Below, one piece after another: positions 1-64,000 of a stretch of DNA of 64,000 nucleotides. A program made the position numbers and the translations under genes. Each line of letters opens with the position of its first letter. Positions within the stretch are counted from its first letter, which is position 1. This DNA comes from Escherichia coli. Lineage in GTDB: Bacteria; Pseudomonadota; Gammaproteobacteria; Enterobacterales; Enterobacteriaceae. The stretch lies in the NCBI RefSeq assembly GCF_009931435.1, contig NZ_CP043414.1. One strand, 5' to 3'. The notes under the pieces were generated by a model. That model had not been told where the DNA came from and did no database searches. It worked only from the letters and a program-made list of their open reading frames with translations.

Positions 1-1104
1 GCGGAAGAGAAAAGCCTCGAAACGCTGACCCGCACCATCACTGAAACCAGCGATCAACAGGTCAGTTGGGAAACCATTCCGCTGATCGAGCCCATCAGTT
101 TAAGCCTCGGTTACAAGCTGGTGGCGCTGGTGGACAAAGCGCAGGGCAACCCGCTCACCCAGCGTATTCGCGGCGTGCGGCAGGTGATTTCCGACGGCAA
201 CGGCGTGCTGCTGCCGGAGATCCGCATTCGGGAAAACTTCCGCCTCAAGCCCAGCCAGTACGCCATTTTCATCAACGGCATTAAGGCTGATGAAGCGGAT
301 ATTCCGGCGGATAAACTGATGGCCCTGCCCTCCAGCGAAACCTACGGCGAGATTGACGGCGTGCTGGGGAACGACCCGGCGTACGGGATGCCGGTGACCT
401 GGATTCAGCCCGCGCAGAAGGCGAAGGCGCTGAATATGGGGTATCAGGTGATCGACAGCGCCAGCGTAATTGCCACGCATGTGAATAAGATTGTGCGCAG
501 CTATATTCCTGATTTGTTTAACTATGACGATATTACTCAGCTGCATAACCGTTTGTCGTCAATGGCACCGCGCCTGGCAGAGGATTTGAGTGCGGCGCTG
601 AATTACAGCCAGTTGCTGAAAGTGTACCGGGCACTGCTGACCGAAGGCGTTTCCCTGCGCGATATCGTCACCATCGCCACCGTGCTGGTCGCCAGTAGCA
701 CCGTCACCAAAGATCATATTCTGCTGGCGGCCGATGTGCGCCTGGCACTGCGGCGCAGCATTACCCATCCGTTCGTTCGCAAGCAGGAGCTGACGGTGTA
801 TACGCTGAATAATGAGCTGGAAAATCTGCTGACCAACGTGGTGAATCAGGCGCAACAGGCCGGCAAAGTGATGCTCGATAGCGTGCCGGTTGACCCAAAT
901 ATGCTCAACCAGTTCCAGAGCACGATGCCGCAGGTGAAGGAGCAGATGAAAGCGGCAGGTAAAGACCCGGTGCTGCTGGTGCCGCCGCAGCTGCGCCCGT
1001 TGCTGGCGCGTTATGCGAGGTTATTTGCGCCGGGGTTGCATGTGCTGTCGTATAACGAAGTGCCGGACGAGCTGGAGTTGAAGATTATGGGGGCGTTGAG
1101 TTGA
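1..1104 (+). CDS. lfhA: FlhA-family flagellar export protein, C-terminal portion (Flag-2 LfhA-like); open at window start, may be a remnant
   Basis: ORF 121..1104 is in a frame that stays open back to base 1; translation resembles the FlhA cytoplasmic domain; sits next to yafL/dinJ as lfhA does in K-12. Confidence 0.6.
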   Translation, partial: AEEKSLETLTRTITETSDQQVSWETIPLIEPISLSLGYKLVALVDKAQGNPLTQRIRGVRQVISDGNGVLLPEIRIRENFRLKPSQYAIFINGIKADEADIPADKLMALPSSETYGEIDGVLGNDPAYGMPVTWIQPAQKAKALNMGYQVIDSASVIATHVNKIVRSYIPDLFNYDDITQLHNRLSSMAPRLAEDLSAALNYSQLLKVYRALLTEGVSLRDIVTIATVLVASSTVTKDHILLAADVRLALRRSITHPFVRKQELTVYTLNNELENLLTNVVNQAQQAGKVMLDSVPVDPNMLNQFQSTMPQVKEQMKAAGKDPVLLVPPQLRPLLARYARLFAPGLHVLSYNEVPDELELKIMGALS

Positions 1105-1187
1105 TTGAGGATTCTTTTCCATACTTTGCAGCACCTGACACCATTAATTGACGTCACACTGCAAAGAGACTACGATGACACCATACA

Positions 1188-1487
1188 ATGACGTCATGGA
1201 TTGATAGTATGATTAAGGTCAGCGCGCTAGGCTCTCGTCATAGAAAAACATTCGACGATGTAATGACGGAGCCGCCAAAATCTGGAATTAAATGGGATGA
1301 TGTTGTTGCTCTCATTAAAGCGGTGGGTGGATCAATAAAAAATAACAACGGCTCCAGACGAAAATTTCAGATTGGAACGACCAAATTCAGCACACATGAG
1401 CCGCATCCAAAGAATGTGATGGATAAAGGCGCAGTAGCAGGTCTTAAGGAGTGGTTTGTTAACTGTGTAGGGGTAGATTATGAATAA
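1188..1487 (+). CDS. HicA-like toxin (mRNA interferase family); true start may be the internal ATG at 1263
   Basis: Small protein with GSRRKF...HEPHPKN...GAVAGLKEW pattern that parallels HicA (GSHHIY...PHPKKDL); overlaps the downstream gene by 8 nt as in toxin-antitoxin operons. Confidence 0.45.
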   Translation: MTSWIDSMIKVSALGSRHRKTFDDVMTEPPKSGIKWDDVVALIKAVGGSIKNNNGSRRKFQIGTTKFSTHEPHPKNVMDKGAVAGLKEWFVNCVGVDYE

Positions 1488-1836
1488 AGCATCGAACATT
1501 ATCACAATTAAAGGTCAACCAGCCGCAGTGACATTTGAAGCCGATATCAACGCATTTCGCGGCAAGTTCCTCAATGTAAACGGTTATTGTGACTTTGTAG
1601 CCACAAGTATTGAGGCATTATATCGTGAAGGCGAAAGCGCTCTGGATGAGTGGATGGCGGATTGTGAAGAGGACGGTATTGCCCCTTTTCGTGAAGAAGA
1701 AGAGCAAAAACGCCTGACGCTTCGTGTGCCGCATCACATCGATTCGCGGCTGACCATCGTCGCCAGACAACATTCCATTTCAAAAAACCAGCTCATTATT
1801 GATGTCTTAGAACGTGAGTTTTCAGCCCAGATGTAA
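1480..1836 (+). CDS. HicB-like antitoxin with C-terminal ribbon-helix-helix region
   Basis: 118 aa; C-terminus LRVPHHIDSRLTIVARQHSISKNQLIIDVLE looks like a CopG/RHH DNA-binding motif; translationally coupled to the upstream small gene. Confidence 0.5.
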   Translation: MNKASNIITIKGQPAAVTFEADINAFRGKFLNVNGYCDFVATSIEALYREGESALDEWMADCEEDGIAPFREEEEQKRLTLRVPHHIDSRLTIVARQHSISKNQLIIDVLEREFSAQM

Positions 1837-1858
1837 ACAGGTCGTCAATATTACCCAT

Positions 1859-2608
1859 TTACAAAATCGTCTCTTCCGTCAAAATCCGCCGCGCGCCTAA
1901 AAAATGATCCTGCCAGAAAGGTTCAGCTAACCGACTTACCCGAATGGTTTCCCCGGTGCGCGGCGACTCGATAAACTGACCGTCTCCCAGATACACGCCC
2001 ATATGGTCGGCAATCTCGCGGCTGTGAATATGGAAAAACAGCAAATCTCCCCGGCGCAGGTCGTTATTTGCCACAATGGTTGCCCGACGGTAGTGATACA
2101 TCTCATTGGCCGTGCGCGGGAGTTTCGCCTCGAGGATCTTGTTGTAGGCATAAAAAACCAACCCGCTACAGTCGAAGCCTTTATCAGGCCGCGTACCTCC
2201 CCAGACGTAAGGCTTACCAAGCTGCTGCTCCAGACGGTGAATCGCTACTTCGGTGATGTTATGCAGATGGTCGCTGCTTAAGAAATGGTTGTTTTCCGCC
2301 AGCGCCTGCCAATGTTTATCGCTCAACTTCAACGGTGCAGGGAACCACTCAGGATGCTGTTTTATCTGCTCCCGGTTGTGCTGGCGCAGCGCCCTTCTGC
2401 TTTGTGCATCGCCTTCCACAATGTAGCTGGCCTGTTTTTTCAGATGCGCGTGGTATCGCTTTAGCAATCGCGTACGGTTTTGCATCCGCTGGCGGGCGGC
2501 GTAGCTGAAAGAGATATGTGATGCGGTGGCGCTGGCAAATGAAGAAAACGGCAAGCAAAGCAACAATAATCCCGACAACACAAAAGAGGGAATCGACGGC
2601 AAAGACAT
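1859..2608 (-). CDS. yafL: NlpC/P60-family lipoprotein peptidase YafL
   Basis: ORF 1859..2668; start moved to the internal Met at 2608 (249 aa, MSLPSIPSFV signal); C-terminal Cys/His region typical of NlpC/P60; conserved position. Confidence 0.8.
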   Translation of the reverse strand: MSLPSIPSFVLSGLLLLCLPFSSFASATASHISFSYAARQRMQNRTRLLKRYHAHLKKQASYIVEGDAQSRRALRQHNREQIKQHPEWFPAPLKLSDKHWQALAENNHFLSSDHLHNITEVAIHRLEQQLGKPYVWGGTRPDKGFDCSGLVFYAYNKILEAKLPRTANEMYHYRRATIVANNDLRRGDLLFFHIHSREIADHMGVYLGDGQFIESPRTGETIRVSRLAEPFWQDHFLGARRILTEETIL

Positions 2609-2785
2609 TCTCAATAATGGCTGGTCATGCATTGATGTTGCAGTGTATCCCGGCCCGTACCTGAACAAACTTAATAAACCATTATTATAAAATTAATAAA
2701 TATATTTCAGTTAATTATGTAAAAACATCCGTTTATTAAATTACTCATGGATTGTCGTTGTTGCTCATTTGAGCTACAATTCAAG

Positions 2786-2801
2786 CTGAATAAATATACA
2801 G
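2786..2801 (+). promoter_or_regulatory. Candidate LexA (SOS) box upstream of dinJ
   Basis: ctgaataaatatacag matches CTG-N10-CAG about 17 nt upstream of the dinJ start. Confidence 0.5.
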
Positions 2802-2817
2802 CACAGGAGATACCCCA

Positions 2818-3078
2818 ATGGCTGCTAACGCGTTTGTTCGCGCCCGAATCGATGAAGATCTGAAGAATCAGGCGGCGGACGTACTGGCCGGGATGGGGCT
2901 GACCATCTCTGACCTGGTTCGCATAACCCTCACAAAAGTCGCGCGTGAAAAGGCATTGCCGTTTGATTTACGCGAGCCTAATCAATTAACCATTCAATCA
3001 ATTAAAAACAGCGAAGCTGGCGTTGATGTTCATAAGGCCAAAGACGCCGATGATTTATTTGATCAATTAGGAATTTAA
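2818..3078 (+). CDS. dinJ: DinJ antitoxin
   Basis: 86 aa; MAANAFVRARIDEDLKNQA... matches DinJ; directly followed by yafQ. Confidence 0.9.
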   Translation: MAANAFVRARIDEDLKNQAADVLAGMGLTISDLVRITLTKVAREKALPFDLREPNQLTIQSIKNSEAGVDVHKAKDADDLFDQLGI

Positions 3079-3080
3079 AT

Positions 3081-3359
3081 ATGATTCAAAGGGATATTGA
3101 ATACTCGGGACAATTTTCAAAGGATGTAAAACTTGCACAAAAGCGTCATAATGATATGAATAAATTGAAATATCTTATGACGCTTCTTATCAATAATACT
3201 TTACCACTTCCAGCTGTTTATAAAGACCACCCGCTGCAAGGTTCATGGAAAGGTTATCGCGATGCTCATGTTGAACCGGACTGGATCCTGATTTACAAAC
3301 TTACCGATAAACTTTTACGATTTGAGAGAACTGGAACTCACGCGGCGCTATTTGGGTAA
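3081..3359 (+). CDS. yafQ: YafQ toxin (RelE-family mRNA interferase)
   Basis: 92 aa; starts 3 nt after the dinJ stop; sequence matches YafQ. Confidence 0.9.
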   Translation: MIQRDIEYSGQFSKDVKLAQKRHNDMNKLKYLMTLLINNTLPLPAVYKDHPLQGSWKGYRDAHVEPDWILIYKLTDKLLRFERTGTHAALFG

Positions 3360-3514
3360 AGCCCGCTTCCGATGAAATTTGTAAACCCTGCGCCGACAGG
3401 CTTGCGTAAAACTCTTTTGGTGATAATGTGAGCCTTCCAAATCCAGACTATTCCGATTTGGGATCCATTTTGCCGTCCTGGCGTGTGTAACCGTTTTATC
3501 AAGGAATAAGCAGT

Positions 3515-4255
3515 ATGCGTAAAATCGCATTAATTCTTGCGATGTTGTTGATCCCGTGCGTTTCGTTTGCCGGTTTGCTGGGCAGCAGTAGCTCGACCAC
3601 GCCAGTGAGCAAAGAGTATAAGCAGCAGTTGATGGGCTCCCCTGTCTACATCCAGATCTTCAAGGAAGAGCGCACTCTCGATCTCTACGTCAAAATGGGT
3701 GAGCAATATCAGCTGCTCGACAGTTATAAAATCTGTAAATATTCCGGCGGATTAGGGCCTAAACAGCGTCAGGGCGATTTCAAAAGCCCGGAAGGGTTTT
3801 ATAGCGTCCAGCGTAATCAGTTAAAACCAGACAGCCGTTACTACAAAGCGATTAATATTGGATTCCCCAATGCTTATGACCGTGCGCATGGTTATGAAGG
3901 GAAATACCTGATGATTCACGGCGATTGTGTTTCCATCGGCTGCTACGCGATGACCAATCAAGGTATTGATGAGATCTTCCAGTTCGTTACTGGCGCGCTG
4001 GTGTTTGGTCAGCCAAGCGTGCAAGTGAGTATTTACCCGTTCCGCATGACCGACGCCAACATGCAGCGCCATAAATATTCCAACTTTAAGGACTTCTGGG
4101 AGCAACTGAAGCCGGGCTACGACTACTTTGAACAAACCCGTAAGCCACCGACCGTTTCTGTGGTCAATGGTCGTTACGTGGTCAGCAAGCCGTTAAGCCA
4201 CGAAGTGGTGCAGCCACAGCTGGCATCAAACTACACGCTCCCCGAGGCAAAATAA
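3515..4255 (+). CDS. yafK: L,D-transpeptidase-fold periplasmic protein YafK
   Basis: 246 aa with signal peptide and a YkuD-like HGDCVSIGC active-site motif. Confidence 0.85.
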
Positions 4256-4993
4256 GCGCCATTCGCCTGGCATAATCTTTTGCCAGGTTTCATTGCCCGT
4301 CAGCGGCTGTGTCGCAATCACCGTGACCACATCATTCGGTGTGGTCTGCGAGCTGAAGTCGATTTCCACATCCTGATCCAGCAACGTTGCCACGCCAAAC
4401 GGCGCGCGGCGGGTGATCCAGTGCAGATTGGTCGAGCAATACGCCATTACATAGCGTCCGTCCGAAAGTAGCATGTTGAAAACGCCCTTCTGCCGCAGTT
4501 CATCCGCCAGTGAGGCGATATATTTAAACACTGCCGCCATGTTGCCTGGTGTGCGCGGGTAACGCTGTGTTAATTTATGCAGCAGCCAGCAAAAGGCTTT
4601 TTCGCTGTCGGTTTCACCTACCGGACGGAAGTTGCCGGTTTCCAGTGACTTGTACCCCGTCAGTTGCCCGTTATGGGCATAAGTCCAGTTGCGTCCCCAT
4701 AACTCGCGGGTAAACGGGTGAGTATTTTCCAGCGCCACCTCGCCCCGATTGGCCTGGCGAATATGAGCCACCACCGAACAGGATTTTATCGGGTAGTCCT
4801 GGACAAGTTTGGCGATGGGGGAATTAAAGCTGGGTTGTGGATCTTTAAATGTGCGACAGCCTTTACCTTCGTAAAAGGTAATGCCCCAGCCATCTTTATG
4901 TGGCCCGGTTCCACCACCACGCTGCACCAGACCGGTGAAACTAAAGCAGATATCGGTAGGGACGTTAGCGCTCATCCCGAGCAATTCGCACAT
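4226..4993 (-). CDS. yafJ: Class II glutamine amidotransferase-like protein YafJ
   Basis: ORF 4226..5008; start moved to the ATG at 4991-4993 (MCELLGMS...), preceded by GGAGG; N-terminal Cys nucleophile typical of the family. Confidence 0.85.
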
Positions 4994-5045
4994 GGGTAAC
5001 CTCCACAACAGCGGGAGCGCATGGCCCCCGGCGAAGATTGATTTA

Positions 5046-5200
5046 AGAATTTTCAGGTCGGATGCGGCGTGAATGCATTATTCGGCCTACGGTTCGGGTA
5101 CAGATTTGTAGGCATGATAAGACGCGTCAGCGTCGCATCAGGCATCAGCGCACAAGTGCCGGATGCGGCGTAAACGCCTTATCCAGCCTACGCCAGACTT
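5046..5200. repeat. REP/BIME cluster (about three REP units) between yafJ and gmhA
   Basis: Repeated gccggatgcggcgt(g/a)aa(c/t)gc...ggcctac palindromic units typical of enterobacterial REP elements. Confidence 0.6.
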
Positions 5201-5777
5201 ACTTAACCATCTCTTTTTCAATTAACTGGATCAGGATATGGATCACTTTAATGTGGATCTCCTGAATGCGGTCGGCATAACCAAAGTGCGGAACGCGAAT
5301 TTCAATATCCGCCGTGCCAGCCATTTTGCCGCCATCTTTACCGGTCAGGGTGATCACTTTCATCCCCTTCTCACGCGCCGCTGCGATCGCTTTGATCACG
5401 TTTGCAGAGTTACCGGAGGTAGAGATCCCCAGCAATACATCGCCTTCGCGACCTACCGCTTCAACGTAGCGGGAGAAAATATCATTGAAACCGAAATCAT
5501 TACCGACGCAGGAAATATGACTAACGTCAGAAATGGCAATCGCCGGATAGCCCGGACGGTTTTCACGGTAGCGCCCCGTCAACTCTTCGGCAAAGTGCAT
5601 GGCGTCGCAATGGGAACCGCCATTACCGCAGGAAAGCACCTTACCACCGGCTTTAAAGCTATCTGCTAACAGGACCGCCGCGCGCTGAATGGCGTGAATA
5701 TTGGCGTCATCTTTTAAAAAGTTAGCCAGCGTTTCCGCCGCTTCGTTCAGTTCGTTACGAATAAGATCCTGGTACAT
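5199..5777 (-). CDS. gmhA: Sedoheptulose-7-phosphate isomerase GmhA
   Basis: ORF 5199..5939 trimmed to the internal ATG at 5775-5777, giving 192 aa [17 protein letters not shown]... which matches GmhA. Confidence 0.95.
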
Positions 5778-6016
5778 GAGGATATCCTTCAGCATAAATG
5801 TAATAGACAAAATGCAGTGTACCGGATACCGCCAAAAGCGAGAAGTACGGGCAGGTGCGATGACCAGGACTTTTTGACCTGAAGTGCGGATAAAAACAGC
5901 AACAATGTGAGCTTTGTTGTAATTATATTGTAAACACATTGCTAAATGTTTTTACATCCACTACAACCATATCATCACAAGTGGTCAGACCTCCTACAAG
6001 TAAGGGGCTTTTCGTT

Positions 6017-8461
6017 ATGATGATTTTGAGTATTCTCGCTACGGTTGTCCTGCTCGGCGCGTTGTTCTATCACCGCGTGAGCTTATTTATCAGCAGTCTG
6101 ATTTTGCTCGCCTGGACAGCCGCCCTCGGCGTCGCTGGTCTGTGGTCGGCGTGGGTACTGGTGCCTCTGGCCATTATCCTCGTACCGTTTAACTTTGCGC
6201 CTATGCGTAAGTCGATGATTTCCGCACCGGTATTTCGCGGTTTCCGTAAGGTGATGCCGCCAATGTCGCGCACTGAAAAAGAAGCGATTGATGCAGGCAC
6301 TACCTGGTGGGAAGGCGACTTGTTCCAGGGTAAGCCGGACTGGAAAAAGCTGCATAACTATCCGCAGCCGCGCCTGACCGCTGAAGAGCAAGCGTTTCTC
6401 GACGGCCCGGTAGAAGAAGCCTGCCGGATGGCGAATGATTTCCAGATTACTCATGAGCTGGCGGATCTGCCGCCGGAGTTGTGGGCGTACCTTAAAGAGC
6501 ATCGCTTCTTCGCGATGATCATCAAAAAAGAGTACGGCGGGCTGGAGTTCTCGGCTTATGCCCAATCTCGTGTGCTGCAAAAACTCTCCGGCGTGAGCGG
6601 GATCCTGGCGATTACCGTCGGCGTGCCGAACTCATTAGGCCCGGGCGAGCTGCTGCAACATTACGGCACTGACGAGCAGAAAAATCACTATCTGCCGCGT
6701 CTGGCGCGTGGTCAGGAGATCCCTTGCTTTGCACTGACCAGCCCGGAAGCGGGTTCCGATGCGGGCGCGATTCCGGATACCGGGATTGTCTGCATGGGCG
6801 AGTGGCAGGGCCAGCAGGTGCTGGGGATGCGACTGACCTGGAACAAACGCTACATTACGCTCGCGCCAATTGCGACCGTGCTTGGGCTGGCGTTTAAACT
6901 TTCCGACCCGGAAAAACTGCTGGGTGGCGCAGAAGATTTAGGCATTACCTGTGCACTTATCCCGACCACCACGCCAGGCGTGGAAATTGGTCGTCGCCAC
7001 TTCCCGCTGAACGTACCGTTCCAGAACGGACCGACGCGAGGTAAAGATGTCTTCGTACCGATCGACTACATTATCGGCGGACCAAAAATGGCCGGGCAAG
7101 GCTGGCGGATGCTGGTGGAGTGTCTCTCCGTGGGGCGCGGCATCACCCTACCTTCCAACTCAACCGGCGGCGTGAAGTCGGTGGCGCTGGCAACGGGCGC
7201 GTATGCGCACATTCGCCGTCAGTTCAAAATCTCTATCGGTAAGATGGAAGGGATTGAAGAGCCGCTGGCGCGTATTGCCGGTAATGCCTACGTGATGGAT
7301 GCTGCGGCATCGCTGATTACCTACGGCATTATGCTCGGTGAAAAACCTGCCGTGCTGTCGGCTATCGTTAAGTATCACTGTACCCACCGTGGGCAGCAGT
7401 CGATTATTGATGCGATGGATATCACCGGGGGTAAAGGCATTATGCTCGGTCAGAGCAACTTCCTGGCACGAGCTTACCAGGGCGCACCGATTGCCATCAC
7501 CGTTGAAGGGGCCAACATTCTGACCCGCAGCATGATGATCTTCGGTCAGGGAGCGATTCGTTGCCATCCGTACGTGCTGGAAGAGATGGAAGCGGCGAAG
7601 AACAATGACGTAAACGCGTTCGATAAACTGCTGTTCAAACATATCGGTCACGTCGGTAGCAACAAAGTTCGCAGCTTCTGGCTGGGCCTGACGCGCGGTT
7701 TAACCAGCAGCACGCCAACCGGCGATGCCACTAAACGCTACTATCAGCACCTGAACCGCCTGAGCGCCAACCTCGCCCTGCTTTCTGATGTCTCGATGGC
7801 TGTGCTGGGCGGCAGCCTGAAACGTCGCGAGCGTATCTCGGCACGTCTGGGGGATATTTTAAGCCAGCTTTACCTCGCCTCTGCCGTTCTGAAGCGTTAT
7901 GACGACGAAGGCCGTAATGAAGCCGACCTGCCGCTGGTGCACTGGGGCGTACAGGATGCGCTGTATCAGGCAGAGCAGGCGATGGACGATTTACTGCAAA
8001 ACTTCCCGAACCGCGTGGTTGCCGGGCTTCTGAATGTGGTGATCTTCCCGACCGGACGTCATTATCTGGCACCGTCTGACAAGCTGGATCATAAGGTGGC
8101 GAAGATTTTACAAGTGCCGAACGCCACCCGTTCACGTATTGGTCGCGGTCAGTACCTGACCCCGAGCGAGCATAACCCGGTTGGTTTACTGGAAGAGGCG
8201 CTGGTGGATGTGATTGCCGCCGACCCAATTCATCAGCGGATCTGTAAAGAGCTGGGTAAAAACCTGCCGTTTACCCGTCTGGATGAACTGGCGCATAACG
8301 CGCTGGCGAAGGGGCTGATTGATAAAGATGAAGCCGCTATTCTTGTGAAAGCTGAAGAAAGCCGTCTGCGCAGTATTAATGTTGATGACTTTGATCCGGA
8401 AGAGCTGGCGACGAAGCCGGTAAAGTTGCCGGAGAAAGTGCGGAAAGTTGAAGCCGCATAA
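6017..8461 (+). CDS. fadE: Acyl-CoA dehydrogenase FadE
   Basis: ORF 5939..8461 trimmed to the ATG at 6017, giving 814 aa [14 protein letters not shown]...; N-terminal membrane segment plus acyl-CoA dehydrogenase body. Confidence 0.95.
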
Positions 8462-8469
8462 TTGAATAA

Positions 8470-8494
8470 CGGAGCCGAAAGGCTCCGTTTCTTT
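8470..8494. terminator. Hairpin plus T-run between convergent fadE and ivy
   Basis: cggagcc gaaa ggctccg followed by tttcttt. Confidence 0.5.
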
Positions 8495-8503
8495 ATCCGC
8501 TAA

Positions 8504-8977
8504 TTATTTAAAATTAAAGCCATCCGGATGGTTTTCCAGGCTGCCGGTCAACGCCGCGAACAGCACCGTTTTACCATCAATAGAAAGCGCATCGTTCACA
8601 TTCAACCAGGTGAGTTTCTCTTGCGACGTTTTCTCATCAATGGTCGAGAACAGCCCCGTCATCTGATTAGATTTCTCGGACCACATCACAGCGATACGTT
8701 GCGAGCCACAGTCATGCGGTTTGCACGCGCTCATCACCTGATACGTCTCATCTCCCAACGTTACGGTTTGTGCAGGGGTATAAGTCCCGCCTTTCATCAC
8801 CCAGGCAGGCAGCTTATGCCCTTGTACCATCTGATTAAATGCAGCTTTGGTGGTTTCGCCCTTTGCAAGGCTGCTAATGGTTAAATCATCCTGCGCCATT
8901 GCACTGGTGGCGATGACCAGAGCGGCGACTGTCGTTATTGCCTTAAACATCATTCCTCCCGAGCTTATCCTGCCCAT
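8504..8977 (-). CDS. ivy: Inhibitor of vertebrate lysozyme Ivy
   Basis: 157 aa with signal peptide and the CKPHDCG loop characteristic of Ivy. Confidence 0.9.
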   Translation of the reverse strand: MGRISSGGMMFKAITTVAALVIATSAMAQDDLTISSLAKGETTKAAFNQMVQGHKLPAWVMKGGTYTPAQTVTLGDETYQVMSACKPHDCGSQRIAVMWSEKSNQMTGLFSTIDEKTSQEKLTWLNVNDALSIDGKTVLFAALTGSLENHPDGFNFK

Positions 8978-9130
8978 GTTATTAACCTCCTAAAGCCTGG
9001 CGATAACACGATAATTTGCAAATCAGATATTTCCAATATCAGCATTTGTTATCAATTTATTCTGCGCTAAGGCAACTGCCTGATAAGGTGTTAGAGTTAT
9101 AAAACCCTTCACATAAAGGAGTTGTACACC

Positions 9131-9901
9131 GTGCCTGGTTTGAAGATTACGCTTTTGCAGCAACCACTGGTGTGGATGGATGGTCCTGCCAACCTGCGCC
9201 ATTTTGATCGTCAACTAGAAGGTATTACCGGGCGCGATGTGATCGTTCTACCGGAGATGTTTACCAGCGGCTTTGCCATGGAAGCGGCCGCTTCGTCGCT
9301 AGCACAAGATGACGTAGTGAACTGGATGACAGCCAAAGCGCAGCAGTGCAATGCGTTGATTGCAGGCAGTGTTGCATTACAAACGGAGTCTGGTACGGTT
9401 AACCGCTTTTTGCTGGTTGAACCGGGCGGCACGGTACATTTTTATGATAAGCGTCATCTGTTCCGAATGGCAGATGAGCATCTGCATTATAAAGCGGGCA
9501 ATGCGCGAGTGATTGTGGAATGGCGCGGCTGGCGTATTTTGCCGCTGGTGTGCTACGACTTACGTTTTCCAGTGTGGTCGCGCAATCTCAACAATTATGA
9601 CCTCGCCATCTACGTCGCCAACTGGCCTGCACCGCGCTCTCTGCACTGGCAGGCATTGCTGACAGCCCGCGCGATTGAGAATCAGGCGTATGTGGCGGGA
9701 TGCAATCGCGTCGGCAGCGATGGCAACGGCTGCCATTATCGCGGTGACAGCCGGGTGATTAATCCACAGGGCGAGATTATCGCTACTGCCGACGCGCATC
9801 AGGCAACGCGCATTGATGCGGAGCTGTCGATGGCGGTGTTAAGGGAATATAGAGAAAAGTTTCCGGCATGGCGGGATGCGGATGAGTTTAGGTTGTGGTG
9901 A
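9131..9901 (+). CDS. yafV: Nitrilase-superfamily omega-amidase YafV
   Basis: ORF 9122..9901; likely GTG start at 9131 (256 aa); carbon-nitrogen hydrolase fold with catalytic Cys in the VCYDLRFP region. Confidence 0.9.
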   Translation: MPGLKITLLQQPLVWMDGPANLRHFDRQLEGITGRDVIVLPEMFTSGFAMEAAASSLAQDDVVNWMTAKAQQCNALIAGSVALQTESGTVNRFLLVEPGGTVHFYDKRHLFRMADEHLHYKAGNARVIVEWRGWRILPLVCYDLRFPVWSRNLNNYDLAIYVANWPAPRSLHWQALLTARAIENQAYVAGCNRVGSDGNGCHYRGDSRVINPQGEIIATADAHQATRIDAELSMAVLREYREKFPAWRDADEFRLW

Positions 9902-10029
9902 GTGGGGGTTGTGTTTAGGGCCGGGGAGAGTTGGGGTATGACTACGAAAGCCCGCTCTCCTGCGACCACTTTTATCATAGGAGTGTGGAAGTGCTTTTCC
10001 ATCAATCGCGATGACGTCTCAGGGAAAGA

Positions 10030-11103
10030 TTACGAAAGCCCGCTCCCCGCAAGGACTGACGCCAGATACTTTCTGTCCATGGCTGCTTTTCGCATCTTAC
10101 GTCTTAACCCTGCCTTGAATACCTTATCATTCGTCAAAATATTAATTGCGATGTGCCGTATCCCTGAAAATAATTCTGCTGCATTTCCTCTTCTTATTTT
10201 GCAGTCGTCTTCATTCATTACCACGTCCAGACGCCAGTGCAGCTTATTCTCCACGTGCCAGTGGTTTCGGATTGCTGTGGCGAACTTCTCTGCGGTTAAA
10301 TCAGCAGAACTGATATAATATCTGACCGTCATTTCTGGCTCTTTCTTTTGTTCTGCTATTATTGACCGAAAGGAGACTGCCACGCATAATTTCTTCAGAC
10401 CTTTCCATTCAAACGTGAAATCAATAAGTTCATCAGGGACATCGCAAACAATGTGAAGACGGATTTCTTCTCTGCCGTGACTCTTTTCACTAATTGCGTA
10501 ACTGTCATGCTCTGGATTATTTAATTCTTTCAGCGGAAATTTTTCCTCGAAGCCTTTATTTAGCCGCCCCTGGTTTCCTTTTACAGCGAATAAATAATCA
10601 CCTCCCTGTTTTTGTATCTTCTCTGCAATATCTTTCTGGCAACCCATCGCATCAGTTGTGATGATTTTTCCTTTAATATCCAGCATGTTAAGAAGTTCTG
10701 GGATAGCTGTAATCTCATTGGATTTCTCATCCGTCTTGATCTGTCCGATGACCAGACTGTGCATTGTTGAGAACGCACTAATGACATGAATCGCTCCCCT
10801 GCGGCGACTCTTGTCATAAGAGTGCCGGAGCGTTTTTCCATCAATTGCAATGACGCCTTTATCATCTGAAGAATGGCAGTCACGCATCCAGTTAATAAAG
10901 CACTCGTGAAATTTTGCAGGACTGATACAGGATACAACTCTGGCAATGGTATCGTGAACAGGAATACCATTTTCAAAATCACCATATTGCTTCAAAAAAT
11001 CGAGATGTGTTTCCCCAAAATCCTCTATATCTTCCCAACCTTCTGCACCCGAAATAACGGCGCAAATAGTCAACAGTAGAATATCCGATAATTTATGTTC
11101 CAC
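10030..11103 (-). mobile_element. H-repeat-associated (ISAs1-family) transposase, the H-rpt element classically found at the distal end of E. coli Rhs elements
   Basis: 357 aa protein with DDE-type transposase features, strongly similar to the E. coli H-repeat proteins (YhhI/YbfD type); located directly downstream of the Rhs array. Confidence 0.8.
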
Positions 11104-11295
11104 TTTCTAGGCTTGTCTGTAATCGGGGATAATAGAAATATGTTCCATCAATTTTTTAAGTTCCATTTTGTTCTCCTTAATTATGTAAGGAGTATTTGAT
11201 CATGTATAAGCAATAAAAAACAGCTTCAGGTAATGAGGAATATCTCAATTTTTAAACATAAAATGCGAATTGTTTAGTACAAAAAAGCAGCGTTA

Positions 11296-11416
11296 CGTGA
11301 TCTTTCCCTGCCAGCCCCTCCGGGTTGACCTGCTCCGTCACCCGCAGAACCCTGCACAATATCCAGTCCCTTGCAGGTCATGTCACCCTGCCGCGCCGCC
11401 GGTTTTCCGCTCATGG
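11296..11416 (-). pseudogene. Vestigial rhs 5' end (start codon plus about 80 nt) fused to a short internal rhs fragment
   Basis: Bases 11340-11413 nearly match the first 70-plus nt of both rhs genes (compare 16134-16207 and 22269-22342), and are preceded by ccctccgggttgacctgctccgtcacccg, which also occurs inside rhs at about 15060. Confidence 0.55.
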
Positions 11417-11546
11417 TTTATTCCTTTTCTTTTACCTTACATGGCCATACAAATAGTTACCTATACTGTCTTTGAATATTGCCCTATCATTTAAAGCCCA
11501 CCTAATTTTTGCGACAGCAAAGGGATTTCTTTTTTAATCCAATCTA

Positions 11547-11951
11547 TCATTTCATTTTTTTAAAACATACGTTAATGCCATTCACACTTCCACATTCACC
11601 AAAAGCATCAAAATAAATTTCACATTTATTGTTGCCTTTCGAAATGATGCTAACCCCCCATCTTATATTGTTATATTTTTCTTTTCTGAAATACTTCATT
11701 TGCAATAAATCAATTATCTTACCCGCATAGAGATCGCTAAGTTCATTCACCACCACTTTATATCTGTATATTTCATTAAGACCTTCCTTGCTAAGCGGAA
11801 CTAACGTGGTAACATACGATGGAAGATTAACTACCTCTATCGTTTTCACGCTATCTATTCCACACAATTCATTCACTCGCCCCATCCCCAATACCGAACC
11901 AGAAAATAGAGACAATAAAACCATCAAATATTTCATCATAAAAAACCTCAC
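11547..11951 (-). CDS. Putative Rhs immunity protein (RhsI) for the rhs-A C-terminal toxin; has a signal peptide
   Basis: 134 aa, AT-rich, starts at the rhs-A stop codon; N-terminus MKYLMVLLSLFSGSVLG looks like a Sec signal peptide; position is that of an immunity gene. Confidence 0.55.
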   Translation of the reverse strand: MRFFMMKYLMVLLSLFSGSVLGMGRVNELCGIDSVKTIEVVNLPSYVTTLVPLSKEGLNEIYRYKVVVNELSDLYAGKIIDLLQMKYFRKEKYNNIRWGVSIISKGNNKCEIYFDAFGECGSVNGINVCFKKMK

Positions 11952-14900
11952 TATTCTGGCGTACCCGTTATTGTCATCGTCTGCAACGGTCCATCCACCC
12001 GATAAAAAGGCAGTCCACTATGAGCTCCTCTGACACACTCATCTAAAGTTTTCGCCGCACGCGATTCAATTATTGTAATAACCCTTGCCTCTTCTTTATT
12101 ATCATATTTCTTATCCGTCCGACTTAAAAGAGCCATGAAATTTTCTTTATCAAGAAGGTAATACTGTGCATGTGCAAACTCATGCCCCAAACCTAATGCA
12201 GGCGATTGTGATTTCGAGTTTAATTCAGTTGAACAAAATAAAGACGCTCTACTATTCCAATATATCGTCATATTATTCGAATTAAATCTACCATTGGTTC
12301 CTTCAATATACTCTATATTTATAGTTTCTTCAGAGCTTGATAAAAAATCTATAGCATCTTTCATTCGTGAATCTTTTTCTAAATACTTAACAGCCTGATT
12401 AAAATCACTTGGATCACCATTAACCTCGAATTTTAAACCCAAAGAATCTATAAACCGAACAGGGTTTAATGGATATTTATACAGATTCCATTCACCTCTT
12501 AGCCCGATTGGATCCTGCGTGATATACCTCCCCTGCAACGGGTCATAGTACCGGTGACGGTTGTAGTACAGCCCCGACTCCTCATCATACTGCTGCCCTG
12601 GCAGACGGTACGGCTGTTGCAGGTGCTCCGGGTTTTCCTCTCCCAGCAGGTTTCCCCACTCGTCATACTCCCCGCGCCACGCCGTTTCCCCTTCCGGGCT
12701 GATAAGCGCCTGCGGCAGCCCACGGTGGTCACAGTGGTAAAGATGAAGTTTCCTCTCCGGGATGTATTCTTCCTCCATCTGGTTGTTCATCTGTTCCGCC
12801 GTCAGCCCGCACTGCGCAAGCCATGCTTCACTCTCCGCACTCACCGCACCCGCGCGCAGTTCCCGCTCCAGCCTCCCCAGCATCACCGACAGCTCCGCCG
12901 GGAGCGTCACACCCGTGTCCTCCTGCAACACCTCCGCCAGGCTACGGTGCCGCGCCTTCGCCTGTTCGCCATTCTCTGTTTCGATTCTCAGGAGCGGCGT
13001 GAAGCTTCCCGGCTGATAAATCGTCTGGATACGTGTGGTGCCGGTCTGTACCGTCGTCAGCCTGTCACCGTCCCACCCGTACCATGTCTCCTCCGGTTTA
13101 CGCGACAGCGACATCCATCCCGTCAGGTCACGCTCCCGCCGCCACACCCGTTTTCCCGTCCTGCGGCCCAGCGGGTCGTAAAGGTAGCGGCTCTCCACCT
13201 GCGGCTCGCCGTGCTGTATCCGCGTGTAGAACACCAGACGGTGCTGGCTGTCGTAATGGTAGTGGTGGGTGCGCTCGTCGTGCATCCGTATCACCCCTTC
13301 CGGGATACGGTCCGTCTTCTCCGCCAGCCTGCCGTATTCATCGTGGCGGTAGACATAGTGCGCATCTTCCGCGATGCGGTTATCCGGCCACGCCGTGAAG
13401 GTGCTGTCCGGGTGCAGTTCCGGGTCCGGCAGCCGGTTTCCTGCCGGGTCCGTCGCATACGGGATATCAATGTCCAGGTTCGCTGCCGTGGTGTGGACGC
13501 CCGTCAGCCTTCCCGTGTCGCTGTAACGGTACTCCCGGCTCTCCTGCGGGCCGCTGATACGCACCAGTTGCCCGTTATCATTCCACGTATACTCACGGTC
13601 AAGCTGCGGAAGGTTCAGGTGCCTGCTCCGGAGCTGGCCTGTGAGGGTGTATGTGCTGGTCAGTTCATATGCGGCATTACTGCCTGCCATGCTGCCGAAG
13701 CTGCGCACCGTCTCACGGTGCAGCCTGTCCCGCGTGTACTCGACCAGCGGCGTTCCGCCCAGCTTCATCCCCGCAAGATAACCGCTGCCATACGTCAGCC
13801 ACTCCACCGGCGGCAGACCGTCCGGCTCCTGACGGGTCGCCAGCCCCTGTTCGCTGTACGCGTGCCCCGTCTCATGCTCCCACAGCATCTCCCCCGTCTC
13901 CGGGTTCTCCACCGTCTGCCGTTCGCCCGTCAGGCGGCCCTTATCGTCATAGCCGTAGTGGACCGCCACACGGTGGCCTTCACTGGTATGGCTGAGGGTG
14001 GTTAACCACCCGTGCTCATCATACTGCCACTGCTCTGCCGCTTCGCCGTTCACCGTCCGGTGCGTGATGCGGTCCGACGCATCGTAGTGCCAGAGGGTGA
14101 TAAGTCCCTCGTCTTCACTGCGGACAAGCTGCCCTGTGGCGCTGTACCGGTAACGCTGTGTCCGTCCGTCAAAGCCGCGCTGCTCCGTCAGGCGGTCCAC
14201 CGGGTCATACAGGAACGTGGACTGGCTGCCGTTCTCATTAGTCAGCGTGGTGATGCGCCCGGCGGCGTCATACCCCATGCTGCGCGTCAGACCGCCCTGC
14301 GTGGTGCTGATAGCTTTACCCCACGCATCATACTGTGTCTCACTGCGGCTGCCGTTCGGGGCAATGATAGCGGTGAGGTCGCCTGCGGCGCTGTACTCAT
14401 AACGGGTTTCACGCCCCTGCACATCCTTCTGACTGACCAGTTGACCACGCGGGTTATAACTGCTGTAAGTGCTGATGCCTTCTTCCCGGTGAACCGCCGT
14501 CCTCTGCCCGTACCGGTCGTACTCATACCGTGTCGTGTACCCCGAGCAGTCCGTGAAGGCCAGCAGTTGACCGTAGCGGCTCCATGCCATCTGTTTTGTA
14601 CTGCCCGTCGCATCCTGTATCCCTGTCGGCAGCTCACTCGCCGGGTCATCATAGCTGTACCGCGTCGTCTCACCGCTGCGCGAGGTCTCCGCCGCCAGCC
14701 TTCCCTTCTCATCATACTCCCGGCTGCTGCGAAGCCCGTCCGGGTACGTCACTGACGTCACCTGCCGCTGGCTGTTGTAGCCATACCGCACCGTCCTGCC
14801 GTCCGGCCCCGTCACCGCCGTCACCGCGCCCGACGCCATATGCAGGCTGTACTCCGTCCGCCGCCCCGCCGCATCCGTCTGCGCCTTCAGCCTCCCCGCC

Positions 14901-16207
14901 GCATCATACTCGCTGCGGGTGATGCTCCCGTCCGCATGCTCCTTCTTCACCACCCGCTTCAGGCCACCCTCGCCTTCCGTGTACAGCACCTCCCGCCTGT
15001 TCAGGCTGTCCGTGATGGTCACACGGTCCTGCCCGTACTCAAAGCGGTAGGCCAGCCCCTCCGGGTTGACCTGCTCCGTCACCCGACCGGTATCATCATA
15101 CCGGTAGCGGCTCTCCGGCCTCCCCGCATAATGGTGCGCCACCATCCGCCCGGCGTGCTCCGCATCATAAGTAAACCCGCGCACCTGCGTCCCGCTGCGG
15201 TCATACACCGCCAGCAACTCACCGCTGGCCGTGTACGTGTAGCGCGCCAGCGGCGCAGTCGGCTGTTCATCCGGGTATGCCGGGTCGTGTGTCAGCCACA
15301 CCGCCTCCAGCCGGATACCGTTATCGGCACCGTATTCTGTACCGGCGGGCAGCGTGTCGGGGAAAACCTGAGAAGAGGAAACAGAACGGGGACCGGCAGG
15401 GGAAGATAAAGACGTGGCGCGCTGTTTACGGCAGGCTTCCGCCCGCTGCGCCTGCGTGCTCAGCAACAGGTGAAAACGACGGCCCGCACCGTCCGTCCCC
15501 CCCGTCACCGCGCCCGCCACGTCACCCTCCGCTGCCCGGTGAAAGGCCAGCGTCCGACCAAAGCCATCCACCACGCCCGTCAGCACCCGGTATGCGGGCG
15601 GTTCCGGCGGCAGCACCTCGTCCGCCCCCGGCACCCGCTCCGGCCAGCTGAGTATCCACCACGGCCCCTGAAGGCTGTTTGTCGCCAGGTACACATGCGG
15701 ACTCAGGCGAACATCTTCCGGCAGCACCTGCCAGAGCGCGCTTAGCGGCTGCGAACTGTGCTGCTCCGCCCCCCCGCCCCGCGCCAGCCAGAACGACTCG
15801 CTGCGGCTGTAGCTTATCTCGCCGGGAAACAGCGGCTCAAAGTGAATGCTCCTGCCGCCGTTGTCGTTGAGTATCAGTTCCCGCTCATGAACCTGTAAGC
15901 GGATATCGAAGGGCGCTTTCCAGCCGGGGCCGAACACGCCCACCGGCGCGGGCGTCCTGGTCCGGTAACTGCTGTAAGCGCGGGAAAGAATAAACGGCAG
16001 CGGGCCGGGCAGTGCCAGGTCCGTCTCGCCCGGCAGCACCTTCGCACCCAGCACCGGGTTCACCGGGTTAGCATAGGTAATCCCTCCCGGACACACCGAG
16101 CAGGCCACTCCCGTCGGCGCACCTATCAGCACCCCTGCTGAACCCTGCACAATATCCAGTCCCTTGCGGGTCATGTCGCCCTGCCGCGCCGCCGGTTTTC
16201 CGCTCAT
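11951..16207 (-). CDS. Rhs-family polymorphic toxin (distal copy) with PAAR-like N-terminus, YD-repeat shell and a C-terminal domain carrying an HExxH motif
   Basis: 1418 aa; N-terminal [16 protein letters not shown]...VACSVCPGG, many YD repeats, DPIGL demarcation motif, then a unique roughly 160 aa tail containing [10 protein letters not shown]. Confidence 0.9.
12502..16207 (-). repeat. Rhs core repeat, copy A (near-identical to 18628..22342; apparently perfect over about 12502..14060)
   Basis: Identical antisense ORFs at a fixed 6126 bp offset (12554..14005 and 18680..20131, etc.) and direct line-by-line comparison. Confidence 0.85.
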
Positions 16208-16330
16208 GGTTTATTCCTCTTCCTCTGAATAAACTTATTTTTGATGCACTAATGATTTTCAAAAGAGATTTATATTTAACGACAATTCAGCACTTTTAAT
16301 GTAAAAGATCCCCGGCTGAATGATATTCAC

Positions 16331-17299
16331 TCATTGTTTGTTATCAGAAAGTGTTTTATACAGCGGCACATATCCCACGTCTTCCACAAGACTTTGCCCC
16401 TGAGGGCTTAAAAACCAGTCCACTAGTTTTTGTGTTTCCGGTGTCGGCTTTTCGCGGGTGACCATGTAGGCATCCACCACATACGGATAAGTACCGTTGC
16501 GGATATTCTCCACCGTTGGTGCAATACCATTTATTGCCAGCAGCTTAAGATTTGGGCTTATATCCTTATTCATCTGTGTGACATAATAGCGGAAGGTGTA
16601 ACCAATTGAAGGCTGCGTATTCCGGTAGGCAATTACTTTGGTTAACACTCCATTCATAAGGCTTACTTCTGTAGATGTTCTGGCGGGTAGCATCGGTGTC
16701 TCTTTCATCACCTTTGCCAGCATCACCGTCTGGCTACCGGAATCTTCCGGACGCTGCCAGACCTGAATGCGCTCATCACTGCCACCAACCTGACTCCAGC
16801 GGGTGATTTTACCGCTGAAGATATCCCGAACCTGCTGTTCAGTAAAAGAACTGACCGGATTACTGGCGTTAACGATAAAAACAAAGGCTTCGTGGGCGAA
16901 GGGGGTATAAACCAGTTTCACCCCGGCATCGGCAGCCCGTTGTTTTTGTCCTGCGGAAGGCTGGGCAACAAAAATAACATCGGCCTGGCGCTTTATGAGA
17001 TCATTATAGGCTTCTGGTGTACGAGTCGGATACATATAATTCAAACCCGGATCTTGATGGTTATCCCCGGGGATCAAATATCGGTAAGCTGAAGCATACA
17101 GTGGATATAACGCGGTTGCACCACATACCCGGGGCCATTTATTCGAGTTATCAGTGTAGCGTAAAGTGGGTTCTCCTCGTATATTGGTTTTCTCCCAACT
17201 CACTGTTTCTTTTACGCTGTTATCGCCCCCGCCGTCTACACATCCTGACATTAATACCGTCATATAAAATAATACTGGTAACAGGCCCACCCTACGCAT
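16331..17299 (-). CDS. PstS-like (phosphate-binding-protein fold) lipoprotein; start uncertain, ORF extends to 17365
   Basis: 344 aa ORF; probable start MRRVGLLPVLFYMTVLMSGC with lipobox; AT-rich; lies between the two Rhs modules. Confidence 0.6.
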   Translation of the reverse strand: MRRVGLLPVLFYMTVLMSGCVDGGGDNSVKETVSWEKTNIRGEPTLRYTDNSNKWPRVCGATALYPLYASAYRYLIPGDNHQDPGLNYMYPTRTPEAYNDLIKRQADVIFVAQPSAGQKQRAADAGVKLVYTPFAHEAFVFIVNASNPVSSFTEQQVRDIFSGKITRWSQVGGSDERIQVWQRPEDSGSQTVMLAKVMKETPMLPARTSTEVSLMNGVLTKVIAYRNTQPSIGYTFRYYVTQMNKDISPNLKLLAINGIAPTVENIRNGTYPYVVDAYMVTREKPTPETQKLVDWFLSPQGQSLVEDVGYVPLYKTLSDNKQ

Positions 17300-17627
17300 A
17301 CAATGATTTAATAAATACGCCATATACCTCACTCTAAAATATTGATTATATAAATACATATGCATAATTATATTTACATCAAATTCTGAATGAACAATTT
17401 AAATTTAGAGAAAGTGAAATTTAATTTTTCGATACTTCCGCATACATATTCCCCTCGCTAAAAAATCATCATTCCACAATCAATCATTAATTACAACTCA
17501 ATATACATCATTTAACTTTCATTAAACTCGCAATTTATTATTACATTGTAGCCATTATGAACTGTCATCACGCACACACTCTACATACACATTAGAAACA
17601 ATATAACCCCATGAGCCATCCTCCGTT

Positions 17628-18074
17628 TCAATACTTAGTGCAGCGTGTCTTAAGGAAATTAGAAGCCACAACATCAATCTTTTCTTTTAAGACTAAATCA
17701 TCCACATAATCACAAGACAAATAGAAGTCATTACCATCGGCCATTATAAATATCCTCATAGGTAAAGATTTATCATTATCAACATGAGCATTCGTAATAA
17801 TCCAATAATAAGGAAATCTAACATTTTTTGTAGGAATACCCAATAAATCATAAGCTTTATTATTATATTCTATCGCTCCCTTAACAAACGTTGGTTTGAC
17901 CTCCTTACCAATAATGCGATGCGACGTATATTCTTCCTTCTCAGCAAACGATTGCATTAATGCCCATATAGGTTTATTTGCCAGCTCACCGTGATGAAAA
18001 ATCCGATAAAAATACACTCCTAAAAAAAATATTAAGCCTAAGCAAACCAATACCATGAGGCAGTTCTTACTCAT
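17628..18074 (-). CDS. Putative Rhs immunity protein (RhsI) for the rhs-B C-terminal toxin; N-terminal membrane anchor
   Basis: 148 aa, AT-rich, overlaps the rhs-B stop by 4 nt; N-terminal hydrophobic helix [18 protein letters not shown]. Confidence 0.55.
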
Positions 18075-21000
18075 TGATTAAAATCCGTAAAATTAGAAGG
18101 AACAGGGCCATTCTCAGGTGAAAACAATGGAGATGTATTTGATACTCGTGATGCTATCATTTCTACAGTAGCAGGAAGATACATTGGCATTCCATTATCA
18201 CCACCTAGCGGATCAGTTGAAGTTAAAATTTCATTTATTGAATCTACTGAGACTCCCGCATGCAACATTGCCTCAATAACCATTGTTGCACAATTGTGCG
18301 TAAAATAGTTATAGTCACTTCTATCTACTTTATATTTTTCATCAATGTACTTAATCATTGCTTTCTCTTGTTCTGGCGTGGTTTTAATTGTATATATCCT
18401 CGTGCTTCTACGTTGTGCTTGTTCAGTTAAATAAGCTATGACACTCCCTCCACGTGGGGTAGCGGTTCCATAGCTATATACCCCTTTTCCAGTAAATGCC
18501 ATCGCAGAATGCCCTAATGGATTACCACTCGTGGGTCCCCCAGCAAAAATAAGGGTATCCAAACCAAGTGGATCTATATTTATAGTTGGATTCCACGGAT
18601 ATTTATAAAGATTCCATCCCCCCGCAAGCCCGATTGGATCCTGCGTGATATACCTCCCCTGCAACGGGTCATAGTACCGGTGACGGTTGTAGTACAGCCC
18701 CGACTCCTCATCATACTGCTGCCCTGGCAGACGGTACGGCTGTTGCAGGTGCTCCGGGTTTTCCTCTCCCAGCAGGTTTCCCCACTCGTCATACTCCCCG
18801 CGCCACGCCGTTTCCCCTTCCGGGCTGATAAGCGCCTGCGGCAGCCCACGGTGGTCACAGTGGTAAAGATGAAGTTTCCTCTCCGGGATGTATTCTTCCT
18901 CCATCTGGTTGTTCATCTGTTCCGCCGTCAGCCCGCACTGCGCAAGCCATGCTTCACTCTCCGCACTCACCGCACCCGCGCGCAGTTCCCGCTCCAGCCT
19001 CCCCAGCATCACCGACAGCTCCGCCGGGAGCGTCACACCCGTGTCCTCCTGCAACACCTCCGCCAGGCTACGGTGCCGCGCCTTCGCCTGTTCGCCATTC
19101 TCTGTTTCGATTCTCAGGAGCGGCGTGAAGCTTCCCGGCTGATAAATCGTCTGGATACGTGTGGTGCCGGTCTGTACCGTCGTCAGCCTGTCACCGTCCC
19201 ACCCGTACCATGTCTCCTCCGGTTTACGCGACAGCGACATCCATCCCGTCAGGTCACGCTCCCGCCGCCACACCCGTTTTCCCGTCCTGCGGCCCAGCGG
19301 GTCGTAAAGGTAGCGGCTCTCCACCTGCGGCTCGCCGTGCTGTATCCGCGTGTAGAACACCAGACGGTGCTGGCTGTCGTAATGGTAGTGGTGGGTGCGC
19401 TCGTCGTGCATCCGTATCACCCCTTCCGGGATACGGTCCGTCTTCTCCGCCAGCCTGCCGTATTCATCGTGGCGGTAGACATAGTGCGCATCTTCCGCGA
19501 TGCGGTTATCCGGCCACGCCGTGAAGGTGCTGTCCGGGTGCAGTTCCGGGTCCGGCAGCCGGTTTCCTGCCGGGTCCGTCGCATACGGGATATCAATGTC
19601 CAGGTTCGCTGCCGTGGTGTGGACGCCCGTCAGCCTTCCCGTGTCGCTGTAACGGTACTCCCGGCTCTCCTGCGGGCCGCTGATACGCACCAGTTGCCCG
19701 TTATCATTCCACGTATACTCACGGTCAAGCTGCGGAAGGTTCAGGTGCCTGCTCCGGAGCTGGCCTGTGAGGGTGTATGTGCTGGTCAGTTCATATGCGG
19801 CATTACTGCCTGCCATGCTGCCGAAGCTGCGCACCGTCTCACGGTGCAGCCTGTCCCGCGTGTACTCGACCAGCGGCGTTCCGCCCAGCTTCATCCCCGC
19901 AAGATAACCGCTGCCATACGTCAGCCACTCCACCGGCGGCAGACCGTCCGGCTCCTGACGGGTCGCCAGCCCCTGTTCGCTGTACGCGTGCCCCGTCTCA
20001 TGCTCCCACAGCATCTCCCCCGTCTCCGGGTTCTCCACCGTCTGCCGTTCGCCCGTCAGGCGGCCCTTATCGTCATAGCCGTAGTGGACCGCCACACGGT
20101 GGCCTTCACTGGTATGGCTGAGGGTGGTTAACCACCCGTGCTCATCATACTGCCACTGCTCTGCCGCTTCGCCGTTCACCGTCCGGTGCGTGATGCGGTC
20201 CGACGTATCGTAGTGCCAGAGGGTGATAAGCCCCTCGTCTTCACTGCGGACAAGCTGCCCTGCGGCGCTGTACCGGTAACGCTGTGTCCTGCCATCAAAG
20301 CCGCGCTGCTCCGTCAGGCGGTCCAGCACATCATAGGTAAACTCACTCCGGCTGCCGTTCTCGTTGGTCAGCACGGTGATGCGCCCGGCGGCGTCATACC
20401 CCATGCTGCGCGTCAGCCCGCCCTGCGTGGTGCTGACGGCCTTTCCCCACGCATCATACTGTGTCTCACTGCGGCTGCCGTCCGGGGCAATGATAGCGGT
20501 GAGGTCGCCTGCGGCGCTGTACTCATAACGGGTTTCACGCCCCTGCACATCCTTCTGACTGACCAGTTGACCACGCGGGTTATAACTGCTGTAAGTGCTG
20601 ATGCCTTCTTCCCGGTGAACCGCCGTCCTCTGCCCGTACCGGTCGTACTCATACCGTGTCGTGTACCCCGAGCAGTCCGTGAAGGCCAGCAGTTGACCGT
20701 AGCGGCTCCATGCCATCTGTTTTGTACTGCCCGTCGCATCCTGTATCCCTGTCGGCAGCTCACTCGCCGGGTCATCATAGCTGTACCGCGTCGTCTCACC
20801 GCTGCGTGAGGTCTCCGCCGCCAGCCTTCCCTTCTCGTCATACTCCCGGCTGCTGCGCAGCCCGTCCGGGTACGTCACTGACGTCACCTGCCGCTGGCTG
20901 TTGTAGCCATACCGCACCGTCCTGCCGTCCGGCCCCGTCACCGCCGTCACCGCGCCCGACGCCATATGTATCCGGTACTCCGTCCGCCGTCCCGCCGCAT

Positions 21001-22342
21001 CCGTCTGCGCCTTCAGCCTCCCCGCCTCATCATACCCGCTGCGGGTGATGCTCCCGTCCGCATGCTCCTTCTTCACCACACGCTTCAGGCCACCCTCGCC
21101 CTCCGTGTACAGCACCTCCCGCCTGTTCAGGCTGTCCGTGATGGTCACACGGTCCTGCCCGTACTCAAAGCGGTAGTCCAGTCCCTCCGGGTTGACCTGC
21201 TCCGTCACCCGCCCGGTATCATCATACCGGTAGCGGCTCTCCGGCCTCCCCGCATAATGGTGCGCCACCATCCGCCCGGCGTGCTCCGCATCATAAGTAA
21301 ACCCGCGCACCTGCGTCCCGCTGCGGTCATACACCGCCAGCAACTCACCGCTGGCCGTGTACGTGTAGCGCGCCAGCGGCGCAGTCGGCTGTTCATCCGG
21401 GTATGCCGGGTCGTGTGTCAGCCACACCGCCTCCAGACGGATACCGTTATCGGCACCGTATTCTGTACCGGCGGGCAGCGTGTCGGGGAAAACCTGAGAA
21501 GAGGAAACAGAACGGGGACCGGCAGGGGAAGATAAAGACGTGGCGCGCTGTTTACGGAAGGCTTCCGCCCGCTGCGCCTGCGTGCTCAGCAACAGGTGAA
21601 AACGACGGCCCGCACCGTCCGTCACCCCCGTCACCGCGCCCGCCACGTCACCCTCTGCCACCCGGTGGAAAGTCATCGTCCGACCAAAGCCATCCACCAC
21701 GCCCGTCAGTACCCGGTATGCGGGTGGCTCCGGCGGCAGCACCTCGTCCACTTCCGGCACCCGCTCCGGCCAGCCGAGCACCAGCCACTGCCCGGTTGTG
21801 CTGACAGCCATCATATAGGTGTGTGGACTCAGGCGGACCGCTTCCGGCAGCGCCCGCCAGAACCGCGCAAGCGGGTGTCCTTTATGCTGTTTCAGCACCC
21901 CGCCCCGCGCCAGCCAGAACGACTCGCTGCGGCTGTAGCTTATCTCGCCGGGAAACAGGGGTTCAAAGTGGATGCTCCGGCCACCGCTGTCGTTAAGTAT
22001 CAGTTCACGCTCACAAATCTGTAAGCGGATGTCGGAGGGGGCTTTCCAGCCGGGGCCGAATATCCCCACCGGGGCTGGCGTCTTCGTCCGGTAACTGCTG
22101 TAGGCGCGGAAAAGGATGAACGGCAACGGGCCGGATAGTGCCAGGTCGGTTTCAGCAGGCAGTACCTTCGCTCCCAGCAGCGGGTTTACCGGATTGCCAT
22201 ATTTCGGCGTGGCTTCCCCTGTGGGACACACCGAGCAGGCAACCCCCGTCGGCGCACCTATCAGCACCCCTGCTGAACCCTGCACAATATCCAGTCCCTT
22301 GCGGGTCATGTCACCCTGCCGCGCCGCCGGTTTTCCGCCCAT
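18071..22342 (-). CDS. Rhs-family polymorphic toxin (vgrG-proximal copy) with PAAR-like N-terminus and a C-terminal domain with a His...Cys pattern (possible permuted papain-like hydrolase)
   Basis: 1423 aa; same architecture as the other rhs; after DPIGL the tail contains GHSAMAF...YSYG...[12 protein letters not shown]. Confidence 0.9.
18628..22342 (-). repeat. Rhs core repeat, copy B (near-identical to 12502..16207)
   Basis: See copy A; N-terminal 250 codons are more diverged, the central and 3' core is almost identical. Confidence 0.85.
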
Positions 22343-22417
22343 GAATCAATTCCTTCTGCTTTTAATATGGTTCATCTGGCCACTGCACCAGTTCCGTTTT
22401 AATTTTTTGCACCTGAC

Positions 22418-24559
22418 TCAAAATTGCCGCATATCCGGCATTCCGGGGGGTAAATCTTTCGGCACAGGCGCATCCGGCACAGGTTGTGTGGCACCACAGT
22501 TCCAGTTAATCACCGGCGCATCACCGTTCACATCCGACTCCCCTTCCAGATGAATGTGCGTACCATTAAGAAATATGCTTCCGTCCTTCGTCAGCACCAG
22601 CCTTGCCTTACCACAGCAGAGTTCAAGATGCTCACCGGCAGAATAAACTGCTGTTTGTCCGGTGTTTTCCTTCATCGTCTTGCCCACCGAGAAGGTGACG
22701 TTATTCCCTACATTGACGCTGTAGCCCATTCCCACCATCAGTGATTTATGCAGCCCTACCTGTGAGGACTGCAACAACGCCACCGAGGTATTCATAATGC
22801 CGCCTACCGTCGTCTGGTAAGCCACGCCCACCGTCAGCGCACGAATGATCCCCACCTTTTCAACCTGGTTTGATCCCACTTTGATAATCTGGTTACTGCC
22901 CACCGTTTCCACCTGGTTGACACCAACCGTCTGTATCTGATTAACGCCAATGTTCTGGATCTGGTTATTGGTAACGGTGATCGCCTGGTTGTTACCTATT
23001 TTTTCGGCATGGTTGTTTATCACATCAGTGGTGCGGTTATTCAGCACCTCGGTGTTCATGTTCTTCTGCGCGTGGATGTAGACCTGTTCTTTCCCTGTCG
23101 CATCGTCAAACTTCAGTTCATTAAACCCGCTGCCCTTATAGGTTTTCGAACGAATGGTCATCTGCGTCTTTGTTCCCGGCAGGCTGCCGGGGGTGCGGTT
23201 TTCCTGGTGGTAGGTACGCCCCATAATAATCGGCTGGTCCGGATCGCCGTTGAGGAAGTCCACAATGACCTCCTGACCCACACGCGGTATCGCCAGGTTA
23301 CCAAACCCGGTGCCTGCCCACGCCTGTGCCACACGGATCCAGCATGAACTGTCCTGGTTTGACGGGTTATAACGGTCCCAGTTAAATTTCACCCGCACGC
23401 GGCCATGTTCATCACAGAAGATTTCTTCTCCTGCCGGTCCCGTCACGACGGCGCTCTGCGGGCCATCCACCAGCGGTTTCAGCAACGGCTGTGGCCGCCA
23501 TGTTCTGTCTGCCGGTATTACCGCAAAGTGGTTATTCAGCGTGGTACCTGAACCCCTGCGTCCCGGCACCGCCTGCGGCTGCTCGCCGTGCAGTTCACTT
23601 GCCACCACCTGCCATTCCCGGTTCAGGTTCGCCTGCGGATGCCCCGTCAGCGCAATTCGCCGTCCCGGCCATATCTCCGGAGAACGGCTTGTTCCGCGCG
23701 CCACTTCTGCGTTGTTTCGCCAGCCATCCATCTGCCAGCGGGCAAAGTTCTGCCCGTGGGCACCCTTGAAACGTCCGGGGTAGTCATACACTTCATACTG
23801 TGTGCGCTGGTAATCCTGGTACTGGCCTTCCTGATCAAAACGCCCTGCCCAGCCGGGTCGTTTAAAGGTGTAGTCCTTGGTCACCACGGAAGAAGGGCGG
23901 ATTTGTGCGCTGTAGCGGAACTGGCTGATGCATAGGGTGCTCACCTCGGTACGGGTGTTCGGATTCCAGGGGATCTCAAAGGACTCCGGCAGATAACGCA
24001 CGGTGTCGCACAGGACCAGGCTCTGGTCGGTACTTTTTTGCGCGTGCTCCTCATAAAAGAAGATGCCTTCCTCCGCCGCCATCCGGCACAGGAAATCGTA
24101 ATCGGTTTCGCCGTACTGGACACAAAACTCACGGGAAGGATGCGGCTCGCTGAACAGCGGACTCCACTCGGTCACCCCGTTTTCTTTCAGGATCGTCGCG
24201 AGTATGCTTTCGATGTCCTCATTCTGGAAGATACGGAAGTTCTGGCGCAGCCCTGTGCGCCACAGCGGTGGGCATACCTTCATGCTGTACAGCATCTGGT
24301 TTTTGTCGTTCTCCCCCAGTTCAAACCAGGTCACCACACCTTTCACCCGGCGCTGTACGTCATCGCCCTGCCATATCGTCAGGTAGGCCATTTTGTCCAG
24401 CACCTGCGCAAATTCAAGGGAGAGAAACTGCTGGCTGACCAGAGAGAGATCGAGGGAAAAGAGCGAAGAGAGTGACTGGTTCAGATGAAAGGAGACCACC
24501 GCAAACGCGTCCGGTGGCAGGCCGTCCACTTCCAGCGTGAAACGTAATCCGGTTGACAT
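22418..24559 (-). CDS. vgrG: T6SS spike protein VgrG (TssI)
   Basis: 713 aa; gp27/gp5-like VgrG body with a short Pro-rich C-terminal tail; 75 nt upstream of rhs-B. Confidence 0.95.
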   Translation of the reverse strand: MSTGLRFTLEVDGLPPDAFAVVSFHLNQSLSSLFSLDLSLVSQQFLSLEFAQVLDKMAYLTIWQGDDVQRRVKGVVTWFELGENDKNQMLYSMKVCPPLWRTGLRQNFRIFQNEDIESILATILKENGVTEWSPLFSEPHPSREFCVQYGETDYDFLCRMAAEEGIFFYEEHAQKSTDQSLVLCDTVRYLPESFEIPWNPNTRTEVSTLCISQFRYSAQIRPSSVVTKDYTFKRPGWAGRFDQEGQYQDYQRTQYEVYDYPGRFKGAHGQNFARWQMDGWRNNAEVARGTSRSPEIWPGRRIALTGHPQANLNREWQVVASELHGEQPQAVPGRRGSGTTLNNHFAVIPADRTWRPQPLLKPLVDGPQSAVVTGPAGEEIFCDEHGRVRVKFNWDRYNPSNQDSSCWIRVAQAWAGTGFGNLAIPRVGQEVIVDFLNGDPDQPIIMGRTYHQENRTPGSLPGTKTQMTIRSKTYKGSGFNELKFDDATGKEQVYIHAQKNMNTEVLNNRTTDVINNHAEKIGNNQAITVTNNQIQNIGVNQIQTVGVNQVETVGSNQIIKVGSNQVEKVGIIRALTVGVAYQTTVGGIMNTSVALLQSSQVGLHKSLMVGMGYSVNVGNNVTFSVGKTMKENTGQTAVYSAGEHLELCCGKARLVLTKDGSIFLNGTHIHLEGESDVNGDAPVINWNCGATQPVPDAPVPKDLPPGMPDMRQF

Positions 24560-24721
24560 AGCAACCTCCGGGTTTAAGGAAAAACAGACAGTTCGCTGTT
24601 AAAGCGGCTGTAACAGTACAGTGTTACGCTTGCGTTCAGGCACGCTACCGCCGAAGTTTCCGGCATCCGCCATCTCCCGTGAACGTAACCCCTTACTGAC
24701 AACCTTTCTTTTTACGGCGTA

Positions 24722-24760
24722 ATACAAAAACAGCATCCGGCCTGATAGCCGGATGCTGTT
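24722..24760 (-). terminator. Rho-independent terminator downstream of hcp, before vgrG
   Basis: Perfect inverted repeat cagcatccggc / gccggatgctg; minus strand reads hairpin then TTTTTG. Confidence 0.6.
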
Positions 24761-24768
24761 GGCTTAAC

Positions 24769-25287
24769 TTATGCTTCCAGCGGTGCGCGCCAGTCGTCGG
24801 CACCGGAGGTGCCAGATTTGACGTGTTCCCACTCAATCTTGCGGTAGGCCAGTGAAACTTCGAGCAACTGGGTGAACTCGCGTTTCGCCGGGTCCTGGCA
24901 ATGCGGCATATGCAGTTTCATATCGACAATCGTCGAATCAGTCAGGCGGGTGGTGAAATAATGCTCCTGTTTGCCTTCCACAGATGTACGCCACCAGTGC
25001 AGTTCAGTGGTTGGCAGCATTTCACCGGAGGCCAGTGCGTTGTACATCAGCGGAACCGCTTTGTTCAGCGCCACGGTAAAAATGAACGGCTTGTGAGCAC
25101 GCTGACCCGCAGGCTGACCGGACTGAGGATCGGTCGGGACAGTAACGTTATGCAGGAATTCCTGCACCAGCATCTCGTCTTCGTGCCCCTGCACATAGAT
25201 GTTGCCGACAGAATCAGCGGTAAATGCACCTGCAGTAATATTTCCCTGGGTCTGACCAGTGATGGAGATATAACACGGTGTTGGCAT
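24769..25287 (-). CDS. hcp: T6SS tube protein Hcp (TssD), copy 1
   Basis: 172 aa Hcp-family protein; divergently arranged from tssB. Confidence 0.9.
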   Translation of the reverse strand: MPTPCYISITGQTQGNITAGAFTADSVGNIYVQGHEDEMLVQEFLHNVTVPTDPQSGQPAGQRAHKPFIFTVALNKAVPLMYNALASGEMLPTTELHWWRTSVEGKQEHYFTTRLTDSTIVDMKLHMPHCQDPAKREFTQLLEVSLAYRKIEWEHVKSGTSGADDWRAPLEA

Positions 25288-25584
25288 TTGTAAACTCCTT
25301 GTTAACGTGGTTAATTACTACTTACAATGACCTGCCGTTAATCCCAGACAGGCAGATGCAGCTCACTTCACGGAACCGCATCATTTTTCAGTATTTTTTA
25401 CATACAAACCGAGCTAGAATTTACGGTTGTCGTAAAAACTATTTTTAAAATCATTAAATCTCTTATTCAGCAATAACTTAATAATATATATCTGGATAAC
25501 TATACCCAACTGTTCAAAGTCCGTATTGCCTCCATAAAATGGCCAAAGCTGAATCATGAATAAATATTGTATTTATCCTTTCTG

Positions 25585-25603
25585 AATTATCATTTTGATA
25601 ATT
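25585..25603. promoter_or_regulatory. Candidate Fur box: perfect palindrome in the hcp-tssB divergent intergenic region
   Basis: aattatca ttt tgataatt is a perfect inverted repeat built from GATAAT-like hexamers in a very AT-rich 700 bp intergenic region. Confidence 0.4.
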
Positions 25604-25982
25604 TTTGAGATATTCCTTAAAAATACCCACTTACTCAATCACAAAACAAATATATAAACAAGCAATCATTAGATTAGCTTATGTTTAATGAAATTATTAT
25701 ATACTTCAATAAGATACATAAAAACTCTATATTTAAATTATTGCCATAATACACCTGACGCGAATTGCACAGGTTCACACAATCTATTTAACGCTTGCAG
25801 AATACCCCTCTTTACGATCGATAAAAAGTCCTTTTCTTATTTATTTTGAAGCGTAAAATGCGGGGTGATGAAGGAGTGGTGATTTTATTTTCACCGCCAT
25901 CAAGGCGGCATTTCCGATATTTTTTGCGGTACAAATATGCTGTGTTCATGGCCTGTACGAGATAACATGACGGATCACTTTT

Positions 25983-26483
25983 ATGAGCAAAAAATTTGAA
26001 GGCAGCGTCGCGCCTCGCGAGCGTATTAATATATCGTATGTCCCAAAAACAGATGGCCAGACGGCTGAAGTGGAACTTCCGCTTAACATGCTCGTTGTCG
26101 GCGATACCGGAAATACGCAGGAAACATCCTCACTGGATGAACGTCAGGCAGTTTCCGTTAACAAGCACAATTTCGGTGCAGTGATGGCTGAAGCAGCCAT
26201 TGGCCTCAATTTTACCGTCCCCGCCACGCTGAAGGGAAGCACAACGGACGATGAACTGAATGTGGCGCTGAATATCAAGTCACTGGATGATTTTTCACCA
26301 GATAGCGTGGCCCGGCAGGTTCCGGAAGTGAATAAATTGCTGGAATTACGTGAAGCACTGACTGCACTGAAGGGGCCGATGGGTAACCTTCCGGCATTCC
26401 GTACCCAGCTCCAGGCATTGCTGGAAAATGAAGAGTCCCGCGAGCAGTTGCTCAAAGAAATCGGCCAGGTGAGCAATAAATAA
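25983..26483 (+). CDS. tssB: T6SS contractile sheath small subunit TssB (VipA)
   Basis: 166 aa; typical TssB sequence; first gene of the plus-strand operon. Confidence 0.9.
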   Translation: MSKKFEGSVAPRERINISYVPKTDGQTAEVELPLNMLVVGDTGNTQETSSLDERQAVSVNKHNFGAVMAEAAIGLNFTVPATLKGSTTDDELNVALNIKSLDDFSPDSVARQVPEVNKLLELREALTALKGPMGNLPAFRTQLQALLENEESREQLLKEIGQVSNK

Positions 26484-26517
26484 CCACCACTATTTCATTA
26501 AACAGGGTTATCCAGGC

Positions 26518-26742
26518 ATGACGGCACACAAAAATATCTCCGGGACATACCACCTCTCTGTTGCAGACATTCTGCAGGTGGTTTACCAGGTATGTTTCAG
26601 CCCGTCCGTTGAAATCAACCAGGATGGTGTGGCTGCGCTGATTACAACACTGGATCGCCGTATCAGTGATCTATTGGATGAGATTATCCATTTTTGTGAG
26701 TTTCAGCAGAGCGCGTCGCACTGGCAGCGCGTACTTCACTGA
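26518..26742 (+). pseudogene. TssC-like N-terminal fragment (74 codons) between tssB and tssC
   Basis: Translation ...NQDGVAALITTLDRRISDLLDEIIHFCEFQQSASHWQRV parallels TssC residues ...NKLAVDSMIADIDERISRQMDVIIHAPAFQQVESFWRSL; fills an unusual 310 nt tssB-tssC gap. Confidence 0.45.
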
Positions 26743-26792
26743 CGGCGAAAAGCCGGTTTCAGAAACACAGCTAAAACAGAAGGATTTTCAGT

Positions 26793-28268
26793 ATGTCTTT
26801 ACAGGAAGAGGAACTCGTTTCCAGTCATGCCGGGCAGCCTGAGCAGGCATCGTCGCTGCTTGATCAAATCATGGCACAGACCCGTATTCAGCCCGGTTCG
26901 GAAGGTTATGACGTTGCCCGCCAGGGTGTGACAGCCTTTATTGCCAGCATCCTGCAATCCACTGCATCTGCCGAACCGGTCAATAAACTGGCCGTGGACA
27001 GCATGATTGCAGATATTGATGAACGCATCAGCCGCCAGATGGATGTCATCATCCATGCGCCTGCCTTTCAGCAGGTCGAGTCGTTCTGGCGCTCACTGAA
27101 AACCATGGTGGATCGCGTTGATTTCCGTGAAAACATCAAGGTCAACGTGCTTCATGTCACCAAGCAGGAACTTCTGGAAGACTTTGAGTTTGCGCCAGAA
27201 ATTATTCAGTCCGGATTTTATAAGCACGTTTATTCGTCCGGTTTCGGACAGTTTGGCGGTGAACCCATCGCTGCCGTGCTGGGCGCTTATGAGTTCAAAA
27301 ATACCGCGCCTGACATGAAACTGCTGCAATACGTCAGTGCCGTGGGCGCAATGGCGCACGCACCGTTCCTGTCCTCCGTTTCCCCGGAGTTTATGGGGCT
27401 GAACTCGTGGACCGAACTGCCTAATATCAAAGATCTTTATGCCATCTTTGAAGGTCCGGCCTACACCAAATGGCGCGCCCTGCGTGACTCGGAAGATTCG
27501 CGCTATTTAGGGCTTACGGCACCCCGCTTCCTGCTTCGCCAGCCCTATTCACCAACAGATAACCCTGTTAAGAACTTTAACTATTACGAAGATGTCAGCC
27601 AGAACCACGAAGATTATCTGTGGGGTAATACGGCCTGGATGCTGGCATGCAATATCGCAGACAGTTTTGCCAAATACCGCTGGTGTCCAAACATTATCGG
27701 TCCGCAAAGCGGCGGCGCAGTGAAAGATCTGCCGGTGCATCTGTTCGAAACGATGGGGCAGATTCAGGCCAAAATCCCAACCGAGGTGCTGGTCACCGAT
27801 CGCCGCGAATTTGAACTGGCTGAAGAGGGTTTTATCACCCTTACCATGCGTAAAGACTCTGATAATGCAGCCTTTTTCTCTGCAAACTCGGTACAAAAAC
27901 CGAAGCACTTTCCGGGAAAAGATGCAGAAACCAACTATAAGCTGGGTACGCAGCTTCCTTATCTCTTCATCATCAATCGGTTAGCGCACTACATCAAGGT
28001 GTTGCAGCGTGAACAACTGGGGTCATGGAAAGAAAGGAGCGACTTAGAAAGAGAGCTTAATACCTGGATCCGTCAGTATGTTGCCGACCAGGAAAACCCG
28101 CCTGCAGACGTGCGCAGCCGCAAACCTCTGCGCGCTGCCAAAGTTGAGGTTATGGATGTAGAAGGCGAACCCGGCTGGTACCAGGTTGCGCTAAGCGTGA
28201 GACCTCATTTTAAATTTATGGGGGCAAATTTTGAGCTTTCCCTGGTTGGCCGGTTAGACAGGGAGTAA
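26793..28268 (+). CDS. tssC: T6SS contractile sheath large subunit TssC (VipB)
   Basis: 491 aa; typical TssC sequence. Confidence 0.95.
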   Translation: MSLQEEELVSSHAGQPEQASSLLDQIMAQTRIQPGSEGYDVARQGVTAFIASILQSTASAEPVNKLAVDSMIADIDERISRQMDVIIHAPAFQQVESFWRSLKTMVDRVDFRENIKVNVLHVTKQELLEDFEFAPEIIQSGFYKHVYSSGFGQFGGEPIAAVLGAYEFKNTAPDMKLLQYVSAVGAMAHAPFLSSVSPEFMGLNSWTELPNIKDLYAIFEGPAYTKWRALRDSEDSRYLGLTAPRFLLRQPYSPTDNPVKNFNYYEDVSQNHEDYLWGNTAWMLACNIADSFAKYRWCPNIIGPQSGGAVKDLPVHLFETMGQIQAKIPTEVLVTDRREFELAEEGFITLTMRKDSDNAAFFSANSVQKPKHFPGKDAETNYKLGTQLPYLFIINRLAHYIKVLQREQLGSWKERSDLERELNTWIRQYVADQENPPADVRSRKPLRAAKVEVMDVEGEPGWYQVALSVRPHFKFMGANFELSLVGRLDRE

Positions 28269-28274
28269 CACACC

Positions 28275-28688
28275 ATGATACCGGATCGGGAAAGAACCAC
28301 AGGTTCTCTTTTTGAGCGTATGGAAGCCTCTTCGGCCAGAAACCGGCAGGGAGGCAGTATTCATTCGCTCAGGCAATCCATTCGCCAGAACCTACGAAAC
28401 ATTCTTAATACCCGGTCCGGTAGTTGCCGGGGTGCGCCTGAGCTGGGCATTGATGAACCGGAAGGGGCTGAAAACTTCCGCGAATCCATGAGTCGGGCCA
28501 TCGAGCAATGTATAGAACGCTATGAACCCCGGATCTCACACGCTGAAGTGCAGGCAGTGGTTTCATCCGCCTCCAGCCCGCTGGATATGACGTTTCATAT
28601 TACAGCCTGGGTGACATTTAACGAAACGCATGAGGTGCTTGAATTTGATATGGCACCGAATGGCAGCCAGCATTACCGGGTGGACTGA
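28275..28688 (+). CDS. tssE: T6SS baseplate protein TssE (gp25-like)
   Basis: 137 aa; gp25/lysozyme-like baseplate wedge family. Confidence 0.85.
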   Translation: MIPDRERTTGSLFERMEASSARNRQGGSIHSLRQSIRQNLRNILNTRSGSCRGAPELGIDEPEGAENFRESMSRAIEQCIERYEPRISHAEVQAVVSSASSPLDMTFHITAWVTFNETHEVLEFDMAPNGSQHYRVD

Positions 28689-28691
28689 CAG

Positions 28692-30542
28692 ATGGAATTT
28701 GAAGAACGCTATTTCCGGGAAGAACTCGATTACCTGCGCCAGCTCAGCAAGCTGCTGGCAACGGAAAAACCCCATCTGGCCCGCTTCCTGGCCGAAAAAG
28801 ATGCGGATCCGGATATTGAACGCCTGCTGGAAGGCGTGGCTTTTCTTACCGGCAATCTCCGTCAAAAAATTGAGGATGAATTCCCAGAACTGACGCACGG
28901 GCTTATCAAGATGCTGTGGCCTAATTACCTGCGTCCGGTTCCGGCAATGACCCTTATTGAATATACGCCGGATATGGATAAGTCTTCTGTGCCGGTGTTA
29001 ATCCCCCGTAATGAGCAGTTTACAACCAACGCCGGGGAAATCAGAGTCGATGAAGTGCTGCCCTCCGATGCTAAAAAGGAGGAGCCGCCTCCCTGTACCT
29101 TCACCCTCTGCCGGGATATCTGGCTGCTGCCCGTTCGCCTGGAGCAGATTGAAAACCGCAGTACGACCCGTAATGGTGTTATCAACATCACCTTTTCGGT
29201 CGCACCGGGAACGGACTTCCGCACGCTGGATCTGAACAAACTTCGCTTCTGGCTCGGCAATGACGACAACTATACCCGTGACCAGCTTTATTTATGGTTC
29301 TGTGAATACTTGCAGGGTGCCGACCTGACTGTGGGTGAACAGCATATTCGCCTGCCTGAGTTTATACTGAAAGCTGTCGGTTTTGAGCCGCAGGATGCCA
29401 TGCTGCCCTGGCCGAAAAACGTCCACAGCGGCTACCGGATCCTTCAGGAGTATTTCTGTTACCCGGATGCGTTTCTCTTTTTTGATCTTTGTGGTTGCCC
29501 GGCGTTACCTGACGGATTGCAGGCTGAATCCTTTACCCTGCAACTGCGTTTTTCGCGCCCATTGCCCGTGGACATCCGGTTGCGCCGCGACTCCCTGCGC
29601 CTGTATTGCGCGCCTGCCATTAATTTATTTATCCACCATGCAGAAGCCATCACGCTGGACAACCGGCGGGCAGACTATCCGCTGGTTCCCAGCCGCCATT
29701 ATCCGAAACATTACGATGTCTTTTCCGTTAACGGCGTGATAAGCCAGGTGCAGGATATGTTCAGGAAAAAAGATCTGGGGCGTCCTGTTTCGACGCAGGC
29801 CGCGCGCCAGTGGCCTGCCTTTGAAAGTTTCAGCCATCAGATGGAATACAGCCGGAAGCGGGAAGTGGTGTACTGGCATCACCGGACCAAAACATCCCTG
29901 TTCCATCGCGGCTTTGATCATACCCTTGCTTTTATACATGCTGATGGCAGTTATCCGTCAGACGAATCGCTGCTCAGTAATGAAGTGGTTTCGGTATCGC
30001 TGACCTGTACCAACCGTGAGCTTCCGTCACAAATTCGTTCCGGCGATATCACCGGCACAACCGGTAAAAATGCGGCTGTTGCTTCATTTCGCAACATTAC
30101 CCGCCCGACGCAACCACTCTGGCCGGTCATTGATGGCAGCCTGCACTGGTCCCTACTCTCCGCCATGAACCTGAATTATCTGTCATTACTAGATACGGAC
30201 GCGCTGAAGCAGGTCATCGCCAACTTTGATCGCCACGCAATCCATCATCCGCAGACGGCGCGGCTGTCACAACAAAAGCTGGATGCCATTGAGCGTCTGG
30301 AGACCCGCCCCGTTGATCGCCTGTTTACGGGTATTCCCGTCCGGGGGCTGGCCTCCACGCTGTATCTGCACCCGGAGCCGTTTGTCTGTGAAGGGGAAAT
30401 GTATCTGCTCGGTACGGTGCTTTCGCATTTTCTGTCGCTGTACGCCAGCGTTAACTCATTCCACATGCTGACCGTTGTGAACACAGAAAGCCAGGAGACA
30501 TGGAAATGGACGGAAAGAACCGGGCAGCATCCTCTTATCTGA
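28692..30542 (+). CDS. tssF: T6SS baseplate protein TssF (VasA)
   Basis: 616 aa; N-terminal YFREELDYLRQL...DPDIERLLEGVAFLTGNL typical of TssF. Confidence 0.9.
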   Translation: MEFEERYFREELDYLRQLSKLLATEKPHLARFLAEKDADPDIERLLEGVAFLTGNLRQKIEDEFPELTHGLIKMLWPNYLRPVPAMTLIEYTPDMDKSSVPVLIPRNEQFTTNAGEIRVDEVLPSDAKKEEPPPCTFTLCRDIWLLPVRLEQIENRSTTRNGVINITFSVAPGTDFRTLDLNKLRFWLGNDDNYTRDQLYLWFCEYLQGADLTVGEQHIRLPEFILKAVGFEPQDAMLPWPKNVHSGYRILQEYFCYPDAFLFFDLCGCPALPDGLQAESFTLQLRFSRPLPVDIRLRRDSLRLYCAPAINLFIHHAEAITLDNRRADYPLVPSRHYPKHYDVFSVNGVISQVQDMFRKKDLGRPVSTQAARQWPAFESFSHQMEYSRKREVVYWHHRTKTSLFHRGFDHTLAFIHADGSYPSDESLLSNEVVSVSLTCTNRELPSQIRSGDITGTTGKNAAVASFRNITRPTQPLWPVIDGSLHWSLLSAMNLNYLSLLDTDALKQVIANFDRHAIHHPQTARLSQQKLDAIERLETRPVDRLFTGIPVRGLASTLYLHPEPFVCEGEMYLLGTVLSHFLSLYASVNSFHMLTVVNTESQETWKWTERTGQHPLI

Positions 30543-31588
30543 GTCCGGGACATCCCCCGGCAGATAAAGAGCAGAATGATCCGCTGGCACAGGTTTTCCA
30601 TAACGCCTGCTCTTACAATTTTTTTGCGATGGCGGAGCTGTTGCACCGCCTGGCACAGGGTGAAAAGGGGACACCGGAATTATCCCTGCGCGATGATCCG
30701 GCACAGGAAACCCTGCGTTTCAGCGCCGATGCCAGCCTTGCCTTCCCGTGCAGTGATATCAGTGGGCTGAAACGGGATAAGTCAGGGGCATTCAGGATGA
30801 CCACCACCTTTATGGGGTTACAGGGGAGCCAGTCGCCTCTTCCCGGTTATTACCTGGATCACCTGGCCTGGAAAGCGGTACATGAACAAAGTCCGGTAGG
30901 CGATTTTCTGGATATGTTCAGCCACCGCCTGACCCAGTTTGTCTGGCATATCTGGCGTAAGTACCGCTATCACATCAGTTTTCGTAACGGCGGTGTGGAT
31001 GCGTTCTCGCAGCGCATGTACTCCCTTGTCGGGCTGGGCCACCGCCAGCTTCGCGATAAGCTGGCGATTAATCACAGCAAAATGCTGGCGTATTCCGGGA
31101 TCCTGGCAAATCCGGGACGATCCCCGGAAATCATCTGCGGCCTGGTGTCCCACTGTTTTGACTTGTCAGACGTGACGCTGCAAAACTGGCAACGTCGCAA
31201 GGTGGATATTGAACCGGATCAGCAAAACAGCCTGGGGAGCTATTCCCTTAAAAATGGCGAAAAACTGGCCGGAAGATCGGTACTGGGCAACTTTGTTCTG
31301 GGTACACGGGTGCCCGATCTCAGCGGAAAATTCCAGCTCAGTATTACCAGCCTGACCCGAAAACAGTTCCTCTCTTTTCTGCCGTCCGGCGAAAACTTCC
31401 TGCCACTGACGATGTTTGTGTCCTTCATCCTGCGCGATCAGCTTGCCTGGGACTTACATCTGGGGCTGGCACCGGAGCAGGTGGGCGCAATGCGCCTGGG
31501 CGATAACAAAAGTGCGCTGCTGGGCTGGACCAGCTTCCTCGGCACACCGGAAGAACGACCCTCAGTCACCATCAGGGTACGGTCGTAA
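30500..31588 (+). CDS. tssG: T6SS baseplate protein TssG (VasB); start ambiguous, overlaps tssF by 43 nt
   Basis: 362 aa; conserved NFFAMAELL region near the N-terminus. Confidence 0.85.
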   Translation: MEMDGKNRAASSYLSPGHPPADKEQNDPLAQVFHNACSYNFFAMAELLHRLAQGEKGTPELSLRDDPAQETLRFSADASLAFPCSDISGLKRDKSGAFRMTTTFMGLQGSQSPLPGYYLDHLAWKAVHEQSPVGDFLDMFSHRLTQFVWHIWRKYRYHISFRNGGVDAFSQRMYSLVGLGHRQLRDKLAINHSKMLAYSGILANPGRSPEIICGLVSHCFDLSDVTLQNWQRRKVDIEPDQQNSLGSYSLKNGEKLAGRSVLGNFVLGTRVPDLSGKFQLSITSLTRKQFLSFLPSGENFLPLTMFVSFILRDQLAWDLHLGLAPEQVGAMRLGDNKSALLGWTSFLGTPEERPSVTIRVRS

Positions 31589-31612
31589 ATTATGATAATC
31601 ACGGAGCAGAAT

Positions 31613-32893
31613 ATGCCGGAAGAGAAACTACAGACGCTTTCATTGCAGGTCATTAACGGCAGTGAGCTGGAAAGCGGGCGGGCGGCGCGCTGTCTGTTCA
31701 CGCAGCAGGGAAATGTCGGCCATGGCCCCGAATGCCACTGGTCGGTACAGGATCGTCAGCAGAGCATTCCGGCTCAGGCCTTTACCGTTATACTGCACGA
31801 TGGCACATTTTGTCTGCGCCCGCAGACGGCACAACTGTGGCTGAACCAGGCAAAAGTCACAGCAACATCAGACCTGATACAGCTGCGCCAGGGCGATGAG
31901 ATCCAGATAGGGCGTCTGATGGTGAGGGTTCATCTGAACCGGGGTGATATCCCCCATTACGATGAGGAAATGGCCACTCCCGAAACCATCGTCACCAATC
32001 GCGATATGCTCACGGATACCCTGCTGTCAACGGAGGGTGCGCCACACTATCCGGGAATGACTCACCGGCATCAGCTTGCTGACACCGTGGTAAACGGTTT
32101 TTCTGCCGATCCACTCCAGGCACTTCAGTCCGAAAGCCTGATTACCGCGGGCGATCCGCTTTCAGGCATTGCGGCTGTCCGGCCATCGGCACCGCTGTCC
32201 GATCCGGCAAGTAATGGGGGGATCAATACGCCGTTTATGGATCTGCCGCCCATTTATGCCAGCCCCGGCGAGCGTAATGATGACGTCTCTGTGGCAGAAA
32301 TGGCGCAACGCCACCTTGCGGTCACCCCCTTACTGCGCGGCCTTGGCGGCTCGCTTACCGTGAGCAATTCCGACGATGCGGATGATTTTCTGGAGGAGGC
32401 CGGACGCACGTTACAGGCCGCAATAAAAGGTCTGCTTGATTTGCAGCAGCAGCGTAACAGCCTCTCAGACAAACATTTGCGCCCGCTGGAAGATAACCCG
32501 CTGCGCCTGAACATGGATTACGCCACCGCGCTCGACGTGATGTTTGCCGAAGGTAAAAGTCCGGTACATCTGGCGGCTCCCGCCGCTGTCAGTGAAAGCC
32601 TGCGCAATGTCCGCCACCACGAAGAAGCTAACCGGGCGGCGATTGTGGAGTCGCTTCGTGTCCTGCTGGACGCCTTCTCACCACAAAATCTGCTGCGCCG
32701 CTTTGTGCAGTACCGCCGCAGCCATGAACTGCGCCAGCCGCTGGATGATGCCGGAGCATGGCAAATGTACAGCCATTATTACGAAGAGCTGGCCTCTGAT
32801 CGCCAGCAGGGGTTTGAGATGCTGTTTAACGAGGTCTACGCCCAGGTCTATGACCGGGTGCTTCGTGAAAAACAGCGGGAGCCGGAAGCATGA
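31613..32893 (+). CDS. tagH: T6SS FHA-domain protein TagH (Fha)
   Basis: ORF 31592..32893; probable start at the ATG at 31613 preceded by GGAG; N-terminal forkhead-associated fold. Confidence 0.8.
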   Translation: MPEEKLQTLSLQVINGSELESGRAARCLFTQQGNVGHGPECHWSVQDRQQSIPAQAFTVILHDGTFCLRPQTAQLWLNQAKVTATSDLIQLRQGDEIQIGRLMVRVHLNRGDIPHYDEEMATPETIVTNRDMLTDTLLSTEGAPHYPGMTHRHQLADTVVNGFSADPLQALQSESLITAGDPLSGIAAVRPSAPLSDPASNGGINTPFMDLPPIYASPGERNDDVSVAEMAQRHLAVTPLLRGLGGSLTVSNSDDADDFLEEAGRTLQAAIKGLLDLQQQRNSLSDKHLRPLEDNPLRLNMDYATALDVMFAEGKSPVHLAAPAAVSESLRNVRHHEEANRAAIVESLRVLLDAFSPQNLLRRFVQYRRSHELRQPLDDAGAWQMYSHYYEELASDRQQGFEMLFNEVYAQVYDRVLREKQREPEA

Positions 32894-33414
32894 ACAGGAA
32901 GGCGTTTCTGGCCTGCGTGCTGATGTGCGTCATATTAACCGGCTGCGAAACGGCGAAAAAAATCAGCGAGGTGATCAAAAACCCGGATATCCAGGTCGGG
33001 AGCCTGAAGGAGCAACCTTCGGAAATAACCGTCACCCTGCTGACTGAACCGGACACTAATACCAATGCGGAGGGTGAATCAGCCGCCGTGGATGTGCAAC
33101 TGGTGTACCTGACGGACGACTCAAAATTGCAGGCAGCCGACTATGACCAGATAGCCAGTACGCCGCTACCGGATGTGCTGGGTAAAAACTATATCGACCA
33201 CCAGGATTTCAACCTGTTGCCGGACACCATCAAAACCCTGCCGCTGGTAAAGCTGGATGAGAAAACGCAGTTTATTGGTGTCGTGGCCTATTTCTCCGAT
33301 GACCAGGCCACGGAATGGAAACAAATCGAGACGGTGGAAGGAACCGGCCACCATTACCGCCTGCTGGTGCATGTACGTCAAAGCAGCATCGAAATGAAAA
33401 AAGAGGATGAATAA
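32890..33414 (+). CDS. tssJ: T6SS outer-membrane lipoprotein TssJ (SciN/VasD)
   Basis: 174 aa; lipobox LTGC; overlaps the tagH stop. Confidence 0.85.
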   Translation: MNRKAFLACVLMCVILTGCETAKKISEVIKNPDIQVGSLKEQPSEITVTLLTEPDTNTNAEGESAAVDVQLVYLTDDSKLQAADYDQIASTPLPDVLGKNYIDHQDFNLLPDTIKTLPLVKLDEKTQFIGVVAYFSDDQATEWKQIETVEGTGHHYRLLVHVRQSSIEMKKEDE

Positions 33415-33416
33415 GT

Positions 33417-34748
33417 ATGGCAACCACCCGCAACAAGGTGATGTGGCAGGAAGGGATGCTGATGCGCCCACACCATTTCCAGCAACAGCAGCGTTACAAC
33501 GACTACCTGGATAACCAGCGTTTCCGGGCCATGAATGATTTATCCTGGGGATTTACCGAACTCACCCTCAACAATGAACTGCTGGCGCAGGGTAAGATCA
33601 TGATTGACAGCGCGTCAGGCACACTGCCCGACGGCACCGTCTTTTCTATCCCCGACCAGGACGCACTGCCCGATCCGCTGCACCCGCAAAATTTTCCGGA
33701 CGAAAGAAGCCGCAATATCTACCTCGCTCTGCCGGTCGCCAGTGATGTGAGAAATGAAATCAGCGACGGGCGGCGAATCGGGCGTTACCGGCTGAATTAT
33801 GCCGATGTCCGGGATTTGCATTCAGAAGAAGGCGACGCGCGAACACTGACGCTGGGACAACTGACGCCGCGCATTATGAGCGGTGCAGAAGATATGAGCG
33901 CCTATATCACGCTCCCGCTTTGCCGTATCAGCGATCGCCATGCCGACGGCTCCCTGACGCTGGATGACGATTTTATCCCCTCCTGCCAGAATATTCAGGT
34001 CAGTAAGAAACTGCGTGTTTATCTCAAAGAGGTACAGGGGGCCATTAGCGGACGGGCAAGCGATCTGGCAAACCGTATTGGCTCTCCGGCGCAGAGCGGC
34101 ATCGCGGATGTGGCGGAATTTATGATGTTGCAGTTGCTTAACCGTAACCAGACCCGGTTTACCCATCGCGCCCGCCGATCCCAGCTCCACCCGGAAGATT
34201 TCTACCTTGATCTTGCCGGGTTGCTGGGTGAACTGATGACCTTTACCGAGCCGTCGCGCCTGCCCTGCCCGCTTGATGTGTATGATCATCATGACCTGAC
34301 CAAAACATTTAAAACACTGTTACCGGAAGTCAAACGGGCGCTGCATACCGTACTGTCGCCAAGAGCCGTCAATCTGCCGCTGCATCTGCGTGACGGTATC
34401 TGGCAGGCCGATATCCATGACTCGGAACTGCTGCAATCTGCCACCTTTGTGCTGGCCGTGGCGGCAAATATGCCGGTCGATCAGATCCAGCGCCAGTTTA
34501 TCCAGCAGTCGAAAATTTCCTCGCCGGAAAAAATCCGCAATATGGTCAGTGTGCAGATCCCCGGCATTCCATTGCGTGCCCTGATGGTGGCTCCCCGTCA
34601 GCTTCCCTACCATTCCGGGTTCAGCTATTTCGAACTCGACAAGAGCGGACAGTCCTGGACAGAAATGGCTGCCGCCGGGGGCGTTGCGCTGCATGTATCC
34701 GGCAGTTTCCCGGATCTGAACATGCAACTGTGGGCGATAAGAGGGTAA
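33417..34748 (+). CDS. tssK: T6SS baseplate protein TssK (VasE)
   Basis: 443 aa; N-terminal VMWQEGMLMRPHHFQQQQRY typical of TssK. Confidence 0.9.
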   Translation: MATTRNKVMWQEGMLMRPHHFQQQQRYNDYLDNQRFRAMNDLSWGFTELTLNNELLAQGKIMIDSASGTLPDGTVFSIPDQDALPDPLHPQNFPDERSRNIYLALPVASDVRNEISDGRRIGRYRLNYADVRDLHSEEGDARTLTLGQLTPRIMSGAEDMSAYITLPLCRISDRHADGSLTLDDDFIPSCQNIQVSKKLRVYLKEVQGAISGRASDLANRIGSPAQSGIADVAEFMMLQLLNRNQTRFTHRARRSQLHPEDFYLDLAGLLGELMTFTEPSRLPCPLDVYDHHDLTKTFKTLLPEVKRALHTVLSPRAVNLPLHLRDGIWQADIHDSELLQSATFVLAVAANMPVDQIQRQFIQQSKISSPEKIRNMVSVQIPGIPLRALMVAPRQLPYHSGFSYFELDKSGQSWTEMAAAGGVALHVSGSFPDLNMQLWAIRG

Positions 34749-34752
34749 GACG

Positions 34753-35514
34753 ATGGATGAGGGGTCACTGTCTCTGCCACCATTTACCGGATACGACGAA
34801 AAAAGCCAGCGCGACTATCATCTCGCGCTTCGTGGCAACAGCCTGAATCCGATGATCGACGCAGCCACGCCACTCCTCGGTATGGTGATGCGCCTTTCAA
34901 CCATGAACAGCCAGACGATGCCGGAGCATCTTTTTGCACAGGTGGTGACGGATGTTCAGGCCGTGGAGCAACTGCTTCAGGAGCAGGGCTACGAACCGGG
35001 CGTGATTATCTCGTTTCGCTACATCCTCTGCACATTTATTGATGAAGCGGCGCTCGGTAACGGCTGGTCGAACAAGAACGAGTGGATCAAACAGTCATTG
35101 CTGGTCCATTTCCACAACGAAGCCTGGGGTGGCGAGAAAGTTTTCATCCTGCTGGAGCGCCTGATCCGTGAACCCAAACGTTACCAGGATCTGCTGGAAT
35201 TTCTCTGGCTCTGTTTTTCTCTGGGATTTCGCGGGCGCTACAAAGTGGCAGCACAGGATCAGGGGGAATTTGAGCAGATCTACCGCCGCCTGTACCACGT
35301 TCTGCATAAACTGCGCGGCGATGCCCCTTTCCCGCTGTTACACCAGGACAAAAAAACCCAGGGCGGGCGTTATCAGCTCATCAGTCGCCTGACCATTAAA
35401 CATATTTTTTGTGGTGGCGTTGTCGTGCTGGCGTTGTTTTACCTGTTCTATCTGTTGCGGCTGGACAGCCAGACGCAGGACATCCTGCACCAGCTAAACA
35501 AATTACTTCGATAA
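34753..35514 (+). CDS. tssL: T6SS membrane protein TssL (DotU family), short form without a peptidoglycan-binding extension
   Basis: 253 aa; DotU-like cytoplasmic domain with a single C-terminal transmembrane helix. Confidence 0.85.
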   Translation: MDEGSLSLPPFTGYDEKSQRDYHLALRGNSLNPMIDAATPLLGMVMRLSTMNSQTMPEHLFAQVVTDVQAVEQLLQEQGYEPGVIISFRYILCTFIDEAALGNGWSNKNEWIKQSLLVHFHNEAWGGEKVFILLERLIREPKRYQDLLEFLWLCFSLGFRGRYKVAAQDQGEFEQIYRRLYHVLHKLRGDAPFPLLHQDKKTQGGRYQLISRLTIKHIFCGGVVVLALFYLFYLLRLDSQTQDILHQLNKLLR

Positions 35515-35522
35515 GGACGTTT

Positions 35523-38282
35523 ATGATCCAGATTGATCTTCCCACGCTGGTAAAACGGCTTAACCTGTTCTCCCGCCAGGCGCTGGAGATGGCCGCCTCT
35601 GAATGTATGAGCCAGCAGGCAGCGGAAATTACCGTCAGCCATGTGCTTATTCAGATGCTCGCCATGCCACGCAGTGACCTGCGGGTTATTACCCGCCAGG
35701 GCGATATTGGCATGGAAGAGTTGCGCCAGGCGCTGACGGTGGAGAACTACACAACCGCCCGTTCTGCGGACAGCTACCCGGCGTTTTCCCCGATGCTGGT
35801 TGAGTGGCTGAAAGAGGGCTGGCTGCTGGCGTCGGCTGAGATGCAGCACAGCGAACTGCGCGGCGGCGTGTTGCTGCTGGCCCTGCTGCATTCGCCGCTG
35901 CGTTATATACCGTCTGCTGCCGCCCGGCTGTTGACCGGCATTAACCGTGACCGTCTGCAACAGGACTTTGTGCAGTGGACACAGGAGTCGACGGAATCAG
36001 TCGTGCCGGATGCAGACGGTAAAGGCGCAGGCACACTGACGGATGCTGCTGACACCCAGCTTGCCCGCTACGCCAAAAACATGACCGAAGATGCCCGTAA
36101 CGGCAGGCTTGACCCGGTACTGTGCCGCGACCACGAAATCGACCTGATGATCGACATTCTCTGCCGCCGCCGTAAAAATAACCCGGTGGTGGTGGGCGAA
36201 GCAGGCGTGGGTAAAAGCGCGCTGATTGAAGGGCTGGCGCTGCGCATCGTGGCAGGCCAGGTGCCGGACAAACTGAAAAACACCGATATCATGACCCTTG
36301 ACCTGGGCGCATTGCAGGCCGGGGCATCGGTGAAGGGCGAGTTTGAAAAACGCTTCAAGGGGCTGATGGCGGAGGTCATTTCCTCCCCGGTGCCAGTCAT
36401 TCTGTTTATCGACGAAGCGCATACCCTGATTGGGGCGGGCAACCAGCAGGGCGGGCTGGATATCTCCAACCTGCTCAAACCGGCGCTGGCGCGCGGCGAG
36501 CTGAAAACCATCGCCGCCACCACCTGGAGCGAGTACAAAAAATACTTCGAGAAAGACGCTGCCCTGTCGCGCCGCTTCCAGTTGGTGAAGGTCAGCGAAC
36601 CCAACGCCGCCGAAGCCACCATTATTCTGCGTGGTCTGTCGGCGGTCTATGAACAGTCTCACGGCGTACTGATTGATGATGACGCCTTGCAGGCCGCTGC
36701 GACATTAAGTGAGCGTTATCTCTCCGGGCGTCAGTTGCCGGACAAAGCGATTGATGTGCTGGATACGGCCTGCGCCCGCGTGGCAATCAACCTGTCATCG
36801 CCACCAAAGCAAATCTCAGCGCTGACCACCCTGAGCCACCAGCAGGAGGCGGAAATTCGCCAGCTTGAGCGCGAGCTTCGCATCGGGCTGCGTACCGACA
36901 CCTCGCGGATGACGGAGGTGCTGGTGCAGTATGATGAAACGCTGACGGCGCTGGACGAACTGGAAGCCGCCTGGCATCAGCAACAGACGCTGGTACAGGA
37001 AATTATCGCGCTGCGCCAGCAGTTGCTGGGTATGGCAGAAGACGATGCGGCGTCGTTGCCGGACGCAGATGCCGTGGGGGATATGCCGTCGGAGTCAGAG
37101 CAGGATAATACCGGTGCCGCACCGGCTGATGAAGCTGGCAGCGCACAGCCGGAAGAAACCGCTGAAACAGTTTCCCCGGTACAACGGCTGGCACAGCTTA
37201 CTGCCGAACTGGACGCCCTGCATAACGACCGGTTGCTGGTCTCCCCGCACGTCGATAAAAAACAGATTGCGGCGGTGATTGCCGAATGGACCGGCGTGCC
37301 GCTTAACCGCCTGTCGCAGAATGAAATGTCGGTCATCACCGACCTGCCAGTATGGCTGGGCGACACCATCAAAGGCCAGGACCTGGCGATTGCCAGCCTG
37401 CATAAACATCTGCTGACCGCACGCGCCGACCTGCGCCGTCCGGGACGCCCGCTTGGCGCGTTCCTGCTGGCTGGCCCCAGCGGCGTGGGTAAAACCGAAA
37501 CCGTCCTGCAACTGGCAGAGCTTCTCTACGGTGGTCGCCAGTACCTGACCACCATCAATATGTCCGAGTTCCAGGAGAAGCACACCGTCTCGCGGCTGAT
37601 TGGTTCCCCTCCGGGCTATGTCGGCTATGGTGAAGGCGGCGTGCTGACCGAAGCCATCCGCCAGAAACCCTACTCAGTGGTGCTCCTCGATGAAGTGGAA
37701 AAAGCGCACCCGGATGTGCTCAACCTGTTCTACCAGGCGTTTGACAAGGGCGAGATGGCAGACGGCGAAGGCCGCCTGATTGACTGTAAAAACATCGTCT
37801 TCTTCCTCACCTCCAACCTTGGCTACCAGGTGATTGTCGAACACGCCGATGACCCGGAGACCATGCAGGAAGCCCTCTATCCGATGCTGGCGGACTTCTT
37901 TAAACCTGCCCTGTTGGCGCGTATGGAAGTGGTGCCGTACCTGCCTCTGTCGAAAGAGACGCTCGCCACCATTATTGCCGGGAAACTCACCCGTCTGGAT
38001 AACGTGCTGCGCAGTCGCTTTGGTGCGGAAGTGATTATTGAGCCGGAAGTGACGGACGAAATTATGAGCCGCGTCACCCGAGCGGAAAACGGCGCAAGGA
38101 TGCTCGAATCAGTCATCGACGGCAACATGCTGCCGCCGCTCTCGCTGCTGCTGTTGCAGAAGATGGCAGCCAACACGGCGATTGCCCGGATTCGTCTGTC
38201 GGCGGCAGACGGTGCATTCACAGCAGACGTGGAAGATGCTCAGGACGACGAGTCCGTCACAGAGGATGAAACGGTTTTATGA
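35523..38282 (+). CDS. clpV: T6SS AAA+ ATPase ClpV (TssH)
   Basis: ORF 35409..38282 trimmed to the ATG at 35523 (MIQIDLPTLVKRLN...); two Walker A motifs (GEAGVGKSA, GPSGVGKTE); Clp N-domain. Confidence 0.95.
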   Translation: MIQIDLPTLVKRLNLFSRQALEMAASECMSQQAAEITVSHVLIQMLAMPRSDLRVITRQGDIGMEELRQALTVENYTTARSADSYPAFSPMLVEWLKEGWLLASAEMQHSELRGGVLLLALLHSPLRYIPSAAARLLTGINRDRLQQDFVQWTQESTESVVPDADGKGAGTLTDAADTQLARYAKNMTEDARNGRLDPVLCRDHEIDLMIDILCRRRKNNPVVVGEAGVGKSALIEGLALRIVAGQVPDKLKNTDIMTLDLGALQAGASVKGEFEKRFKGLMAEVISSPVPVILFIDEAHTLIGAGNQQGGLDISNLLKPALARGELKTIAATTWSEYKKYFEKDAALSRRFQLVKVSEPNAAEATIILRGLSAVYEQSHGVLIDDDALQAAATLSERYLSGRQLPDKAIDVLDTACARVAINLSSPPKQISALTTLSHQQEAEIRQLERELRIGLRTDTSRMTEVLVQYDETLTALDELEAAWHQQQTLVQEIIALRQQLLGMAEDDAASLPDADAVGDMPSESEQDNTGAAPADEAGSAQPEETAETVSPVQRLAQLTAELDALHNDRLLVSPHVDKKQIAAVIAEWTGVPLNRLSQNEMSVITDLPVWLGDTIKGQDLAIASLHKHLLTARADLRRPGRPLGAFLLAGPSGVGKTETVLQLAELLYGGRQYLTTINMSEFQEKHTVSRLIGSPPGYVGYGEGGVLTEAIRQKPYSVVLLDEVEKAHPDVLNLFYQAFDKGEMADGEGRLIDCKNIVFFLTSNLGYQVIVEHADDPETMQEALYPMLADFFKPALLARMEVVPYLPLSKETLATIIAGKLTRLDNVLRSRFGAEVIIEPEVTDEIMSRVTRAENGARMLESVIDGNMLPPLSLLLLQKMAANTAIARIRLSAADGAFTADVEDAQDDESVTEDETVL

Positions 38283-39022
38283 GCAGGTTGCGCGTTTTCC
38301 GGCAGACAGGATGGTTTATCGCGGGCCTGATGGCGGGCTTACCCGCCAGTGCCGCGCCCGCAGAAACATCGTCAGTGGCCGGTGTGGCGGTAGCTGTCGC
38401 CACAGCGACACCGCCGGATGCGACAGCCACGTTACAGGCCATGCGGTCCTGTCGCCAGGAGACGGCGGCGCTGGAGCGGCTTGACTGCTATGACCGCCTG
38501 CTGGCACCCCTTTCTCCGTCAGGGTTTGACGGGGCGCTGGTCAAAGCCGGTTTTGTGGGCGAGGCCTGGACCCGCGCCACAGAGCAGGAAAAACGCCGCC
38601 AGGGCAACACCACAGAGCTGCTGGTGACGCAGGTGCCGGGAGAACGCCCGACGGTGGTGGTAACCACCCCGGCTATCGGCCATGTTCCGCCTCGCCCGGT
38701 GCTGATGTTCAGCTGTGTGGACAATATCACCCGGATGCAGGTGGCGCTGGTGCACCCTCTGGATGTCCATGATATCGCCGTCACCCTGAATGCCGACAGC
38801 CGGGTATTGCGCAGCCACTGGTTTGTGCGCGAGAACGGCACCCTGCTGGAGTCCAGCCGGGGGCTGTCCGGGATTGATGAAATTAAGCAACTGTTCGGCG
38901 CAAAAACGCTGACGGTGGATACCGGCGCAGATAACGCCGCCGGAAAGCTGACCTTTAACATTGACGGGCTAGCAAGGGCGATTGCCCCCCTGCGCGATGC
39001 CTGCCACTGGGCGGGAGAATAA
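38279..39022 (+). CDS. T6SS-associated secreted protein (VasI-like)
   Basis: 247 aa with signal peptide; sits between clpV and tssA as VasI does in vas-type clusters. Confidence 0.55.
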   Translation: MSRLRVFRQTGWFIAGLMAGLPASAAPAETSSVAGVAVAVATATPPDATATLQAMRSCRQETAALERLDCYDRLLAPLSPSGFDGALVKAGFVGEAWTRATEQEKRRQGNTTELLVTQVPGERPTVVVTTPAIGHVPPRPVLMFSCVDNITRMQVALVHPLDVHDIAVTLNADSRVLRSHWFVRENGTLLESSRGLSGIDEIKQLFGAKTLTVDTGADNAAGKLTFNIDGLARAIAPLRDACHWAGE

Positions 39023-39026
39023 AAAT

Positions 39027-40442
39027 ATGGCAATGGACTTACGCGATCCGAATGTCTGGATATCGCACCTGCTGGAAAACCTGCCGGAAGAGAAACTGGC
39101 ATCGGCGCTGAAAGATGACAACCCGGACTGGGAGTATATCGACGGCGAAATCGTCAAACTGGGTTCACTGGCCCACAGCCAACTGGATATCCCGGAACTC
39201 CAGCGCCGGGGGCTGGTCATTCTGGCTTCGGAGAGTAAGGATTTTCGTCTGCTGGCACACCTGCTCAGAACCCTGCAACATGCCGGTGATCCACTGCTGG
39301 CACTGCGCCTGCTGGCGCTATACGTGGAACATTACTGGACTGTGGCCGCGCCGCAGAATATGGCGCATAAAAAACGCTTTGCCAGCCAGATCATTAAACG
39401 TTTTGAAACGGGTATTGAAGGCTTTTCACAGAACGCCGCCACCGCGCAGCGCGATGCACTATTAGGTGAACTGGCGAAACTGGCGCAGTGCTGGCAGTCA
39501 CATAACGCCCCGGAACTGGCAGAGGCTACTGATGATCTTTTTGCCCTGTACCAGCGTGCGTTTAATCGTGCGGCACCGGCTCCTGCCCACACTCCGGCGG
39601 CCTCCGGTAGTTCACCACAGACCACCGCCACGTCTGAAAGCGGCGTGACGCAAACCAGTGCTCCGGCTCCACAGATCGCCATCGACAGTCACGACGACAA
39701 AGCCTGGCGCGACACGCTGTTAAAAGTGGCGGCCATTTTATGTGAACGCCAGCCGGACTCGCCGCAGGGCTATCGCCTGCGCCGCCATGCCCTGTGGCAA
39801 TCCATCACCAGTACGCCCCAGGCGGAAAGCGATGGACGCCCCCCACTGGCTGCGGTCTCCGCCGATATGGTGGCAGATTACCATGCTCAGCTCGGTAGTG
39901 CCGATATGGCGCTGTGGCAGCAGGTGGAAAAAAGCGTACTGCTGGCACCCTACTGGCTGGACGGTCACTGCATTTCTGCACAGACGGCGCACCGTCTTGG
40001 CTATACCGCCGTGGCCGATGCCATCCGCGATGAAGTCGTTTCCTTTCTTGGCCGTCTGCCCGCGCTCGCTGATCTTCTGTTTAACGACCACACACCGTTT
40101 GTTTCTGAAAAAACGAAGCAATGGCTTGCAACTCAGCCAGGTAACCAGGCCGCGCCAGTCATACAGGTGAGTAATGAAGATATTCAGGCTGCGCGGTTGT
40201 GTTTTGATGAACAGGGGCTGGAAGCCGCCTTACGGTATCTGGATACGTTGCCCGCCGGTGAACCCCGCGACCAGTTTCACCGGCAGTATTTTGGCGCGCA
40301 GCTTATGGAAGAGGCGGGGCTGGTACAGCTTGCGCAGCAGCAGTACCGGATGTTGTTCAGGATGGGATTGCAGATGATGGTGGCAGACTGGGAGCCGTCC
40401 CTGCTTGAGCAGCTAGAACAAAAATTCACGGCAGAACAATAA
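39027..40442 (+). CDS. tssA: T6SS protein TssA (ImpA N-terminal domain; VasJ-like)
   Basis: ORF 38982..40442 trimmed to the ATG at 39027 (MAMDLRDPNVWISHL...); ImpA_N-type N-terminus. Confidence 0.85.
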   Translation: MAMDLRDPNVWISHLLENLPEEKLASALKDDNPDWEYIDGEIVKLGSLAHSQLDIPELQRRGLVILASESKDFRLLAHLLRTLQHAGDPLLALRLLALYVEHYWTVAAPQNMAHKKRFASQIIKRFETGIEGFSQNAATAQRDALLGELAKLAQCWQSHNAPELAEATDDLFALYQRAFNRAAPAPAHTPAASGSSPQTTATSESGVTQTSAPAPQIAIDSHDDKAWRDTLLKVAAILCERQPDSPQGYRLRRHALWQSITSTPQAESDGRPPLAAVSADMVADYHAQLGSADMALWQQVEKSVLLAPYWLDGHCISAQTAHRLGYTAVADAIRDEVVSFLGRLPALADLLFNDHTPFVSEKTKQWLATQPGNQAAPVIQVSNEDIQAARLCFDEQGLEAALRYLDTLPAGEPRDQFHRQYFGAQLMEEAGLVQLAQQQYRMLFRMGLQMMVADWEPSLLEQLEQKFTAEQ

Positions 40443-40460
40443 AAGAGAACAGGAGTTTTT

Positions 40461-43400
40461 GTGTTCAGATTACCAACACCCCGACTATTCAGCGGACTCA
40501 AATCAGCCCTGCGCCCGGCGATGCCCCGGTTTAAAGTTTCTGCATTCTGGCTGCTGATACTGGCGTGGATTTTCCTGCTGGTATGGATCTGGTGGAAAGG
40601 CCCGGCATGGACGCTGGATGAAGAGCAGTGGCTCAAACCACTGGCGAACCGCTGGCTGGCAACGGCGGCGTGGGGGATTATTGCCCTGGTGTGGCTTACC
40701 GTCCGGGTAATGAAGCGCCTGCAACAGCTTGAAAAAATGCAAAAGCAACAGCGCGAGGAAGCCGTTGATCCGCTCAGTGTGGAACTGAACGCCCAGCAGC
40801 GTTACCTCGACCGCTGGCTGCTGCGCCTGCAACGCCATCTCGACAACCGCCGTTTCCTGTGGCAGTTGCCGTGGTATATGGTCATCGGTCCTGTGGGCAG
40901 TGGCAAAACGACACTGCTGCGCGAGGGGTTTCCGTCAGACATTATTTATGCCCCGGAGGGCGCGCACGGCGCAGAACAACGCCTGTACCTCACGCCCCAT
41001 GTCGGTAAACAGGCGGTGATCTTTGATATCGACGGCACACTCTGCGCTCCCGCTGATGCGGATATCCTGCATCGCCGTCTGTGGGAACATGCCCTCGGCT
41101 GGCTGAAGGAAAAGCGCGCGCGCCAGCCGCTGAACGGGATTATTCTGACACTCGATTTACCCGATCTGCTGACCGCAGACAAACGCCGCCGCGAGCATCT
41201 GTTACAGACGCTGCGCAGCCGCTTACAGGATATACGCCAGCATCTTCATTGCCAGTTACCGGTTTACGTGGTACTGACCCGGCTTGATTTATTGCAGGGT
41301 TTTGCCGCCCTGTTTCAGTCACTGAACAGACAGGATCGCGATGCGATTCTGGGTGTTACGTTCACCCGCCGTGCTCATGAAAATGATGACTGGCGAACAG
41401 AGTTGAATGCTTTCTGGCAGACATGGGCGGATCGAATGAATCTGGCGTTGCCGGATCTGATGGTCACCCAGACTCACACCCGCGCGTCTTTATTTAGTTT
41501 TTCCCGCCAGATGCAGGGAAGCCGTGAACCGCTGATATCACTGCTGGAGGGTCTGCTTGACGGCGAAAATATGAACGTGATGCTGCGTGGTGTCTATCTC
41601 ACCTCTTCGCTTCAGCGTGGACAGATGGATGATATATTCACCCAGTCTGCTGCCCGCCAGTACCGACTGGGCAATAACCCACTGGCGTCCTGGCCTCTGG
41701 TGGACACCGCGCCTTATTTCACCCGCAGCCTGTTCCCGCAGGCATTACTCGCAGAGCCTAATCTGGCAACAGAGAGCCGCGCCTGGCTGATGCGTTCCCG
41801 TCGCCGCCTGACGGTTTTCTCTGCCACAGGCGGCGTGGCGGCACTGCTGCTCATCACCGGCTGGAATCACTATTACAACGGTAACTATCAGTCCGGCATC
41901 ACCGTGCTTAAGCAGGCCAAAGCCTTTATGGACGTGCCGCCTCCGCAGGGGGAAGATGACTTTGGTAACCTACAACTGCCGCTGCTGAACCCGGTACGCG
42001 ATGCCACACTGGCCTATGGCGACTGGGGTGACCGCAGCCGCCTGGCCGATATGGGACTGTACCAGGGGCGACGTATCGGGCCTTATGTGGAACAGACCTA
42101 TCTGCAACTGCTGGAGCAGCGTTACCTGCCCTCGCTGTTTAACGGGCTGGTCAAAGCGATGAACGCCGCACCGCCGGAGAGTGAGGAAAAACTCGCGGTG
42201 CTGCGCGTGATGCGAATGCTGGAGGACAAAAGCGGACGCAACAATGAGGTGGTGAAGCAGTATATGGCAAAACGCTGGAGCGAAAAGTTCCACGGACAGC
42301 GCGATATCCAGACACAACTGATGTCCCATCTTGACTACGCGCTGGCTCATACTGACTGGCATGCAGAGCGTCAGGCGGGCGACGGTGATGCCATCAGCCG
42401 CTGGACGCCATATGACAAGCCTGTTGCGACAGCACAGAAAGAACTGAGCAAACTGCCTGTCTACCAGCGGGTTTACCAGAGCCTGAAAACGCGGGCGCTG
42501 GGCGTTCTTCCTGCTGACCTCAATCTGCGTGACCAGGTAGGGCCAACCTTTGACCAGGTGTTTACATCTGCCGATGATAACAAACTGGTTGTTCCACAGT
42601 TTCTTACCCGTTACGGCCTGCAAAGCTATTTTGTAAAACAGCGCGATGAACTGGTTGAACTGACGGCGATGGATTCCTGGGTACTCAACCTCACCCGCAG
42701 CGTGAAATACAGTGACGCCGACCGCGCGGAAATTCAGCGCCAGTTGACCGAGCAGTATATCAGCGACTACACCGCCACCTGGCGGGCCGGGATGGACAAT
42801 CTCAATATCCGCAATTTTGAGTCCATTGGACAACTGACTGGCACTCTGGAGCAGGTTATCAGCGGCGACCAGCCTTTGCAGCGGGCGCTGACCGTGCTGC
42901 GTGACAACACACAGCCAGGCGTCTTTTCTGAAAAACTCTCTGCCAAAGAGCGGGATGAGGCCCTGGCAGAGCCGGATTACCAGTTACTCACCCGCCTCGG
43001 GCATGAATTCGCCCCGGAAAACAGTACCCTGACAGTACAGAAAGACAAAGAAAGCACGATGCAGGCCGTATACCAGCAGCTCACCGAGTTACACCGCTAC
43101 CTGCTGGCAATCCAGAACGCGCCTGTACCAGGGAGATCGGCGCTGAAAGCCGTGCAGTTAAGGCTTGATCAGAACTGCAGCGATCCAATATTCGCCACCC
43201 GCCAGATGGCAAAAACACTGCCTGCTCCGCTCAACCGCTGGGTAGGCAGGCTGGCTGACCAGGCCTGGCATGTGGTGATGGTGGAAGCCGTTCACTATAT
43301 GGAAGTGGACTGGCGCGACAGCGTGGTGAAACCGTTTAACGAGCAACTGGCAAATAACTATCCGTTTAATCCACGTTCTGCACAGGATGCCTCACTGGAT

Positions 43401-43985
43401 GCCTTCGAACGATTCTTTAAACCGGATGGCGTACTGGATACCTTCTACCAGCAGAACCTGAAACTGTTTATCGACAATGATCTGAGCCTGGAAGACGGCG
43501 ATAACAGCGTCATTATCCGCGAAGATATTATTGCGCAACTGGAAACCGCGCAGAAAATCCGTGACATCTTCTTCAGCAAACAGAACGGTCTGGGAACATC
43601 CTTTGCCGTGGAAACGGTATCGCTTTCCGGCAACAAACGCCGCAGCGTACTGAACCTTGACGGCCAGTTAGTCGATTACAGCCAGGGCCGTAACTATACC
43701 GCCCATCTGGTCTGGCCTAACAATATGCGCGAAGGCAACGAAAGCAAACTGACGCTGGTTGGTGCCAGCGGCGGCGCACCGCGCAGTATCAGCTTCAGCG
43801 GGCCGTGGGCGCAGTTCCGCCTGTTCGGGGCCGGACAACTGACCGGAGTACAGGATGGCAACTTTACCGTGCGCTTTAGCGTGGACGGTGGCGCGATGAC
43901 CTACCGTGTGCATACCGACACCGAGGATAACCCGTTCAGCGGTGGGTTGTTCAGCCAGTTTGGTCTGTCAGACACACTGTACTGA
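40461..43985 (+). CDS. tssM: T6SS membrane core protein TssM (IcmF)
   Basis: 1174 aa; GTG start with AGGAG upstream; N-terminal transmembrane helices, Walker A GPVGSGKTT, IcmF-like periplasmic domain. Confidence 0.95.
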   Translation: MFRLPTPRLFSGLKSALRPAMPRFKVSAFWLLILAWIFLLVWIWWKGPAWTLDEEQWLKPLANRWLATAAWGIIALVWLTVRVMKRLQQLEKMQKQQREEAVDPLSVELNAQQRYLDRWLLRLQRHLDNRRFLWQLPWYMVIGPVGSGKTTLLREGFPSDIIYAPEGAHGAEQRLYLTPHVGKQAVIFDIDGTLCAPADADILHRRLWEHALGWLKEKRARQPLNGIILTLDLPDLLTADKRRREHLLQTLRSRLQDIRQHLHCQLPVYVVLTRLDLLQGFAALFQSLNRQDRDAILGVTFTRRAHENDDWRTELNAFWQTWADRMNLALPDLMVTQTHTRASLFSFSRQMQGSREPLISLLEGLLDGENMNVMLRGVYLTSSLQRGQMDDIFTQSAARQYRLGNNPLASWPLVDTAPYFTRSLFPQALLAEPNLATESRAWLMRSRRRLTVFSATGGVAALLLITGWNHYYNGNYQSGITVLKQAKAFMDVPPPQGEDDFGNLQLPLLNPVRDATLAYGDWGDRSRLADMGLYQGRRIGPYVEQTYLQLLEQRYLPSLFNGLVKAMNAAPPESEEKLAVLRVMRMLEDKSGRNNEVVKQYMAKRWSEKFHGQRDIQTQLMSHLDYALAHTDWHAERQAGDGDAISRWTPYDKPVATAQKELSKLPVYQRVYQSLKTRALGVLPADLNLRDQVGPTFDQVFTSADDNKLVVPQFLTRYGLQSYFVKQRDELVELTAMDSWVLNLTRSVKYSDADRAEIQRQLTEQYISDYTATWRAGMDNLNIRNFESIGQLTGTLEQVISGDQPLQRALTVLRDNTQPGVFSEKLSAKERDEALAEPDYQLLTRLGHEFAPENSTLTVQKDKESTMQAVYQQLTELHRYLLAIQNAPVPGRSALKAVQLRLDQNCSDPIFATRQMAKTLPAPLNRWVGRLADQAWHVVMVEAVHYMEVDWRDSVVKPFNEQLANNYPFNPRSAQDASLDAFERFFKPDGVLDTFYQQNLKLFIDNDLSLEDGDNSVIIREDIIAQLETAQKIRDIFFSKQNGLGTSFAVETVSLSGNKRRSVLNLDGQLVDYSQGRNYTAHLVWPNNMREGNESKLTLVGASGGAPRSISFSGPWAQFRLFGAGQLTGVQDGNFTVRFSVDGGAMTYRVHTDTEDNPFSGGLFSQFGLSDTLY

Positions 43986-43995
43986 GGAGGCAGGG

Positions 43996-45348
43996 ATGAA
44001 TAGTAACGTACTGACACAAACTATCGTTACCGGCAGTGACCCGCGCGGGCTGCCGGAATTCAGCGCCATCCGCGAGGAAATAAACAAAGCCAGCCACCCG
44101 TCACAGCCTGAGCTGAACTGGAAACTGGTGGAGTCGCTGGCGCTGGCGATTTTTAAAGCTAACGGTGTGGATTTACACACCGCCACCTACTATACGCTTG
44201 CACGGACACGGACACAGGGACTGGCGGGCTTTTGCGAAGGTGCGGAACTGCTGGCGGCAATGGTAAGCCACGACTGGGATAAGTTCTGGCCGCAGGGCGG
44301 CCCGGCGCGTACTGAAATGCTGGACTGGTTTAACTCCCGAACCGGCAATATTCTGCGTCAGCAAATCTCCTTTGCGGAATCCGACCTACCACTGATCTAC
44401 CGCACGGAGCGGGCATTGCAGCTTATCTGCGACAAACTCCAGCAGGTAGAGCTGAAGCGCGTTCCGCGCGTGGAGAATCTGCTCTATTTTATGCAGAACA
44501 CGCGTAAACGGCTTGAACCCCAGCCGAAGAGTAACGCCGAGAACACCTCACAGACCACGGTCAGAACGCTGATTTATGCACCGGAAACAATGGCTTCCTC
44601 CACGCCAGAAGCAGTAGTGCCTCCCCTGCCCGACCTGCCCGAGATGAAAGTGGAAGTGCGCAGTCTGTCAGAAAATCCCCCACAGGCCAGTGTGATGAAG
44701 CAAGGCAGTACGGTAAGAGGGTTTATCGCAGGGATCGTCTGTTCAGTGGCTGTCGCCTCAGCATTGTGGTGGTGGCAGGTCTATCCGGTGCAGCAGCAAC
44801 TGTTACAGGTTAACGACACCGCGCAGGGCGCAGCAACGGTGTGGATGGCCTCACCTGAACTCGAAAACTATGAGCGCAGGTTGCAACAGCTTCTTGGCGT
44901 CTCCCCGGTACAACCGCTGGAAACCGGAATGCAGATGATGCGTGTTGCCGACAGTCGCTGGCCGGAAAGCCTGCAACAGCAACAGGCCTCGACACAATGG
45001 AATGAGGCACTCAAAACCCGCGCACAGAGTAGCCCGCAGTTGCGTGGCTGGTTGCAGACCCGCCAGGACTTACATGCTTTTGCAGATCTCGTGATGCAGC
45101 GCGAGAAAGAGGGACTAACCCTTTCCTATATCAAAAATGTCATCTGGCAGGCGGAGCGGGGACTGGGGCAGGAAACACCCCTGGAATCCCTGCTGACGCA
45201 GTACCAGGATGCCCGTGCACAGAAGCAGAATACAGATGCGCTGGAAAAACAAATTAATGAGCGACTCGAAGGCGTGTTAAGCCGCTGGCTGCTGCTGAAG
45301 AATAACGTCATGGCAGAGGCGGCAACCGGGACCACGACCGGAAAATAA
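43996..45348 (+). CDS. TssA-like ImpA_N-domain membrane protein (VasL-like accessory)
   Basis: ORF 43906..45348 trimmed to the ATG at 43996 (MNSNVLTQTIV...); ImpA_N-like N-terminus, central transmembrane helix FIAGIVCSVAVASALWWW, coiled-coil-like C-terminus. Confidence 0.65.
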   Translation: MNSNVLTQTIVTGSDPRGLPEFSAIREEINKASHPSQPELNWKLVESLALAIFKANGVDLHTATYYTLARTRTQGLAGFCEGAELLAAMVSHDWDKFWPQGGPARTEMLDWFNSRTGNILRQQISFAESDLPLIYRTERALQLICDKLQQVELKRVPRVENLLYFMQNTRKRLEPQPKSNAENTSQTTVRTLIYAPETMASSTPEAVVPPLPDLPEMKVEVRSLSENPPQASVMKQGSTVRGFIAGIVCSVAVASALWWWQVYPVQQQLLQVNDTAQGAATVWMASPELENYERRLQQLLGVSPVQPLETGMQMMRVADSRWPESLQQQQASTQWNEALKTRAQSSPQLRGWLQTRQDLHAFADLVMQREKEGLTLSYIKNVIWQAERGLGQETPLESLLTQYQDARAQKQNTDALEKQINERLEGVLSRWLLLKNNVMAEAATGTTTGK

Positions 45349-45371
45349 TTATTTAGTTAAAGGAGATTATC

Positions 45372-45854
45372 ATGGCAAATATGAGTTATTTATCTTTAAG
45401 TGGGGAGACACAAGGGCTGATTTCAGCGGGTTGCTCAACGCTTGACTCTGTCGGAAACAAAGCGCAGTTAGAGCATAAAGATCAGATCATGGTTTATGCG
45501 CTAATGCACTCCATCTCAAGAAGTCAGAATGTCAATCATCATGAACTGGTCATCACCAAGCCTGTTGATAAATCCTCACCGTTGCTGGCAAAAGCACTTA
45601 GTGACAATGAAAAAATGACAGCGTGTGAATTTATACTCTACCGAACCAGTAAAGAGGGCATTAACCAGCCTTACTATAAAATAAATCTGTCAAAAGCCAG
45701 GATATCAAGTATTGATTTTGTCACACCTCATGCTGTTCTGGAAAAAGAACTGGAGCCACAGGAGAGAATTGCCTTTATTTATGAAGATATTTCCTGGGAG
45801 CATACGTTAGCCAGGACGAATGCAATGAGTAAATGGCAGGATCGTGTACAGTAA
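45372..45854 (+). CDS. hcp: T6SS tube protein Hcp, copy 2 (divergent paralog)
   Basis: 160 aa Hcp-family protein; AT-rich; followed by candidate effector and immunity genes. Confidence 0.85.
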   Translation: MANMSYLSLSGETQGLISAGCSTLDSVGNKAQLEHKDQIMVYALMHSISRSQNVNHHELVITKPVDKSSPLLAKALSDNEKMTACEFILYRTSKEGINQPYYKINLSKARISSIDFVTPHAVLEKELEPQERIAFIYEDISWEHTLARTNAMSKWQDRVQ

Positions 45855-45896
45855 CATACTGCAATAACATAATAACTTACTATTACGGAGAGATAA

Positions 45897-46811
45897 ATGG
45901 CTGGTTTAAGGAATAATAACAACACACAGAATGCACAGTGGGCTGATTATGTGGGTGACATTCTTCGGGGGTCTCAGCCGATAAACCAGCTAGTACCTCA
46001 GCACCCTTATCTTAACGACATCCCACTCATTGATGAGTTAAGGCGTCAGAACACTCATCATGTTATTCTTTTGACATTTGATGTTGCAAAAAAAATACTC
46101 AACCCAATAACATCATTTGATTACATTCATTTTATCACTACACATCCTTCAGGTATAAAAGATACACTAGCCTGGTTAGTTAACGCGGGTAAATTAATGA
46201 CTGAGTTTGATGAAAATGGGAAAATTATATTTAACCTTAATACCTTAAAGTATACAAAAGCAAGTTACTTTGAAATACTTGGAGAGAAATATATAAAAAT
46301 CACAACATCCAGCCCCTGGCTTTTAGAAAAGCTCGGTAAATATATTTTCTCTTCACGAGCGCCTCAAGTTCTGGAGCTCGCTATTGGCTGGCGAGGAGCT
46401 TTATCTGAATCAATAAAAGGAGTTAAGTTCTGTATCTGGTTTTCAGTAGCCTGGAGAACCATAGAATTTATTATGAGTTCAGAGCGAGATCTGGTTAATT
46501 TTCTTGGTGATTTTTCAATGGATGTGGCCAAAGCAGTGATTGCAGGCGGTGTTGCAACCGCTATTGGAAGCCTGGCTTCTTTTGCCTGTCTTAGTTTTGG
46601 CCTTCCAGTAATTCTTGTAGGAGGAGCAATTTTACTTACAGGGATAGTGTGTACAGTTGTTTTAAATGAAATCGATGCTCAATACCATTTATCAGAAAAA
46701 TTAAAAGATGCAATTAGAGATGGACTAAAACAGCAACAGGAACTTGATAAATGGAAAAGGGAAAACATGACTCCATTTATGTATGTTCTTAACACCCCCC
46801 CCGTGATATGA
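45897..46811 (+). CDS. Candidate T6SS effector with C-terminal glycine-rich transmembrane hairpin (possible membrane-disrupting toxin)
   Basis: 304 aa, AT-rich; C-terminal AVIAGGVATAIGSLASFACLSFGLPVILVGGAILLTGIVCTVVL; directly downstream of hcp2 and upstream of a small polytopic membrane protein. Confidence 0.45.
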   Translation: MAGLRNNNNTQNAQWADYVGDILRGSQPINQLVPQHPYLNDIPLIDELRRQNTHHVILLTFDVAKKILNPITSFDYIHFITTHPSGIKDTLAWLVNAGKLMTEFDENGKIIFNLNTLKYTKASYFEILGEKYIKITTSSPWLLEKLGKYIFSSRAPQVLELAIGWRGALSESIKGVKFCIWFSVAWRTIEFIMSSERDLVNFLGDFSMDVAKAVIAGGVATAIGSLASFACLSFGLPVILVGGAILLTGIVCTVVLNEIDAQYHLSEKLKDAIRDGLKQQQELDKWKRENMTPFMYVLNTPPVI

Positions 46812-46820
46812 GGATTAACT

Positions 46821-47288
46821 ATGTGTTTACATGTTAAATTGAAAGAGTTTCTTTCGATGTTTTTTATAGCCATGTTATTTTTCCCTGCATTCAATGCTTC
46901 TTTGTTTTTTACCGGAATTAAACCTCTATACTCAATAATAAAAGGCTCCACGGAAATATTTTATGATTGGAGAATGTTGATTCTATTCTTCGGTTTCATA
47001 TCGTTTTCCTTGTTAAATATTCATGTAATTTTACTAACGATAATAAAATCATTCTTAATAAAAAAAACAAAGGTAATCAATTTCGCCACAAACATAACAA
47101 TACAGCTAACTCTTATATTTTTACTAATAGCTATCGTAATAGCACCTTTAATAGCTCCTTTTGTCACAGGATATGTCAATGCTAATTATCACCTCTGCGG
47201 TAATAACACGGGGATTTTCCCAGGAGCAATCTATATTAAAAATGGCATGGAATGTAATAATGATTATATTTCTCACAAGGAAGATTAA
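46821..47288 (+). CDS. Candidate immunity protein: small polytopic inner-membrane protein
   Basis: 155 aa with about four hydrophobic helices; AT-rich; 10 nt after the candidate effector. Confidence 0.4.
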   Translation: MCLHVKLKEFLSMFFIAMLFFPAFNASLFFTGIKPLYSIIKGSTEIFYDWRMLILFFGFISFSLLNIHVILLTIIKSFLIKKTKVINFATNITIQLTLIFLLIAIVIAPLIAPFVTGYVNANYHLCGNNTGIFPGAIYIKNGMECNNDYISHKED

Positions 47289-47429
47289 GCAGTTAAATAT
47301 TATAAAACAAACAGTTTTTAACTCCGGATTCCATGTCCTTTTTTGCACTGTCTTTGTCAGGAAAAAATTTCTTATGCAAAGAATTTTGTATTATTGCCGC
47401 CAGAAATCCCTGCCGGCAGATATAATTTA

Positions 47430-48215
47430 TTATTGATAGCGGTTAACCAAATCTTTTACCATCGCTTTATAGGTCTTTTGCTTAAGTTGCATGATTTGCT
47501 GCTCTGTCATATCAGTCGTACTGGCTTCATTCTTGCCGGGCAATGGTGGAAGCACTTTATATTCATAATTCATCGGCGACCAGGCAGCCCACTCACCTGT
47601 AGCTACATCCACCAGCGTGAATCGCACCAGATAGCGCAGTGAGATTGTGTTAGTCAGTTTTTCATTTTTATAATCGGACCATACTGTTGATTTCAGCGCA
47701 GAGTCATATTTTCCTGTCTGCAACGTATCATGGTAAACAATAATCGCTTTCTGATGCCCTTTCGCAGCCACAAAACGCAATGCCTGCATCCAGTTCATAT
47801 TTTCAGCACTGGCAACATCCTCGTTCTCATTTTTATCTTTATTTTTGTTACAAGTCAGAGGCTTTTGCCTGTCCGGGATACCAGAGAATGTGGAAACAGT
47901 ATAATATTTTCTCATCTCCTCCTGCATAATGGTTTCCGGTGCGCGACTGCCAGACTGGACAAGTATTACGGGAGAATTGAGAGGCACACGAAACTCATCT
48001 CCTTCAAGCGCAGCCTGAATATCCTCCTCGGATACAGCCAGAGTGGTTTCATTACCGAATAAATCTTTGTCTGTCAGTTGCGGGGGAATGTTTTTATTAA
48101 TATTACTTTGTGTAACCTGAGCTTTTTTCTTTTTTTCATCAATAGAAGATTGAGAGGCACATCCTGCAAGCAGCGAGAATAATACACATATGCAACAAAC
48201 CTTTTTTGAATTCAT
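47430..48215 (-). CDS. yafT: Lipoprotein YafT
   Basis: 261 aa; lipobox LLAGC; sits next to aspV as in K-12. Confidence 0.85.
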
Positions 48216-48480
48216 AATCGGACACTCCCTCGCCTGTCATAATGATTAGAATATTTAGCACTGATAACGGACTCTAATTATATACCCCACTTAAATAATA
48301 ACAAACAAAATCAACATGAAATATACATTCATTTAATCAATATAAAATTATTCTCTAAAAATATATTTAAGTTGAATGGTTCTATATCATTATTGAATTT
48401 TAATAAATGAGACAACAAGAGAGAGTTACACACTTACGCCAGAGTAAAATCATTGAACAGAGAAATTGCGGGATTTAAAT

Positions 48481-48514
48481 GCAAAAAAACCGCAAAATTA
48501 AAAATCTTGCGGTT
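48481..48514 (-). terminator. Rho-independent terminator downstream of aspV
   Basis: Minus strand reads ccgcaagatttttaattttgcgg followed by TTTTTTTGC. Confidence 0.5.
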
Positions 48515-48541
48515 CTCTGAACTCATTTTCATGAGTGAATT

Positions 48542-48618
48542 TGGCGGAACGGACGGGACTCGAACCCGCGACCCCCTGCGTGACAGGCAGGTATTCTAAC
48601 CGACTGAACTACCGCTCC
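48542..48618 (-). tRNA. aspV: tRNA-Asp (GUC)
   Basis: Reverse complement matches the 77 nt E. coli tRNA-Asp sequence. Confidence 0.97.
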
Positions 48619-48750
48619 GCGTTGTGTTCCGTTGGGAACGAGGCGAATATTACGGATTGCCTCACCCTTCGTCAATGGTTTTTCTCATCTTTTGAATCGT
48701 TTGCTGCAAAAATCGCCCAAGTCGCTATTTTTAGCGCCTTTTACAGGTAT

Positions 48751-49482
48751 TTATGCCCGCCAGAGGCAGCTTCCGCCCTTTTTCTGCACCAGATCGAGAC
48801 GGGCTTCATGTGCCGCAAGCTCTTCATCTGTCGCAAAAACAACGCGTAACTTACTTGCCTGACGCACAATGCGCTGAATTGTTGTTTCACCTTGTTGCTG
48901 TTGTGTCTCTCCTTCCATCGCAAAAGCCATCGACGTTTGACCACCAGTCATCGCCAGATAAACTTCCGCAAGGATCTGGGCATCGAGTAATGCCCCGTGC
49001 AGCGTTCGTTTACTGTTATCTATTTCGTAGCGGGCACATAACGCATCGAGGCTGTTGCGCTTACCGGGAAACATTTTCCTCGCCACCGCAAGGCTATCGG
49101 TGACCTTACAGAAGGTATTGGTCTTCGGAATATCGCGCTTAAGCAACGAAAACTCGTAGTCCATAAAGCCGATATCGAACGCTGCGTTATGGATCACCAA
49201 CTCAGCGCCGCGAATATAGTCCATGAACTCATCGGCTACCTCGGCAAATGTGGGCTTATCGAGCAAAAACTCATCGGCAATACCATGTACGCCAAAGGCT
49301 TCTGGATCCACCAGCCGATCGGGTTTGAGATAAACGTGAAAGTTATTGCCCGTCAGGCGACGGTTCACCACTTCAACGGCACCAATCTCAATGATCTTGT
49401 GGCCTTCATAGTGCGCACCAATCTGGTTCATACCGGTGGTTTCAGTATCGAGAACGATCTGGCGTGTAATTGCAGTGCTCAT
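48751..49482 (-). CDS. dnaQ: DNA polymerase III epsilon subunit (3'-5' proofreading exonuclease)
   Basis: ORF 48751..49491 trimmed to the ATG at 49482 ([20 protein letters not shown]...), 243 aa. Confidence 0.97.
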
Positions 49483-49545
49483 AGCGGTCATTTATGTCAG
49501 ACTTGTCGTTTTACAGTTGATTCAATTACAGGAAGTCTACCAGAG

Positions 49546-50013
49546 ATGCTTAAACAGGTAGAAATTTTCACCGATGGTTCGTGTCTGGGTAATCCTGGAC
49601 CCGGGGGTTACGGCGCTATTTTACGCTATCGCGGACGCGAGAAAACCTTTAGCGCTGGCTACACCCGCACCACCAACAACCGTATGGAGTTGATGGCCGC
49701 TATTGTCGCGCTGGAGGCGTTAAAAGAACATTGCGAAGTCATTTTGAGTACCGACAGCCAGTATGTCCGCCAGGGTATCACCCAGTGGATCCATAACTGG
49801 AAAAAACGTGGCTGGAAAACAGCAGACAAAAAACCAGTAAAAAATGTCGATCTCTGGCAACGTCTTGATGCTGCGCTGGGGCAGCATCAAATCAAATGGG
49901 AATGGGTTAAAGGCCATGCCGGACACCCGGAAAACGAACGTTGCGATGAACTGGCTCGTGCCGCAGCGATGAATCCCACACTGGAAGATACGGGCTATCA
50001 AGTCGAAGTTTAA
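49546..50013 (+). CDS. rnhA: Ribonuclease HI
   Basis: 155 aa [23 protein letters not shown]... inside ORF 49189..50013; divergent from dnaQ. Confidence 0.97.
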
Positions 50014-50732
50014 GCCTGTGGTTTACGACATTGCCGGGTGGCTCCAACCGCCTGGCGAATTCGTGGCTTGTTTTTACTCTGTTTCATCGGATTTAGCGTT
50101 AAAGGAATAGTCCGTTTCCGGGCGACAATAAGTTGTAAGCAACCAAGCGCAGGAATATGCGCATTCAATAGTTTTCCACCGTGTTTGTTCCACGGGAGAA
50201 CGTGGAAACGGCTGGCGTGTAACACTTCAAAATTCAACAAAGAGAGCCAGTCCAGCTGCCGCATCAGAGTAAACATCCGGCTATTATAGGGTGAGGTTTT
50301 TCGCAATACCGGCACAAGTTTGCGTAATCCCATTAAACTGATGGGATTGAAGCCGCTAATGACCAACCAACCATCATCAATCAATACCCGATCGGCTTCA
50401 CGTAATAATCGATGCGGATCGGTGCACCACGGCAATGTATGTGCCAGTAGACAAACATCAACGGATTTATCGGCAAAAGGAAGATGAAGTGGGTCCGCCT
50501 GCACCTGGACAGGCATTCCTTGCGCAGAAACATTCACTTGATGAGAAACCGCGCACGCTTCGCAATTGATTTCTGCGCTTAAATTGCCAATCTTAAGCAG
50601 ATGAAAACCATACATTTTAGTGAACCACGGGTTGAGCTGGCGCTCCAGCGCTTTGCGATAAAGCTCTCCCCAGGGCAAATCGCCCCAGCAATCAGGAGCC
50701 ACGACAGTTTGAGGGACTCTTGCCGGTTTCAT
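50010..50732 (-). CDS. yafS: SAM-dependent methyltransferase YafS
   Basis: ORF 50010..50750 trimmed to Met at 50732 ([11 protein letters not shown]...), 240 aa. Confidence 0.9.
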
Positions 50733-50762
50733 CACAACCTTCCGTTTCACACTGAGAGGTAA

Positions 50763-51521
<759 letters not shown>

Positions 51522-51592
51522 TAAAACTTTCTTGTCATCGGCTCCGTTCGCCGTTATGATCGGTCGTCTTTTAAGCAACTATTGACACACAC

Positions 51593-52951
51593 ATGAAGGC
51601 AAAAGCGATATTACTCGCCTCTGTCCTGCTCGTGGGTTGCCAGAGTACCGGCAACGTTCAACAGCACGCACAGAGCCTTTCTGCAGCTGGTCAAGGGGAA
51701 GCAGCAAAGTTTACAAGTCAGGCACGATGGATGGACGATGGGACGTCTATCGCGCCAGATGGTGACTTGTGGGCTTTCATTGGCGACGAGCTAAAGATGG
51801 GAATTCCGGAAAATGACCGGATTCGCGAACAGAAACAGAAATATTTACGCAATAAGAGCTATCTCCACGATGTAACTTTACGGGCAGAGCCGTATATGTA
51901 CTGGATAGCCGGGCAAGTTAAAAAACGTAACATGCCTATGGAACTGGTACTACTACCCATAGTGGAGAGCGCTTTTGATCCTCACGCGACGTCTGGCGCC
52001 AATGCCGCAGGTATTTGGCAGATCATTCCGAGCACGGGGCGCAATTATGGTTTGAAACAGACCCGCAATTATGACGCGCGTCGCGATGTTGTTGCTTCAA
52101 CGACTGCCGCGCTGAACATGATGCAGCGTCTGAACAAGATGTTTGACGGCGACTGGCTTCTGACCGTAGCGGCTTATAACAGCGGCGAAGGTCGGGTCAT
52201 GAAGGCAATTAAAACGAACAAAGCGCGTGGGAAATCCACGGACTTCTGGTCGTTACCGTTGCCGCAGGAAACGAAGCAGTACGTGCCTAAAATGCTGGCA
52301 TTGAGTGATATTCTCAAAAACAGCAAGCGTTATGGTATACGTCTGCCAACGACTGATGAAAGCCGTGCTCTGGCGCGTGTGCACCTGAGCAGCCCGGTTG
52401 AAATGGCGAAGGTTGCAGATATGGCGGGGATTTCCGTCAGCAAGCTGAAGACATTCAACGCTGGCGTGAAAGGCTCCACGCTGGGCGCAAGTGGCCCGCA
52501 GTACGTGATGGTGCCAAAGAAGCATGCAGATCAACTGCGTGAATCTCTGGCTTCTGGCGAAATTGCTGCCGTACAGTCGACACTGGTTGCCGACAATACG
52601 CCGCTTAACAGCCGTGTTTACACCGTACGCTCTGGCGACACGCTTTCAAGCATCGCTTCACGTCTCGGCGTAAGCACCAAAGATTTGCAGCAGTGGAACA
52701 AACTGCGGGGATCTAAGCTGAAAGCAGGCCAAAGTTTGACGATTGGCGCAGGTAGTAGCGCACAGCGGTTGGCAAACAACAGCGATAGCATTACGTATCG
52801 TGTACGCAAAGGCGATTCGCTTTCAAGCATTGCTAAACGCCACGGCGTGAACATCAAAGATGTGATGCGCTGGAACAGCGACACTGCGAATCTGCAACCA
52901 GGCGATAAGCTGACGTTGTTTGTGAAAAACAACAACATGCCAGATTCCTGA
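51593..52951 (+). CDS. mltD: Membrane-bound lytic murein transglycosylase D
   Basis: 452 aa; lipoprotein signal (LLVGC), transglycosylase domain and C-terminal LysM repeats. Confidence 0.95.
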   Translation: MKAKAILLASVLLVGCQSTGNVQQHAQSLSAAGQGEAAKFTSQARWMDDGTSIAPDGDLWAFIGDELKMGIPENDRIREQKQKYLRNKSYLHDVTLRAEPYMYWIAGQVKKRNMPMELVLLPIVESAFDPHATSGANAAGIWQIIPSTGRNYGLKQTRNYDARRDVVASTTAALNMMQRLNKMFDGDWLLTVAAYNSGEGRVMKAIKTNKARGKSTDFWSLPLPQETKQYVPKMLALSDILKNSKRYGIRLPTTDESRALARVHLSSPVEMAKVADMAGISVSKLKTFNAGVKGSTLGASGPQYVMVPKKHADQLRESLASGEIAAVQSTLVADNTPLNSRVYTVRSGDTLSSIASRLGVSTKDLQQWNKLRGSKLKAGQSLTIGAGSSAQRLANNSDSITYRVRKGDSLSSIAKRHGVNIKDVMRWNSDTANLQPGDKLTLFVKNNNMPDS

Positions 52952-52964
52952 CAAACCAGATAAT

Positions 52965-52997
52965 AAAAAGGCACCGATTCCCCCGGTGCCTTTTTAT
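52965..52997. terminator. Bidirectional hairpin terminator between convergent mltD and yafE
   Basis: aaaaaggcaccg ... cggtgccttttt. Confidence 0.5.
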
Positions 52998-53768
52998 TTA
53001 TGCTGCTTTATGTGCTTCTACCATGATGATATCACTGGTGAAAGAGCCATCATTCTGCAAGGCAAAATACGTTTTCACCTCTGTCGATGCGCTCTGTTGG
53101 TAAACGCGAATAGCGTCTACTAACGTTTCTGGCGTACGCATTCTCGCGACCCATGAAGAAAATTCCAGCGGTAACTTATCTGTAATTAAATTATCAACTA
53201 TCAGATTGGCTTCATTGATTAACGTCAACCACTCACCGCTGGCGTAGTTTCGTACGTGTGAGGTATCGCGTAATGCTTCTGCCGTCTGTAACCAGATGTC
53301 GCGCACTGGGTGACCCGGAGACATTACGTCCATCACAATCAGCTTACCGCCAGGTTTCAATATCCGATTCACTTCACGCAGTGCTGCACCAACATCATGC
53401 CAGTGATGGGCAGAATAACGGCTGATAACAATATCAAATGCGTTATCGGCAAATGGCAGACTTTCGGCATAACCCTGGCGGGTGGTGATATTTTTCAGTT
53501 GCCGGGCTTCAGCAGCTTGTGCCACGACATCCAGCATTTGGGCAGATAAGTCATACGCCACCACCGCGCTAACGTTCTGCGCAGCGACAAAGCTGGCATG
53601 CCCTGCTCCGCAGCCCATATCAAGTACACTTGCATCAGGATAATCAGCCAGACGCACCGCCAGGCGCTGTAAATCTCGCCCGGATGCATGTACGGTACTG
53701 GTTAAATACTCACTGGCCTGCGAGCTAAACTGCTTTTCTACGTGGTCATGGTGGGATTGTGTTGTCAT
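52998..53768 (-). CDS. yafE: SAM-dependent methyltransferase YafE (start uncertain)
   Basis: 256 aa ORF with methyltransferase motif I VLDMGCGAGHAS; K-12 annotation as I recall it is shorter. Confidence 0.8.
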   Translation of the reverse strand: MTTQSHHDHVEKQFSSQASEYLTSTVHASGRDLQRLAVRLADYPDASVLDMGCGAGHASFVAAQNVSAVVAYDLSAQMLDVVAQAAEARQLKNITTRQGYAESLPFADNAFDIVISRYSAHHWHDVGAALREVNRILKPGGKLIVMDVMSPGHPVRDIWLQTAEALRDTSHVRNYASGEWLTLINEANLIVDNLITDKLPLEFSSWVARMRTPETLVDAIRVYQQSASTEVKTYFALQNDGSFTSDIIMVEAHKAA

Positions 53769-53844
53769 TGCGCTGTCCTTTTGTTATTTGATTAAAAAGG
53801 GCAGCGCCAAACGTTGGTCTGCCCTGTGGCAGACCTGACATACC

Positions 53845-54696
<852 letters not shown>

Positions 54697-54885
54697 CTAC
54701 TGTTATAGGGATTTTAGCTCACTCTTTCAACGAGCAATTGTATATTGTTATGTAAGCAAGTGCTTACACCGGTCAGAAATTTGCTCATTATTGAGAACAT
54801 TAAATCGGATGACATATCACGCATCCTGATGGTTTAATGACAAATAAATTCAAAATATCTCATCTATTTTGCAACAGGAGCAAAA

Positions 54886-55800
54886 ATGAAAGCCACGTCG
54901 GAAGAACTCGCCATTTTTGTTTCGGTCGTCGAAAGCGGCAGCTTTAGCCGGGCAGCGGAACAATTAGGGCAAGCAAACTCAGCGGTAAGCCGGGCGGTGA
55001 AAAAGCTGGAGATGAAACTTGGCGTTAGCCTGCTTAATCGGACCACGCGGCAACTTAGCCTGACAGAAGAAGGCGAGCGTTATTTTCGCCGCGTACAGTC
55101 AATTTTGCAGGAGATGGCAGCGGCAGAATCAGAAATTATGGAGACGCGTAATACACCGCGTGGACTGTTACGGATCGATGCCGCAACTCCAGTGGTGCTG
55201 CACTTTCTGATGCCGTTAATTAAGCCTTTCCGTGAACGCTATCCGGAAGTTACTTTATCGCTAGTCTCCTCCGAAACGATTATTAATTTGATCGAAAGAA
55301 AAGTGGATGTCGCGATACGCGCTGGTACGTTAACGGATTCCAGCTTACGTGCCAGGCCATTGTTTAACAGTTATCGAAAAATTATCGCCTCCCCTGATTA
55401 TATTGCCCGCTACGGCAAGCCAGAAACTATTGACGATTTAAAGCAACATGTTTGCCTGGGATTCACTGAACCCGCTTCCCTCAATACCTGGCCGATAGCC
55501 TGTAGTGATGGACAATTACATGAGGTAAAGTACGGTTTGTCATCCAATAGTGGGGAAACACTGAAACAGCTTTGCCTGAGTGGCAACGGGATTGCGTGTT
55601 TGTCCGACTATATGATCGACAGAGAAATCGCTCGCGGAGAATTGGTGGAGTTAATGGCAGACAAAGTGTTGCCAGTGGAAATGCCATTCAGTGCAGTCTA
55701 TTACAGCGACCGTGCGGTAAGTACGCGCATCCGGGCTTTTATCGATTTCCTTAGCGAGCATGTAAAAACAGCTCCCAGAGGAGCTGTCAGAGAGGCTTAA
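54886..55800 (+). CDS. yafC: LysR-family transcriptional regulator YafC
   Basis: 304 aa; N-terminal helix-turn-helix [23 protein letters not shown]. Confidence 0.85.
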
Positions 55801-56600
55801 TCCCATTCAGGAGCCAGACCTTCCGGGCTAACCAGGCGGTCGTTGCAATCCAGTGCGGCGATCGCTTTTTTATCTTCGGCATCAAGCTGTAAATTTTGTG
55901 CCTTAAGATTACTCTCCAGGTTTTCACGTCTAGTAGAAGAAGGAATTACCGAGTAACCTTCCCCCATAGCCCACGCCAGAATCACTTGTGCCGGAGTCGC
56001 ATTGTGTTTAGCTGCGATACGAGCAATAACCTCATTTTTCAGTGCCTTACCATAAGCCAGCGTCATATAGGAAGTAATATGGATGCCGTGCTGTTTAGCC
56101 CAATCAACCACTTTACGGTTTTGCAGATAAGGAGAGAGTTCAATCTGGTTAGTAGCGATGTTTTCAGCGCCAACAGCAGCAATCGCTTTTTCCATCAATG
56201 GGATCGTGAAGTTGGAAATACCGATCTCACGCGTCAGACCTTGTTTTTTCGCTTCCAGCAGCGCCTGCATAAACTCTTCAACAGAGACTTCATCGTTTGG
56301 TGACGGCCAGTGGATTAGCGTCAGATCAACATAATCGGTACGCAATTTTTGCAGGCTCTCTTTCAGACTTGGGGTCAATTTATCTTTGCTGAGATTTTCA
56401 ATCCAGATTTTAGTGGTGATGTAGAGTTCATTACGTGGCACGCCACTTTCTGCAATCGCCTGACCTACTGCGGCTTCGTTATCATAGATTTGTGCGGTAT
56501 CAATTGCGCGATAACCAAGTTCAAGCGCCGTTTTCACAGATGAAATAACAACGTCGTCTTTCAGACGAAAAGTACCTAAACCAAATGCAGGGATAGCCAT
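55797..56600 (-). CDS. dkgB: 2,5-diketo-D-gluconate reductase B (aldo-keto reductase)
   Basis: 267 aa aldo-keto reductase; next to aspU as in K-12. Confidence 0.9.
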
Positions 56601-56721
56601 AATATGCCTCTTTTAATGCTATGTTCGTTAACTGAGATGATTATGGACTTTAGACTGTTGCGGAAAAAGGGCATAAAATGCAGAGGATTTTTGCAATTAT
56701 GGCAACAATAAACATACAGAC

Positions 56722-56752
56722 GAAAAAAAACCTCGAGCGTTAACTCGAGGCT
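56722..56752 (-). terminator. rRNA operon terminator downstream of aspU
   Basis: Minus strand reads gcctcgagttaacgctcgaggc hairpin then TTTTTTTT. Confidence 0.55.
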
Positions 56753-56762
56753 TCTTAATAAG

Positions 56763-56839
56763 TGGCGGAACGGACGGGACTCGAACCCGCGACCCCCTGC
56801 GTGACAGGCAGGTATTCTAACCGACTGAACTACCGCTCC
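56763..56839 (-). tRNA. aspU: tRNA-Asp (GUC), distal gene of the rRNA operon
   Basis: Same 77 nt sequence as the aspV copy. Confidence 0.97.
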
Positions 56840-56891
56840 ACCGAATTCTTTTACAACCACCGGTTTTATGACCGGCTTACTGCTTAATTTG

Positions 56892-57011
56892 ATGCCTGGC
56901 AGTTCCCTACTCTCGCATGGGGAGACCCCACACTACCATCGGCGCTACGGCGTTTCACTTCTGAGTTCGGCATGGGGTCAGGTGGGACCACCGCGCTAAG
57001 GCCGCCAGGCA
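56892..57011 (-). rRNA. rrfH: 5S ribosomal RNA
   Basis: 120 nt; reverse complement matches E. coli 5S rRNA (UGCCUGGCGGCC...GCCAGGCAU). Confidence 0.95.
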
Positions 57012-57104
57012 AATTCTGTTTCATCAGACCGCTTCTGCGTTCTGATTTAATCTGTATCAGGCTGAAAATCTTCTCTCAATCCGCCAAAACACCTTCGGCG
57101 TTGT

Positions 57105-60008
<2,904 letters not shown>

Positions 60009-60191
60009 TCACAACCCGAAGATGTTTCTTGCGATTCATCATCGTGTTGCGAAAATTTGAGAGACTCACGAACAACTTTCGTTGTTCAGTGTTTCAATTT
60101 TCAGCTTGATCCAGATTTTTAAAGAGCAAAACTTCGCAGTGAACCTTTGCAGGTACACTCTGAAGTATTTTTTATTTAATCACTACAGAGA

Positions 60192-60267
60192 TGGTGGAGC
60201 TATGCGGGATCGAACCGCAGACCTCCTGCGTGCAAAGCAGGCGCTCTCCCAGCTGAGCTATAGCCCC
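60192..60267 (-). tRNA. alaV: tRNA-Ala (UGC), spacer tRNA
   Basis: Reverse complement matches E. coli tRNA-Ala (GGGGCUAUAGCUCAGCUGGGAGAGCGCCUGCUUUGCACGCAGG...). Confidence 0.97.
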
Positions 60268-60309
60268 ATAACATGTAGTTAAAACCTCTTCAAATTTGCG
60301 GTGCAAATT

Positions 60310-60386
<77 letters not shown>

Positions 60387-60454
60387 GTAGAGGTTTTACT
60401 GCTCATTTTCATCAGACAATCTGTGTGAGCACTGCAAAGCACAGTTCTTTAAGG

Positions 60455-61996
<1,542 letters not shown>

Positions 61997-62180
61997 AAAA
62001 GTTTGATGCTCAAAGAATTAAACTTCGTAATGAATTACGTGTTCACTCTTGAGACTTGGTATTCATTTTTCGTCTTGCGACGTTAAGAATCCGTATCTTC
62101 GAGTGCCCACACAGATTGTCTGATAAATTGTTAAAGAGCAGTTGCGACGCGGCTTTCAACTCACTGTCGCGAGGTGGCGT

Positions 62181-62208
62181 ATATTACGCTTTCCTCTTTC
62201 AGAGTCAA
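62181..62208 (-). promoter_or_regulatory. rRNA operon promoter P2
   Basis: Minus strand reads TTGACT, 16 nt spacer, TAATAT. Confidence 0.6.
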
Positions 62209-62290
62209 CCCTGAATTTCAGGATTTTTCTCTTCAACCGAACCGGCTGTTTGTGTGAAGTGATTCACATCCGCCGTGTCGATGGAGGCGC

Positions 62291-62318
62291 ATTATAGGGA
62301 GTCGTTTCAGGAAGACAA
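62291..62318 (-). promoter_or_regulatory. rRNA operon promoter P1, with AT-rich upstream element region
   Basis: Minus strand reads TTGTCT, 16 nt spacer, TATAAT within CTCCCTATAATGCGCC, the classic rrn P1 core. Confidence 0.65.
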
Positions 62319-62361
62319 GCGGAAAAATGCATTTTTATTTCAACCGCTCATCTTTTAATCA

Positions 62362-62934
62362 TTACGCCGGTTTTTGCTGCTTTTTTATCGCTTGCGGCAG
62401 GTCTGCCAGGCTATTTAACACCCAATCCGCCGCGTTTTCTGCTTCAGGCGTAATAGGTTTTCCCGTACGCACCAGCACTTTTGTTCCCACGTTCGCCGCA
62501 GCCGCTGCCTGCATATCTTCTAATTTATCGCCCACCATATAAGAAGCGGCCATATCAATATGCAAATAATCGCGTGCTGACAAAAGCATCCCCGGATGTG
62601 GTTTGCGGCAGTCGCAGACCTGGCGAAACTCTTCAACACTACCCTGCGGATGATGCGGGCAATAATAGATACCATCCAGATCGACATCGCGGTCCGCCAG
62701 CGACCAGTCCATCCACTCGGTCAGCGTTTCAAACTGTGCTTCAGTAAATTTACCGCGAGCAATGCCAGACTGGTTGGTTACTACCACCAGCGCAAAGCCC
62801 ATTTTTTTTAGCTCGCGCATGGCGTCAATAACACCGTCGATAAATTCAAAGTTGTCGATCTCATGGACATAGCCGTGATCGACATTAATGGTGCCATCAC
62901 GGTCAAGAAAAATTGCGGGTACGCTCTTCGCCAC
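62362..62934 (-). CDS. gmhB: D-glycero-beta-D-manno-heptose-1,7-bisphosphate 7-phosphatase
   Basis: 190 aa HAD-family phosphatase with FLDRDGTIN motif; directly upstream of the rRNA operon. Confidence 0.95.
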
Positions 62935-63120
62935 CTTTTATAGCTCCTTAATAAGGCATGTGACGCTAGTATCGCATGTTTCGACCTGCAAGAAAGTGCT
63001 CTTCGCATAAACCTGATTGATTTAGACGTCTGGATGCCTTAACATCCATTTCATTGACGGCTTTGACCGTTTCAGGCATTCGAAATGCCACGACTAACTT
63101 AATGACGATAATAAATAATC

Positions 63121-64000
63121 AATGATAAAACTTTCGAATATCACCAAAGTGTTCCACCAGGGCACCCGCACCATCCAGGCGTTGAACAACGTCAGCCTGC
63201 ATGTGCCAGCTGGACAAATTTATGGCGTTATCGGTGCCTCAGGCGCGGGTAAAAGTACGCTTATCCGTTGTGTAAACCTGCTGGAGCGCCCAACCGAGGG
63301 TAGTGTGCTGGTCGATGGTCAGGAACTGACCACGCTGTCAGAATCCGAGTTGACCAAAGCTCGCCGCCAGATTGGTATGATTTTCCAGCATTTTAACCTG
63401 CTCTCTTCGCGCACTGTTTTTGGCAACGTGGCACTGCCGCTGGAGCTGGACAACACGCCGAAAGACGAGATTAAACGTCGCGTGACAGAATTACTGTCAT
63501 TGGTTGGTCTTGGCGATAAGCATGATAGTTACCCGTCTAACCTTTCCGGTGGGCAGAAACAACGTGTGGCGATTGCCCGTGCGTTAGCCAGCAATCCCAA
63601 AGTATTGCTGTGTGATGAGGCCACCAGCGCGCTGGACCCGGCAACAACACGTTCTATTCTCGAACTGCTGAAAGACATCAATCGTCGTCTGGGTTTGACG
63701 ATTCTGTTGATCACCCACGAAATGGACGTTGTGAAGCGCATTTGTGATTGCGTGGCGGTGATCAGTAATGGCGAGTTGATCGAGCAGGACACGGTAAGTG
63801 AAGTGTTCTCGCATCCGAAAACGCCGCTAGCGCAGAAGTTTATTCAGTCGACCCTGCATCTGGATATCCCGGAAGATTACCAGGAACGTCTGCAAGCGGA
63901 GCCATTCACTGACTGCGTGCCGATGCTGCGTCTGGAGTTTACCGGTCAATCGGTCGATGCCCCGCTGCTTTCTGAAACCGCGCGTCGTTTCAACGTCAAT
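63121..64000 (+). CDS. metN: Methionine ABC transporter ATP-binding protein MetN (3' end beyond window)
   Basis: Frame open from the ATG at 63121 to the window end; Walker [13 protein letters not shown] signature LSGGQKQR, Walker [12 protein letters not shown]. Confidence 0.93.

Follow-up and report, generated by a model that had tools for sequence, protein, structure and literature searches.

The window analysed here, 64,000 nucleotides of Escherichia coli contig NZ_CP043414.1, contains a two-module array of T6SS Rhs effector genes, which we interpret, with a probability of roughly 0.8, as the outcome of a resident gene (rhs2) being joined by an incoming one (rhs1), followed by patchwise conversion between their cores and by exchange of toxin-immunity cassettes at the DPIGL edge of the core. 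The pair belongs to the E. coli T6SS island that lies between the tRNA gene aspV and yafV, and is located at its hcp-vgrG end; the T6SS genes present in the window besides the rhs pair include hcp, vgrG and tssB through tssM. The features discussed below are the following.

24769..25287, minus strand: hcp, T6SS tube protein TssD (NCBIfam TIGR03344, E=1.7e-61)
22418..24559, minus strand: vgrG, T6SS spike (NCBIfam TIGR03361, E=3e-189)
18071..22342, minus strand: rhs1, full-length Rhs effector of 1423 aa (RHS_core equivalog and Pfam)
18627..20205, minus strand: perfect-identity tract, rhs1 copy, 1579 bp (longest perfect run)
18071..18626, minus strand: tip 1, AT-rich toxin domain, predicted permuted-papain, TseH/YiiX/PPPDE-like
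17628..18074, minus strand: imm1, candidate immunity protein of 148 aa (translation)
16331..17323, minus strand: PstS-like (PBP_like_2) lipoprotein gene (Pfam PBP_like_2, E=6e-32)
11951..16207, minus strand: rhs2, full-length Rhs effector of 1418 aa with toxin tip 2 (RHS_core equivalog)
12501..14079, minus strand: perfect-identity tract, rhs2 copy, 1579 bp (longest perfect run)
11951..12500, minus strand: tip 2, dsORF-h1-type toxin domain with HExxH, putative zincin, Peptidase_M91-like (HEFAH motif in the translation)
11547..11939, minus strand: imm2, 'RHS element protein dsORF-h1', candidate immunity protein with signal peptide (RefSeq annotation of homologous loci)
11310..11434, minus strand: stub of a third rhs gene (sequence comparison)
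10030..11103, minus strand: ISAs1-family (H-repeat) transposase gene (NCBIfam NF033564, E=2e-124)

The hcp and vgrG genes are 98-100% identical to those of E. coli 2013C-4282, and this similarity extends right up to the ATG of rhs1, 75 nt downstream of the vgrG stop codon. On the same strand, rhs2 starts 6.2 kb past vgrG. The two modules are separated by the PstS-like gene, whose open reading frame reaches 17365 but which probably starts at M15, with the lipobox LMSGC. E. albertii has a 96% identical gene in the equivalent position. This gene is probably a passenger; as a side possibility it may be a functional partner of the Rhs modules. In arrays of E. coli, E. albertii and Salmonella a gene of this type immediately precedes rhs starts. 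On the yafV side the array ends with the ISAs1-family transposase gene. In the nearby stub the opening 25 codons ([25 protein letters not shown]) of a third rhs gene, preceded by about 20 nt of its upstream sequence, run into a 35-nt core segment (gene nt 1123-1157).

Both rhs proteins cover the RHS_core equivalog model NF041261 from end to end (positions 1-1261 of 1261), with 2549 bits for rhs1 and 2603 bits for rhs2 against a curated cutoff of 2000 bits, therefore both genes are full length, as the first-pass annotation had stated. The parts of rhs1 are a PAAR-like N-terminal piece (aa 1-50), a DUF6531 plug, a YD-repeat shell, the PxxxxDPIGL motif and toxin tip 1. Pfam detected DUF6531 and 12 RHS_repeat matches (10 at E<=0.001), TIGR01643 marked seven stretches of YD repeats, and the solved shells homologous to the Rhs proteins of the window are 8cp6, 7q97 and 8qjd. 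The description of both N-termini as PAAR-like holds for a piece of about 50 residues with one PAAR motif, the counterpart of the 47-residue 'PAAR-like' Tse5-NT fragment, but not for the rest of the N-terminus: the Pfam PAAR_motif profile had no match in the Rhs N-terminus even at E<=10, and for residues 1-29 the sole alignments were with the last PAAR repeat in SalCis10 (E=0.014) and in VCA0105 (4jiv, E=2.5). At the core/toxin junction both proteins have the PxxxxDPxGL motif ([17 protein letters not shown]), and the Rhs_assc_core domain is present. From family homology, the toxins of both genes are predicted to be released by autocleavage at PxxxxDPIGL.

The rare tip 1 is predicted to be a TseH-like toxin acting as a cysteine hydrolase or acyltransferase. 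The prediction gives a papain-like fold with a conserved catalytic cysteine, at 11-14% sequence identity to the permuted-papain, NlpC-P60-like cysteine hydrolases TseH (PDB 6v98) and E. coli YiiX (2if6); the Pfam TseH match to this tip was not significant (E=0.076). The imm1 gene overlaps the rhs1 stop by 4 nt, encodes an N-terminal transmembrane anchor, had no family match in a profile search, and directly follows tip 1 in every case, in at least ten assemblies. Tip 2 matches Pfam Peptidase_M91 weakly (E=0.0019, over 62 residues only), and a sequence search with it returned no relative with a solved structure. Together with dsORF-h1 it is common: 1016 of the 5426 complete genomes of E. coli have the combination. 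The start of imm2 is 9 nt past the rhs2 stop. Alignment with the homologous locus L003 revealed a frameshift in imm2 (A8 to A7 at about 11555-11561) that removes the last 20 residues, thus full function of module 2 is uncertain; loci L004 and L005 carry the same frameshift allele. Position, export signals and family homology make imm1 and imm2 candidate cognate immunity genes.

BLASTN aligned 12471-16208 with 18597-22343 over 3752 columns at 95.5% identity (E=0), in agreement with the earlier statement that the two genes share a near-identical core of about 3.7 kb. What had been called a 6.1 kb direct repeat is a 6126-bp period, the start-to-start distance of the genes; the DNA that is actually repeated amounts to only 3.75 kb, and homology between the copies begins only about 8 nt upstream of the ATG. 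The identity is very unevenly distributed. A perfect stretch of about 1.5 kb had been noticed by eye just upstream of DPIGL, and the alignment confirms it exactly, as a 1579-bp run that stops at the last DPIGL codon. With an overall divergence of about 4.5%, the chance of a difference-free run of 1579 nt is about e^-72 (our own arithmetic, under a uniform-divergence model), so uniform divergence is not expected to give such a tract. Per 100-nt window, nucleotide identity ranges from 70 to 94% over the first 690 nt or so (230 codons), and in the tips it is at chance level; for the proteins the corresponding values are 81% (residues 1-250), 97.7% (residues 251-1261) and 15% (tips). The suggested difference in the first 250 codons and in the tips was thus found in both places, but the account had not mentioned a second divergent block inside the core, at gene nt 1860-2140 approximately (82-91% identity).

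The strongest evidence for exchange between the cores comes from sister genomes. Over 20.4 kb the window is 99.68% identical to CP057959.1; the two cores cover 36.6% of this length and contain 63 of the 66 differences (p=4e-24), and at 61 of these 63 sites the differing allele is that of the paralogue. The density of differences to the sister genomes is 8.4 per kb in the cores and 0.23 per kb elsewhere. Because the differences cluster in the cores and nearly all match the allele of the paralogue, we infer recurrent gene conversion in both directions, which bears out the first-pass proposal that the mosaic arose by repeated homologous recombination. In a third genome (JAXUWE010000023) other patches were homogenised, in the opposite direction. 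One patch of 20 sites was found in the states (1,1), (1,2) and (2,2) across three genomes separated by only 3-4 SNPs across the flanks, and five genomes had five different core mosaics. The 1579-bp tract is specific to the window's strain, and the sister genomes vary within it. Relative to CP057959.1, a single alternating mosaic (2,1,2,1,2) is common to both copies in the window; this may require several events or patchy heteroduplex repair, or else CP057959.1 may not represent the ancestral state.

The allele phasing in repeats depends on the quality of the assemblies, and the draft contigs L006 and L007 may be chimeric. The only known chromosome-scale contigs are those of the window's genome (5.13 Mb) and CP057959.1 (5.21 Mb).

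Other rhs loci of the genome, or DNA of other strains, might have been the main source of the mosaic instead of the tandem partner. E. coli genomes have a median of 6 places matching the rhs region, the tip cassettes are clearly mobile between lineages, and both allele types of several patches occur in rhs genes of other strains (L001, L002). One patch in a draft genome even has alleles of neither copy, therefore other rhs loci or strains must be counted among the donors. As the main source, however, they seem distinctly unlikely to us, since the neighbouring copy of the same locus accounts for all but two of the core differences and since the three states of the 20-site patch occur in genomes that hardly differ in their flanks.

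A recent tandem duplication followed by replacement of one tip, without ongoing exchange, would be compatible with the head-to-tail arrangement of the copies, with the 3.75 kb that they have in common and with homology starting at the ribosome-binding site; the identical tract would then simply not have diverged yet. We consider this very improbable. The 5' 690 nt and the internal block are far more diverged than the remainder, the identical tract is peculiar to one strain while sister genomes have other mosaics, and the nearest relatives of the two 5' ends differ: over its first 509 nt rhs2 shows 99.6% identity to the one vgrG-linked rhs gene of E. coli 2013C-4282, whereas for the first 860 nt of rhs1 none of the 5426 RefSeq complete E. 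coli genomes exceeds 92.7% identity.

Two long contigs, one a chromosome of 5.2 Mb and the other a draft contig of 45.6 kb, have the order rhs-imm1-PBP-rhs, and at least eight short-read or metagenome contigs have it for the unique middle only; one of these (MEGAHIT, k=111) stops at both ends exactly 111 nt inside the identical runs (18737 and 15321). The recurrence of the layout in at least ten independent assemblies indicates that the two tandem full-length genes are real and not an assembly duplication. An assembly or polishing artefact, in which mis-assembly or cross-mapped reads created the second copy or the perfect identity, is extremely improbable: assemblies readily go wrong at repeats of 3.7 kb and a mixed-read consensus could mimic the alternating mosaic that both window copies share, but the copies have distinct tips, distinct N-termini and unique junctions, the short-read contigs break exactly at the onset of identity (at k=111 covering only the first 111 nt or so of the tract), and in CP057959.1 the affected patches have as many as 27 differing sites within 170 nt, so short reads would be expected to map uniquely there.

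Exchange of whole cassettes is documented by CP057686.1. Its tip1-imm1-spacer block matches that of the window at 99.5% identity, with 6 of 1316 nt different, the core just upstream of tip 1 is about 9% diverged, and the switch lies at most 9 nt from the DPIGL boundary. The gene that bears tip 1 has an rhs2-type N-terminus, and tip 2 with dsORF-h1 is orphaned downstream. The swapping of toxin and immunity cassettes that the first-pass annotation had expected is therefore visible in this genome. The dsORF-h1 module is likewise found in other places, vgrG-proximal in AMSCJX02 and at the rhsE/pptA locus in LZSFT34. Related genomes had variant layouts, in accordance with the suggestion that the locus may vary between isolates; the variants that we saw involve ISAs1 elements or other deletions, and among the locus variants compared we found none that a crossover between rhs1 and rhs2 would have produced by deletion or duplication.

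Taken together, the comparisons suggest the following course of events for the resident-plus-incoming interpretation. The resident gene of the locus would be rhs2, with its HExxH tip and dsORF-h1; its type of N-terminus is the one carried by single-rhs strains. With its divergent N-terminal block and rare tip, rhs1 would have arrived by recombination, together with imm1 and the PstS-like gene, and would have been inserted between vgrG and rhs2. None of the 5426 complete E. coli genomes in RefSeq contains the region 16231-18626. As E. albertii has the matching layout vgrG-rhs-PBP-rhs, the array could be old rather than a recent import. For the time since then, the comparisons show that the GC-rich cores have repeatedly traded short patches in either direction, and that in the window's strain the exchange has wiped out all differences across the 1579 bp preceding the tip. 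Conversion ends where homology ends: on the 3' side this is at the DPIGL codons, and elsewhere at the diverged 5' 690 nt or so and at the internal block. Whole tip-immunity cassettes are swapped between lineages at the same homology edge, with displaced tips remaining as orphans. By homology with the family, each gene should encode a YD-repeat shell that encloses a C-terminal toxin cut at PxxxxDPIGL, the protein would be mounted on the VgrG spike through its short PAAR-like N-terminal piece, and each rhs gene would be followed by its own exported immunity protein. Both toxins would then be expressed and fired, and may act in the envelope of the target cell.

One could go further and regard the array as a toxin-switching device and not a passive outcome of recombination, in which frequent conversion keeps the 3' cores identical up to the tip boundary as a within-genome landing pad; resident tips, and tips coming in from other strains, would be exchanged or reassorted with the two N-terminal delivery blocks at high frequency. 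We think this rather unlikely; if it were true, there should be detectable subpopulations firing different combinations of toxin and N-terminus from a single VgrG.

It is useful to compare the array with known Rhs systems. The main/orphan pair of rhs genes in Salmonella Typhimurium was reportedly described by Koskiniemi et al. in 2014. Like that pair, the window has adjacent rhs units with a common core sequence as a recombination substrate. The Salmonella orphan lacks the N-terminal delivery part, whereas the window has two complete rhs genes, whose toxins could both be deployed with no need for a rearrangement. We considered a main-plus-orphan array for rhs1 and rhs2 and rejected it, rhs2 being full length with its own ATG and its own Shine-Dalgarno sequence; the CP057686.1 locus does fit the main-plus-orphan feature, with a 3' fragment devoid of the N-terminal delivery region. 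In Salmonella the shared core serves as substrate of homologous recombination that changes the expressed toxin (PMC7043789).

For the E. coli Rhs elements RhsA-H Jackson et al. (2009) proposed a model of C-terminal displacement (PMC2935791). The array resembles these elements in its GC-rich core of about 1260 aa, AT-rich variable tips and small downstream ORF, in the nearby ISAs1/H-repeat elements, in the vgr/hcp linkage and in having the named dsORF-h1 as distal immunity ORF. As in C-terminal displacement, the tip in CP057686.1 was replaced at the core/tip junction and the old tip was retained downstream. Unlike in that model, the downstream unit, rhs2, is no 3' fragment but complete, with a start codon and an N-terminus of its own, and the sole fragment in the window is a 5' stub. 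The patchwise conversion between two cores shown by the sister genomes also differs from that account: in PMC2935791 'gene conversion' occurs only in the reference list, and 'concerted' and 'homogeni-' are absent from the text.

The 'pathogenic island 2' of E. coli O22:H8 strain 154 (NZ_CP067426.1) has two tandem full-length RHS core genes at the same vgrG...yafV locus and, like the window, lacks an EagR chaperone. The distal of its two genes combines an M91-like tip with an N-terminus of type 2 (94% identical), and the N-terminus of the proximal one is type-1-like (89%). The proximal tip is an ADP-ribosyltransferase, unlike tip 1 (bioRxiv 10.1101/2024.03.05.583533). The intergenic DNA contains two ISEc1 copies and small ORFs and no PstS-like gene, and the spacing is about 9.7 kb.

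Among solved structures, Tse5 of Pseudomonas aeruginosa (PDB 8cp6) is the closest (match to rhs1 at E=2e-125). Its 47-residue NT, called PAAR-like, is required for secretion, its toxin acts from the periplasmic side, and Tse5-CT forms pores (PMC10684867). The proteins of the window share with Tse5 the PAAR-like piece of about 47-50 residues without transmembrane segments, the DUF6531 plug from PVNP, the YD shell and the C-terminal aspartyl-protease plug. They differ in that the toxin is unrelated and that cleavage at the N-terminal site is only putative for the E. coli proteins. Tip 1 is situated inside an Rhs shell, whereas TseH of Vibrio cholerae is a free effector. Since tandem Rhs arrays and Rhs recombination were already known, the novelty is modest: the core exchange and cassette swapping observed here are the expected behaviour of a well-known gene family.

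Pairwise alignment of the two rhs genes showed that the first-pass annotation was accurate in describing a mosaic, with near-identical cores, differing 5' parts and differing toxin tips. The order of the genes, compiled from our own gene calls and from the RefSeq annotation of homologous loci, is as follows:

fadE, ivy, yafV: one end of the gene order
10030-11103: ISAs1 transposase gene, after yafV
11310-11434: stub of a third rhs gene, about 20 nt of upstream sequence and codons 1-25, fused to 35 nt of core (gene nt 1123-1157)
11547-11939: imm2 (dsORF-h1), candidate immunity gene of rhs2
11951-16207, minus strand: rhs2, long ORF, 1418 aa
16331-17323, minus strand: PstS-like (PBP_like_2) lipoprotein gene, 123 nt upstream of the rhs2 ATG
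17628-18074: imm1, candidate immunity gene of rhs1
18071-22342, minus strand: rhs1, long ORF, 1423 aa
vgrG, hcp: next after rhs1
tssB through tssM: opposite strand, beyond hcp
tRNA-Asp: beyond tssM

The segments 12471-16208 and 18597-22343 are 95.5% identical across 3752 columns (BLASTN). The first-pass annotation had spoken of a 6.1 kb direct repeat; the repeated DNA is 3.75 kb long, and it is the period between the copies that measures 6.1 kb (6126 bp). In a column-by-column alignment identity was at chance level up to about 8 nt before the ATGs, ranged from 70 to 94% per 100-nt window in the first ~690 nt, and was 97-100% beyond that point, falling to 82-91% in one block (gene nt ~1860-2140). 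The perfect identity proposed for about 1.5 kb before DPIGL, the motif at the core/tip boundary, proved to be a run of 1579 bp (12501-14079 = 18627-20205) terminating at the DPIGL codons. The nucleotide sequences of the tips are identical only at chance level. The proteins are 81% identical in residues 1-250, 97.7% in residues 251-1261 and 15% in the tips. The GC content has the usual Rhs signature, 62-68% in the cores and 32-40% in the tips, immunity genes and spacers. The products of rhs1 and rhs2 are identical to the GenBank pair QHQ00991.1 and QHQ00989.1.

The possibility, raised earlier, that the duplication is an assembly artefact was not borne out, as the same gene order recurs in other assemblies. 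The order rhs-imm1-PstS-like-rhs is found in the chromosome CP057959.1, 99.68% identical across 20.4 kb, and in the draft contig JAXUWE010000023. Isolates and metagenomes add at least eight short contigs that cover the unique middle and end within the cores. One MEGAHIT contig (k=111) breaks off on either side exactly 111 nt into a run of identity (18737 and 15321), which is the behaviour of a real repeat in a de Bruijn graph. These comparisons, and those of alleles that follow, rest on assembled sequence, in which a draft contig may be a chimera.

The two sister genomes also support the earlier reading that repeated homologous recombination lies behind the mosaic. Between the window and CP057959.1, 63 of the 66 differences fall inside the two rhs cores (8.4 per kb, vs 0.23 per kb outside; p=4e-24), and in 61 of these 63 the allele is that of the paralogue. 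If alleles are named by their copy in CP057959.1 ("1" for rhs1, "2" for rhs2), both copies in the window share one mosaic, 2 (nt 2491-2658), 1 (2745-2766), 2 (2910-3063), 1 (3321-3453), 2 (3584-3590), which explains their identity in these stretches. In JAXUWE010000023 homogenisation has affected another part, nt 906-1536, and conversion has run in the opposite direction at a patch of 20 sites (nt 2745-2766 and 3321-3453), the states of this patch over the three genomes being (1,1), (1,2) and (2,2). Two parts, nt 1-690 and the block 1861-2137, remain copy-specific in all three; being the most diverged, they probably act as barriers to conversion. Other donors probably exist too: in the draft contig VTMG01000052.1 a patch of about 20 sites in rhs1 (gene nt 2893-2999) carries alleles of neither tandem copy of the sister genomes. 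Unless this contig is a chimera, the patch implies a third donor, either a further rhs locus or a different strain. Patchwise conversion between paralogues is thus visible in genomes that are only a few SNPs apart across the flanks, and the textbook model of Rhs diversification becomes measurable in one lineage, in terms of conversion tract lengths, barriers and rates. Among the genomes compared, no product of a crossover between rhs1 and rhs2 was found, including the expected deletion, an rhs1-class (type 1) N-terminus with tip 2, the tip of rhs2.

A deletion of another kind was seen in E. coli 2020CK-00188, whose flanks are 98.8-99.7% identical to those of the window. There, 18.8 kb are missing and window position 13390 is joined to 32170 (junction at 16277-16292 of that locus), so that tagH is fused to the remaining 3' portion of the rhs2 core. 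The 5' part of rhs2, the PstS-like gene, imm1, rhs1, vgrG, hcp and tssB-G are removed; this would inactivate the T6SS yet retain tip 2 and dsORF-h1.

The relatives of the two 5' ends differ. Strain 2013C-4282 has a single rhs linked to vgrG, with which the 5' end of rhs2 shares 99.6% identity. Single-rhs strains bear the rhs2-type (type 2) N-terminus, whereas the rhs1 5' end reaches at most 92.7% identity to any complete RefSeq E. coli genome. The segment 16231-18626 had no megablast match in the 5426 complete E. coli genomes of RefSeq, a collection that does not include CP057959.1 and in which the same array is absent. As far as the ATG of rhs1, identity to 2013C-4282 is 98-100% in hcp and vgrG. 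On these sequence relationships rhs2 looks resident and the rhs1 module imported. The array form itself may be old, because the vgrG-rhs-PstS-like-rhs order is also found in E. albertii, where the proximal gene ends in another tip. The third-rhs stub, after which the ISAs1 element comes next, suggests that the array was formerly longer. In Salmonella (locus L018) two "mini-rhs" genes (6301-6930 and 9600-9981 of that locus) resemble this stub: about 80 first rhs codons are fused straight to a tip, one M91-like and one Ntox34, the entire shell being deleted.

The exchange of toxin and immunity cassettes, proposed from the window alone, is documented by a genome of another lineage, CP057686.1, in which the whole tip 1-imm1 unit has been exchanged at the DPIGL boundary. 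Its one rhs at this locus has a type 2 N-terminus, 96-98% identical to rhs2, and a core about 9% diverged from that of the window (91 differences in 19600-18635), followed by a tip 1-imm1-spacer block that is 99.5% identical (6 differences in 1316 nt). The switch from core to cassette occurs within 9 nt of the boundary. Downstream are ISAs1, an orphan tip 2 lacking the first ~35 codons, an intact dsORF-h1, a second ISAs1 and yafV. This is the clearest case, a cassette swap combined with C-terminal displacement, the process that Jackson et al. 2009 described (PMC2935791). The dsORF-h1 module is vgrG-proximal in AMSCJX02 and at the rhsE/pptA locus in LZSFT34, and in each it adjoins another full-length rhs.

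The PstS-like gene has a 96% identical counterpart in the same position of the E. albertii T6SS locus (L017, 10007-10996), where it comes after a different tip and immunity gene. Salmonella L018 has two such genes (5279-6217 and 8082-8987), each upstream of an rhs 5' fragment, at distances of 84 nt and about 610 nt. The homologue contexts examined outside Rhs arrays all adjoin glpD (4/4), three of them lying between glgP and glpD. A role as an Rhs-specific accessory or immunity protein was largely rejected because of the glpD-adjacent homologues and the different E. albertii tip. In a scan for promoters and terminators, nothing between the rhs genes qualified as a convincing terminator; a weak terminator-like match within the PstS-like gene (16888-16901) and a promoter-like match across its end, upstream of rhs2 (16320-16347), are predicted matches only. 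The tRNA-Asp that bounds the T6SS island on the side away from the rhs genes is presumably aspV. Farther on, a second tRNA-Asp and a tRNA-Ala/tRNA-Ile pair lie in a region with few long ORFs that resembles an rRNA operon (the tRNA positions are, in this order, 48542-48618, 56763-56839 and 60192-60386).

Both Rhs proteins match the NCBIfam RHS_core equivalog end to end, far over its cutoff, and contain a DUF6531 domain, many RHS repeats (Pfam, scanned on parts of the proteins) and the same 17-residue motif that includes DPIGL. The closest solved structure is that of P. aeruginosa Tse5 (E=2e-125), whose deposited shell chain starts at PVNP and aligns with Rhs1 residue 51. In Tse5 the 47 residues ahead of PVNP form a separate "PAAR-like" fragment required for secretion (PMC10684867). 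The earlier description of the N-termini as PAAR-like holds in this Tse5 sense and fails for a full PAAR domain, which Pfam found in neither protein; the first 29 residues show just a weak alignment, to the final PAAR repeat of PAAR proteins. This short N-terminal piece is without transmembrane segments. It occurs in two allele classes (22193-22342 vs 16058-16207; also comparison locus L014), and the type 2 class of rhs2 is the one borne by single vgrG-linked rhs genes. In the array of strain 154 the vgrG-proximal gene has a type-1-like N-terminus (89%) and the distal gene is at 94%. That the type is set by array position was rejected, as AMSCJX02 has type 2 at both positions.

Searches of PDB sequences with the two tips gave no significant match, and tip 1 was identified solely through a fold search. 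In Pfam it matches Lnb_N/DUF4105 (E=4.8e-7) and, weakly, PPPDE and TseH; its homologues form just five clusters in a large protein database, Citrobacter orphan tips included, and the cysteine of an HNC motif is invariant. An HExxH motif is present in tip 2, whose match to Peptidase_M91 is weak; this is the common module of the dsORF-h1 type, which 1016 of the 5426 complete E. coli genomes carry. Of the two candidate immunity proteins, Imm1 bears a membrane anchor at its N-terminus and Imm2 a signal peptide. These export signals, together with an N-terminal piece that lacks transmembrane segments, point to the cell envelope as the place where both toxins would act, and suggest that Rhs proteins with a short N-terminus carry toxins of this kind at the locus. 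A survey predicts most Rhs toxins to be cytoplasmic, envelope action being the minority case (bioRxiv 10.1101/2024.02.26.582050). Relative to the common allele WP_032183280.1, imm2 has an A8 to A7 homopolymer change at ~11555-11561 that replaces the last 21 residues (NEMIDWIKKEIPLLSQKLGGL) by MK; the change is shared by CP057959.1 and JAXUWE010000023.

The flanks of the locus are 97-99.7% identical to E. coli genomes. Most of the E. coli genomes sampled for this locus have one rhs here, with spans of 10-12 kb (spans of the sampled hits, in which long-spacer arrays are split). A tandem full-length pair is present at the same locus in strain 154 (bioRxiv 10.1101/2024.03.05.583533). Such pairs also occur in AMSCJX02 and LZSFT34. 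The Rhs genes got their name from recombination between their cores. Because tandem pairs recur and core recombination is known, the array is a well-documented instance of a known phenomenon, with one rare toxin module: the TseH-like Rhs toxin and its candidate immunity gene, flagged here, are absent from the 5426 complete RefSeq E. coli genomes. The locus does not overturn the current understanding of Rhs; it is a clean natural example of how an Rhs toxin repertoire changes, to which a second lineage adds cassette exchange at the DPxGL boundary.

What the first reader, a model, noticed from the sequence alone, without database searches (positions are those of the whole stretch)
16331..17365. 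PstS-like lipoprotein between the two Rhs toxin-immunity modules
A periplasmic phosphate-binding-protein-fold lipoprotein is encoded between immunity gene 2 and rhs-A, in the same orientation and with the same AT-rich composition as the immunity genes. It has no ABC transporter partners nearby. It could be an orphan immunity-like gene, a co-acquired accessory factor, or a toxin-related binding protein.
Basis: partly seen in the sequence, partly recalled or inferred. Interest (0 to 1): 0.55.

Follow-up and report, generated by a model that had tools for sequence, protein, structure and literature searches.

The report
PstS-like lipoprotein riding in Rhs array
The gene is real and encodes a membrane-tethered relative of the phosphate-binding protein PstS. 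It belongs to a widespread, uncharacterised family (E. coli yzgL), and one copy was captured into the spacer between two Rhs toxin genes; it is most likely a passenger binding protein rather than a toxin or an immunity protein.

Summary
The ORF at 16331-17365 (-) is a real gene. Its likely start is ATG 17323, giving 330 aa. It encodes a lipoprotein (lipobox LMSGC) with a confidently predicted PstS-type two-lobed fold.

It is not a canonical PstS:
- It scores below the NCBIfam cut-off.
- It keeps seven of eight phosphate-contacting positions of E. coli PstS but has Ala in place of Asp56.
- It has no Pho box.
- No pstCAB/phoU lies nearby, here or in about 100 related loci.

It belongs to a family found across several phyla, usually anchored by an N-terminal multi-pass membrane domain. 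In Enterobacteriaceae this family sits between glgP and glpD, and K-12 yzgL is its remnant. Short lipoprotein forms are one enterobacterial clade, mostly found in that glgP-glpD island.

A minority of short forms (E. albertii, Salmonella, this E. coli window) lie in Rhs arrays, always in the same micro-context: a relic Rhs toxin tip upstream and, in four of five, an rhs 5' end downstream. These copies are under purifying selection.

The upstream toxin tips are of three types with little or no detectable similarity, and the GC content is 0.47 against 0.33 for the immunity genes. Both points argue against a specific immunity role.

Best reading: a captured, still functional periplasmic oxyanion-binding passenger. 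The finding is moderately interesting, and an immunity role is not excluded.

The parts
16331..17323 (-). Coding sequence of the PstS-like lipoprotein (330 aa from ATG 17323). The mechanical ORF extends to ATG 17365 (344 aa).
   Evidence: ORF. GAGG precedes ATG 17323. The conserved block with E. albertii starts at 17348. Homologues. Long-range Ka/Ks is 0.12-0.30.
17240..17323 (-). Signal peptide (MAYLLNHCMRRVGLLPVLFYMTVLMSG) and lipobox Cys (codon 17242-17240). Residue +2 is Val.
   Evidence: Read from the sequence. One hydrophobic segment at residues 25-44. Lipoboxes ([AST]GC) are conserved in short-form relatives.
16403..17044 (-). Pfam PBP_like_2 match (residues 108-321 of the 344-aa ORF). 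The modelled two-lobed domain begins further upstream, at about residue 60.
16733..16753 (-). C-lobe anion-binding motif R205-P-E207-D-S209-G210-S211. It corresponds to E. coli PstS R135, D137, S139, G140 and T141.
   Evidence: hhalign against E. coli PstS. The motif residues are invariant (R205, S209, S211) or nearly invariant (G210) in the family.
16964..17116 (-). N-lobe binding positions: T84 (17116-17114, equivalent to PstS T10), T116 (17020-17018, equivalent to S38) and A134 (16966-16964, in place of PstS D56).
16208..16330 (-). 123-bp AT-rich spacer between the PstS-like gene and the second rhs. It is conserved together with both genes. It contains no terminator-like site and one weak promoter-like site.
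17324..17627 (-). AT-rich spacer (GC 0.29) between immunity gene 2 and the PstS-like gene. Similarity to the E. albertii locus breaks inside it, at 17348. No Pho box.
11951..16207 (-). Second rhs (1418 aa, PAAR-type N-terminus). Its C-terminal tip carries HEFAH and resembles a metallopeptidase.
11547..11951 (-). Immunity gene of the second rhs (134 aa, with a signal peptide).
18071..22342 (-). First rhs (1423 aa), directly downstream of vgrG. Its C-terminal tip has a His...Asn-Cys papain-like pattern.
17628..18074 (-). Immunity gene of the first rhs (148 aa, N-terminal membrane anchor). It overlaps the rhs stop codon.
10030..11103 (-). ISAs1 (H-repeat) transposase that closes the Rhs array next to yafV.

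Best explanation
The gene encodes an exported, lipid-anchored protein with the two-lobed fold of the phosphate-binding protein PstS.

Family. It is a short-form member of an uncharacterised family whose usual form is about 500 aa: an N-terminal multi-pass membrane anchor followed by the same binding domain. In Enterobacteriaceae that family lives between glgP and glpD, and K-12 yzgL is the stump of such a gene. In the short forms a lipoprotein signal peptide replaces the membrane anchor.

Inferred mechanism:
- The protein is secreted by Sec and lipidated on the lipobox Cys (Cys42 of the 344-aa ORF, Cys28 of the 330-aa protein).
- Because residue +2 is Val, it probably goes to the inner face of the outer membrane.
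- There it closes on a tetrahedral oxyanion or a phosphoryl group, using T84, T116, R205 (braced by E207) and S209-G210-S211.
- The acceptor Asp56 of PstS is replaced by Ala. The ligand is therefore probably not protonated orthophosphate bound in the PstS manner. It could be a fully ionised oxyanion or a phosphorylated envelope or nutrient molecule.
- No permease accompanies it, so it binds, senses or sequesters its ligand rather than importing it.

Why it is here (inferred from comparisons). One short-form copy was captured into the spacer between two rhs genes. It has since been carried between Escherichia and Salmonella, and duplicated, by the recombination that reshuffles Rhs arrays. It is kept intact by selection on its own binding function. 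It is a passenger in the toxin array, not a toxin, an immunity protein or a secretion helper.
For: Fold and family:
- Pfam PBP_like_2.
- AlphaFold pLDDT 87.8, with top PDB matches all PstS.

Binding site:
- hhalign against E. coli PstS gives T10->T84, S38->T116, R135->R205, D137->E207, S139->S209, G140->G210, T141->S211 and D56->A134.
- These positions are invariant or nearly so in 28- and 72-sequence alignments.

Lipoprotein:
- Signal peptide and lipobox in the sequence, conserved in the short forms.

No transporter:
- No PstA, PstC or PhoU within 10 kb on either side in about 100 loci, or anywhere in the window.
- No recurrent permease neighbour.
- No Pho box.

Family breadth:
- 295 relatives among species-representative genomes. 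They include Planococcaceae, Treponema, Campylobacteraceae and Burkholderiales.

Home locus:
- glgP | gene | glpD in E. coli and relatives.
- K-12 yzgL is 89% identical to the first 80 residues of the long form.

Phylogeny:
- Short forms form one clade nested among long forms. The Rhs-array copies fall in two lineages interleaved with island copies.
- Sequence clusters typed as island-type outnumber Rhs-type about 4 to 1.

Capture and co-travel:
- The block of gene, spacer and rhs 5' end is conserved at 95% (E. albertii) and 72-73% (Salmonella).
- The rhs head lies immediately downstream in four of five Rhs-context copies.

Selection:
- Ka/Ks is 0.12-0.30 between Rhs-array copies. Against an island copy it is 0.19, the same range.

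Not an immunity gene:
- GC is 0.47 against 0.33 for the immunity genes.
- Both rhs genes have their own overlapping immunity genes.
- The upstream toxin tips are of three types: two show no detectable similarity to each other and the third is only weakly similar to one of them.
Against: - No ligand has been tested, and the anion-site argument rests on a profile alignment at about 20% identity plus a predicted model.
- In four of five Rhs-context copies the PstS-like gene is the first intact ORF after an Rhs toxin tip, with no other candidate immunity gene in between. That is the position of an immunity gene.
- The linkage to the rhs 5' end has survived long divergence. This could also mean a functional tie rather than co-inheritance.
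- Ka/Ks between the two closest copies (window against E. albertii) is 0.60. It is based on few substitutions, so recent constraint is not demonstrated.
- Outer-membrane sorting is inferred only from the +2 rule.
Confidence: 0.55

Rival explanations
1. It is a periplasmic immunity protein. It would be cognate to the relic 'type X' Rhs tip seen in E. albertii and Salmonella, and orphaned in this window after a new tip plus Imm2 displaced the old tip. It would protect the periplasm by binding the toxin or shielding its phosphorylated target.
For: - The type X tip is followed directly by this gene, 105-220 bp downstream, with no other ORF in the immunity position, in both E. albertii and Salmonella.
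- A type Y tip is likewise followed directly by it in Salmonella SPI-6.
- Similarity between the window and E. albertii breaks just upstream of the gene, as expected if a tip-plus-immunity cassette was replaced and the old immunity gene was left behind.
- Both flanking immunity proteins are exported, so the toxins of this array act in the periplasm, where a lipoprotein could protect.
Against: - The same protein (66-96% identical) follows three tip types that are unrelated or only weakly similar, whereas immunity is normally toxin-specific.
- Island copies with no toxin nearby are as similar to the window's copy (65-67%) as most Rhs-array copies are (66-73%).
- The family exists in phyla without T6SS.
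- The PstS anion site stays invariant in Rhs-array copies.
- The SPI-6 copy has lost its signal peptide, so it could not protect the periplasm.
- Types X and Y are known only as rare relic fragments, or in a frameshifted rhs in the case of X, so their immunity genes may simply have been lost.
- GC differs from the immunity genes by 13 points.
Confidence: 0.15
2. It is an accessory of the downstream rhs, expressed as one operon with it. Examples would be an envelope sensor that couples Rhs expression or firing to a phosphate-type signal, or a factor needed for self-protection during loading.
For: - The gene is in the same orientation as rhs, with a 123-bp spacer and no terminator-like site.
- Gene, spacer and rhs head are conserved as one block across Escherichia and Salmonella.
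- Two diverged copies in Salmonella are each followed by an rhs head.
Against: - A periplasmic lipoprotein cannot chaperone a cytoplasmic PAAR-Rhs.
- It has no Eag (DUF1795), DUF4123 or DUF2169 domain.
- In Salmonella the gene stays intact while the downstream rhs is reduced to an 80-residue head fused to a tip, so it is kept without a functional partner.
- Most family members have no rhs nearby.
- A promoter-like site lies within the gene's last codons and the start of the spacer.
Confidence: 0.1
3. It is a genuine extra phosphate-scavenging PstS that hands phosphate to the housekeeping PstCAB transporter.
For: - It has the PstS fold, and seven of eight contact positions are conserved.
- Databases name it a PstS-family protein.
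Against: - It scores 128 bits against the 206.6-bit cut-off of TIGR02136, and 16.6 against 205 for TIGR00975.
- Asp56 is replaced by Ala.
- It is only about 17-20% identical to E. coli PstS.
- It is lipid- or membrane-anchored.
- There is no Pho box.
- No family member examined sits next to pstCAB.
Confidence: 0.08
4. It is a decaying relic with no present function, intact only by chance.
For: - It lies among relic Rhs fragments in related arrays.
- The SPI-6 copy lacks a signal peptide.
- Ka/Ks between the closest pair is 0.60.
- It is absent from 5,426 complete E. coli genomes.
Against: - The reading frame is intact in every copy examined.
- Long-range Ka/Ks is 0.12-0.30.
- The binding-site residues are invariant or nearly invariant.
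- The lipobox is retained.
Confidence: 0.07

Closest known systems
E. coli PstS (periplasmic phosphate-binding protein of PstSCAB; PDB 1IXH/2ABH family)
   Same: - Same type II two-lobed fold.
- Equivalent residues at T10, S38, R135, D137, S139, G140 and T141.
   Different: - About 17-20% identity.
- Asp56 is replaced by Ala.
- It is lipid-anchored rather than soluble.
- It has no pstCAB-phoU neighbours and no Pho box.
PstS-2 type proteins (TIGR02136; for example C. perfringens 4GD5/4Q8R, Borrelia 4N13, Synechocystis Sll0540 9L8J)
   Same: - These are the best sequence and structure matches.
- They share the R-x-x-x-S-G-[ST] motif and the C-lobe.
   Different: - The score is below the family cut-off, and only the C-terminal two-thirds of the profile matches.
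- The Ser-Arg pair of the N-lobe ('ASR') is Ala-Gln here.
- The family has its own invariant motifs: GATAxYPxYA, IFVAQPS, QRPxDSGSQ and IGYTFRYY.
YzgL-locus protein of E. coli (about 500-aa 'PstS family' gene between glgP and glpD; K-12 yzgL is its remnant)
   Same: - Same binding domain at 64% identity, with the same invariant motifs.
- Function also unknown.
   Different: - The long form is anchored by about five hydrophobic segments, whereas this protein has a lipoprotein signal.
- The long form sits in a conserved chromosomal slot, whereas this one sits in an Rhs array.
Periplasmic or lipoprotein T6SS immunity proteins and orphan immunity genes of Rhs arrays
   Same: - Exported protein encoded downstream of a toxin tip, in the same orientation, inside an Rhs array. 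In relatives it is the first ORF after the tip.
   Different: - It is conserved rather than hypervariable.
- It is not specific to one toxin type.
- It differs in GC content.
- It belongs to a family that exists without toxins.

Membership tests
PstS, phosphate ABC transporter substrate-binding protein (NCBIfam TIGR02136 / TIGR00975) | Whole-protein score at or above the curated cut-off | tested here: not met
   TIGR02136 scores 128.1 bits against a cut-off of 206.6, and only profile positions 101-295 match. TIGR00975 scores 16.6 bits against 205.
PstS, phosphate ABC transporter substrate-binding protein | Type II periplasmic-binding-protein fold of PstS | tested here: met
   The AlphaFold model has pLDDT 87.8. 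The top 48 Foldseek PDB matches are all PstS, DING or PhoX phosphate-binding proteins, with E down to 3e-18.
PstS, phosphate ABC transporter substrate-binding protein | Hydrogen-bond donors of the phosphate site (E. coli T10, S38, R135 with D137, S139, G140, T141) | tested here: met
   hhalign gives T84, T116, R205 with E207, S209, G210 and S211. All are invariant or nearly invariant in the family. This rests on alignment and a model only.
PstS, phosphate ABC transporter substrate-binding protein | Asp56-type acceptor that selects protonated phosphate over sulfate | tested here: not met
   Asp56 aligns with Ala134, in the motif IFVAQPS that is conserved across the family.
PstS, phosphate ABC transporter substrate-binding protein | Encoded with pstC, pstA, pstB (and phoU) | tested here: not met
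   tblastn finds no PstA, PstC or PhoU in the window or in about 100 related loci (10 kb on either side). No recurrent permease neighbour was found.
PstS, phosphate ABC transporter substrate-binding protein | Pho-regulon control (Pho box upstream) | tested here: not met
   The window has no match to CTGTCATNNNNCTGTCAT with up to 3 mismatches between 17324 and 17627. Expression was not measured.
Pfam PBP_like_2 (PF12849) | Significant match to the profile | tested here: met
   E 6.1e-32, residues 108-321.
YzgL-type membrane-anchored PstS-like family (defined here) | The motifs GATAxYPxYA, IFVAQPS, EAFVF, QRPxDSGSQ and IGYTFRYY, an N-terminal membrane or lipid anchor, and no transporter genes | tested here: met
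   All motifs are present. The protein has a lipobox anchor. It is 60-73% identical to family members and falls in the short-form clade.
Bacterial lipoprotein | Positively charged n-region, hydrophobic h-region, and lipobox [LVI][ASTVI][GAS]C | tested here: met
   The signal is MAYLLNHCMRR-VGLLPVLFYMTVL-MSG-C, with Met at position -3. Lipidation itself cannot be tested here.
Rhs / T6SS immunity protein | Encoded immediately after, usually overlapping, its cognate toxin gene | tested here: inconclusive
   In the window this is not the case: Imm2 overlaps the rhs stop codon, and the gene lies 262 bp further downstream by the mechanical ORF (about 300 bp from ATG 17323). In E. albertii and Salmonella it is the first ORF after a relic toxin tip, at gaps of 54-220 bp.
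Rhs / T6SS immunity protein | Sequence co-varies with the toxin type, is hypervariable, and is confined to toxin loci | tested here: not met
   The same protein follows three tip types that are unrelated or only weakly similar. Island copies without toxins are as similar as most Rhs-array copies. The family is present in Firmicutes and spirochaetes.
Rhs / T6SS immunity protein | Binds and neutralises the toxin | not testable with these tools
   This needs co-expression, pull-down or multimer modelling.
Rhs loading accessories (Eag/DUF1795, DUF4123, DUF2169, PAAR) | Presence of one of these domains and a cytoplasmic location | tested here: not met
   Only PBP-type domains were found, and the protein has an export signal.

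The most novel reading that the evidence does not exclude
A solute-binding-protein fold has been recruited as a periplasmic protective (immunity-type) lipoprotein against Rhs toxins that act in the envelope. The paralogue arrays in the glgP-glpD island would then be stores of such protective genes. The conserved anion site would serve to shield or sequester the toxins' phosphorylated target rather than to take up nutrient.
Probability: 0.12. Interest if true: 0.7.

Novelty: new variant of a known kind. Interest (0 to 1): 0.35.

Why it matters
If the main reading holds, there are three modest lessons:
- Genes annotated as 'PstS family phosphate ABC transporter substrate-binding protein' include a large, widespread set of membrane-tethered orphan binding proteins. 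These proteins lack the phosphate-selecting Asp and any transporter, and their ligand is unknown.
- E. coli yzgL is the stump of one such gene.
- Rhs arrays can carry conserved non-toxin passengers for long evolutionary times, and such passengers may serve as fixed anchors for swapping toxin tips.

If the minority reading holds and the protein is protective against periplasmic Rhs toxins, it would add a new fold and a new logic to T6SS immunity.

Tried and rejected
- Megablast and blastn of the gene, the upstream toxin tip plus Imm2, and the E. albertii type X tip against 5,426 complete E. coli genomes gave no match. These genomes therefore could not be used to survey contexts.
- Protein searches with the relic toxin tips found too little to use. 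Type X returned only three Salmonella orphan clusters and type Y returned nothing. The test 'what normally follows these toxins' could not be run.
- PADLOC defence models gave no hits for the gene, its long-form relative, the island partners or the immunity proteins.
- NCBIfam searches on the island partner genes were not informative.
- Literature searches found nothing relevant. The terms tried were yzgL; Rhs with PstS; periplasmic binding protein with T6SS immunity; and E. albertii T6SS.
- A Pho-box search found nothing upstream of the gene.
- Neighbour clustering in 79 loci looked for a conserved partner outside Enterobacteriaceae and found none.
- I first thought every short form lies upstream of an rhs 5' end. 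That was rejected once short forms were found in the glgP-glpD island.
- I considered that the upstream tips might belong to one His...Cys toxin family matched to the lipoprotein. BLAST shows types X and Y are not detectably related.
- A linker-fused AlphaFold run of toxin tip plus lipoprotein was considered and not run. Only 3-4 paired sequences exist, so the result would not be reliable.
Full report

The window has a 344-codon ORF at 16331-17365 on the minus strand. The surrounding minus-strand layout is:
- hcp, 24769-25287
- vgrG, 22418-24559
- first rhs, 18071-22342
- its immunity gene, 17628-18074, which overlaps the rhs stop codon
- the ORF in question
- second rhs, 11951-16207
- its immunity gene, 11547-11951
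- an ISAs1 transposase, 10030-11103

The T6SS core genes follow on the plus strand from about 25983.

The ORF is far more than a chance reading frame:
- Pfam PBP_like_2, E 6e-32.
- NCBIfam TIGR02136, E 3.7e-37.
- 644 database homologues, the best 96% identical.

The likely start is ATG 17323 (Met15), for three reasons. It is preceded by GAGG. Conservation with the closest orthologous locus begins at 17348. The annotated orthologue starts at the equivalent place.

From that start the protein opens with a typical lipoprotein signal, MAYLLNHCMRR-VGLLPVLFYMTVL-MSG-Cys. Almost all short-form relatives keep a lipobox.

GC values are:
- the gene, 0.468
- the two immunity genes, 0.333 and 0.338
- the rhs cores, 0.63
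- the window as a whole, 0.52
- the two flanking spacers, 0.29-0.31; these are the only truly AT-rich parts

**2. What kind of protein is it?**

An AlphaFold model built on 72 sequences is confident (pLDDT 87.8, pTM 0.83). It shows a low-confidence N-terminal signal and tether, followed by a two-lobed domain. Its best matches among solved structures are all phosphate-binding proteins: Synechocystis Sll0540, Borrelia, Clostridium, Vibrio and Streptococcus PstS, and then E. coli PstS itself.

A profile alignment against E. coli PstS maps the classical phosphate contacts as follows:

| E. coli PstS | This protein (344-aa numbering) |
|---|---|
| T10 | T84 |
| F11 (main chain) | A85 |
| S38 | T116 |
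| R135 | R205 |
| D137 | E207 |
| S139 | S209 |
| G140 | G210 |
| T141 | S211 |
| D56 | A134 |

All of these residues are invariant or nearly invariant in the family. The anion site is therefore nearly complete. The exception is the one carboxylate which, by established knowledge of PstS, accepts a hydrogen bond from protonated phosphate and excludes sulfate. The D56N and D137 mutant structures appear.

The protein is nevertheless not a canonical PstS:
- It scores 128 bits against the 206.6-bit cut-off of TIGR02136, and only the C-terminal two-thirds of that profile matches.
- No Pho box lies upstream.
- No PstA, PstC or PhoU homologue exists in the window. The only PstB-like ATPase is 46 kb away.

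**3. The family.**

Alignment of relatives shows two architectures around one highly conserved binding domain:
- Short forms of about 320-340 aa with a lipoprotein signal.
- Long forms of about 500 aa with an N-terminal region holding about five hydrophobic segments.

The domain carries its own invariant motifs: GATAxYPxYA, IFVAQPS, EAFVF, QRPxDSGSQ and IGYTFRYY.

A scan of one genome per species found 295 relatives. They occur in Enterobacteriaceae, Budviciaceae, Burkholderiales, Campylobacteraceae, Planococcaceae (Lysinibacillus, Sporosarcina), Treponema and others. Many of these have no T6SS or Rhs.

Neighbour clustering over 79 loci found no conserved partner and no permease.

In Escherichia and related genera the gene occupies a fixed slot between glgP and glpD. 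It often occurs there as tandem long and short paralogues followed by variable small genes. The annotated K-12 gene yzgL, in the same slot, is 89% identical to the first 80 residues of the long form, so it is a remnant of this gene. I found no functional literature on it.

**4. Is it tied to Rhs loci?**

Partly. A neighbour-joining tree puts all short lipoprotein forms in one enterobacterial clade nested among long forms. Within that clade the Rhs-array copies form two lineages that are interleaved with glgP-glpD island copies. Typing the database clusters by nearest neighbour gives about 370 member sequences of Rhs type against about 1,470 of island type.

The Rhs-array copies have a strikingly constant micro-context.

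*Downstream.*
- The gene, the spacer and the rhs 5' end form one block. It is 95% identical between the window and E. albertii, and 72-73% identical to a Salmonella array near yegQ.
- In that Salmonella array two diverged copies are each followed by an rhs head of about 80 residues fused to a toxin tip.
- The first of those Salmonella units carries a tip 39% identical to the window's second Rhs tip, plus a related immunity gene. It is therefore the same module with the rhs core deleted.

*Upstream.* Every copy follows an Rhs toxin tip:
- Type X in E. albertii and in Salmonella copy 1.
- Type Y at the end of Salmonella SPI-6, and as a frameshifted remnant before Salmonella copy 2.
- The window's own first Rhs tip, followed by Imm2.

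In four of the five cases no other ORF occupies the immunity position.

Ka/Ks between Rhs-array copies is 0.12-0.30. Against an island copy it is 0.19, the same range, so these copies have been under purifying selection.

**5. Weighing the explanations.**

The position directly after toxin tips raised the possibility that the lipoprotein is an immunity protein. In the window it would then have been orphaned when a new tip plus Imm2 replaced type X. The homology break at 17348 fits that idea. Both immunity proteins of the window are exported, so these toxins act in the periplasm. The first tip is papain-like (weak Lnb_N, PPPDE and TseH matches). The second carries HEFAH (weak Peptidase_M91 match).

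Several observations weigh against immunity:
- Types X and Y are not detectably related to each other. The window's own tip shows no detectable similarity to X and only weak similarity to Y. Yet the lipoproteins that follow them are 66-96% identical.
- Island copies with no toxin nearby are as similar to the window's copy as most Rhs-array copies are.
- The anion-site residues remain invariant or nearly invariant in Rhs-array copies.
- The SPI-6 copy has lost its signal peptide.
- Types X and Y are known only as rare relic fragments, or in a frameshifted rhs in the case of X. Their immunity genes may simply have been lost.
- The family is present in bacteria without such toxins.

An accessory role for the downstream Rhs is also unlikely. 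The protein is exported and has no Eag, DUF4123 or DUF2169 domain. It also stays intact in Salmonella next to gutted rhs genes.

The most economical account has three steps:
1. A short-form paralogue from the glgP-glpD island was captured into an inter-rhs spacer once or twice.
2. It was then spread and duplicated by the recombination between rhs cores that remodels these arrays.
3. It is retained for its own binding function.

Its conserved sequence may incidentally provide a fixed downstream anchor for exchange of tip-plus-immunity cassettes. That last point is inference.

**6. Provenance.**

The window's fadE is 98-99% identical to every E. coli genome. The locus is the E. coli T6SS island between yafV and ykfM. 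However, the PstS-like gene, the first Rhs tip plus Imm2, and the type X tip have no nucleotide match in 5,426 complete E. coli genomes. This array content is therefore rare in E. coli, and its nearest relative was found in E. albertii.

**7. Verdict.**

- The gene is real. It is a lipoprotein with a PstS fold, and it lacks transporter partners.
- It is not a canonical PstS. It is most probably not an immunity gene, and its composition is not that of the immunity genes.
- It is a short-form member of an uncharacterised, widespread family of membrane-tethered PstS-like proteins, sitting as a conserved passenger in an Rhs array.
- Probabilities: about 0.55 for the passenger oxyanion-binder reading, 0.15 for immunity, 0.10 for an Rhs accessory, 0.08 for a true PstS and 0.07 for a dead relic.
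- Novelty is that of a variant of a known kind, and interest is moderate.

Noticed in passing
window 12398-16207 and 18521-22342: The two rhs genes share 93.7% amino-acid identity over about 1,270 residues. That makes a direct repeat of about 3.8 kb, which should drive deletion or duplication of everything between the copies, including the PstS-like gene.
   Followed up: partly
window 18071-18556 and 11951-12429, with 17628-18074 and 11547-11951: Both Rhs tips look like envelope-acting hydrolases. The first is His...Asn-Cys papain-like, with weak Lnb_N, PPPDE and TseH matches. The second carries HEFAH, with a weak Peptidase_M91 match. Both immunity proteins carry N-terminal export or anchor signals.
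   Followed up: partly
L001 9500-9896; L094 9330-9784; L002 about 6560-6990: A rare 'type X' Rhs tip (DS..LV.RDLS.FGSGSR.RSD..THTFL...RNC...) has only three homologue clusters in 5.8 billion proteins. It is always followed directly by the PstS-like gene, with no immunity ORF in between.
   Followed up: partly
L092 7598-8430 and L093 2-652: A 'type Y' Rhs tip at the end of Salmonella SPI-6 has no homologue at all in the protein database. It abuts a copy of the PstS-like gene whose signal peptide is truncated, just before pagN.
   Followed up: partly
L004 13007-13612 (E. coli); L011 15838-16347: The last gene of the E. coli glgP-glpD island (201 aa) appears to be a free-standing copy of the N-terminal membrane anchor of the long-form protein. 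If so, the island is bracketed by two copies of that anchor. The evidence is single-linkage clustering with the family and shared N- and C-terminal motifs seen by eye. A direct BLASTP against the E. coli long form found no significant match.
   Followed up: partly
L103 5725-6006 (E. coli K-12 yzgL, b3427): yzgL is annotated as a 93-aa uncharacterised protein. It is the 5' remnant of the roughly 500-aa PstS-like gene that is intact in many other E. coli: the four-gene island query was at least 80% covered in 2,432 of 5,426 complete genomes.
   Followed up: yes
L011 11511-14318: In Superficieibacter the glgP-glpD island carries an inserted 935-aa helicase-like protein with a nuclease-like C-terminus, flanked by two copies of the 236-aa island gene. 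The island may be a hotspot for defence-type genes.
   Followed up: no
L098 12787-13839: Some E. coli-type glgP-glpD islands also hold an ankyrin-repeat protein and further small unannotated genes downstream of the long and short PstS-like pair.
   Followed up: no
L001 8718-8767: The rhs gene downstream of vgrG in the E. albertii relative is split into two overlapping ORFs. This is either a frameshift or an assembly error.
   Followed up: no
window 45372-45854: A second, divergent hcp (28% identical to the first) lies at the far end of the T6SS core cluster.
   Followed up: no
window 10030-11103 compared with L102 24092-25228: An ISAs1 (H-repeat) transposase sits at the same array boundary next to yafV, both in the window and in an E. 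coli strain whose Rhs array and T6SS cluster are partly deleted.
   Followed up: no

Follow-up and report, generated by a model that had tools for sequence, protein, structure and literature searches.

An Escherichia coli Rhs effector ends in a permuted NlpC/P60 domain of the Tox-Act1 group and is paired with a candidate membrane-anchored immunity protein

Tox-Act1, an effector of the SPI-6 type VI secretion system (T6SS) of Salmonella enterica, is a permuted NlpC/P60 phospholipase that cleaves PG and PE both in vitro and in cells (PMC12994826). It is toxic solely when targeted to the periplasm, and its toxicity is abolished by either of the substitutions H43A and C151A; the corresponding immunity protein, Imm-Act1, is embedded in the membrane by two transmembrane helices (PMC12994826). 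Lnb, the founding member of DUF4105, is a periplasmic, cysteine-dependent lipoprotein N-acyltransferase (bioRxiv 10.1101/2024.05.31.596883). We analysed a 64,000-nucleotide stretch of the E. coli contig NZ_CP043414.1 (the window), which encodes an Rhs protein carrying a C-terminal toxin domain of this group. The last 227 residues of the Rhs protein are identical to those of E. coli QMP79959.1, which is named as a Tox-Act1 homologue in the text of a 2026 PLoS Biology paper; despite this, the authors' S3 table lists it in sheet S3D, "DUF4105b (Firmicutes)", and not in the Tox-Act1 sheet (PMC12994826). No accession overlap was found between the matches of our toxin family and the S3A list of that paper, because most of the matches are unnamed metagenome proteins. 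A 2026 publication has already described this family, along with its fold and likely chemistry, and cited this very sequence; the finding opens no new kind of biology. For the compact sub-branch of the toxin, with a His-Cys spacing of 73, and for its putative single-pass immunity family, the activity proposed here is a prediction.

The toxin belongs to a T6SS-1 effector module of E. coli composed of hcp, vgrG and rhs (Table 1). The Rhs protein is composed of an N-terminal region with a PAAR motif, DUF6531, a YD-repeat shell, the RHS core and the toxin tip, in this order. The Pfam domains DUF6531, RHS_repeat, TEN_YD-shell and RHS were found on the loci L001 and L002, of 99.5% identity, in which VgrG contains the domains Phage_GPD, Phage_base_V and Gp5_trimer_C. 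The end of the Rhs core is covered by the NCBIfam models RHS_core and Rhs_assc_core. The YD-repeat shell, the PxxxxDPxGL end of the core, the low-GC tip, the downstream immunity open reading frame and the neighbouring vgrG mark the protein as a polymorphic T6SS effector of the Rhs type. The GC content is 0.64 in the Rhs core, 0.39 in the toxin and 0.33 in the immunity gene.

Table 1 Features of the toxin-immunity locus, with positions in the window
Feature	Position	Strand	Basis
hcp/tssD, T6SS tube protein gene, upstream of vgrG	24769..25287	-	NCBIfam TIGR03344 VI_effect_Hcp1, E=1.7e-61
vgrG, spike gene, 713 aa, directly upstream of rhs	22418..24559	-	Open reading frame
rhs, complete effector gene, 1423 aa and stop, vgrG-proximal	18071..22342	-	Translation
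DPIGL-x17-DPLGL pair (Asp1235, Asp1257), conserved end of Rhs core, presumed aspartyl autoproteolysis site	18560..18640	-	Coordinates checked
Toxin domain of 162 aa, residues 1262-1423, Cys-His enzyme of the permuted NlpC/P60 papain-like type, Tox-Act1/DUF4105 group	18074..18559	-	
Candidate catalytic His1278 codon, in an 11-residue motif	18509..18511	-	His in 150/151 representatives; invariant in alignment A3
Candidate catalytic Cys1351 codon, in THNCATMV, within a 12-residue stretch	18290..18292	-	Cys in 149/149 representatives
Immunity candidate, 148 aa, overlapping the rhs stop by 4 nt (ATGA)	17628..18074	-	Open reading frame; adjacency to toxin
N-terminal transmembrane anchor of the immunity candidate, residues 5-23	18006..18062	-	Kyte-Doolittle mean 2.53 over 19 residues
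Juxtamembrane motif of the immunity candidate, 12 residues, most conserved stretch of the family	17970..18005	-	Alignment of 11 sequences

The core ends in two related motifs, DPIGL (18626..18640) and DPLGL (18560..18574). The first-pass annotation had placed DPIGL within 17628-18628; the motif is present, but it extends 12 nt past the upper bound of that interval. The tail that follows, previously estimated at roughly 170 residues, measures 184 residues past DPIGL and 162 residues past DPLGL. In the homologues whose sequence extends over these columns, D-P-x-G-L stands immediately before the toxin domain (D in 134 of 134, G in 138 of 139). Autoproteolytic cleavage that frees the tip is established for Rhs and Tc toxins, and the tip of this protein is therefore probably released by autoproteolysis at DPIGL...DPLGL.

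The toxin domain is an NlpC/P60 papain-like enzyme in circularly permuted form, which belongs, at the level of the superfamily, to the group of Tox-Act1, DUF4105/Lnb, TseH and YiiX. The best Pfam match was Lnb_N/DUF4105 (PF13387, E=3.5e-7), covering model positions 92-151 of 175, a third of its length, and weaker matches were obtained to TseH (E=0.05) and PPPDE (E=0.045). Only five of 38 family members reached Lnb_N at E<=0.001. The toxin is thus related to DUF4105 and TseH yet poorly captured by either Pfam model, which is how the Tox-Act1 family is delimited. The three-dimensional fold of the domain matches solved permuted NlpC/P60 members. Together with the Lnb_N match, this upholds the permuted papain-fold class that had been suggested for the tip. 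Searches of PDB sequences with the profiles A1 and A3 returned chance-level matches only, and PADLOC and NCBIfam identified nothing in the tip beyond the Rhs core. A nuclease or deaminase reading of the tip was dropped, since none of the searches returned such a match.

All the motifs noted at first reading, GHSAMAF, YSYG (in VYSYG) and a histidine followed by a cysteine, are present after DPIGL, and the cysteine lies in HNCATMV. Conservation was counted in 152 family representatives with a pairwise identity of at most 50%. The pattern of histidine and cysteine is more than chance, because both residues are kept almost without exception (Table 1), and their order, His before Cys, is that of the permuted NlpC/P60 superfamily. 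Cys1351 is the sole cysteine of the toxin domain. Asn1274, Gly1277, Gly1287, Ser1290 and Arg1312 likewise show essentially no variation among the representatives, and the compact Rhs-borne branch is characterised by invariant N-P-x-G-H, S, R, T-T-P-x-Q and C. The spacing between the histidine and the cysteine ranges from 68 to 80 residues across the family. Enzymes of this kind have a third polar residue of the triad shortly past the histidine, such as Glu81 in TseH, Asn66 in Lnb and His35 in LRAT. Candidates for this position are the invariant Ser1290 (His+12) and Ser/Asn/Asp1300 (His+22). Clustering at 50% identity divides the toxin family into at least 642 clusters.

The tip is rare in E. 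coli, and its DNA had no match in 5,426 complete genomes. The 148-residue protein adjoins the same toxin with 100% identity on 18 contigs, and several assemblies of E. coli carry the pair with 100% identity. Citrobacter portucalensis carries a diverged pair, in which a toxin of 66% identity lies beside an immunity homologue of 46% identity.

The immunity candidate is translationally coupled to Rhs by the ATGA overlap, as read from the gene sequence. It was described by the first-pass annotation as AT-rich with an N-terminal membrane anchor, and both properties were confirmed by its GC content and by the hydropathy of residues 5-23. The protein contains one strongly hydrophobic segment and a soluble domain of approximately 115 residues. 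The anchor is kept as a hydrophobic segment in homologues, and the structural model shows a helix from residue 3 to residue 32. That the N-terminus (LVCLG) is a lipoprotein signal was considered and dropped because the sequence does not have a canonical lipobox, and a signal anchor is more likely. The charge distribution in the family favours an N-in/C-out orientation, from which we infer that the protein is single-pass with its C-terminus outside. Among 11 aligned sequences, with identities down to 20%, Y23, E30, L31 and K34 of the juxtamembrane region are invariant, A32 and P35 are conserved in at least 90%, and nine of the 11 have two cysteines in the C-terminal domain. The protein had no match in Pfam, NCBIfam or PADLOC, and a fold search with an AlphaFold2 model of moderate quality (pLDDT 71.6) matched no known fold. 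The family is previously undescribed and unannotated.

Rhs tips usually act in the cytoplasm, which counts against a periplasmic site of action. In a survey of eight homologue loci, however, the downstream open reading frame encoded a transmembrane anchor, a lipoprotein signal peptide or two transmembrane helices in seven. At a distant locus (L014), this is a 77-residue protein with two transmembrane helices, and the Solimonas homologue is followed by an ankyrin-repeat immunity candidate, though one with a lipoprotein-like signal. The suggestion that the toxin acts at the envelope is supported by these membrane-anchored or lipoprotein-signalled immunity candidates and by the periplasm-restricted toxicity of Tox-Act1 (PMC12994826). 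The chemistry to be expected is one in which lipids have their fatty-acyl ester or amide bonds cleaved or transferred.

The toxin most likely cuts membrane lipids of rival bacteria, and a mechanism can be proposed. The Rhs shell would enclose the 162-residue C-terminal toxin with its His1278/Cys1351 active site. Once in a neighbouring Gram-negative cell, the toxin would act on the membrane from its periplasmic face. The cysteine thiolate would attack a fatty-acyl ester of phosphatidylethanolamine or phosphatidylglycerol to form an acyl-thioester, the hydrolysis of which (phospholipase A activity) would yield lysophospholipids and free fatty acids and result in cell lysis. The producer may be shielded by the co-translated 148-residue protein, the juxtamembrane motif and small periplasmic domain of which would obstruct the toxin at the surface of the membrane. 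We infer the substrate, the mode of immunity and the compartment in which the toxin acts, and assign a probability of approximately 0.62 to the whole reading of an Rhs-borne, Tox-Act1-like phospholipase at the periplasmic membrane face with a membrane-anchored immunity protein.

An enzyme with the same fold and in the same compartment could instead be an acyltransferase or act on lipoproteins and poison envelope biogenesis, either by moving acyl chains onto or off lipoproteins of the target cell, as Lnb does, or by fatty-acylation of lysines, as in MARTX RID. We consider this unlikely: Tox-Act1, the one toxin of the group that has been tested biochemically, behaves as a phospholipase, the toxin does not have the five transmembrane helices of Lnb, and the match to Lnb_N spans only part of the model. 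It is quite unlikely, but conceivable, that the compact Rhs-borne branch, with a His-Cys spacing of about 70-80, is not a phospholipase but has a new target chemistry, for example the removal or transfer of acyl chains on lipoproteins of the target cell (a "reverse Lnb") or fatty-acylation of envelope proteins, which the single-pass immunity family would neutralise at the membrane interface through its invariant Y-x6-E-L-x2-K-P. The NlpC/P60 ancestry and the predicted periplasmic action would also suit a cell-wall hydrolase that cuts peptidoglycan peptide stems, like the T6SS amidases Tse1/Tae; the original annotation of TseH was peptidoglycan hydrolase, and some database entries of the YiiX family are labelled "peptidoglycan peptidase". 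We regard such an activity as improbable.

A PPPDE/DeSI-type isopeptidase or protease with a cytoplasmic protein target is very improbable. PPPDE/DeSI enzymes (Peptidase_C97) share with the toxin the permuted papain-like superfamily, a histidine that precedes the cysteine and, following the histidine, a G-x-Y-S-[FY]-G-like strand; the first-pass annotation had drawn this analogy. As a guide to chemistry it fails, since acyl bonds of lipids are the expected targets rather than those of isopeptidase/deSUMOylase-type proteolysis, and the profile PF05903 gave no significant match from the toxin domain. It is equally hard to credit that the tip has decayed, with its histidine and cysteine motifs as relics and the small open reading frame not an immunity gene. 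Short Rhs fragments and orphan modules make up many of the homologues, and in the closest one (P0001) a tyrosine replaces the catalytic histidine. However, the reading frame studied here is intact and continuous with a full-length Rhs beside vgrG, all the family-invariant residues are present, and the pair is maintained unchanged in several assemblies of E. coli and diverged in Citrobacter.

If the phospholipase reading is correct, the newly recognised permuted NlpC/P60 T6SS toxins that target lipids would come to include effectors encapsulated by Rhs, for which action in the cytoplasm is the usual assumption, and would reach E. coli as well. It would also define a large toxin family (at least 642 clusters) that is partly captured by Pfam, together with a new, unannotated immunity family.

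YiiX/Peptidase_C92 proteins (PDB 2if6, 3kw0) are permuted papain-like and are housekeeping proteins or of unknown function rather than toxins; they gave no significant match in the PDB sequence searches. TseH of the Vibrio cholerae pair TseH/TsiH (PDB 6v98) has a sequence identity of 15% to the toxin and is a stand-alone protein, not an Rhs tip. Lnb of Bacteroides shares with the toxin a cysteine-dependent permuted NlpC/P60 domain of TseH-like structure and a periplasmic location, which is predicted for the toxin. Lnb is, however, a housekeeping enzyme with five transmembrane helices and an Asn-His-Cys triad, whereas the toxin is a soluble tip that forms the last 162 residues of Rhs, is not followed by transmembrane helices and is found in the context of T6SS rather than lipoprotein maturation.

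Tox-Act1 and the toxin are both antibacterial T6SS effector domains with a permuted NlpC/P60 fold and kinship to DUF4105/TseH. Their local motifs are similar, with TTGHGAAF and GNNCTTH around the essential residues of Tox-Act1 and the 11-residue His1278 motif and THNCATM in the toxin, in a comparison of primer-derived stretches of approximately 12 residues around H43 and C151. The primer-derived DNA of Tox-Act1 had no match in E. coli genomes, and the derived peptides had no word match in the protein index. The immunity proteins of both toxins are membrane-associated, but Imm-Act1 contains a pair of transmembrane helices and the protein described here has one helix and a domain of approximately 115 residues. 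The His-Cys spacing is 73 in the toxin, compared with 99 in Lnb and 108 in both Tox-Act1 and TseH, so that the substrate pocket may differ. Whereas Tox-Act1 was studied as a stand-alone protein and its listed homologues include PAAR-fused forms, the toxin of this locus is encapsulated by Rhs.

The rhs array runs along the minus strand in the order hcp, vgrG, first Rhs gene, 148-aa ORF, PstS-like gene, second Rhs gene with its small ORF, and ISAs1 transposase gene. Thousands of E. coli genomes match the mltD-yafC-dkgB flank at 98–99.7% identity, which places the window in the E. coli chromosome. The core of the first Rhs has a GC content of 0.64, against 0.39 for its tip and 0.33 for the 148-aa ORF; the start of this ORF overlaps the Rhs stop codon as ATGA. 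Translation, GC content and hydropathy confirmed the DPIGL motif, the tail with His and Cys motifs and the AT-rich, membrane-anchored small ORF described in the first-pass annotation. The observation is correct, but DPIGL ends 12 nt past the upper bound given there, and the tail of "roughly 170 aa" measures 184 aa from DPIGL or 162 aa from DPLGL.

Features of the rhs array and of loci with toxin or immunity homologues
Feature	Source	Coordinates	Strand	Remarks
hcp	window	24769..25287	-	TIGR03344, E=1.7e-61
vgrG	window	22418..24559	-	between hcp and first Rhs
First Rhs, 1423 aa	window	18071..22342	-	
DPIGL	window	18626..18640	-	end of first Rhs core
Second motif, DPLGL	window	18560..18574	-	in first Rhs
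Small ORF, 148 aa	window	17628..18074	-	directly after first Rhs; immunity candidate
PstS-like lipoprotein gene	window	16331..17365	-	between the two rhs modules
Second Rhs	window	11951..16207	-	
Second Rhs tip	window	~11954..12508	-	GHEFAHA (HExxH)
Small ORF, 134 aa	window	11547..11951	-	after second Rhs; no family match
ISAs1-family (H-repeat) transposase gene	window	10030..11103	-	NF033564, E=2e-124; distal end of rhs array
Interrupted rhs locus	L007, Citrobacter portucalensis CP186530.1	2452..8417		IS3-type (rve) insertion
Downstream ORF	L009, Burkholderia cepacia			lipoprotein signal peptide with upstream start
Downstream ORF	L013			lipoprotein signal peptide
Downstream ORF	L012, Solimonas			ankyrin-repeat protein, lipoprotein-like signal
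Two-TM ORF, 76 aa	L012, Solimonas	11146..11376		after distant toxin homologue
Downstream ORF, 77 aa	L014	7612..7845		two TM helices; after distant toxin homologue

The PstS-family/PBP_like_2 protein matches TIGR02136 below the curated cut-off (E=3.7e-37) and carries a lipoprotein-type signal, VLMSGC. In each of the six loci recovered from E. coli and metagenomes, its gene comes after the immunity gene. The cores of the two Rhs proteins are 94–95% identical over ~3.75 kb, and their tips differ. The second tip weakly matches Pfam Peptidase_M91 "Effector protein" (E=0.0014), and together with the 134-aa ORF it probably constitutes a zinc-metallopeptidase toxin and its immunity gene.

A word-indexed search with the tip of the first Rhs (residues 1262–1423) returned only six relatives, from which a profile was made. 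Among 1.84 billion cluster representatives, the profile matched 642 proteins at E≤0.001, 406 of them at E≤1e-10. The domain is C-terminal in almost all of the 642, many of which are Rhs proteins or Rhs fragments. Residue counts were taken from the best 152 of the 642 matches, aligned to the profile. The candidate catalytic residues His1278 (150/151) and Cys1351 (149/149) are conserved, as are Asn1274 (150/150), Gly1277 (151/151), Gly1287 (150/152), Ser1290 (150/152), Arg1312 (152/152), Thr1321 (146/152) and Gln1325 (147/152). The His–Cys spacing ranges from 68 to 80 residues and is 73 in the window protein; the His...Cys pattern is meaningful. The D-P-x-G-L motif precedes the domain wherever a homologue reaches that far (Asp 134/134), and the family is therefore overwhelmingly tethered to Rhs/YD proteins. 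The sole His exception among the 151 representatives is the closest non-E. coli homologue, a 219-residue metagenomic Rhs fragment (P0001) with a 66% identical tip, in which Tyr replaces the His (LGYSAMAF); the fragment may represent an orphan tip in decay.

By fold and superfamily, the toxin domain belongs with high confidence to the circularly permuted NlpC/P60 papain-like enzymes, among which it falls in the YiiX/TseH/DUF4105 branch. The Cys-containing half matches Pfam Lnb_N (PF13387, formerly DUF4105) at E=3.5e-7 to 4.6e-7, whereas Peptidase_C97/PPPDE (E=0.045–0.065) and TseH (E=0.05–0.07) stay sub-threshold. Lnb_N reaches E≤0.001 in five of 38 diverse family members, and PPPDE or TseH in none, so the family is related to DUF4105 yet not really covered by that model. 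The family alignment gave a confident AlphaFold2 model (pLDDT 84.3, pTM 0.84). Its Foldseek matches in AFDB50 are proteins associated with Rhs or labelled "DUF4105 / Lnb N-terminal domain"; they include proteins of Salmonella enterica subsp. salamae (45% identical) and the tips of further Rhs proteins from E. coli (27–28% identical). No sequence or structure search of the tip gave a nuclease, deaminase or other toxin fold. The permuted papain-fold class proposed in the first-pass annotation, and its preference against a nuclease, thus stand; its PPPDE/DeSI-like branch was imprecise, since the domain is not specifically PPPDE-like.

The immunity candidate has no match in Pfam, NCBIfam or PADLOC and contains one strongly hydrophobic segment, residues 5–23. 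Twelve homologues were found. An identical E. coli protein occurs on 18 contigs, always directly after the same toxin, and a 46%-identical homologue follows a 66%-identical toxin in C. portucalensis. In that locus, the insertion truncates the Rhs core and is followed by a 236-aa remnant with the homologous toxin and then the 138-aa immunity homologue; it is an orphaned toxin–immunity module made by IS insertion. More distant family members are encoded after toxin homologues in Stenotrophomonas (L010) and a metagenome bin (L015). The family keeps the N-terminal hydrophobic helix, followed at once by an invariant Y-x6-E-L-x2-K(P) motif, and nine of 11 members have two Cys in the C-terminal domain. 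For most members, the count of N-terminal Lys and Arg is higher than the net charge that follows the helix, and the positive-inside rule therefore favours a predicted N-in/C-out topology. An immunity candidate predicted to reside in the envelope is present in seven of eight sampled toxin-homologue loci; in the eighth, L016, no candidate ORF was found on the same strand. This independently supports action in the periplasm or at the membrane across the toxin family, as the membrane anchor had hinted at the outset. The two-TM ORFs of 76–77 aa in L012 and L014 resemble the published Imm-Act1, unlike the single-pass family of the window, and three or more unrelated types of envelope immunity protein may serve the toxin family.

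Tox-Act1 is an effector of the Salmonella SPI-6 T6SS built on a permuted NlpC/P60 core. In E. coli it is toxic in the periplasm, not in the cytoplasm; H43A or C151A abolishes its activity, and Imm-Act1, a protein with two TM helices, neutralises it (PMC12994826, PLoS Biol 2026; preprint PMC11996579). Its cleavage of PG and PE was shown in vitro; in vivo, it causes lysophospholipids and free fatty acids to build up, and intoxicated cells lyse while retaining their rod shape (PMC12994826). HHpred relates Tox-Act1 to DUF4105 and to TseH, for which phospholipase activity was shown (PMC12994826).

The following mechanism is the most probable for the window toxin, for which we put phospholipase chemistry at a probability of about 0.6. 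The VgrG-mounted Rhs cage would be fired into a neighbouring cell. The DPxGL aspartyl autoprotease would then presumably free the tip of the first Rhs, a step that is well established in Rhs and Tc toxins. At the periplasmic membrane surface, a Cys1351 thiolate activated by His1278 would attack phospholipid acyl esters via an acyl-thioester, and the resulting lysophospholipids would lead to lysis. The single-pass immunity protein would protect the producer by blocking the enzyme at the membrane interface. The main rival, an Lnb- or RID-like activity that transfers acyl chains or is directed at lipoproteins, is unlikely. Lnb, the founder of DUF4105, is a periplasmic Cys-dependent lipoprotein N-acyltransferase with the triad Asn66-His49-Cys148, modelled on Glu81-His64-Cys172 of TseH (bioRxiv 10.1101/2024.05.31.596883). 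Peptidoglycan hydrolysis, by an enzyme of the same NlpC/P60 fold, is less probable still, and a PPPDE-type isopeptidase, with its sub-threshold Pfam match, is very improbable.

Novelty is modest, and lies in a compact, Rhs-borne and uncharacterised sub-branch that comprises at least 642 clusters, in a single-pass immunity family that lacks annotation and has a striking motif next to its membrane helix, and in the rarity of the tip in E. coli. Megablast of the DNA of tip and immunity gene (window 17400..18587) against 5,426 complete genomes of E. coli in RefSeq gave no match; the protein pair nevertheless occurs in four or more E. coli assemblies elsewhere (GCA_013900085.1, GCA_037230235.1, GCA_009898965.1 and GCA_902709095.2). 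The module is rare in E. coli and was probably acquired recently.

This kind of toxin was published in 2026, with the identical sequence cited: QMP79959.1, a "Tox-Act1 homolog encoded by E. coli", exemplifies a conflict-system context and is listed in the S3 table (1422 aa, DUF6531+RHS_repeat...+RHS+DUF4105, CP057959.1:4081578-4085846; PMC12994826). Its locus, reached via the immunity protein, shares 99.5% identity with the window across 12.4 kb, and the last 227 residues of the first Rhs are identical, so the whole toxin domain is the same. The exact domain is thus already in the literature, there solely as an in-silico listing. The text places QMP79959.1 in the Tox-Act1 clade, whereas the S3 table has it in sheet S3D, "DUF4105b (Firmicutes)" (PMC12994826), which leaves its clade assignment unsettled within the source. 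The stretches of Tox-Act1 derived from published mutagenic primers, VETTGHGAAFVS around H43 and DVTGNNCTTHSVE around C151 (PMC12994826), resemble the His and Cys motifs of the window toxin, but the His–Cys spacing is 108 in Tox-Act1 and 73 in the window. Based on this sequence comparison, we treat the window toxin as a putative compact sister branch within the Tox-Act1/DUF4105 group rather than as a proven Tox-Act1 orthologue.

Follow-up and report, generated by a model that had tools for sequence, protein, structure and literature searches.

In the window, which is the whole 64,000-nt stretch of Escherichia coli DNA that was analyzed (contig NZ_CP043414.1 of assembly GCF_009931435.1), an ordinary hcp-vgrG-rhs effector arm of the E. 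coli T6SS-2 cluster was found on the minus strand, divergent from tssB. In this arm hcp is followed by a strong intrinsic terminator, and rhs follows vgrG directly with no adaptor gene between them. According to the account that we propose, the hairpin acts as both terminator and mRNA stabilizer, the genes beyond it are expressed from little read-through, and the Rhs protein docks, adaptor-free, on a cognate C-terminal tail of VgrG; the probability of this account as a whole is put at about 0.72. The anatomy, the conservation and the co-occurrence of the parts, given below, were read directly from the DNA.

The tube protein gene hcp (TssD, 172 aa; 25287..24769, minus strand) was recognized by PF05638 T6SS_HCP of Pfam (5e-31) and TIGR03344 of NCBIfam (207 bits), and its counterpart in E. 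coli 7/2 and 86-24 is annotated as an Hcp family protein. After a spacer of 209 nt it is followed by the spike gene vgrG (TssI, 713 aa; 24559..22418, minus strand), which matched Phage_GPD (3e-75), Phage_base_V and Gp5_trimer_C of Pfam and TIGR03361 (630 bits), and then by rhs (RHS element core protein, 1423 aa; 22342..18071, minus strand), the product of which matched RHS_repeat, DUF6531 and RHS and, over the full length of the profile (positions 1-1261 of 1261), NF041261 RHS_core of NCBIfam with 2549 bits against a cut-off of 2000. The Rhs core occupies aa 1-1261 and ends with DPIGL at aa 1257-1261, and the variable C-terminal toxin occupies aa 1262-1423. The stop codon of rhs is overlapped by 4 nt by an open reading frame of 148 aa with an N-terminal hydrophobic helix (17628..18074, minus strand), which matched no family in the Pfam and NCBIfam profile searches and is, by the usual rhs-rhsI layout, probably the immunity gene. 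The hcp, vgrG, rhs layout is frequent: at least 80% of a 3.2-kb query was covered in 2039 of 5426 complete E. coli genomes.

The intrinsic terminator (24719..24760, minus strand), the counterpart of region I in the published h3R region, consists of a stem-loop (24760..24729) followed by the U-tract UUUUUGUAUU. In the terminator scan it was recorded as 14 pairs (8 G-C) with a 4-nt loop, then TTTTTGTATT, starting 9 nt past the stop codon of hcp. Six terminator-like matches were found in the 10 kb scanned, with a long stem only at the hcp hairpin, and on the opposite strand no T-run follows the palindrome. The minimum free energy was -28 kcal/mol (z = -5.6), a stability reached by none of 200 shuffled sequences. 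A hairpin lies directly 3' of hcp in 19 of 19 hcp-vgrG loci from other genera (Enterobacterales and Vibrionaceae); in an alignment of 11 sequences with spacers of ~200 nt, 90.9% of the cells in the stem were paired (slid controls, at most 58%) and compensatory changes were seen at 4 pairs (9 cells). With its G+C-rich stem and U-tract past the stop codon and its conserved structure, the element is an intrinsic terminator in form.

In its inner part, ATCCGGC/GCCGGAT, the stem is similar to the base of the REP stem of E. coli as given by what we take to be the REP consensus, and this likeness favors a view of the hairpin as a repeat of the REP/BIME type or a palindrome that arose by chance, in either case without a function of its own. 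Such an origin is highly improbable in view of the fold stability relative to shuffled sequences, the presence of the hairpin at all 19 loci, its compensatory changes and the experimental activity of an identical hairpin in EHEC (PMC13141884). A REP/BIME repeat was also rejected by search, as the hairpin sequence occurs once in the window and the REP consensus pattern matched only near 5143-5158.

The terminator between hcp and vgrG is already known in E. coli, having been tested in EHEC in 2026. The hcp3-vgrG3 intergenic region of EHEC O157:H7 EDL933 was described as h3R (Vazquez-Lopez et al., Microbiol Spectr, April 2026; PMC13141884), with a hairpin of 14 pairs and 32 bases at +8 of the hcp3 3' UTR, in agreement with the position and size of the stem-loop at 24760..24729; the 32-nt stem-loop of EHEC 86-24 is identical to that of the window. 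The species, the locus and the gene order (hcp, 209 nt, vgrG, 75 nt, rhs) are the same, and a segment of 371 nt across the spacer is 97.6% identical between the window and EHEC 86-24; the differences are a few point changes in regions II and III, another pair of Rhs C-terminal toxin and immunity protein, and a second rhs downstream in the window strain. In EHEC, the hairpin blocks transcription into vgrG and stabilizes hcp mRNA: the joint hcp3-vgrG3 transcript was not detected by RT-PCR in the wild type (only a trace from a Trc plasmid) and was increased by deletion of region I alone as well as of regions I and II, and after deletion of the hairpin hcp mRNA fell to 6% and Hcp protein to ~50% (PMC13141884). 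Substitution of gfp and mCherry for hcp and vgrG gave the same effects (PMC13141884). When the EHEC hcp promoter was exchanged and induced, vgrG3 mRNA also rose, less than hcp3 mRNA did, and the smaller rise fits weak read-through.

The preliminary description had placed a strong terminator between hcp and vgrG on the minus strand, and this is borne out by the anatomy, stability and conservation of the hairpin and by the tested EHEC hairpin of identical sequence. By analogy with those experiments, the hairpin of the window would end transcripts and stabilize hcp mRNA. RNA polymerase reading hcp would meet a strong Rho-independent terminator at which most transcripts would stop, and the 3' hairpin would shield hcp mRNA from decay, so that termination and protection would both push the level of the tube protein Hcp far above that of the spike. 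vgrG, rhs and rhsI would then be expressed from slight read-through and perhaps also from signals in a conserved block of ~110 nt beyond the hairpin. The same description had ascribed a high level of Hcp relative to VgrG and Rhs to partial read-through, and this stands in part: the identical EHEC hairpin does uncouple hcp3 from vgrG3, but, because stabilization of hcp mRNA and further control in the ~170 nt downstream also act, read-through is not the sole determinant of the Hcp:VgrG ratio.

A different weighting of these activities, in which the hairpin is mainly a 3'-end stabilizer of hcp mRNA and the low level of VgrG results chiefly from the downstream block together with H-NS silencing, is possible but on balance rather unlikely. 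It draws on the finding that loss of region I, with its drastic effect on hcp mRNA, raised VgrG3 only slightly, clear detection of VgrG3 requiring the loss of both regions I and II (PMC13141884), and on the better conservation of the block in sequence than of the stem. A stem of 14 bp rich in G+C followed by five U is, however, the classic form of an intrinsic terminator, and removal of region I alone was enough to raise the joint transcript (PMC13141884). The roles of stabilizer and terminator are moreover compatible, and both are probably real. The terminator offers a simple reason for the level of Hcp far exceeding that of VgrG, and one that recurs 3' of hcp across genera.

The conserved block itself (24590..24700, minus strand), which has a length of ~110 nt and lies between the terminator and the ribosome-binding region of vgrG, matches h3R region II together with a portion of region III. 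It is near-invariant in 11 loci from at least 6 genera, irrespective of the VgrG and the cargo encoded downstream, and is more conserved in sequence than the hairpin stem. In EHEC, a promoter was predicted in the stretch of ~170 nt past the hairpin, deletion of this stretch raised downstream expression, and VgrG3 was undetectable when the Lac or AraBAD promoter replaced h3R (PMC13141884). Between the hairpin and vgrG of the window, no sigma-70-like site was found on the minus strand by consensus scan, and no sigma-54 -24/-12 match for vgrG was seen by eye. When 22000..26900 was searched against Rfam by E-value, the sole match was at chance level and lay inside vgrG, and the spacer falls in no known RNA family. 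RNAalifold predicted a long-range stem of 29 pairs in the block with no compensatory change, so that an RNA structure is not distinguishable from a DNA inverted repeat. A repeat with two arms, GTCAGTAAGGGGTTACG / CGTAACACTGTACTG, was noted here.

The spacer between vgrG and rhs (22343..22417, minus strand; sequence and six-frame translation) is 75 nt long and contains the ribosome-binding site of rhs (AGAAGGAA), and an in-frame TGA lies two codons ahead of the rhs ATG. In EHEC, the 5' UTR of the counterpart rhs is free of hairpins and permits expression. No adaptor gene was found in this gap by six-frame translation, in which the longest open stretch was 16-24 codons; no match to DUF1795, DUF4123 or DUF2169 was obtained among the window ORFs scanned, and by PGAP annotation the same cluster of E. 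coli 7/2 and 86-24 holds no adaptor. Antisense ORFs across the junction were rejected as adaptors, having no family match, as were ORFs of 42-47 aa that lie within the hcp-vgrG spacer or overlap it; the reading frames of those in the spacer (42-45 aa) are not conserved across 11 related loci, one of which has no ORF of at least 20 aa. The preliminary description had stated that rhs follows vgrG after 75 nt with no DUF4123, DUF2169 or Eag-type gene and had named a small adaptor ORF in the gap as the observation that would contradict it; such an ORF was looked for in both gaps and none fits, and the statement holds. vgrG genes that are followed at once by an Rhs toxin gene, without an adaptor, are common and have been described before.

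The N-terminal 50 aa of Rhs (22193..22342, minus strand) comprise one PAAR repeat (PAAR_motif match at aa 2-29) and a CxxC linker, ending before PVNPLLGAK, and are followed by DUF6531 (PF20148, 1e-15; aa 49-126; 21965..22198, minus strand), which is the N-terminal plug of the Rhs shell. Against the PAAR profile (PF05488) the N-terminus scored 14.6 bits, below the cut-off of 27, over profile positions 21-51 of 70. The segment aligns with the third repeat of relatives that have three repeats and score 63-137 bits, and its local matches to the final repeat in Tre23, SalCis10 and VCA0105 were weak (E from 0.014 to above 1). One position after the PAARxxD motifs, which we take to hold the PAAR zinc ligands, is occupied by His, His and Cys in the successive repeats of the three-repeat relatives, by Lys in this Rhs and by Tyr, Met, Ile or Thr in its orthologues. 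With its sub-threshold score, lone repeat and Lys at the presumed ligand position, the segment is not a PAAR domain. A single PAAR repeat of ~30 residues cannot alone form the three-fold PAAR cone. No transmembrane segment was found in Rhs (maximum 19-residue hydropathy 1.28 in the first 300 aa), and the prePAAR motif AARxxDxxxH is incomplete, its His being missing; for these two reasons an Eag chaperone is not expected.

Direct coupling of vgrG to rhs was tied to one C-terminal module of VgrG (aa 577-713; 22421..22831, minus strand), which consists of beta-helix turns with YSAGEHLEL-CCG-ARLVLTKDGSIFLNGT..GD..INWNCG and a Pro-rich tail and contains two invariant Cys per VgrG chain. The module is at least 52% identical in all 16 VgrGs encoded directly ahead of an Rhs with a short N-terminus, and is absent, or at most 32% identical over comparable length, in VgrGs ahead of other genes. 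Conversely, the short-N-terminus Rhs is encoded next, after a gap of 27-82 nt, in 16 of 16 cases with the module and in none of ~46 with other tails; the 16 loci span 10 genera, five of them come from one Trabulsiella genome, and the co-occurrence statistic is inflated by shared ancestry. The junction is kept without an inserted gene in all 16 loci, and the motifs of the Rhs N-terminus and of the VgrG tail are invariant across genera. After other VgrG tails, the 45 distinct first genes included 19 of DUF4123, 10 of DUF2169 and 3 of PAAR. Such adaptor modules (DUF4123/Tap-Tec, DUF2169) occur in sister T6SS clusters, for example of E. coli 2016C-3878 and LF82, which share the upstream layout of hcp, terminator, conserved block and vgrG, with a VgrG core 40-60% identical to that of the window in most; they differ in the VgrG tail and in the adaptor that comes next, followed by a PAAR-like or other effector.

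Since direct coupling goes with this one module, the determinant looks like a cognate pair of VgrG tail and Rhs N-terminus, and the module is proposed as the docking site for a presumed direct contact. The 50-residue N-terminus would dock directly on the tail of the VgrG from the preceding gene. With no N-terminal transmembrane segment to shield, Rhs would need no helper of the Eag, DUF4123 or DUF2169 type, and its shell, with the toxin inside, would be carried by the spike in the way that VgrG1c carries Tse5 of Pseudomonas aeruginosa. The earlier suggestion that loading depends on the PAAR-like N-terminus alone is plausible by the analogy of Tse5 and VgrG1c, but must be amended in that the N-terminus is a lone sub-threshold repeat and coupling is tied to the VgrG tail. 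The module offers a concrete partner for the question of how an N-terminus with a third of a PAAR domain brings an Rhs shell of 160 kDa onto the spike, a question that extends to thousands of Rhs proteins of E. coli and other enterobacteria sharing this N-terminus; and the window can be annotated with confidence as carrying the h3R terminator and a cognate VgrG-Rhs pair, with no adaptor gene missing.

Tse5 (PA2684, RhsP1) is the best solved relative of the Rhs (8cp6, 2e-125). In both proteins a short N-terminal fragment (47 aa in Tse5, 50 aa in the window Rhs) precedes the DUF6531 plug and the shell, DUF6531 being the N-terminal plug in the Tse5 structure (PMC10684867), and neither has a transmembrane segment; the VgrG gene of Tse5 (PA2685) has the adjacent locus tag. 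Residue 51 of the Rhs aligns with residue 1 of the Tse5 shell chain 8cp6_B (5e-15, aa 51-148), and PVNPLLGAK stands at the position of the self-cleavage site K47|P48, P48 being the first shell residue of Tse5. The 47-residue fragment of Tse5 contains a cryptic PAAR-like domain required for secretion, which depends on VgrG1c/VgrG4. The two proteins differ in that Tse5 reportedly lacks a literal P-A-A-R signature, one of which is retained in the E. coli Rhs, in their unlike C-terminal toxins, and in that N-terminal self-cleavage has been shown for Tse5 and is putative for the E. coli Rhs. With its N-terminus of ~50 residues, DUF6531 plug and shell ending in the DPxGL core, the window Rhs follows a Tse5-like plan. 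Class I prePAAR Rhs proteins (Salmonella Rhs1-SciW, P. protegens RhsA-EagR1, Enterobacter cloacae ECL_01567 with Eag ECL_01566, and EHEC RhsF-EagR) also have an Rhs shell, a C-terminal toxin, an immunity gene and linkage to vgrG, but are distinguished by AARxxDxxxH, an N-terminal transmembrane region, a split PAAR and eag between vgrG and rhs. The window Rhs has the motif without its His, no transmembrane segment and no eag (DUF1795) neighbor, and lies outside this Eag-dependent class.

That an adaptor or chaperone is nevertheless required and is encoded elsewhere, either by an unannotated ORF of the island or as the EagR of another vgrG island, is quite unlikely. Candidates exist among the ORFs without family match (148 aa, 17628-18074; 134 aa, 11547-11951; 304 aa, 45897-46811; 155 aa, 46821-47288), in EHEC eagR adjoins rhsF in a separate island (PMC7216683), and VgrG3 with the counterpart Rhs supplied in trans gave neither secretion nor killing in EHEC, a result that also counts against the proposed direct loading. 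This failure, however, concerns the whole T6SS, because secretion of Hcp failed as well. The targets of Eag chaperones are the transmembrane segments of prePAAR effectors (PMC7773334), and the window Rhs has no such segment; the rhs genes adjacent to eagR form a clade apart from the window-type rhs (PMC7216683); the uninterrupted junction recurs in the 16 loci of 10 genera; and for Tse5, of the same plan, no chaperone appears in the published descriptions examined.

With the PAAR of the Rhs reduced to the third repeat, the spike tip would, on one reading, differ from a standard one-chain PAAR cone. Such a non-canonical tip, in which the N-terminus is not bound in PAAR-like fashion, would consist either of a cone assembled jointly by three Rhs N-termini (one for each VgrG chain) or of the Cys-bearing VgrG tail itself, with the Rhs repeat docked at its side; it is unlikely, if somewhat less so than an adaptor encoded elsewhere. 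It is favored by the single repeat, by the Lys at the presumed ligand position and by the two invariant Cys of the VgrG tail, which are replaced by Ser and Thr in the one VgrG found that is paired with an Rhs keeping the full three-repeat PAAR. Residues 1-29 of Tse5 are also absent from the cryo-EM map, and a literature search gave no structure of a VgrG4-Tse5 complex. Against it, three shells of ~160 kDa on one tip would be crowded, and the Cys comparison comes from one locus only. If true, the cone of three N-termini would mean three toxin shells per spike, and a non-canonical tip would be common to the very large enterobacterial Rhs core family and Tse5. Among three further full-PAAR relatives, P0081 and P0113 had no vgrG upstream in the recovered contigs, and P0121 is preceded by a 270-aa gene without family match and a VgrG with an unrelated tail.

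The hcp (25287..24769), vgrG (24559..22418) and rhs (22342..18071) genes, all on the minus strand, were assigned by family searches as TssD/Hcp, TssI/VgrG and "RHS element core protein" (NF041261; score 2549 bits, cut-off 2000), respectively, and a 148-aa ORF (18074..17628, minus strand) overlaps the rhs stop. From 25983, tssB, tssC, tssE, tssF, tssG, tagH, tssJ, tssK, dotU, clpV, vasI, tssA and tssM are encoded on the strand opposite to hcp. The same cluster is present in EHEC and is named T6SS-2 in the literature. A 3.2-kb stretch was 98.7% identical to many complete E. coli genomes, at least 80% of it was present in 2039 of 5426 complete E. coli genomes, and in strain 7/2 the cluster adjoins yafV-ivy-fadE.

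A hairpin with a 14-pair stem (8 G-C) and a 4-nt loop, followed by TTTTTGTATT, starts 9 nt after the hcp stop (24760..24729, minus strand). Its predicted fold (-28 kcal/mol, z = -5.6) was equalled by none of 200 shuffles, and no T-run follows the palindrome when the opposite strand is read, so that termination is expected in a single direction. The hairpin sequence occurs once in the window; a REP element at this position was rejected because the REP consensus matches only near 5150. The stem-loop matches that of EHEC 86-24 exactly, and identity over a 371-nt segment across the spacer is 97.6%.

The hcp3-vgrG3 spacer of EHEC EDL933 was named h3R by Vazquez-Lopez et al. (Microbiol Spectr, April 2026; PMC13141884) and comprises region I, a 32-base, 14-pair hairpin at +8 of the hcp3 3′ UTR, region II, in which a promoter was predicted, and region III, the vgrG3 5′ UTR. 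No joint hcp3-vgrG3 product was obtained by RT-PCR from wild-type EHEC, and a trace was obtained from a Trc plasmid; the product increased without region I and increased further without regions I and II, and with either deletion hcp3 mRNA was at 6% and Hcp3 protein at about half. The same opposite effects of the deletions were recorded with gfp upstream and mCherry downstream of h3R, and after the hcp3 promoter was swapped and induced, vgrG3 mRNA increased less than hcp3 mRNA (PMC13141884). From the RT-PCR, deletion and promoter-swap data, the hcp hairpin is a terminator, leaky at most, and a stabiliser of the mRNA; read-through past it is slight at most, and the sequence 3′ of it contributes further repression. 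The terminator reported between hcp and vgrG in the preliminary description is confirmed, and to the partial read-through proposed there as a source of high Hcp relative to VgrG and Rhs, stabilisation of hcp mRNA is to be added.

By a VgrG protein search using one genome per species, 79 loci were collected. Of these, hcp immediately precedes vgrG in 19 (Citrobacter, Yokenella, Atlantibacter, Enterobacter, Pseudocitrobacter, Buttiauxella, Rahnella, Lelliottia, Grimontia and Enterovibrio), and every one of the 19 has a strong hairpin at most a few tens of nucleotides from the hcp stop, in most cases with a T-run after it. Eleven sequences whose spacers are about 200 nt long were aligned: 90.9% of the stem cells were paired and both sides had changed at 4 of the 14 pairs (9 cells), compared with at most 58% paired in a control in which the stem partner was slid by 1-3 columns. 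The hairpin after hcp is thus general to these clusters rather than peculiar to the window.

Between the hairpin and vgrG, some 110 nt (roughly 24700..24590, minus strand) form a block that is near-invariant in 11 loci of at least six genera regardless of VgrG and cargo, and more conserved in sequence than both the terminator stem and the 60 nt that precede vgrG. In the RNAalifold fold, GTCAGTAAGGGGTTACG and CGTAACACTGTACTG pair as an imperfect inverted repeat that encloses a small GCCGGAAACTTCGGC hairpin; compensatory changes were found at 0 of the 29 pairs, so that an RNA structure and a DNA inverted repeat are indistinguishable here. The block matched no Rfam family, and a consensus scan found no sigma-70-like site in it. 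It overlaps region II of h3R, and deletion of regions I and II in EHEC raised downstream expression (PMC13141884).

That rhs follows vgrG without an adaptor gene, as also described at the outset, was borne out by translation of the gap and by family searches of the window ORFs. The 75-nt gap contains an in-frame TGA two codons ahead of the rhs ATG and no open stretch longer than 24 codons; a small adaptor ORF was looked for there and none was found, and no match to DUF1795 (Eag), DUF4123 or DUF2169 was obtained among the window ORFs scanned. Two groups of ORFs were rejected as adaptors, as neither had a family match: those of 42-47 aa within the hcp-vgrG spacer or overlapping it, of which the spacer ORFs do not keep their frame in related loci, and antisense ORFs over the vgrG-rhs junction. 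PrePAAR effectors carry the motif AARxxDxxxH and are bound by Eag chaperones at their N-terminal transmembrane regions (PMC7773334). The window Rhs differs from these in that its motif lacks the His, and the top 19-residue hydropathy in its first 300 aa is 1.28, indicating the absence of a transmembrane segment; for both reasons no Eag would be expected. In another EHEC island eagR lies between vgrG1 and rhsF, the eagR-adjacent rhs genes forming a separate clade, and the same in-silico study had already noted that vgrG3 is directly followed by rhs, there named "paar" (PMC7216683). The terminator and the adaptor-free vgrG-rhs order are thus both in the literature for the same locus or a close analogue, and the finding is already known; the initial observation is confirmed and its interpretation partly supported.

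In the 1423-aa Rhs, Pfam PAAR_motif matched aa 2-29 only (14.6 bits; cut-off 27). A full-library HMMER search with Rhs aa 1-252 gave 445 relatives, most of which share the start position and a few of which have about 60 additional N-terminal residues. The longer relatives contain three PAAR repeats (e.g. PAARKGD, PAARMGD and PAARVTD; 63-137 bits), and the window N-terminus aligns only to the third, after which G-x-ACS-x-CP and an 11-residue segment are common to both; where these three repeats have His, His and Cys, the window Rhs has Lys. Matches to solved structures were weak and local (E 0.014 to >1) and involved the final repeat of Tre23/Rhs1, SalCis10 and VCA0105 PAAR. Residue 51 (PVNP...) is aligned with P48 of Tse5, an Rhs effector of P. 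aeruginosa; the Tse5 shell chain begins at P48 after self-cleavage at K47|P48 (PMC10684867). The window Rhs therefore has the plan of Tse5: an N-terminal piece of 5 kDa that includes a "cryptic PAAR-like" segment, then the DUF6531 plug, shell and toxin. Tse5 depends on VgrG1c/VgrG4, encoded at the adjacent locus tag, and its N-terminal piece, which has no membrane module, was described as required for secretion (PMC10684867 among the sources).

VgrG tails were compared in the 62 of the 79 loci with a complete VgrG C-terminal end and enough downstream DNA. A short-N-terminus Rhs lies 27-82 nt after vgrG for 16 VgrGs (Citrobacter, Yokenella, Pseudocitrobacter, Phytobacter, Trabulsiella, Buttiauxella, E. 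albertii, Lelliottia, Rahnella and an E. coli-like contig in a MAG), and the C-terminal module of the 713-aa window VgrG (aa 577-713) was present in all 16 (52-100% identity), counts inflated by shared ancestry, with five of the loci from one Trabulsiella genome. The module ends in YSAGEHLEL-x-CG-x-ARLVLTKDG-x-IFLNGT ... GD ... INWNCG, followed by a Pro-rich tail; two Cys per tail and a 13-residue segment of the Rhs N-terminus were invariant across genera. In the 62-locus set no short-N-terminus Rhs followed a VgrG with another tail, and the genes after these (45 distinct) encode DUF4123 (19), DUF2169 (10) and PAAR (3) proteins, the rest being assorted. The co-occurrence fits a direct and specific contact, which we infer, between VgrG tail and Rhs N-terminus. 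A lone repeat of about 30 residues cannot form the three-fold PAAR cone, and a spike tip made of three Rhs N-termini, or one formed by the VgrG tail, seems rather improbable; no structure of a VgrG4-Tse5 complex was found in the searchable literature. The presumed loading by the "PAAR-like N-terminus alone" is better worded as by a single PAAR repeat together with its cognate VgrG tail.

On a metagenome contig (L084), vgrG and a full three-repeat-PAAR Rhs relative (3492-5948 and 6001-10593) lie 52 nt apart; this VgrG tail is a homologue of the window's in which Ser and Thr replace the two Cys (HLELHSG, IEWNTG), a single case, and the Cys comparison was not extended by three further full-PAAR relatives that were looked up. 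The vgrG-rhs sequences in a Collinsella MAG and an Akkermansia muciniphila MAG (L067 and L081) were 99.6-100% identical to the window VgrG and are most likely mis-binned E. coli contigs.

The C-terminal toxin of Rhs (aa 1262-1423; 18071-18559) modestly matched the Lnb N-terminal periplasmic domain (aa 1306-1362, 27 bits against a cut-off of 22.2), and the 148-aa ORF (17628-18074) has a hydrophobic helix at its start, a hint of a toxin that acts on the envelope and a membrane-anchored immunity protein. Downstream lie a second full-length rhs (1418 aa, 11951-16207, minus strand) without its own vgrG and its probable immunity gene (134 aa, 11547-11951), with a gene for a PstS-like substrate-binding protein (344 aa, 16331-17365) between the two rhs units. 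The first 40 residues of the two Rhs proteins differ at one position only; they would therefore be competitors for one VgrG.

At 45372-47288 (plus strand), a second hcp (160 aa, PF05638, 8e-24) closes the tss operon and is followed by ORFs of 304 and 155 aa, which had no Pfam match and could be an Hcp-linked effector/immunity pair. In the tssB-tssC interval, a 74-aa ORF (26518-26742, plus strand), annotated by PGAP as "hypothetical" in other strains, showed a weak match to positions 1-33 of the VipB/TssC N-terminal domain (E = 0.003) and may have arisen from the start of tssC by splitting off or by duplication. An ISAs1-type transposase (DDE_Tnp_1 and associated domain) is encoded at 10030-11103 (minus strand), in the interval from the last rhs unit to yafV, and strains 7/2 and 86-24 carry an ISAs1 copy at the corresponding end of the island.

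What the first reader, a model, noticed from the sequence alone, without database searches (positions are those of the whole stretch)
25288..25982. Long AT-rich divergent control region between hcp and tssB with a Fur-box-like palindrome
The 695 bp between the divergent hcp and tssB starts is extremely AT-rich, typical of silenced horizontally acquired promoters. It contains the perfect 19 bp palindrome aattatcattttgataatt (25585..25603) built from GATAAT-like hexamers. This suggests iron-responsive control of the secretion machinery. No sigma-54 activator gene (a vasH equivalent) is present, so regulation must differ from vasH-dependent clusters.
Basis: partly seen in the sequence, partly recalled or inferred. 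Interest (0 to 1): 0.55.

Follow-up and report, generated by a model that had tools for sequence, protein, structure and literature searches.

The report
H-NS-silenced T6SS-2 divergent promoter region
This is the already-studied, AT-rich control region between the two halves of the common E. coli type VI secretion island; it is silenced by H-NS, and its small palindrome only superficially resembles an iron-regulator (Fur) site, so the finding is ordinary.

Summary
The window is an E. coli chromosome carrying the aspV-inserted T6SS-2 island. The 695-bp hcp|tssB spacer (25288-25982) is real, has 32.8% GC against 52.2% for the window, and is the window's most AT-rich stretch. It is 98% identical to the EHEC EDL933/Sakai "t6sP" bidirectional promoter, which is published as H-NS-repressed.

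The palindrome exists but is 8+3+8, not a perfect 19-mer. Its two perfect GATAAT hexamers face tail-to-tail (ATTATC-N5-GATAAT), not in the Fur arrangement.

A Fur matrix built from 15 footprinted K-12 sites scores it 8.3 bits, and 73% of shuffles reach that. A verified sci1 Fur box scores no better (8.0), so the matrix alone decides nothing.

The symmetry is not conserved. The left arm is broken in E. albertii. The palindrome is absent in Yokenella, Citrobacter and the APEC/B2 T6SS-2 variant.

Published Fur ChIP-exo lists no peak at or near this spacer in Sakai, W or KO11FL, all carriers of this island type. In a W fur deletion, tssB and hcp change less than 2-fold, not significantly.

Verdict: known H-NS-silenced promoter region; Fur control not supported.

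The parts
25288..25982 (.). hcp|tssB divergent intergenic control region of E. coli T6SS-2, called 't6sP' in EHEC EDL933
   Evidence: 695 bp, 32.8% GC. It is 98.1% identical to EDL933 and found in 2228-2269 of 5426 complete E. coli genomes. Published as an H-NS-repressed bidirectional promoter.
24769..25287 (-). hcp (Hcp3 / 'hcp2B'-type), first gene of the hcp-vgrG-rhs effector arm
   Evidence: 172-aa ORF. Annotated as an Hcp family T6SS effector in near-identical records.
25983..26483 (+). tssB, first gene of the structural operon that runs from tssB to the second hcp
   Evidence: 166-aa ORF. RefSeq annotation tssB. Reported to be a single polycistronic operon in EHEC.
25585..25603 (.). Imperfect inverted repeat: arms 25585-25592 AATTATCA and 25596-25603 TGATAATT around a TTT centre. 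It holds ATTATC (25586-25591) and GATAAT (25597-25602) tail-to-tail.
   Evidence: 16/19 positions self-complementary. Fur matrix score 8.3 bits and 12/19 to the consensus, at chance level. The left arm is not conserved in E. albertii, and one E. coli-like MAG carries A25592G.
25548..25578 (.). Conserved central block GCTGAATCATGAATAAATATTGTATTTATCC. It may hold a minus-strand -10 (TACAAT, 25571 to 25566) for hcp.
   Evidence: Best-conserved part of the spacer's centre across the five lineages aligned. Consensus promoter scan gives -35 ATGATA and -10 TACAAT on the minus strand. The promoter role is inferred, because I could not obtain transcription start data.
25591..25612 (.). Conserved block CATTTTGATAATTTTTGAGATA, covering the right arm and its flank
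   Evidence: Identical in E. albertii, partly kept in the E. coli 21AR0303 variant, absent in Yokenella and C. youngae. It overlaps a 2-mismatch match to the H-NS motif TCGATAAATT and a -35-like TTGATA.
25798..25813 (+). Conserved upstream box CAGAATACCCCTCTTT, a candidate activator site. It contains the NarL-type heptamer TACCCCT at 25803-25809.
   Evidence: Conserved in all six T6SS-2 lineages aligned, including the APEC/B2 type. Heptamer match. NarL/NarP sites were also predicted in this region by PMC13141884. Function is inferred.
25823..25836 (+). Conserved box AAAAAGTCCTTTTC, sitting where the -35 of the putative tssB promoter would be
   Evidence: Conserved in all six lineages. It is a poor match to TTGACA, which suggests an activator-dependent promoter. 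Inferred.
25854..25859 (+). -10-like hexamer TAAAAT (TAGAAT in two lineages), the putative tssB core promoter. The predicted start is near 25866.
   Evidence: GCGTAAAATG is nearly invariant across six lineages. Inferred, with no transcription start data to hand.
25331..25355 (-). Hairpin in the hcp leader with the loop GGGAUUAA
   Evidence: Sequence is conserved across lineages, but the consensus fold shows little covariation: 1 of 8 pairs is compensatory. The leader as a whole folds no better than shuffles (z -1.3). Weak.
25440..25458 (.). Best Fur-matrix hit in the spacer (TATTTTTAAAATCATTAAA, 9.4 bits), at chance level
   Evidence: the mean best score in shuffles is 10.1 bits. The best 6-bp-phased cluster is 19.5, reached by 13% of shuffles.
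24560..24768 (-). hcp-vgrG spacer, the published 'h3R' regulatory segment
   Evidence: Coordinates. Its role as terminator, promoter and hcp mRNA stabiliser is reported in PMC13141884.

Best explanation
The 695-bp stretch is the bidirectional control region of the E. coli T6SS-2 island, the same element as 't6sP' of EHEC O157:H7. Two operons leave it in opposite directions: hcp-vgrG-rhs to the left and the structural operon starting at tssB to the right.

Shown in EHEC: its very low GC makes it a target of the xenogeneic silencer H-NS, which keeps both directions almost off in the laboratory.

Inferred: release needs removal of H-NS plus at least one further positive input. That input most likely acts on the promoter-proximal module that is conserved in every T6SS-2 lineage just upstream of tssB (25798-25859). 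Post-transcriptional controls act downstream of that.

The palindrome at 25585-25603 is a real 8+3+8 inverted repeat in the middle of the region, but it is not a Fur operator. Its two GATAAT hexamers are tail-to-tail with a 5-nt gap, each half-site lacks a partner, and the symmetry is not conserved. Fur is not seen there in vivo, and deleting fur does not significantly change the flanking genes. It is most likely an incidental product of AT-rich sequence. Its right half belongs to a conserved AT-rich block of unknown role.
For: Identity:
- 98.1% identical to the EDL933 spacer, with the same gene order and the same aspV location.

H-NS silencing, published for EHEC:
- Average T6SS RPKM is 5.7 against a genome mean of 198. 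Deleting hns raises transcripts, reported as 60-fold for Z0264, and complementation reverses it.
- Reporters of both directions are active only in the hns deletion.
- The APEC variant is also H-NS-repressed.

Composition:
- 32.8% GC overall and 27.6% in the core, the lowest in the window.

Against Fur, from sequence:
- The matrix built from 15 footprinted or gel-shifted K-12 sites scores its own sites 11-23.5 bits and the palindrome 8.3 bits. 73% of shuffles reach 8.3.
- The 7-1-7 partner of each half-site matches only 1/7 and 3/7 (from the sequence; one search lists the 4-mismatch hit).
- Only two hexamers are present. Two-hexamer constructs bind Fur only weakly at high protein concentration (Chen 2007).
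- The left arm is disrupted in E. albertii. The palindrome is absent from Yokenella, C. youngae and the B2/APEC variant.

Against Fur, from published experiments:
- Fur ChIP-exo, iron-replete and dipyridyl. Sakai: no peak between 193,075 and 288,115, and the spacer is at 263,438-264,133 with the palindrome intact. W: none between 190,105 and 358,916, and the spacer is at 260,316-261,012 with the palindrome intact. KO11FL: none between 233,946 and 286,589.
- The same study does call Fur peaks within or beside the T6SS-1 cluster of strain 042, and further peaks nearby that I take to be its T6SS-3 cluster, so the method does see Fur at T6SS clusters.
- RNA-seq of a W fur deletion: tssB log2FC +0.94 (p 0.19), hcp +0.66 (p 0.18), vgrG -0.03, against fhuA +2.18 (p 4e-211).

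Conserved tssB-proximal module.
Against: - The matrix cannot exclude weak Fur binding. The experimentally verified sci1 fur1 box scores only 8.0 bits.
- The ChIP-exo tables list no peak exactly on that verified box. The nearest is about 0.7 kb upstream, so sensitivity is imperfect.
- tssB and hcp are the two genes of the cluster with the largest increases in the W fur deletion, although both are non-significant.
- In an EHEC hns deletion, T6SS proteins appear in DMEM or modified M9 but not in LB. Iron limitation could in principle explain this pattern.
- Two perfect hexamers this close together are nominally rare (1.4% of shuffles, post hoc).
- The 59 bp around the palindrome are identical in 1964 of 2228 E. 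coli carriers.
- I found no direct H-NS binding data (ChIP or EMSA) for this spacer.
- I could not obtain the transcription start sites of Kim et al. 2022.
Confidence: 0.8

Rival explanations
1. One reading: the palindrome is a low-affinity Fur operator that makes T6SS-2 iron-responsive. Fur-Fe would sit between the divergent promoters and add repression on top of H-NS, so its effect would show only once H-NS is removed.
For: - Two perfect GATAAT-type hexamers lie 5 nt apart, seen in 1.4% of shuffles (post hoc).
- The matrix score (8.3 bits) equals that of the verified sci1 fur1 box (8.0 bits).
- Fur represses T6SS-1 in EAEC and APEC.
- In an EHEC hns deletion, T6SS proteins are seen in DMEM or modified M9 but not in LB.
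- tssB and hcp rise 1.6-1.9-fold in a W fur deletion, not significantly.
Against: - The score is at chance level for this composition (73% of shuffles).
- The arrangement is tail-to-tail R-N5-F rather than F-x-R, and each half-site has no partner (and the sequence).
- Only two hexamers are present.
- The palindrome is not conserved in E. albertii, Yokenella, Citrobacter or the B2 variant.
- No Fur ChIP-exo peak is listed in Sakai, W or KO11FL.
- The fur-deletion effect is not significant.
- The site lies 297 bp from the hcp ATG and 380 bp from the tssB ATG, and about 260 bp upstream of the conserved tssB promoter module.
- The sister T6SS-2 variant is unaffected by iron limitation or fur deletion.
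Confidence: 0.07
2. The palindrome, or only its conserved right half, is a functional element unrelated to Fur. Options are back-to-back -35-like hexamers of divergent promoters (TTGATA on the plus strand, ATGATA on the minus strand), an H-NS nucleation or IHF-type architectural site, or the operator of an unidentified dimeric regulator.
For: - The consensus scan places a minus-strand promoter (-35 ATGATA at 25593-25588, -10 TACAAT at 25571-25566) and a plus-strand -35 TTGATA at 25595-25600 on the two arms.
- In the 21AR0303 variant the corresponding minus-strand hexamers read GTGACA and TATAAT with the same 16-nt spacing (from the alignment).
- Blocks 25548-25578 and 25591-25612 are the best-conserved central parts of the spacer within Escherichia.
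- The right arm is a 2-mismatch match to the H-NS motif TCGATAAATT.
- The reverse strand reads TATCAAAATGATA, one mismatch from the IHF core WATCARNNNNTTR (from the sequence).
Against: - The promoter scan finds no more sites than shuffles do: 5 against 3.7 +/- 2.3.
- The 4-nt insertion in E. albertii moves the putative -35 out of register.
- IHF-like matches are not enriched (6 against 3.2; 11% of shuffles reach 6).
- The two-fold symmetry is not conserved, which argues against a dimeric operator.
- In the APEC variant, a fragment of about 210 bp next to hcp already has promoter activity.
Confidence: 0.13

Closest known systems
EHEC O157:H7 EDL933/Sakai T6SS-2 bidirectional promoter 't6sP' (between Z0264/tssB and hcp3). 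Sources: Wan 2017 (PMC5363993), Kim 2022 (J Microbiol 60:928), Vazquez-Lopez 2026 (PMC13141884).
   Same: It is the same element. The spacer is 98.1% identical with the same flanking genes and the same aspV island. It is H-NS-repressed, is reported to have several transcription starts, and no inducing condition is known.
   Different: 13 differences over 695 bp (11 substitutions and a 1-nt indel with an adjacent substitution), none within 25502-25633.
EAEC sci1 (T6SS-1) promoter with the Fur/Dam epigenetic switch (Brunet 2011, PMC3145626)
   Same: An AT-rich promoter upstream of tssB in an E. coli T6SS, with weak matches to the Fur consensus (11/19 and 13/19). Its matrix score is similar to the palindrome's.
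   Different: - It is a different T6SS family and there is no sequence similarity.
- The sci1 fur1 box overlaps a perfect TATAAT -10 about 80 bp from the ATG and contains a GATC site.
- Here the repeat lies 297-380 bp from the start codons and has no GATC. The nearest are at 25816 and 25973.
- Fur binding and iron response are shown for sci1. Published genome-wide data list no Fur peak here, and fur deletion causes no significant change.
APEC/ExPEC (B2-type) T6SS2 hcp2B|vipA2 divergent region (Ma 2018, PMC5874247; CpxR study, PMC6534853)
   Same: It sits at the same chromosomal locus with the same architecture, and has a 702-705-bp spacer of 31% GC. It shares the conserved tssB-proximal module. 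It is H-NS-repressed.
   Different: - The spacer is largely unalignable with this one and lacks the palindrome.
- That variant has been shown experimentally to be unaffected by iron limitation and fur deletion, and to be activated by CpxR at hcp2B.
- Those results therefore do not transfer directly to the window's variant.
VasH/sigma-54-dependent T6SS promoters (Vibrio cholerae type)
   Same: They control hcp and structural T6SS operons.
   Different: There is no enhancer-binding protein gene and no -24/-12 element here.

Membership tests
Fur operator / Fur-regulated promoter | Match to the 19-bp (9-1-9) or 7-1-7 Fur box above what the local composition gives | tested here: not met
   8.3 bits and 12/19 to the consensus. 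73% of shuffles reach that score, and the mean best score in shuffles is 10.1 bits. Footprinted sites have a leave-one-out median of 18 bits. Caveat: the verified sci1 fur1 box scores only 8.0 bits.
Fur operator / Fur-regulated promoter | At least three contiguous GATAAT hexamers, or an F-x-R (head-to-head) pair forming a dimer site | tested here: not met
   Two hexamers only, arranged ATTATC-N5-GATAAT (tail-to-tail). The 7-mer partner of each half-site matches 1/7 and 3/7 (sequence). Two-hexamer constructs bind only weakly.
Fur operator / Fur-regulated promoter | Overlap with the -35/-10 of the regulated promoter | tested here: inconclusive
   A consensus scan puts weak -35-like hexamers on both arms. 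I could not obtain the transcription starts. The conserved tssB promoter module lies about 260 bp away.
Fur operator / Fur-regulated promoter | Fur occupancy in vivo | tested here: not met
   Published ChIP-exo tables show no peak within tens of kb of the spacer in Sakai, W or KO11FL, in iron-replete or starved cells. Peaks are called in or beside the T6SS-1 cluster of 042, and further peaks nearby. The sensitivity limit is noted elsewhere in this report.
Fur operator / Fur-regulated promoter | Derepression in a fur mutant or under iron limitation | tested here: inconclusive
   W fur deletion against wild type: tssB +0.94 and hcp +0.66 log2, p 0.18-0.19; the rest of the cluster is near 0. The genes are nearly silent, so H-NS could mask an effect. 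The B2 variant is unaffected.
Fur operator / Fur-regulated promoter | Conservation of the site among orthologous promoters | tested here: not met
   The left arm is broken in E. albertii. The repeat is degraded in the 21AR0303 variant and absent in Yokenella, C. youngae and the B2 type.
H-NS-silenced (xenogeneic) promoter region | AT content far above the genome average, inside a horizontally acquired island | tested here: met
   32.8% GC (27.6% in the core) against 52.2% for the window. The island lies next to tRNA-Asp and is present in about 41% of complete E. coli genomes.
H-NS-silenced (xenogeneic) promoter region | Derepression when hns is deleted | not testable with these tools
   Published for the 98%-identical EHEC spacer: qPCR with complementation and bidirectional reporters.
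H-NS-silenced (xenogeneic) promoter region | Direct H-NS binding to the region (ChIP, EMSA or footprint) | not tested
   I found no such data for this spacer. There are only three 2-mismatch matches to TCGATAAATT.
E. coli T6SS-2 (EHEC type) t6sP | Sequence identity with the EDL933/Sakai spacer and the same flanking genes | tested here: met
   98.1% identity over 695 bp. hcp-vgrG-rhs lies on one side and tssB, a small ORF and tssC on the other.
Sigma-54/VasH-dependent T6SS promoter | Enhancer-binding protein gene in the cluster and a -24/-12 promoter | tested here: not met
   No GAFTGA or GESGTGK motif in six frames of the 64 kb. No TGGCAC-N5-TTGC match with 3 or fewer mismatches.
sci1-type Fur/Dam switch | A GATC site inside the Fur box | tested here: not met
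   GATC occurs only at 25816 and 25973.

The most novel reading that the evidence does not exclude
The inverted repeat is a low-affinity Fur site, or a site for another metal- or nutrient-sensing dimer, that acts only after H-NS has been displaced. This second lock would explain why an EHEC hns deletion makes T6SS-2 proteins in DMEM or minimal medium but not in LB. It would also explain the small, non-significant rise of tssB and hcp in a fur mutant.
Probability: 0.06. Interest if true: 0.4.

Novelty: already known. Interest (0 to 1): 0.12.

Why it matters
T6SS-2 is the most common type VI system in E. coli and the only one in EHEC O157:H7, and nobody has yet found the signal that switches it on. 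If Fur and iron were that signal, the system could be studied in the laboratory.

The evidence here says they are not. Attention is better directed at the promoter-proximal module upstream of tssB that is conserved in all lineages, and at the post-transcriptional blocks already reported. As it stands, the finding re-describes a known H-NS-silenced promoter region.

Tried and rejected
- Fur matrix as a decisive test. It was built and run. Calibration on the verified sci1 fur1 box (8.0 bits) showed that it cannot separate weak real sites from AT-rich background. I use it only to say the palindrome is no better than chance.
- Transferring the APEC 'Fur-independent' result. Primer mapping shows that work used the B2-type spacer, which lacks the palindrome, so it is only indirect evidence.
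- Strains Crooks and BL21 as ChIP controls. Crooks has pco/sil genes in place of the T6SS at this locus. BL21's dapD-pepD interval (~68 kb) seems too short to hold the island. Neither is informative.
- Rfam scan of 24500-26900: no match.
- Folding of the leaders: no better than shuffles, z -1.0 and -1.3.
- hcp-leader hairpin: little covariation.
- RfaH ops element, sigma-54, CRP and SlyA: no convincing matches. CpxR, FNR and PhoP gave only degenerate 2-3-mismatch hits. ArgR-like matches are numerous and degenerate.
- Sources I could not obtain: Kim et al. 2022 (5'-RACE of this promoter), the supplements of Chen 2007 and Sy 2020, and Seo 2014.
- Genome-contig scan with TssB: it returned only four loci, so the comparative set is small.

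Full report
**What the window is**

The window is an E. coli chromosome. The 901 bases around the finding match 2269 of 5426 complete E. coli genomes, nearly all at 95-99.7% identity. The annotation of the best match shows an island inserted next to tRNA-Asp (aspV). On one side lie rhs, vgrG and hcp. On the other lie tssB, a small ORF, tssC, tssE, tssF, tssG, tagH, tssJ, tssK, tssL, tssH, vasI, tssA, tssM, vasL and a second hcp. This is E. coli T6SS-2. The spacer is 98.1% identical to that of EHEC O157:H7 EDL933, and the EDL933 and Sakai spacers are identical to each other.

**Checking the observation**

The hcp ORF runs 24769-25287 on the minus strand and tssB runs 25983-26483 on the plus strand. 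That leaves 695 bp between them. GC is 32.8% for the spacer and 27.6% for 25381-25840, against 52.2% for the window, and the lowest-GC 400-bp stretches of the whole window fall here.

The string AATTATCATTTTGATAATT is at 25585-25603, but it is not a perfect palindrome. It has two 8-nt arms around TTT, and 16 of 19 positions are self-complementary. An 8-nt-arm inverted repeat with a short spacer turns up in 12.7% of dinucleotide shuffles of the spacer. The pair of perfect GATAAT/ATTATC hexamers it contains is rarer, at 1.4% of shuffles, but I chose that statistic after seeing the site.

**Is it a Fur box? Evidence from the sequence**

I took the footprint coordinates of Chen et al. 2007, fetched those K-12 promoters, and built a symmetric 19-bp matrix from 15 footprinted or gel-shifted sites. 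It recovers the textbook consensus.

- Its own sites score 11-23.5 bits, with a leave-one-out median of 18.
- The palindrome scores 8.3 bits, and the best 19-mer in the spacer scores 9.4 bits (at 25440).
- 73% of shuffles reach 8.3 bits, and the mean best score in shuffles is 10.1 bits.
- A statistic for phased clusters of sites gives 19.5 for the spacer, reached by 13% of shuffles and not centred on the palindrome. Most true Fur regions score 37-48.

The arrangement is also wrong. A Fur dimer site is GATAAT-n-ATTATC, head-to-head. Here the order is ATTATC-N5-GATAAT. The sequences that would have to partner each half-site in a 7-1-7 motif match only 1/7 and 3/7. Only two hexamers are present, and two-hexamer constructs gave only weak Fur binding at high protein concentration.

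**Calibrating the matrix**

To test whether the matrix can reject anything, I scored the EAEC sci1 promoter, where Fur binding is proven. Its fur1 box (TATAATGATCAAAATTAAA, over the -10 and the BclI site) scores only 8.0 bits. The matrix therefore shows that the palindrome is no better than chance. It cannot by itself exclude weak binding.

**Conservation**

A TssB-based scan of one genome per species found few relatives. Together with two divergent E. coli variants, this gives six lineages.

- In E. albertii a 4-nt insertion and substitutions destroy the left arm, while CATTTTGATAATTTTTGAGATA is kept.
- The 21AR0303 variant reads AATTGTCACTTTGATAAAA.
- Yokenella and Citrobacter youngae have nothing comparable.
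- An E. coli-like MAG carries A25592G inside the repeat.
- Within E. coli the surrounding 59 bp are identical in 1964 of 2228 carriers. Given about 98% overall identity, this says little.

The two-fold symmetry is therefore not under visible selection. What is conserved in all lineages, including the APEC/B2 type, lies elsewhere: CAGAATACCCCTCTTT (25798-25813), AAAAAGTCCTTTTC (25823-25836) and GCGTAAAAT, with a -10-like TAAAAT at 25854-25859. I read this as the tssB core promoter with an upstream activator site. That is an inference.

**Published experiments that bear on Fur**

Ma et al. 2018 found that iron limitation and fur deletion do not change APEC T6SS2 (clpV2, hcp2B), whereas hns deletion does. 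Mapping the APEC primers shows that this work used the B2-type spacer. All five primers match locus L018 exactly and none matches the window. That spacer lacks the palindrome, so the result is only indirect evidence.

Direct evidence comes from Gao et al. 2023. They ran Fur ChIP-exo on nine strains in M9 glucose with 0.1 mM FeCl2 or 0.2 mM dipyridyl, and RNA-seq of wild type against fur deletion with FeCl2.

| Strain | Spacer position | Palindrome | Listed Fur peaks on either side |
|---|---|---|---|
| Sakai | 263,438-264,133 | intact | 193,075 and 288,115 |
| W | 260,316-261,012 (98.6% identical to the window) | intact | 190,105 and 358,916 |
| KO11FL | not mapped (derivative of W) | not checked | 233,946 and 286,589 |

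No peak is listed between those coordinates in any of the three strains. The same tables do list Fur peaks in strain 042, some within or beside its T6SS-1 cluster and others nearby that I take to lie in its T6SS-3 cluster. The method therefore does detect Fur at T6SS clusters. However, none of the 042 peaks sits exactly on the verified fur1 box, so sensitivity is not perfect.

In the W fur deletion, the log2 changes are:

- tssB +0.94 (p 0.19)
- hcp +0.66 (p 0.18)
- vgrG -0.03
- tssC +0.25
- tssH +0.28
- fhuA +2.18 (p 4e-211), for comparison

The T6SS changes are not significant, and all those genes are at near-background expression.

**What the region is**

For the EHEC spacer, hns deletion raises T6SS transcripts, reported as 60-fold for Z0264, and complementation reverses this. 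Fluorescent reporters for both directions are silent in wild type and active in the hns deletion, more strongly toward hcp. The 2026 study calls the region an 'unknown bidirectional promoter'. It found no medium that induces it in wild type. It predicted sites for ArgP, CysB, CytR, Fis, LeuO and NarL/NarP, but not for Fur. It showed further controls downstream, in the hcp-vgrG spacer 'h3R'. Kim et al. 2022 are cited there as reporting several transcription starts, but I could not read that paper.

In the hns deletion, T6SS proteins appear in DMEM or modified M9 but not in LB. This is the one observation that an iron-responsive second layer could explain, so I keep that reading alive at low probability.

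**The sigma-54 claim**

No enhancer-binding-protein signature (GAFTGA, GESGTGK) occurs in any frame of the window. None is annotated in the island. The spacer has no -24/-12 match.

**Verdict**

The coordinates, the AT-richness and the presence of the repeat are confirmed, but 'perfect palindrome' is not. The 'silenced foreign promoter' and 'no VasH' readings are supported and are already in the literature. The Fur and iron reading rests on a superficial hexamer resemblance, and the hexamer arrangement, the lack of conservation and the published in vivo data all argue against it. It is not formally excluded. The element is already known.

Noticed in passing
window 47256-47274: The best Fur-matrix hit in the whole window is here, not in the hcp|tssB spacer: AATAATGATTATATTTCTC, 16.4 bits, phased-cluster score 31-37. 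It lies inside AT-rich cargo ORFs (DUF1311 and hypothetical proteins) between the second hcp and tRNA-Asp. Published ChIP-exo lists no Fur peak in this interval in Sakai or W, but whether those strains carry this site was not checked.
   Followed up: partly
window 25798-25859: A promoter-like module is conserved in all six T6SS-2 lineages compared, including the otherwise unalignable APEC/B2 spacer. It consists of CAGAATACCCCTCTTT (with the NarL-type heptamer TACCCCT), AAAAAGTCCTTTTC and GCGTAAAAT. It is the likeliest seat of positive control of the tssB operon.
   Followed up: partly
window 25860-25912: About 53 nt of the tssB leader (two small hairpins, GGTGA...TCACC and CCGCC...GGCGG) are present in the three Escherichia spacers of that alignment (window type, E. 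albertii, 21AR0303 variant) but missing in Yokenella and Citrobacter youngae. The leader folds no better than shuffles (z -1.0).
   Followed up: partly
window 25331-25355 (minus strand): The hcp leader has a hairpin with the loop GGGAUUAA, a GGA in a loop as in CsrA sites. A second GGA lies in the AAGGAG ribosome-binding site. Covariation support is weak. This could relate to the published finding that hcp3 mRNA rises without protein.
   Followed up: partly
window 26518-26742: A 74-aa ORF lies between tssB and tssC. It is annotated as hypothetical in RefSeq and is present in the window-type island. It is absent in the 21AR0303 and B2/APEC variants, where tssC follows tssB directly.
   Followed up: no
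L018 (UPEC129) 2508-3212 and L023 (strain 042) 8117-8818: E. coli carries at least three diverged versions of T6SS-2 at or near the same locus: window/EHEC type, 21AR0303 type and B2/APEC type. Their spacers are of similar length (682-705 bp) and AT content but are mostly unalignable. Published APEC regulation data (CpxR, Fur-independence) belong to the B2 type only.
   Followed up: yes
window 1-760 and strains W, 042 and ATCC 8739 (L022-L024): The window starts with a truncated flhA of the Flag-2 cluster. Strains with an intact Flag-2 cluster encode a sigma-54-interaction protein about 20-25 kb from the T6SS-2 island, but it belongs to the flagellar cluster. In ATCC 8739 the T6SS-2 island is replaced by IS elements and a pco/sil copper-silver island.
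   Followed up: partly
L020 (strain 042) about 12105 and 19253: In the published Fur ChIP-exo tables for 042, no peak lies on the verified sci1 fur1/fur2 boxes. One lies about 0.7 kb upstream inside a small ORF, and another lies between hcp and tssH. This is a caution about peak calling and sensitivity in that data set.
   Followed up: partly
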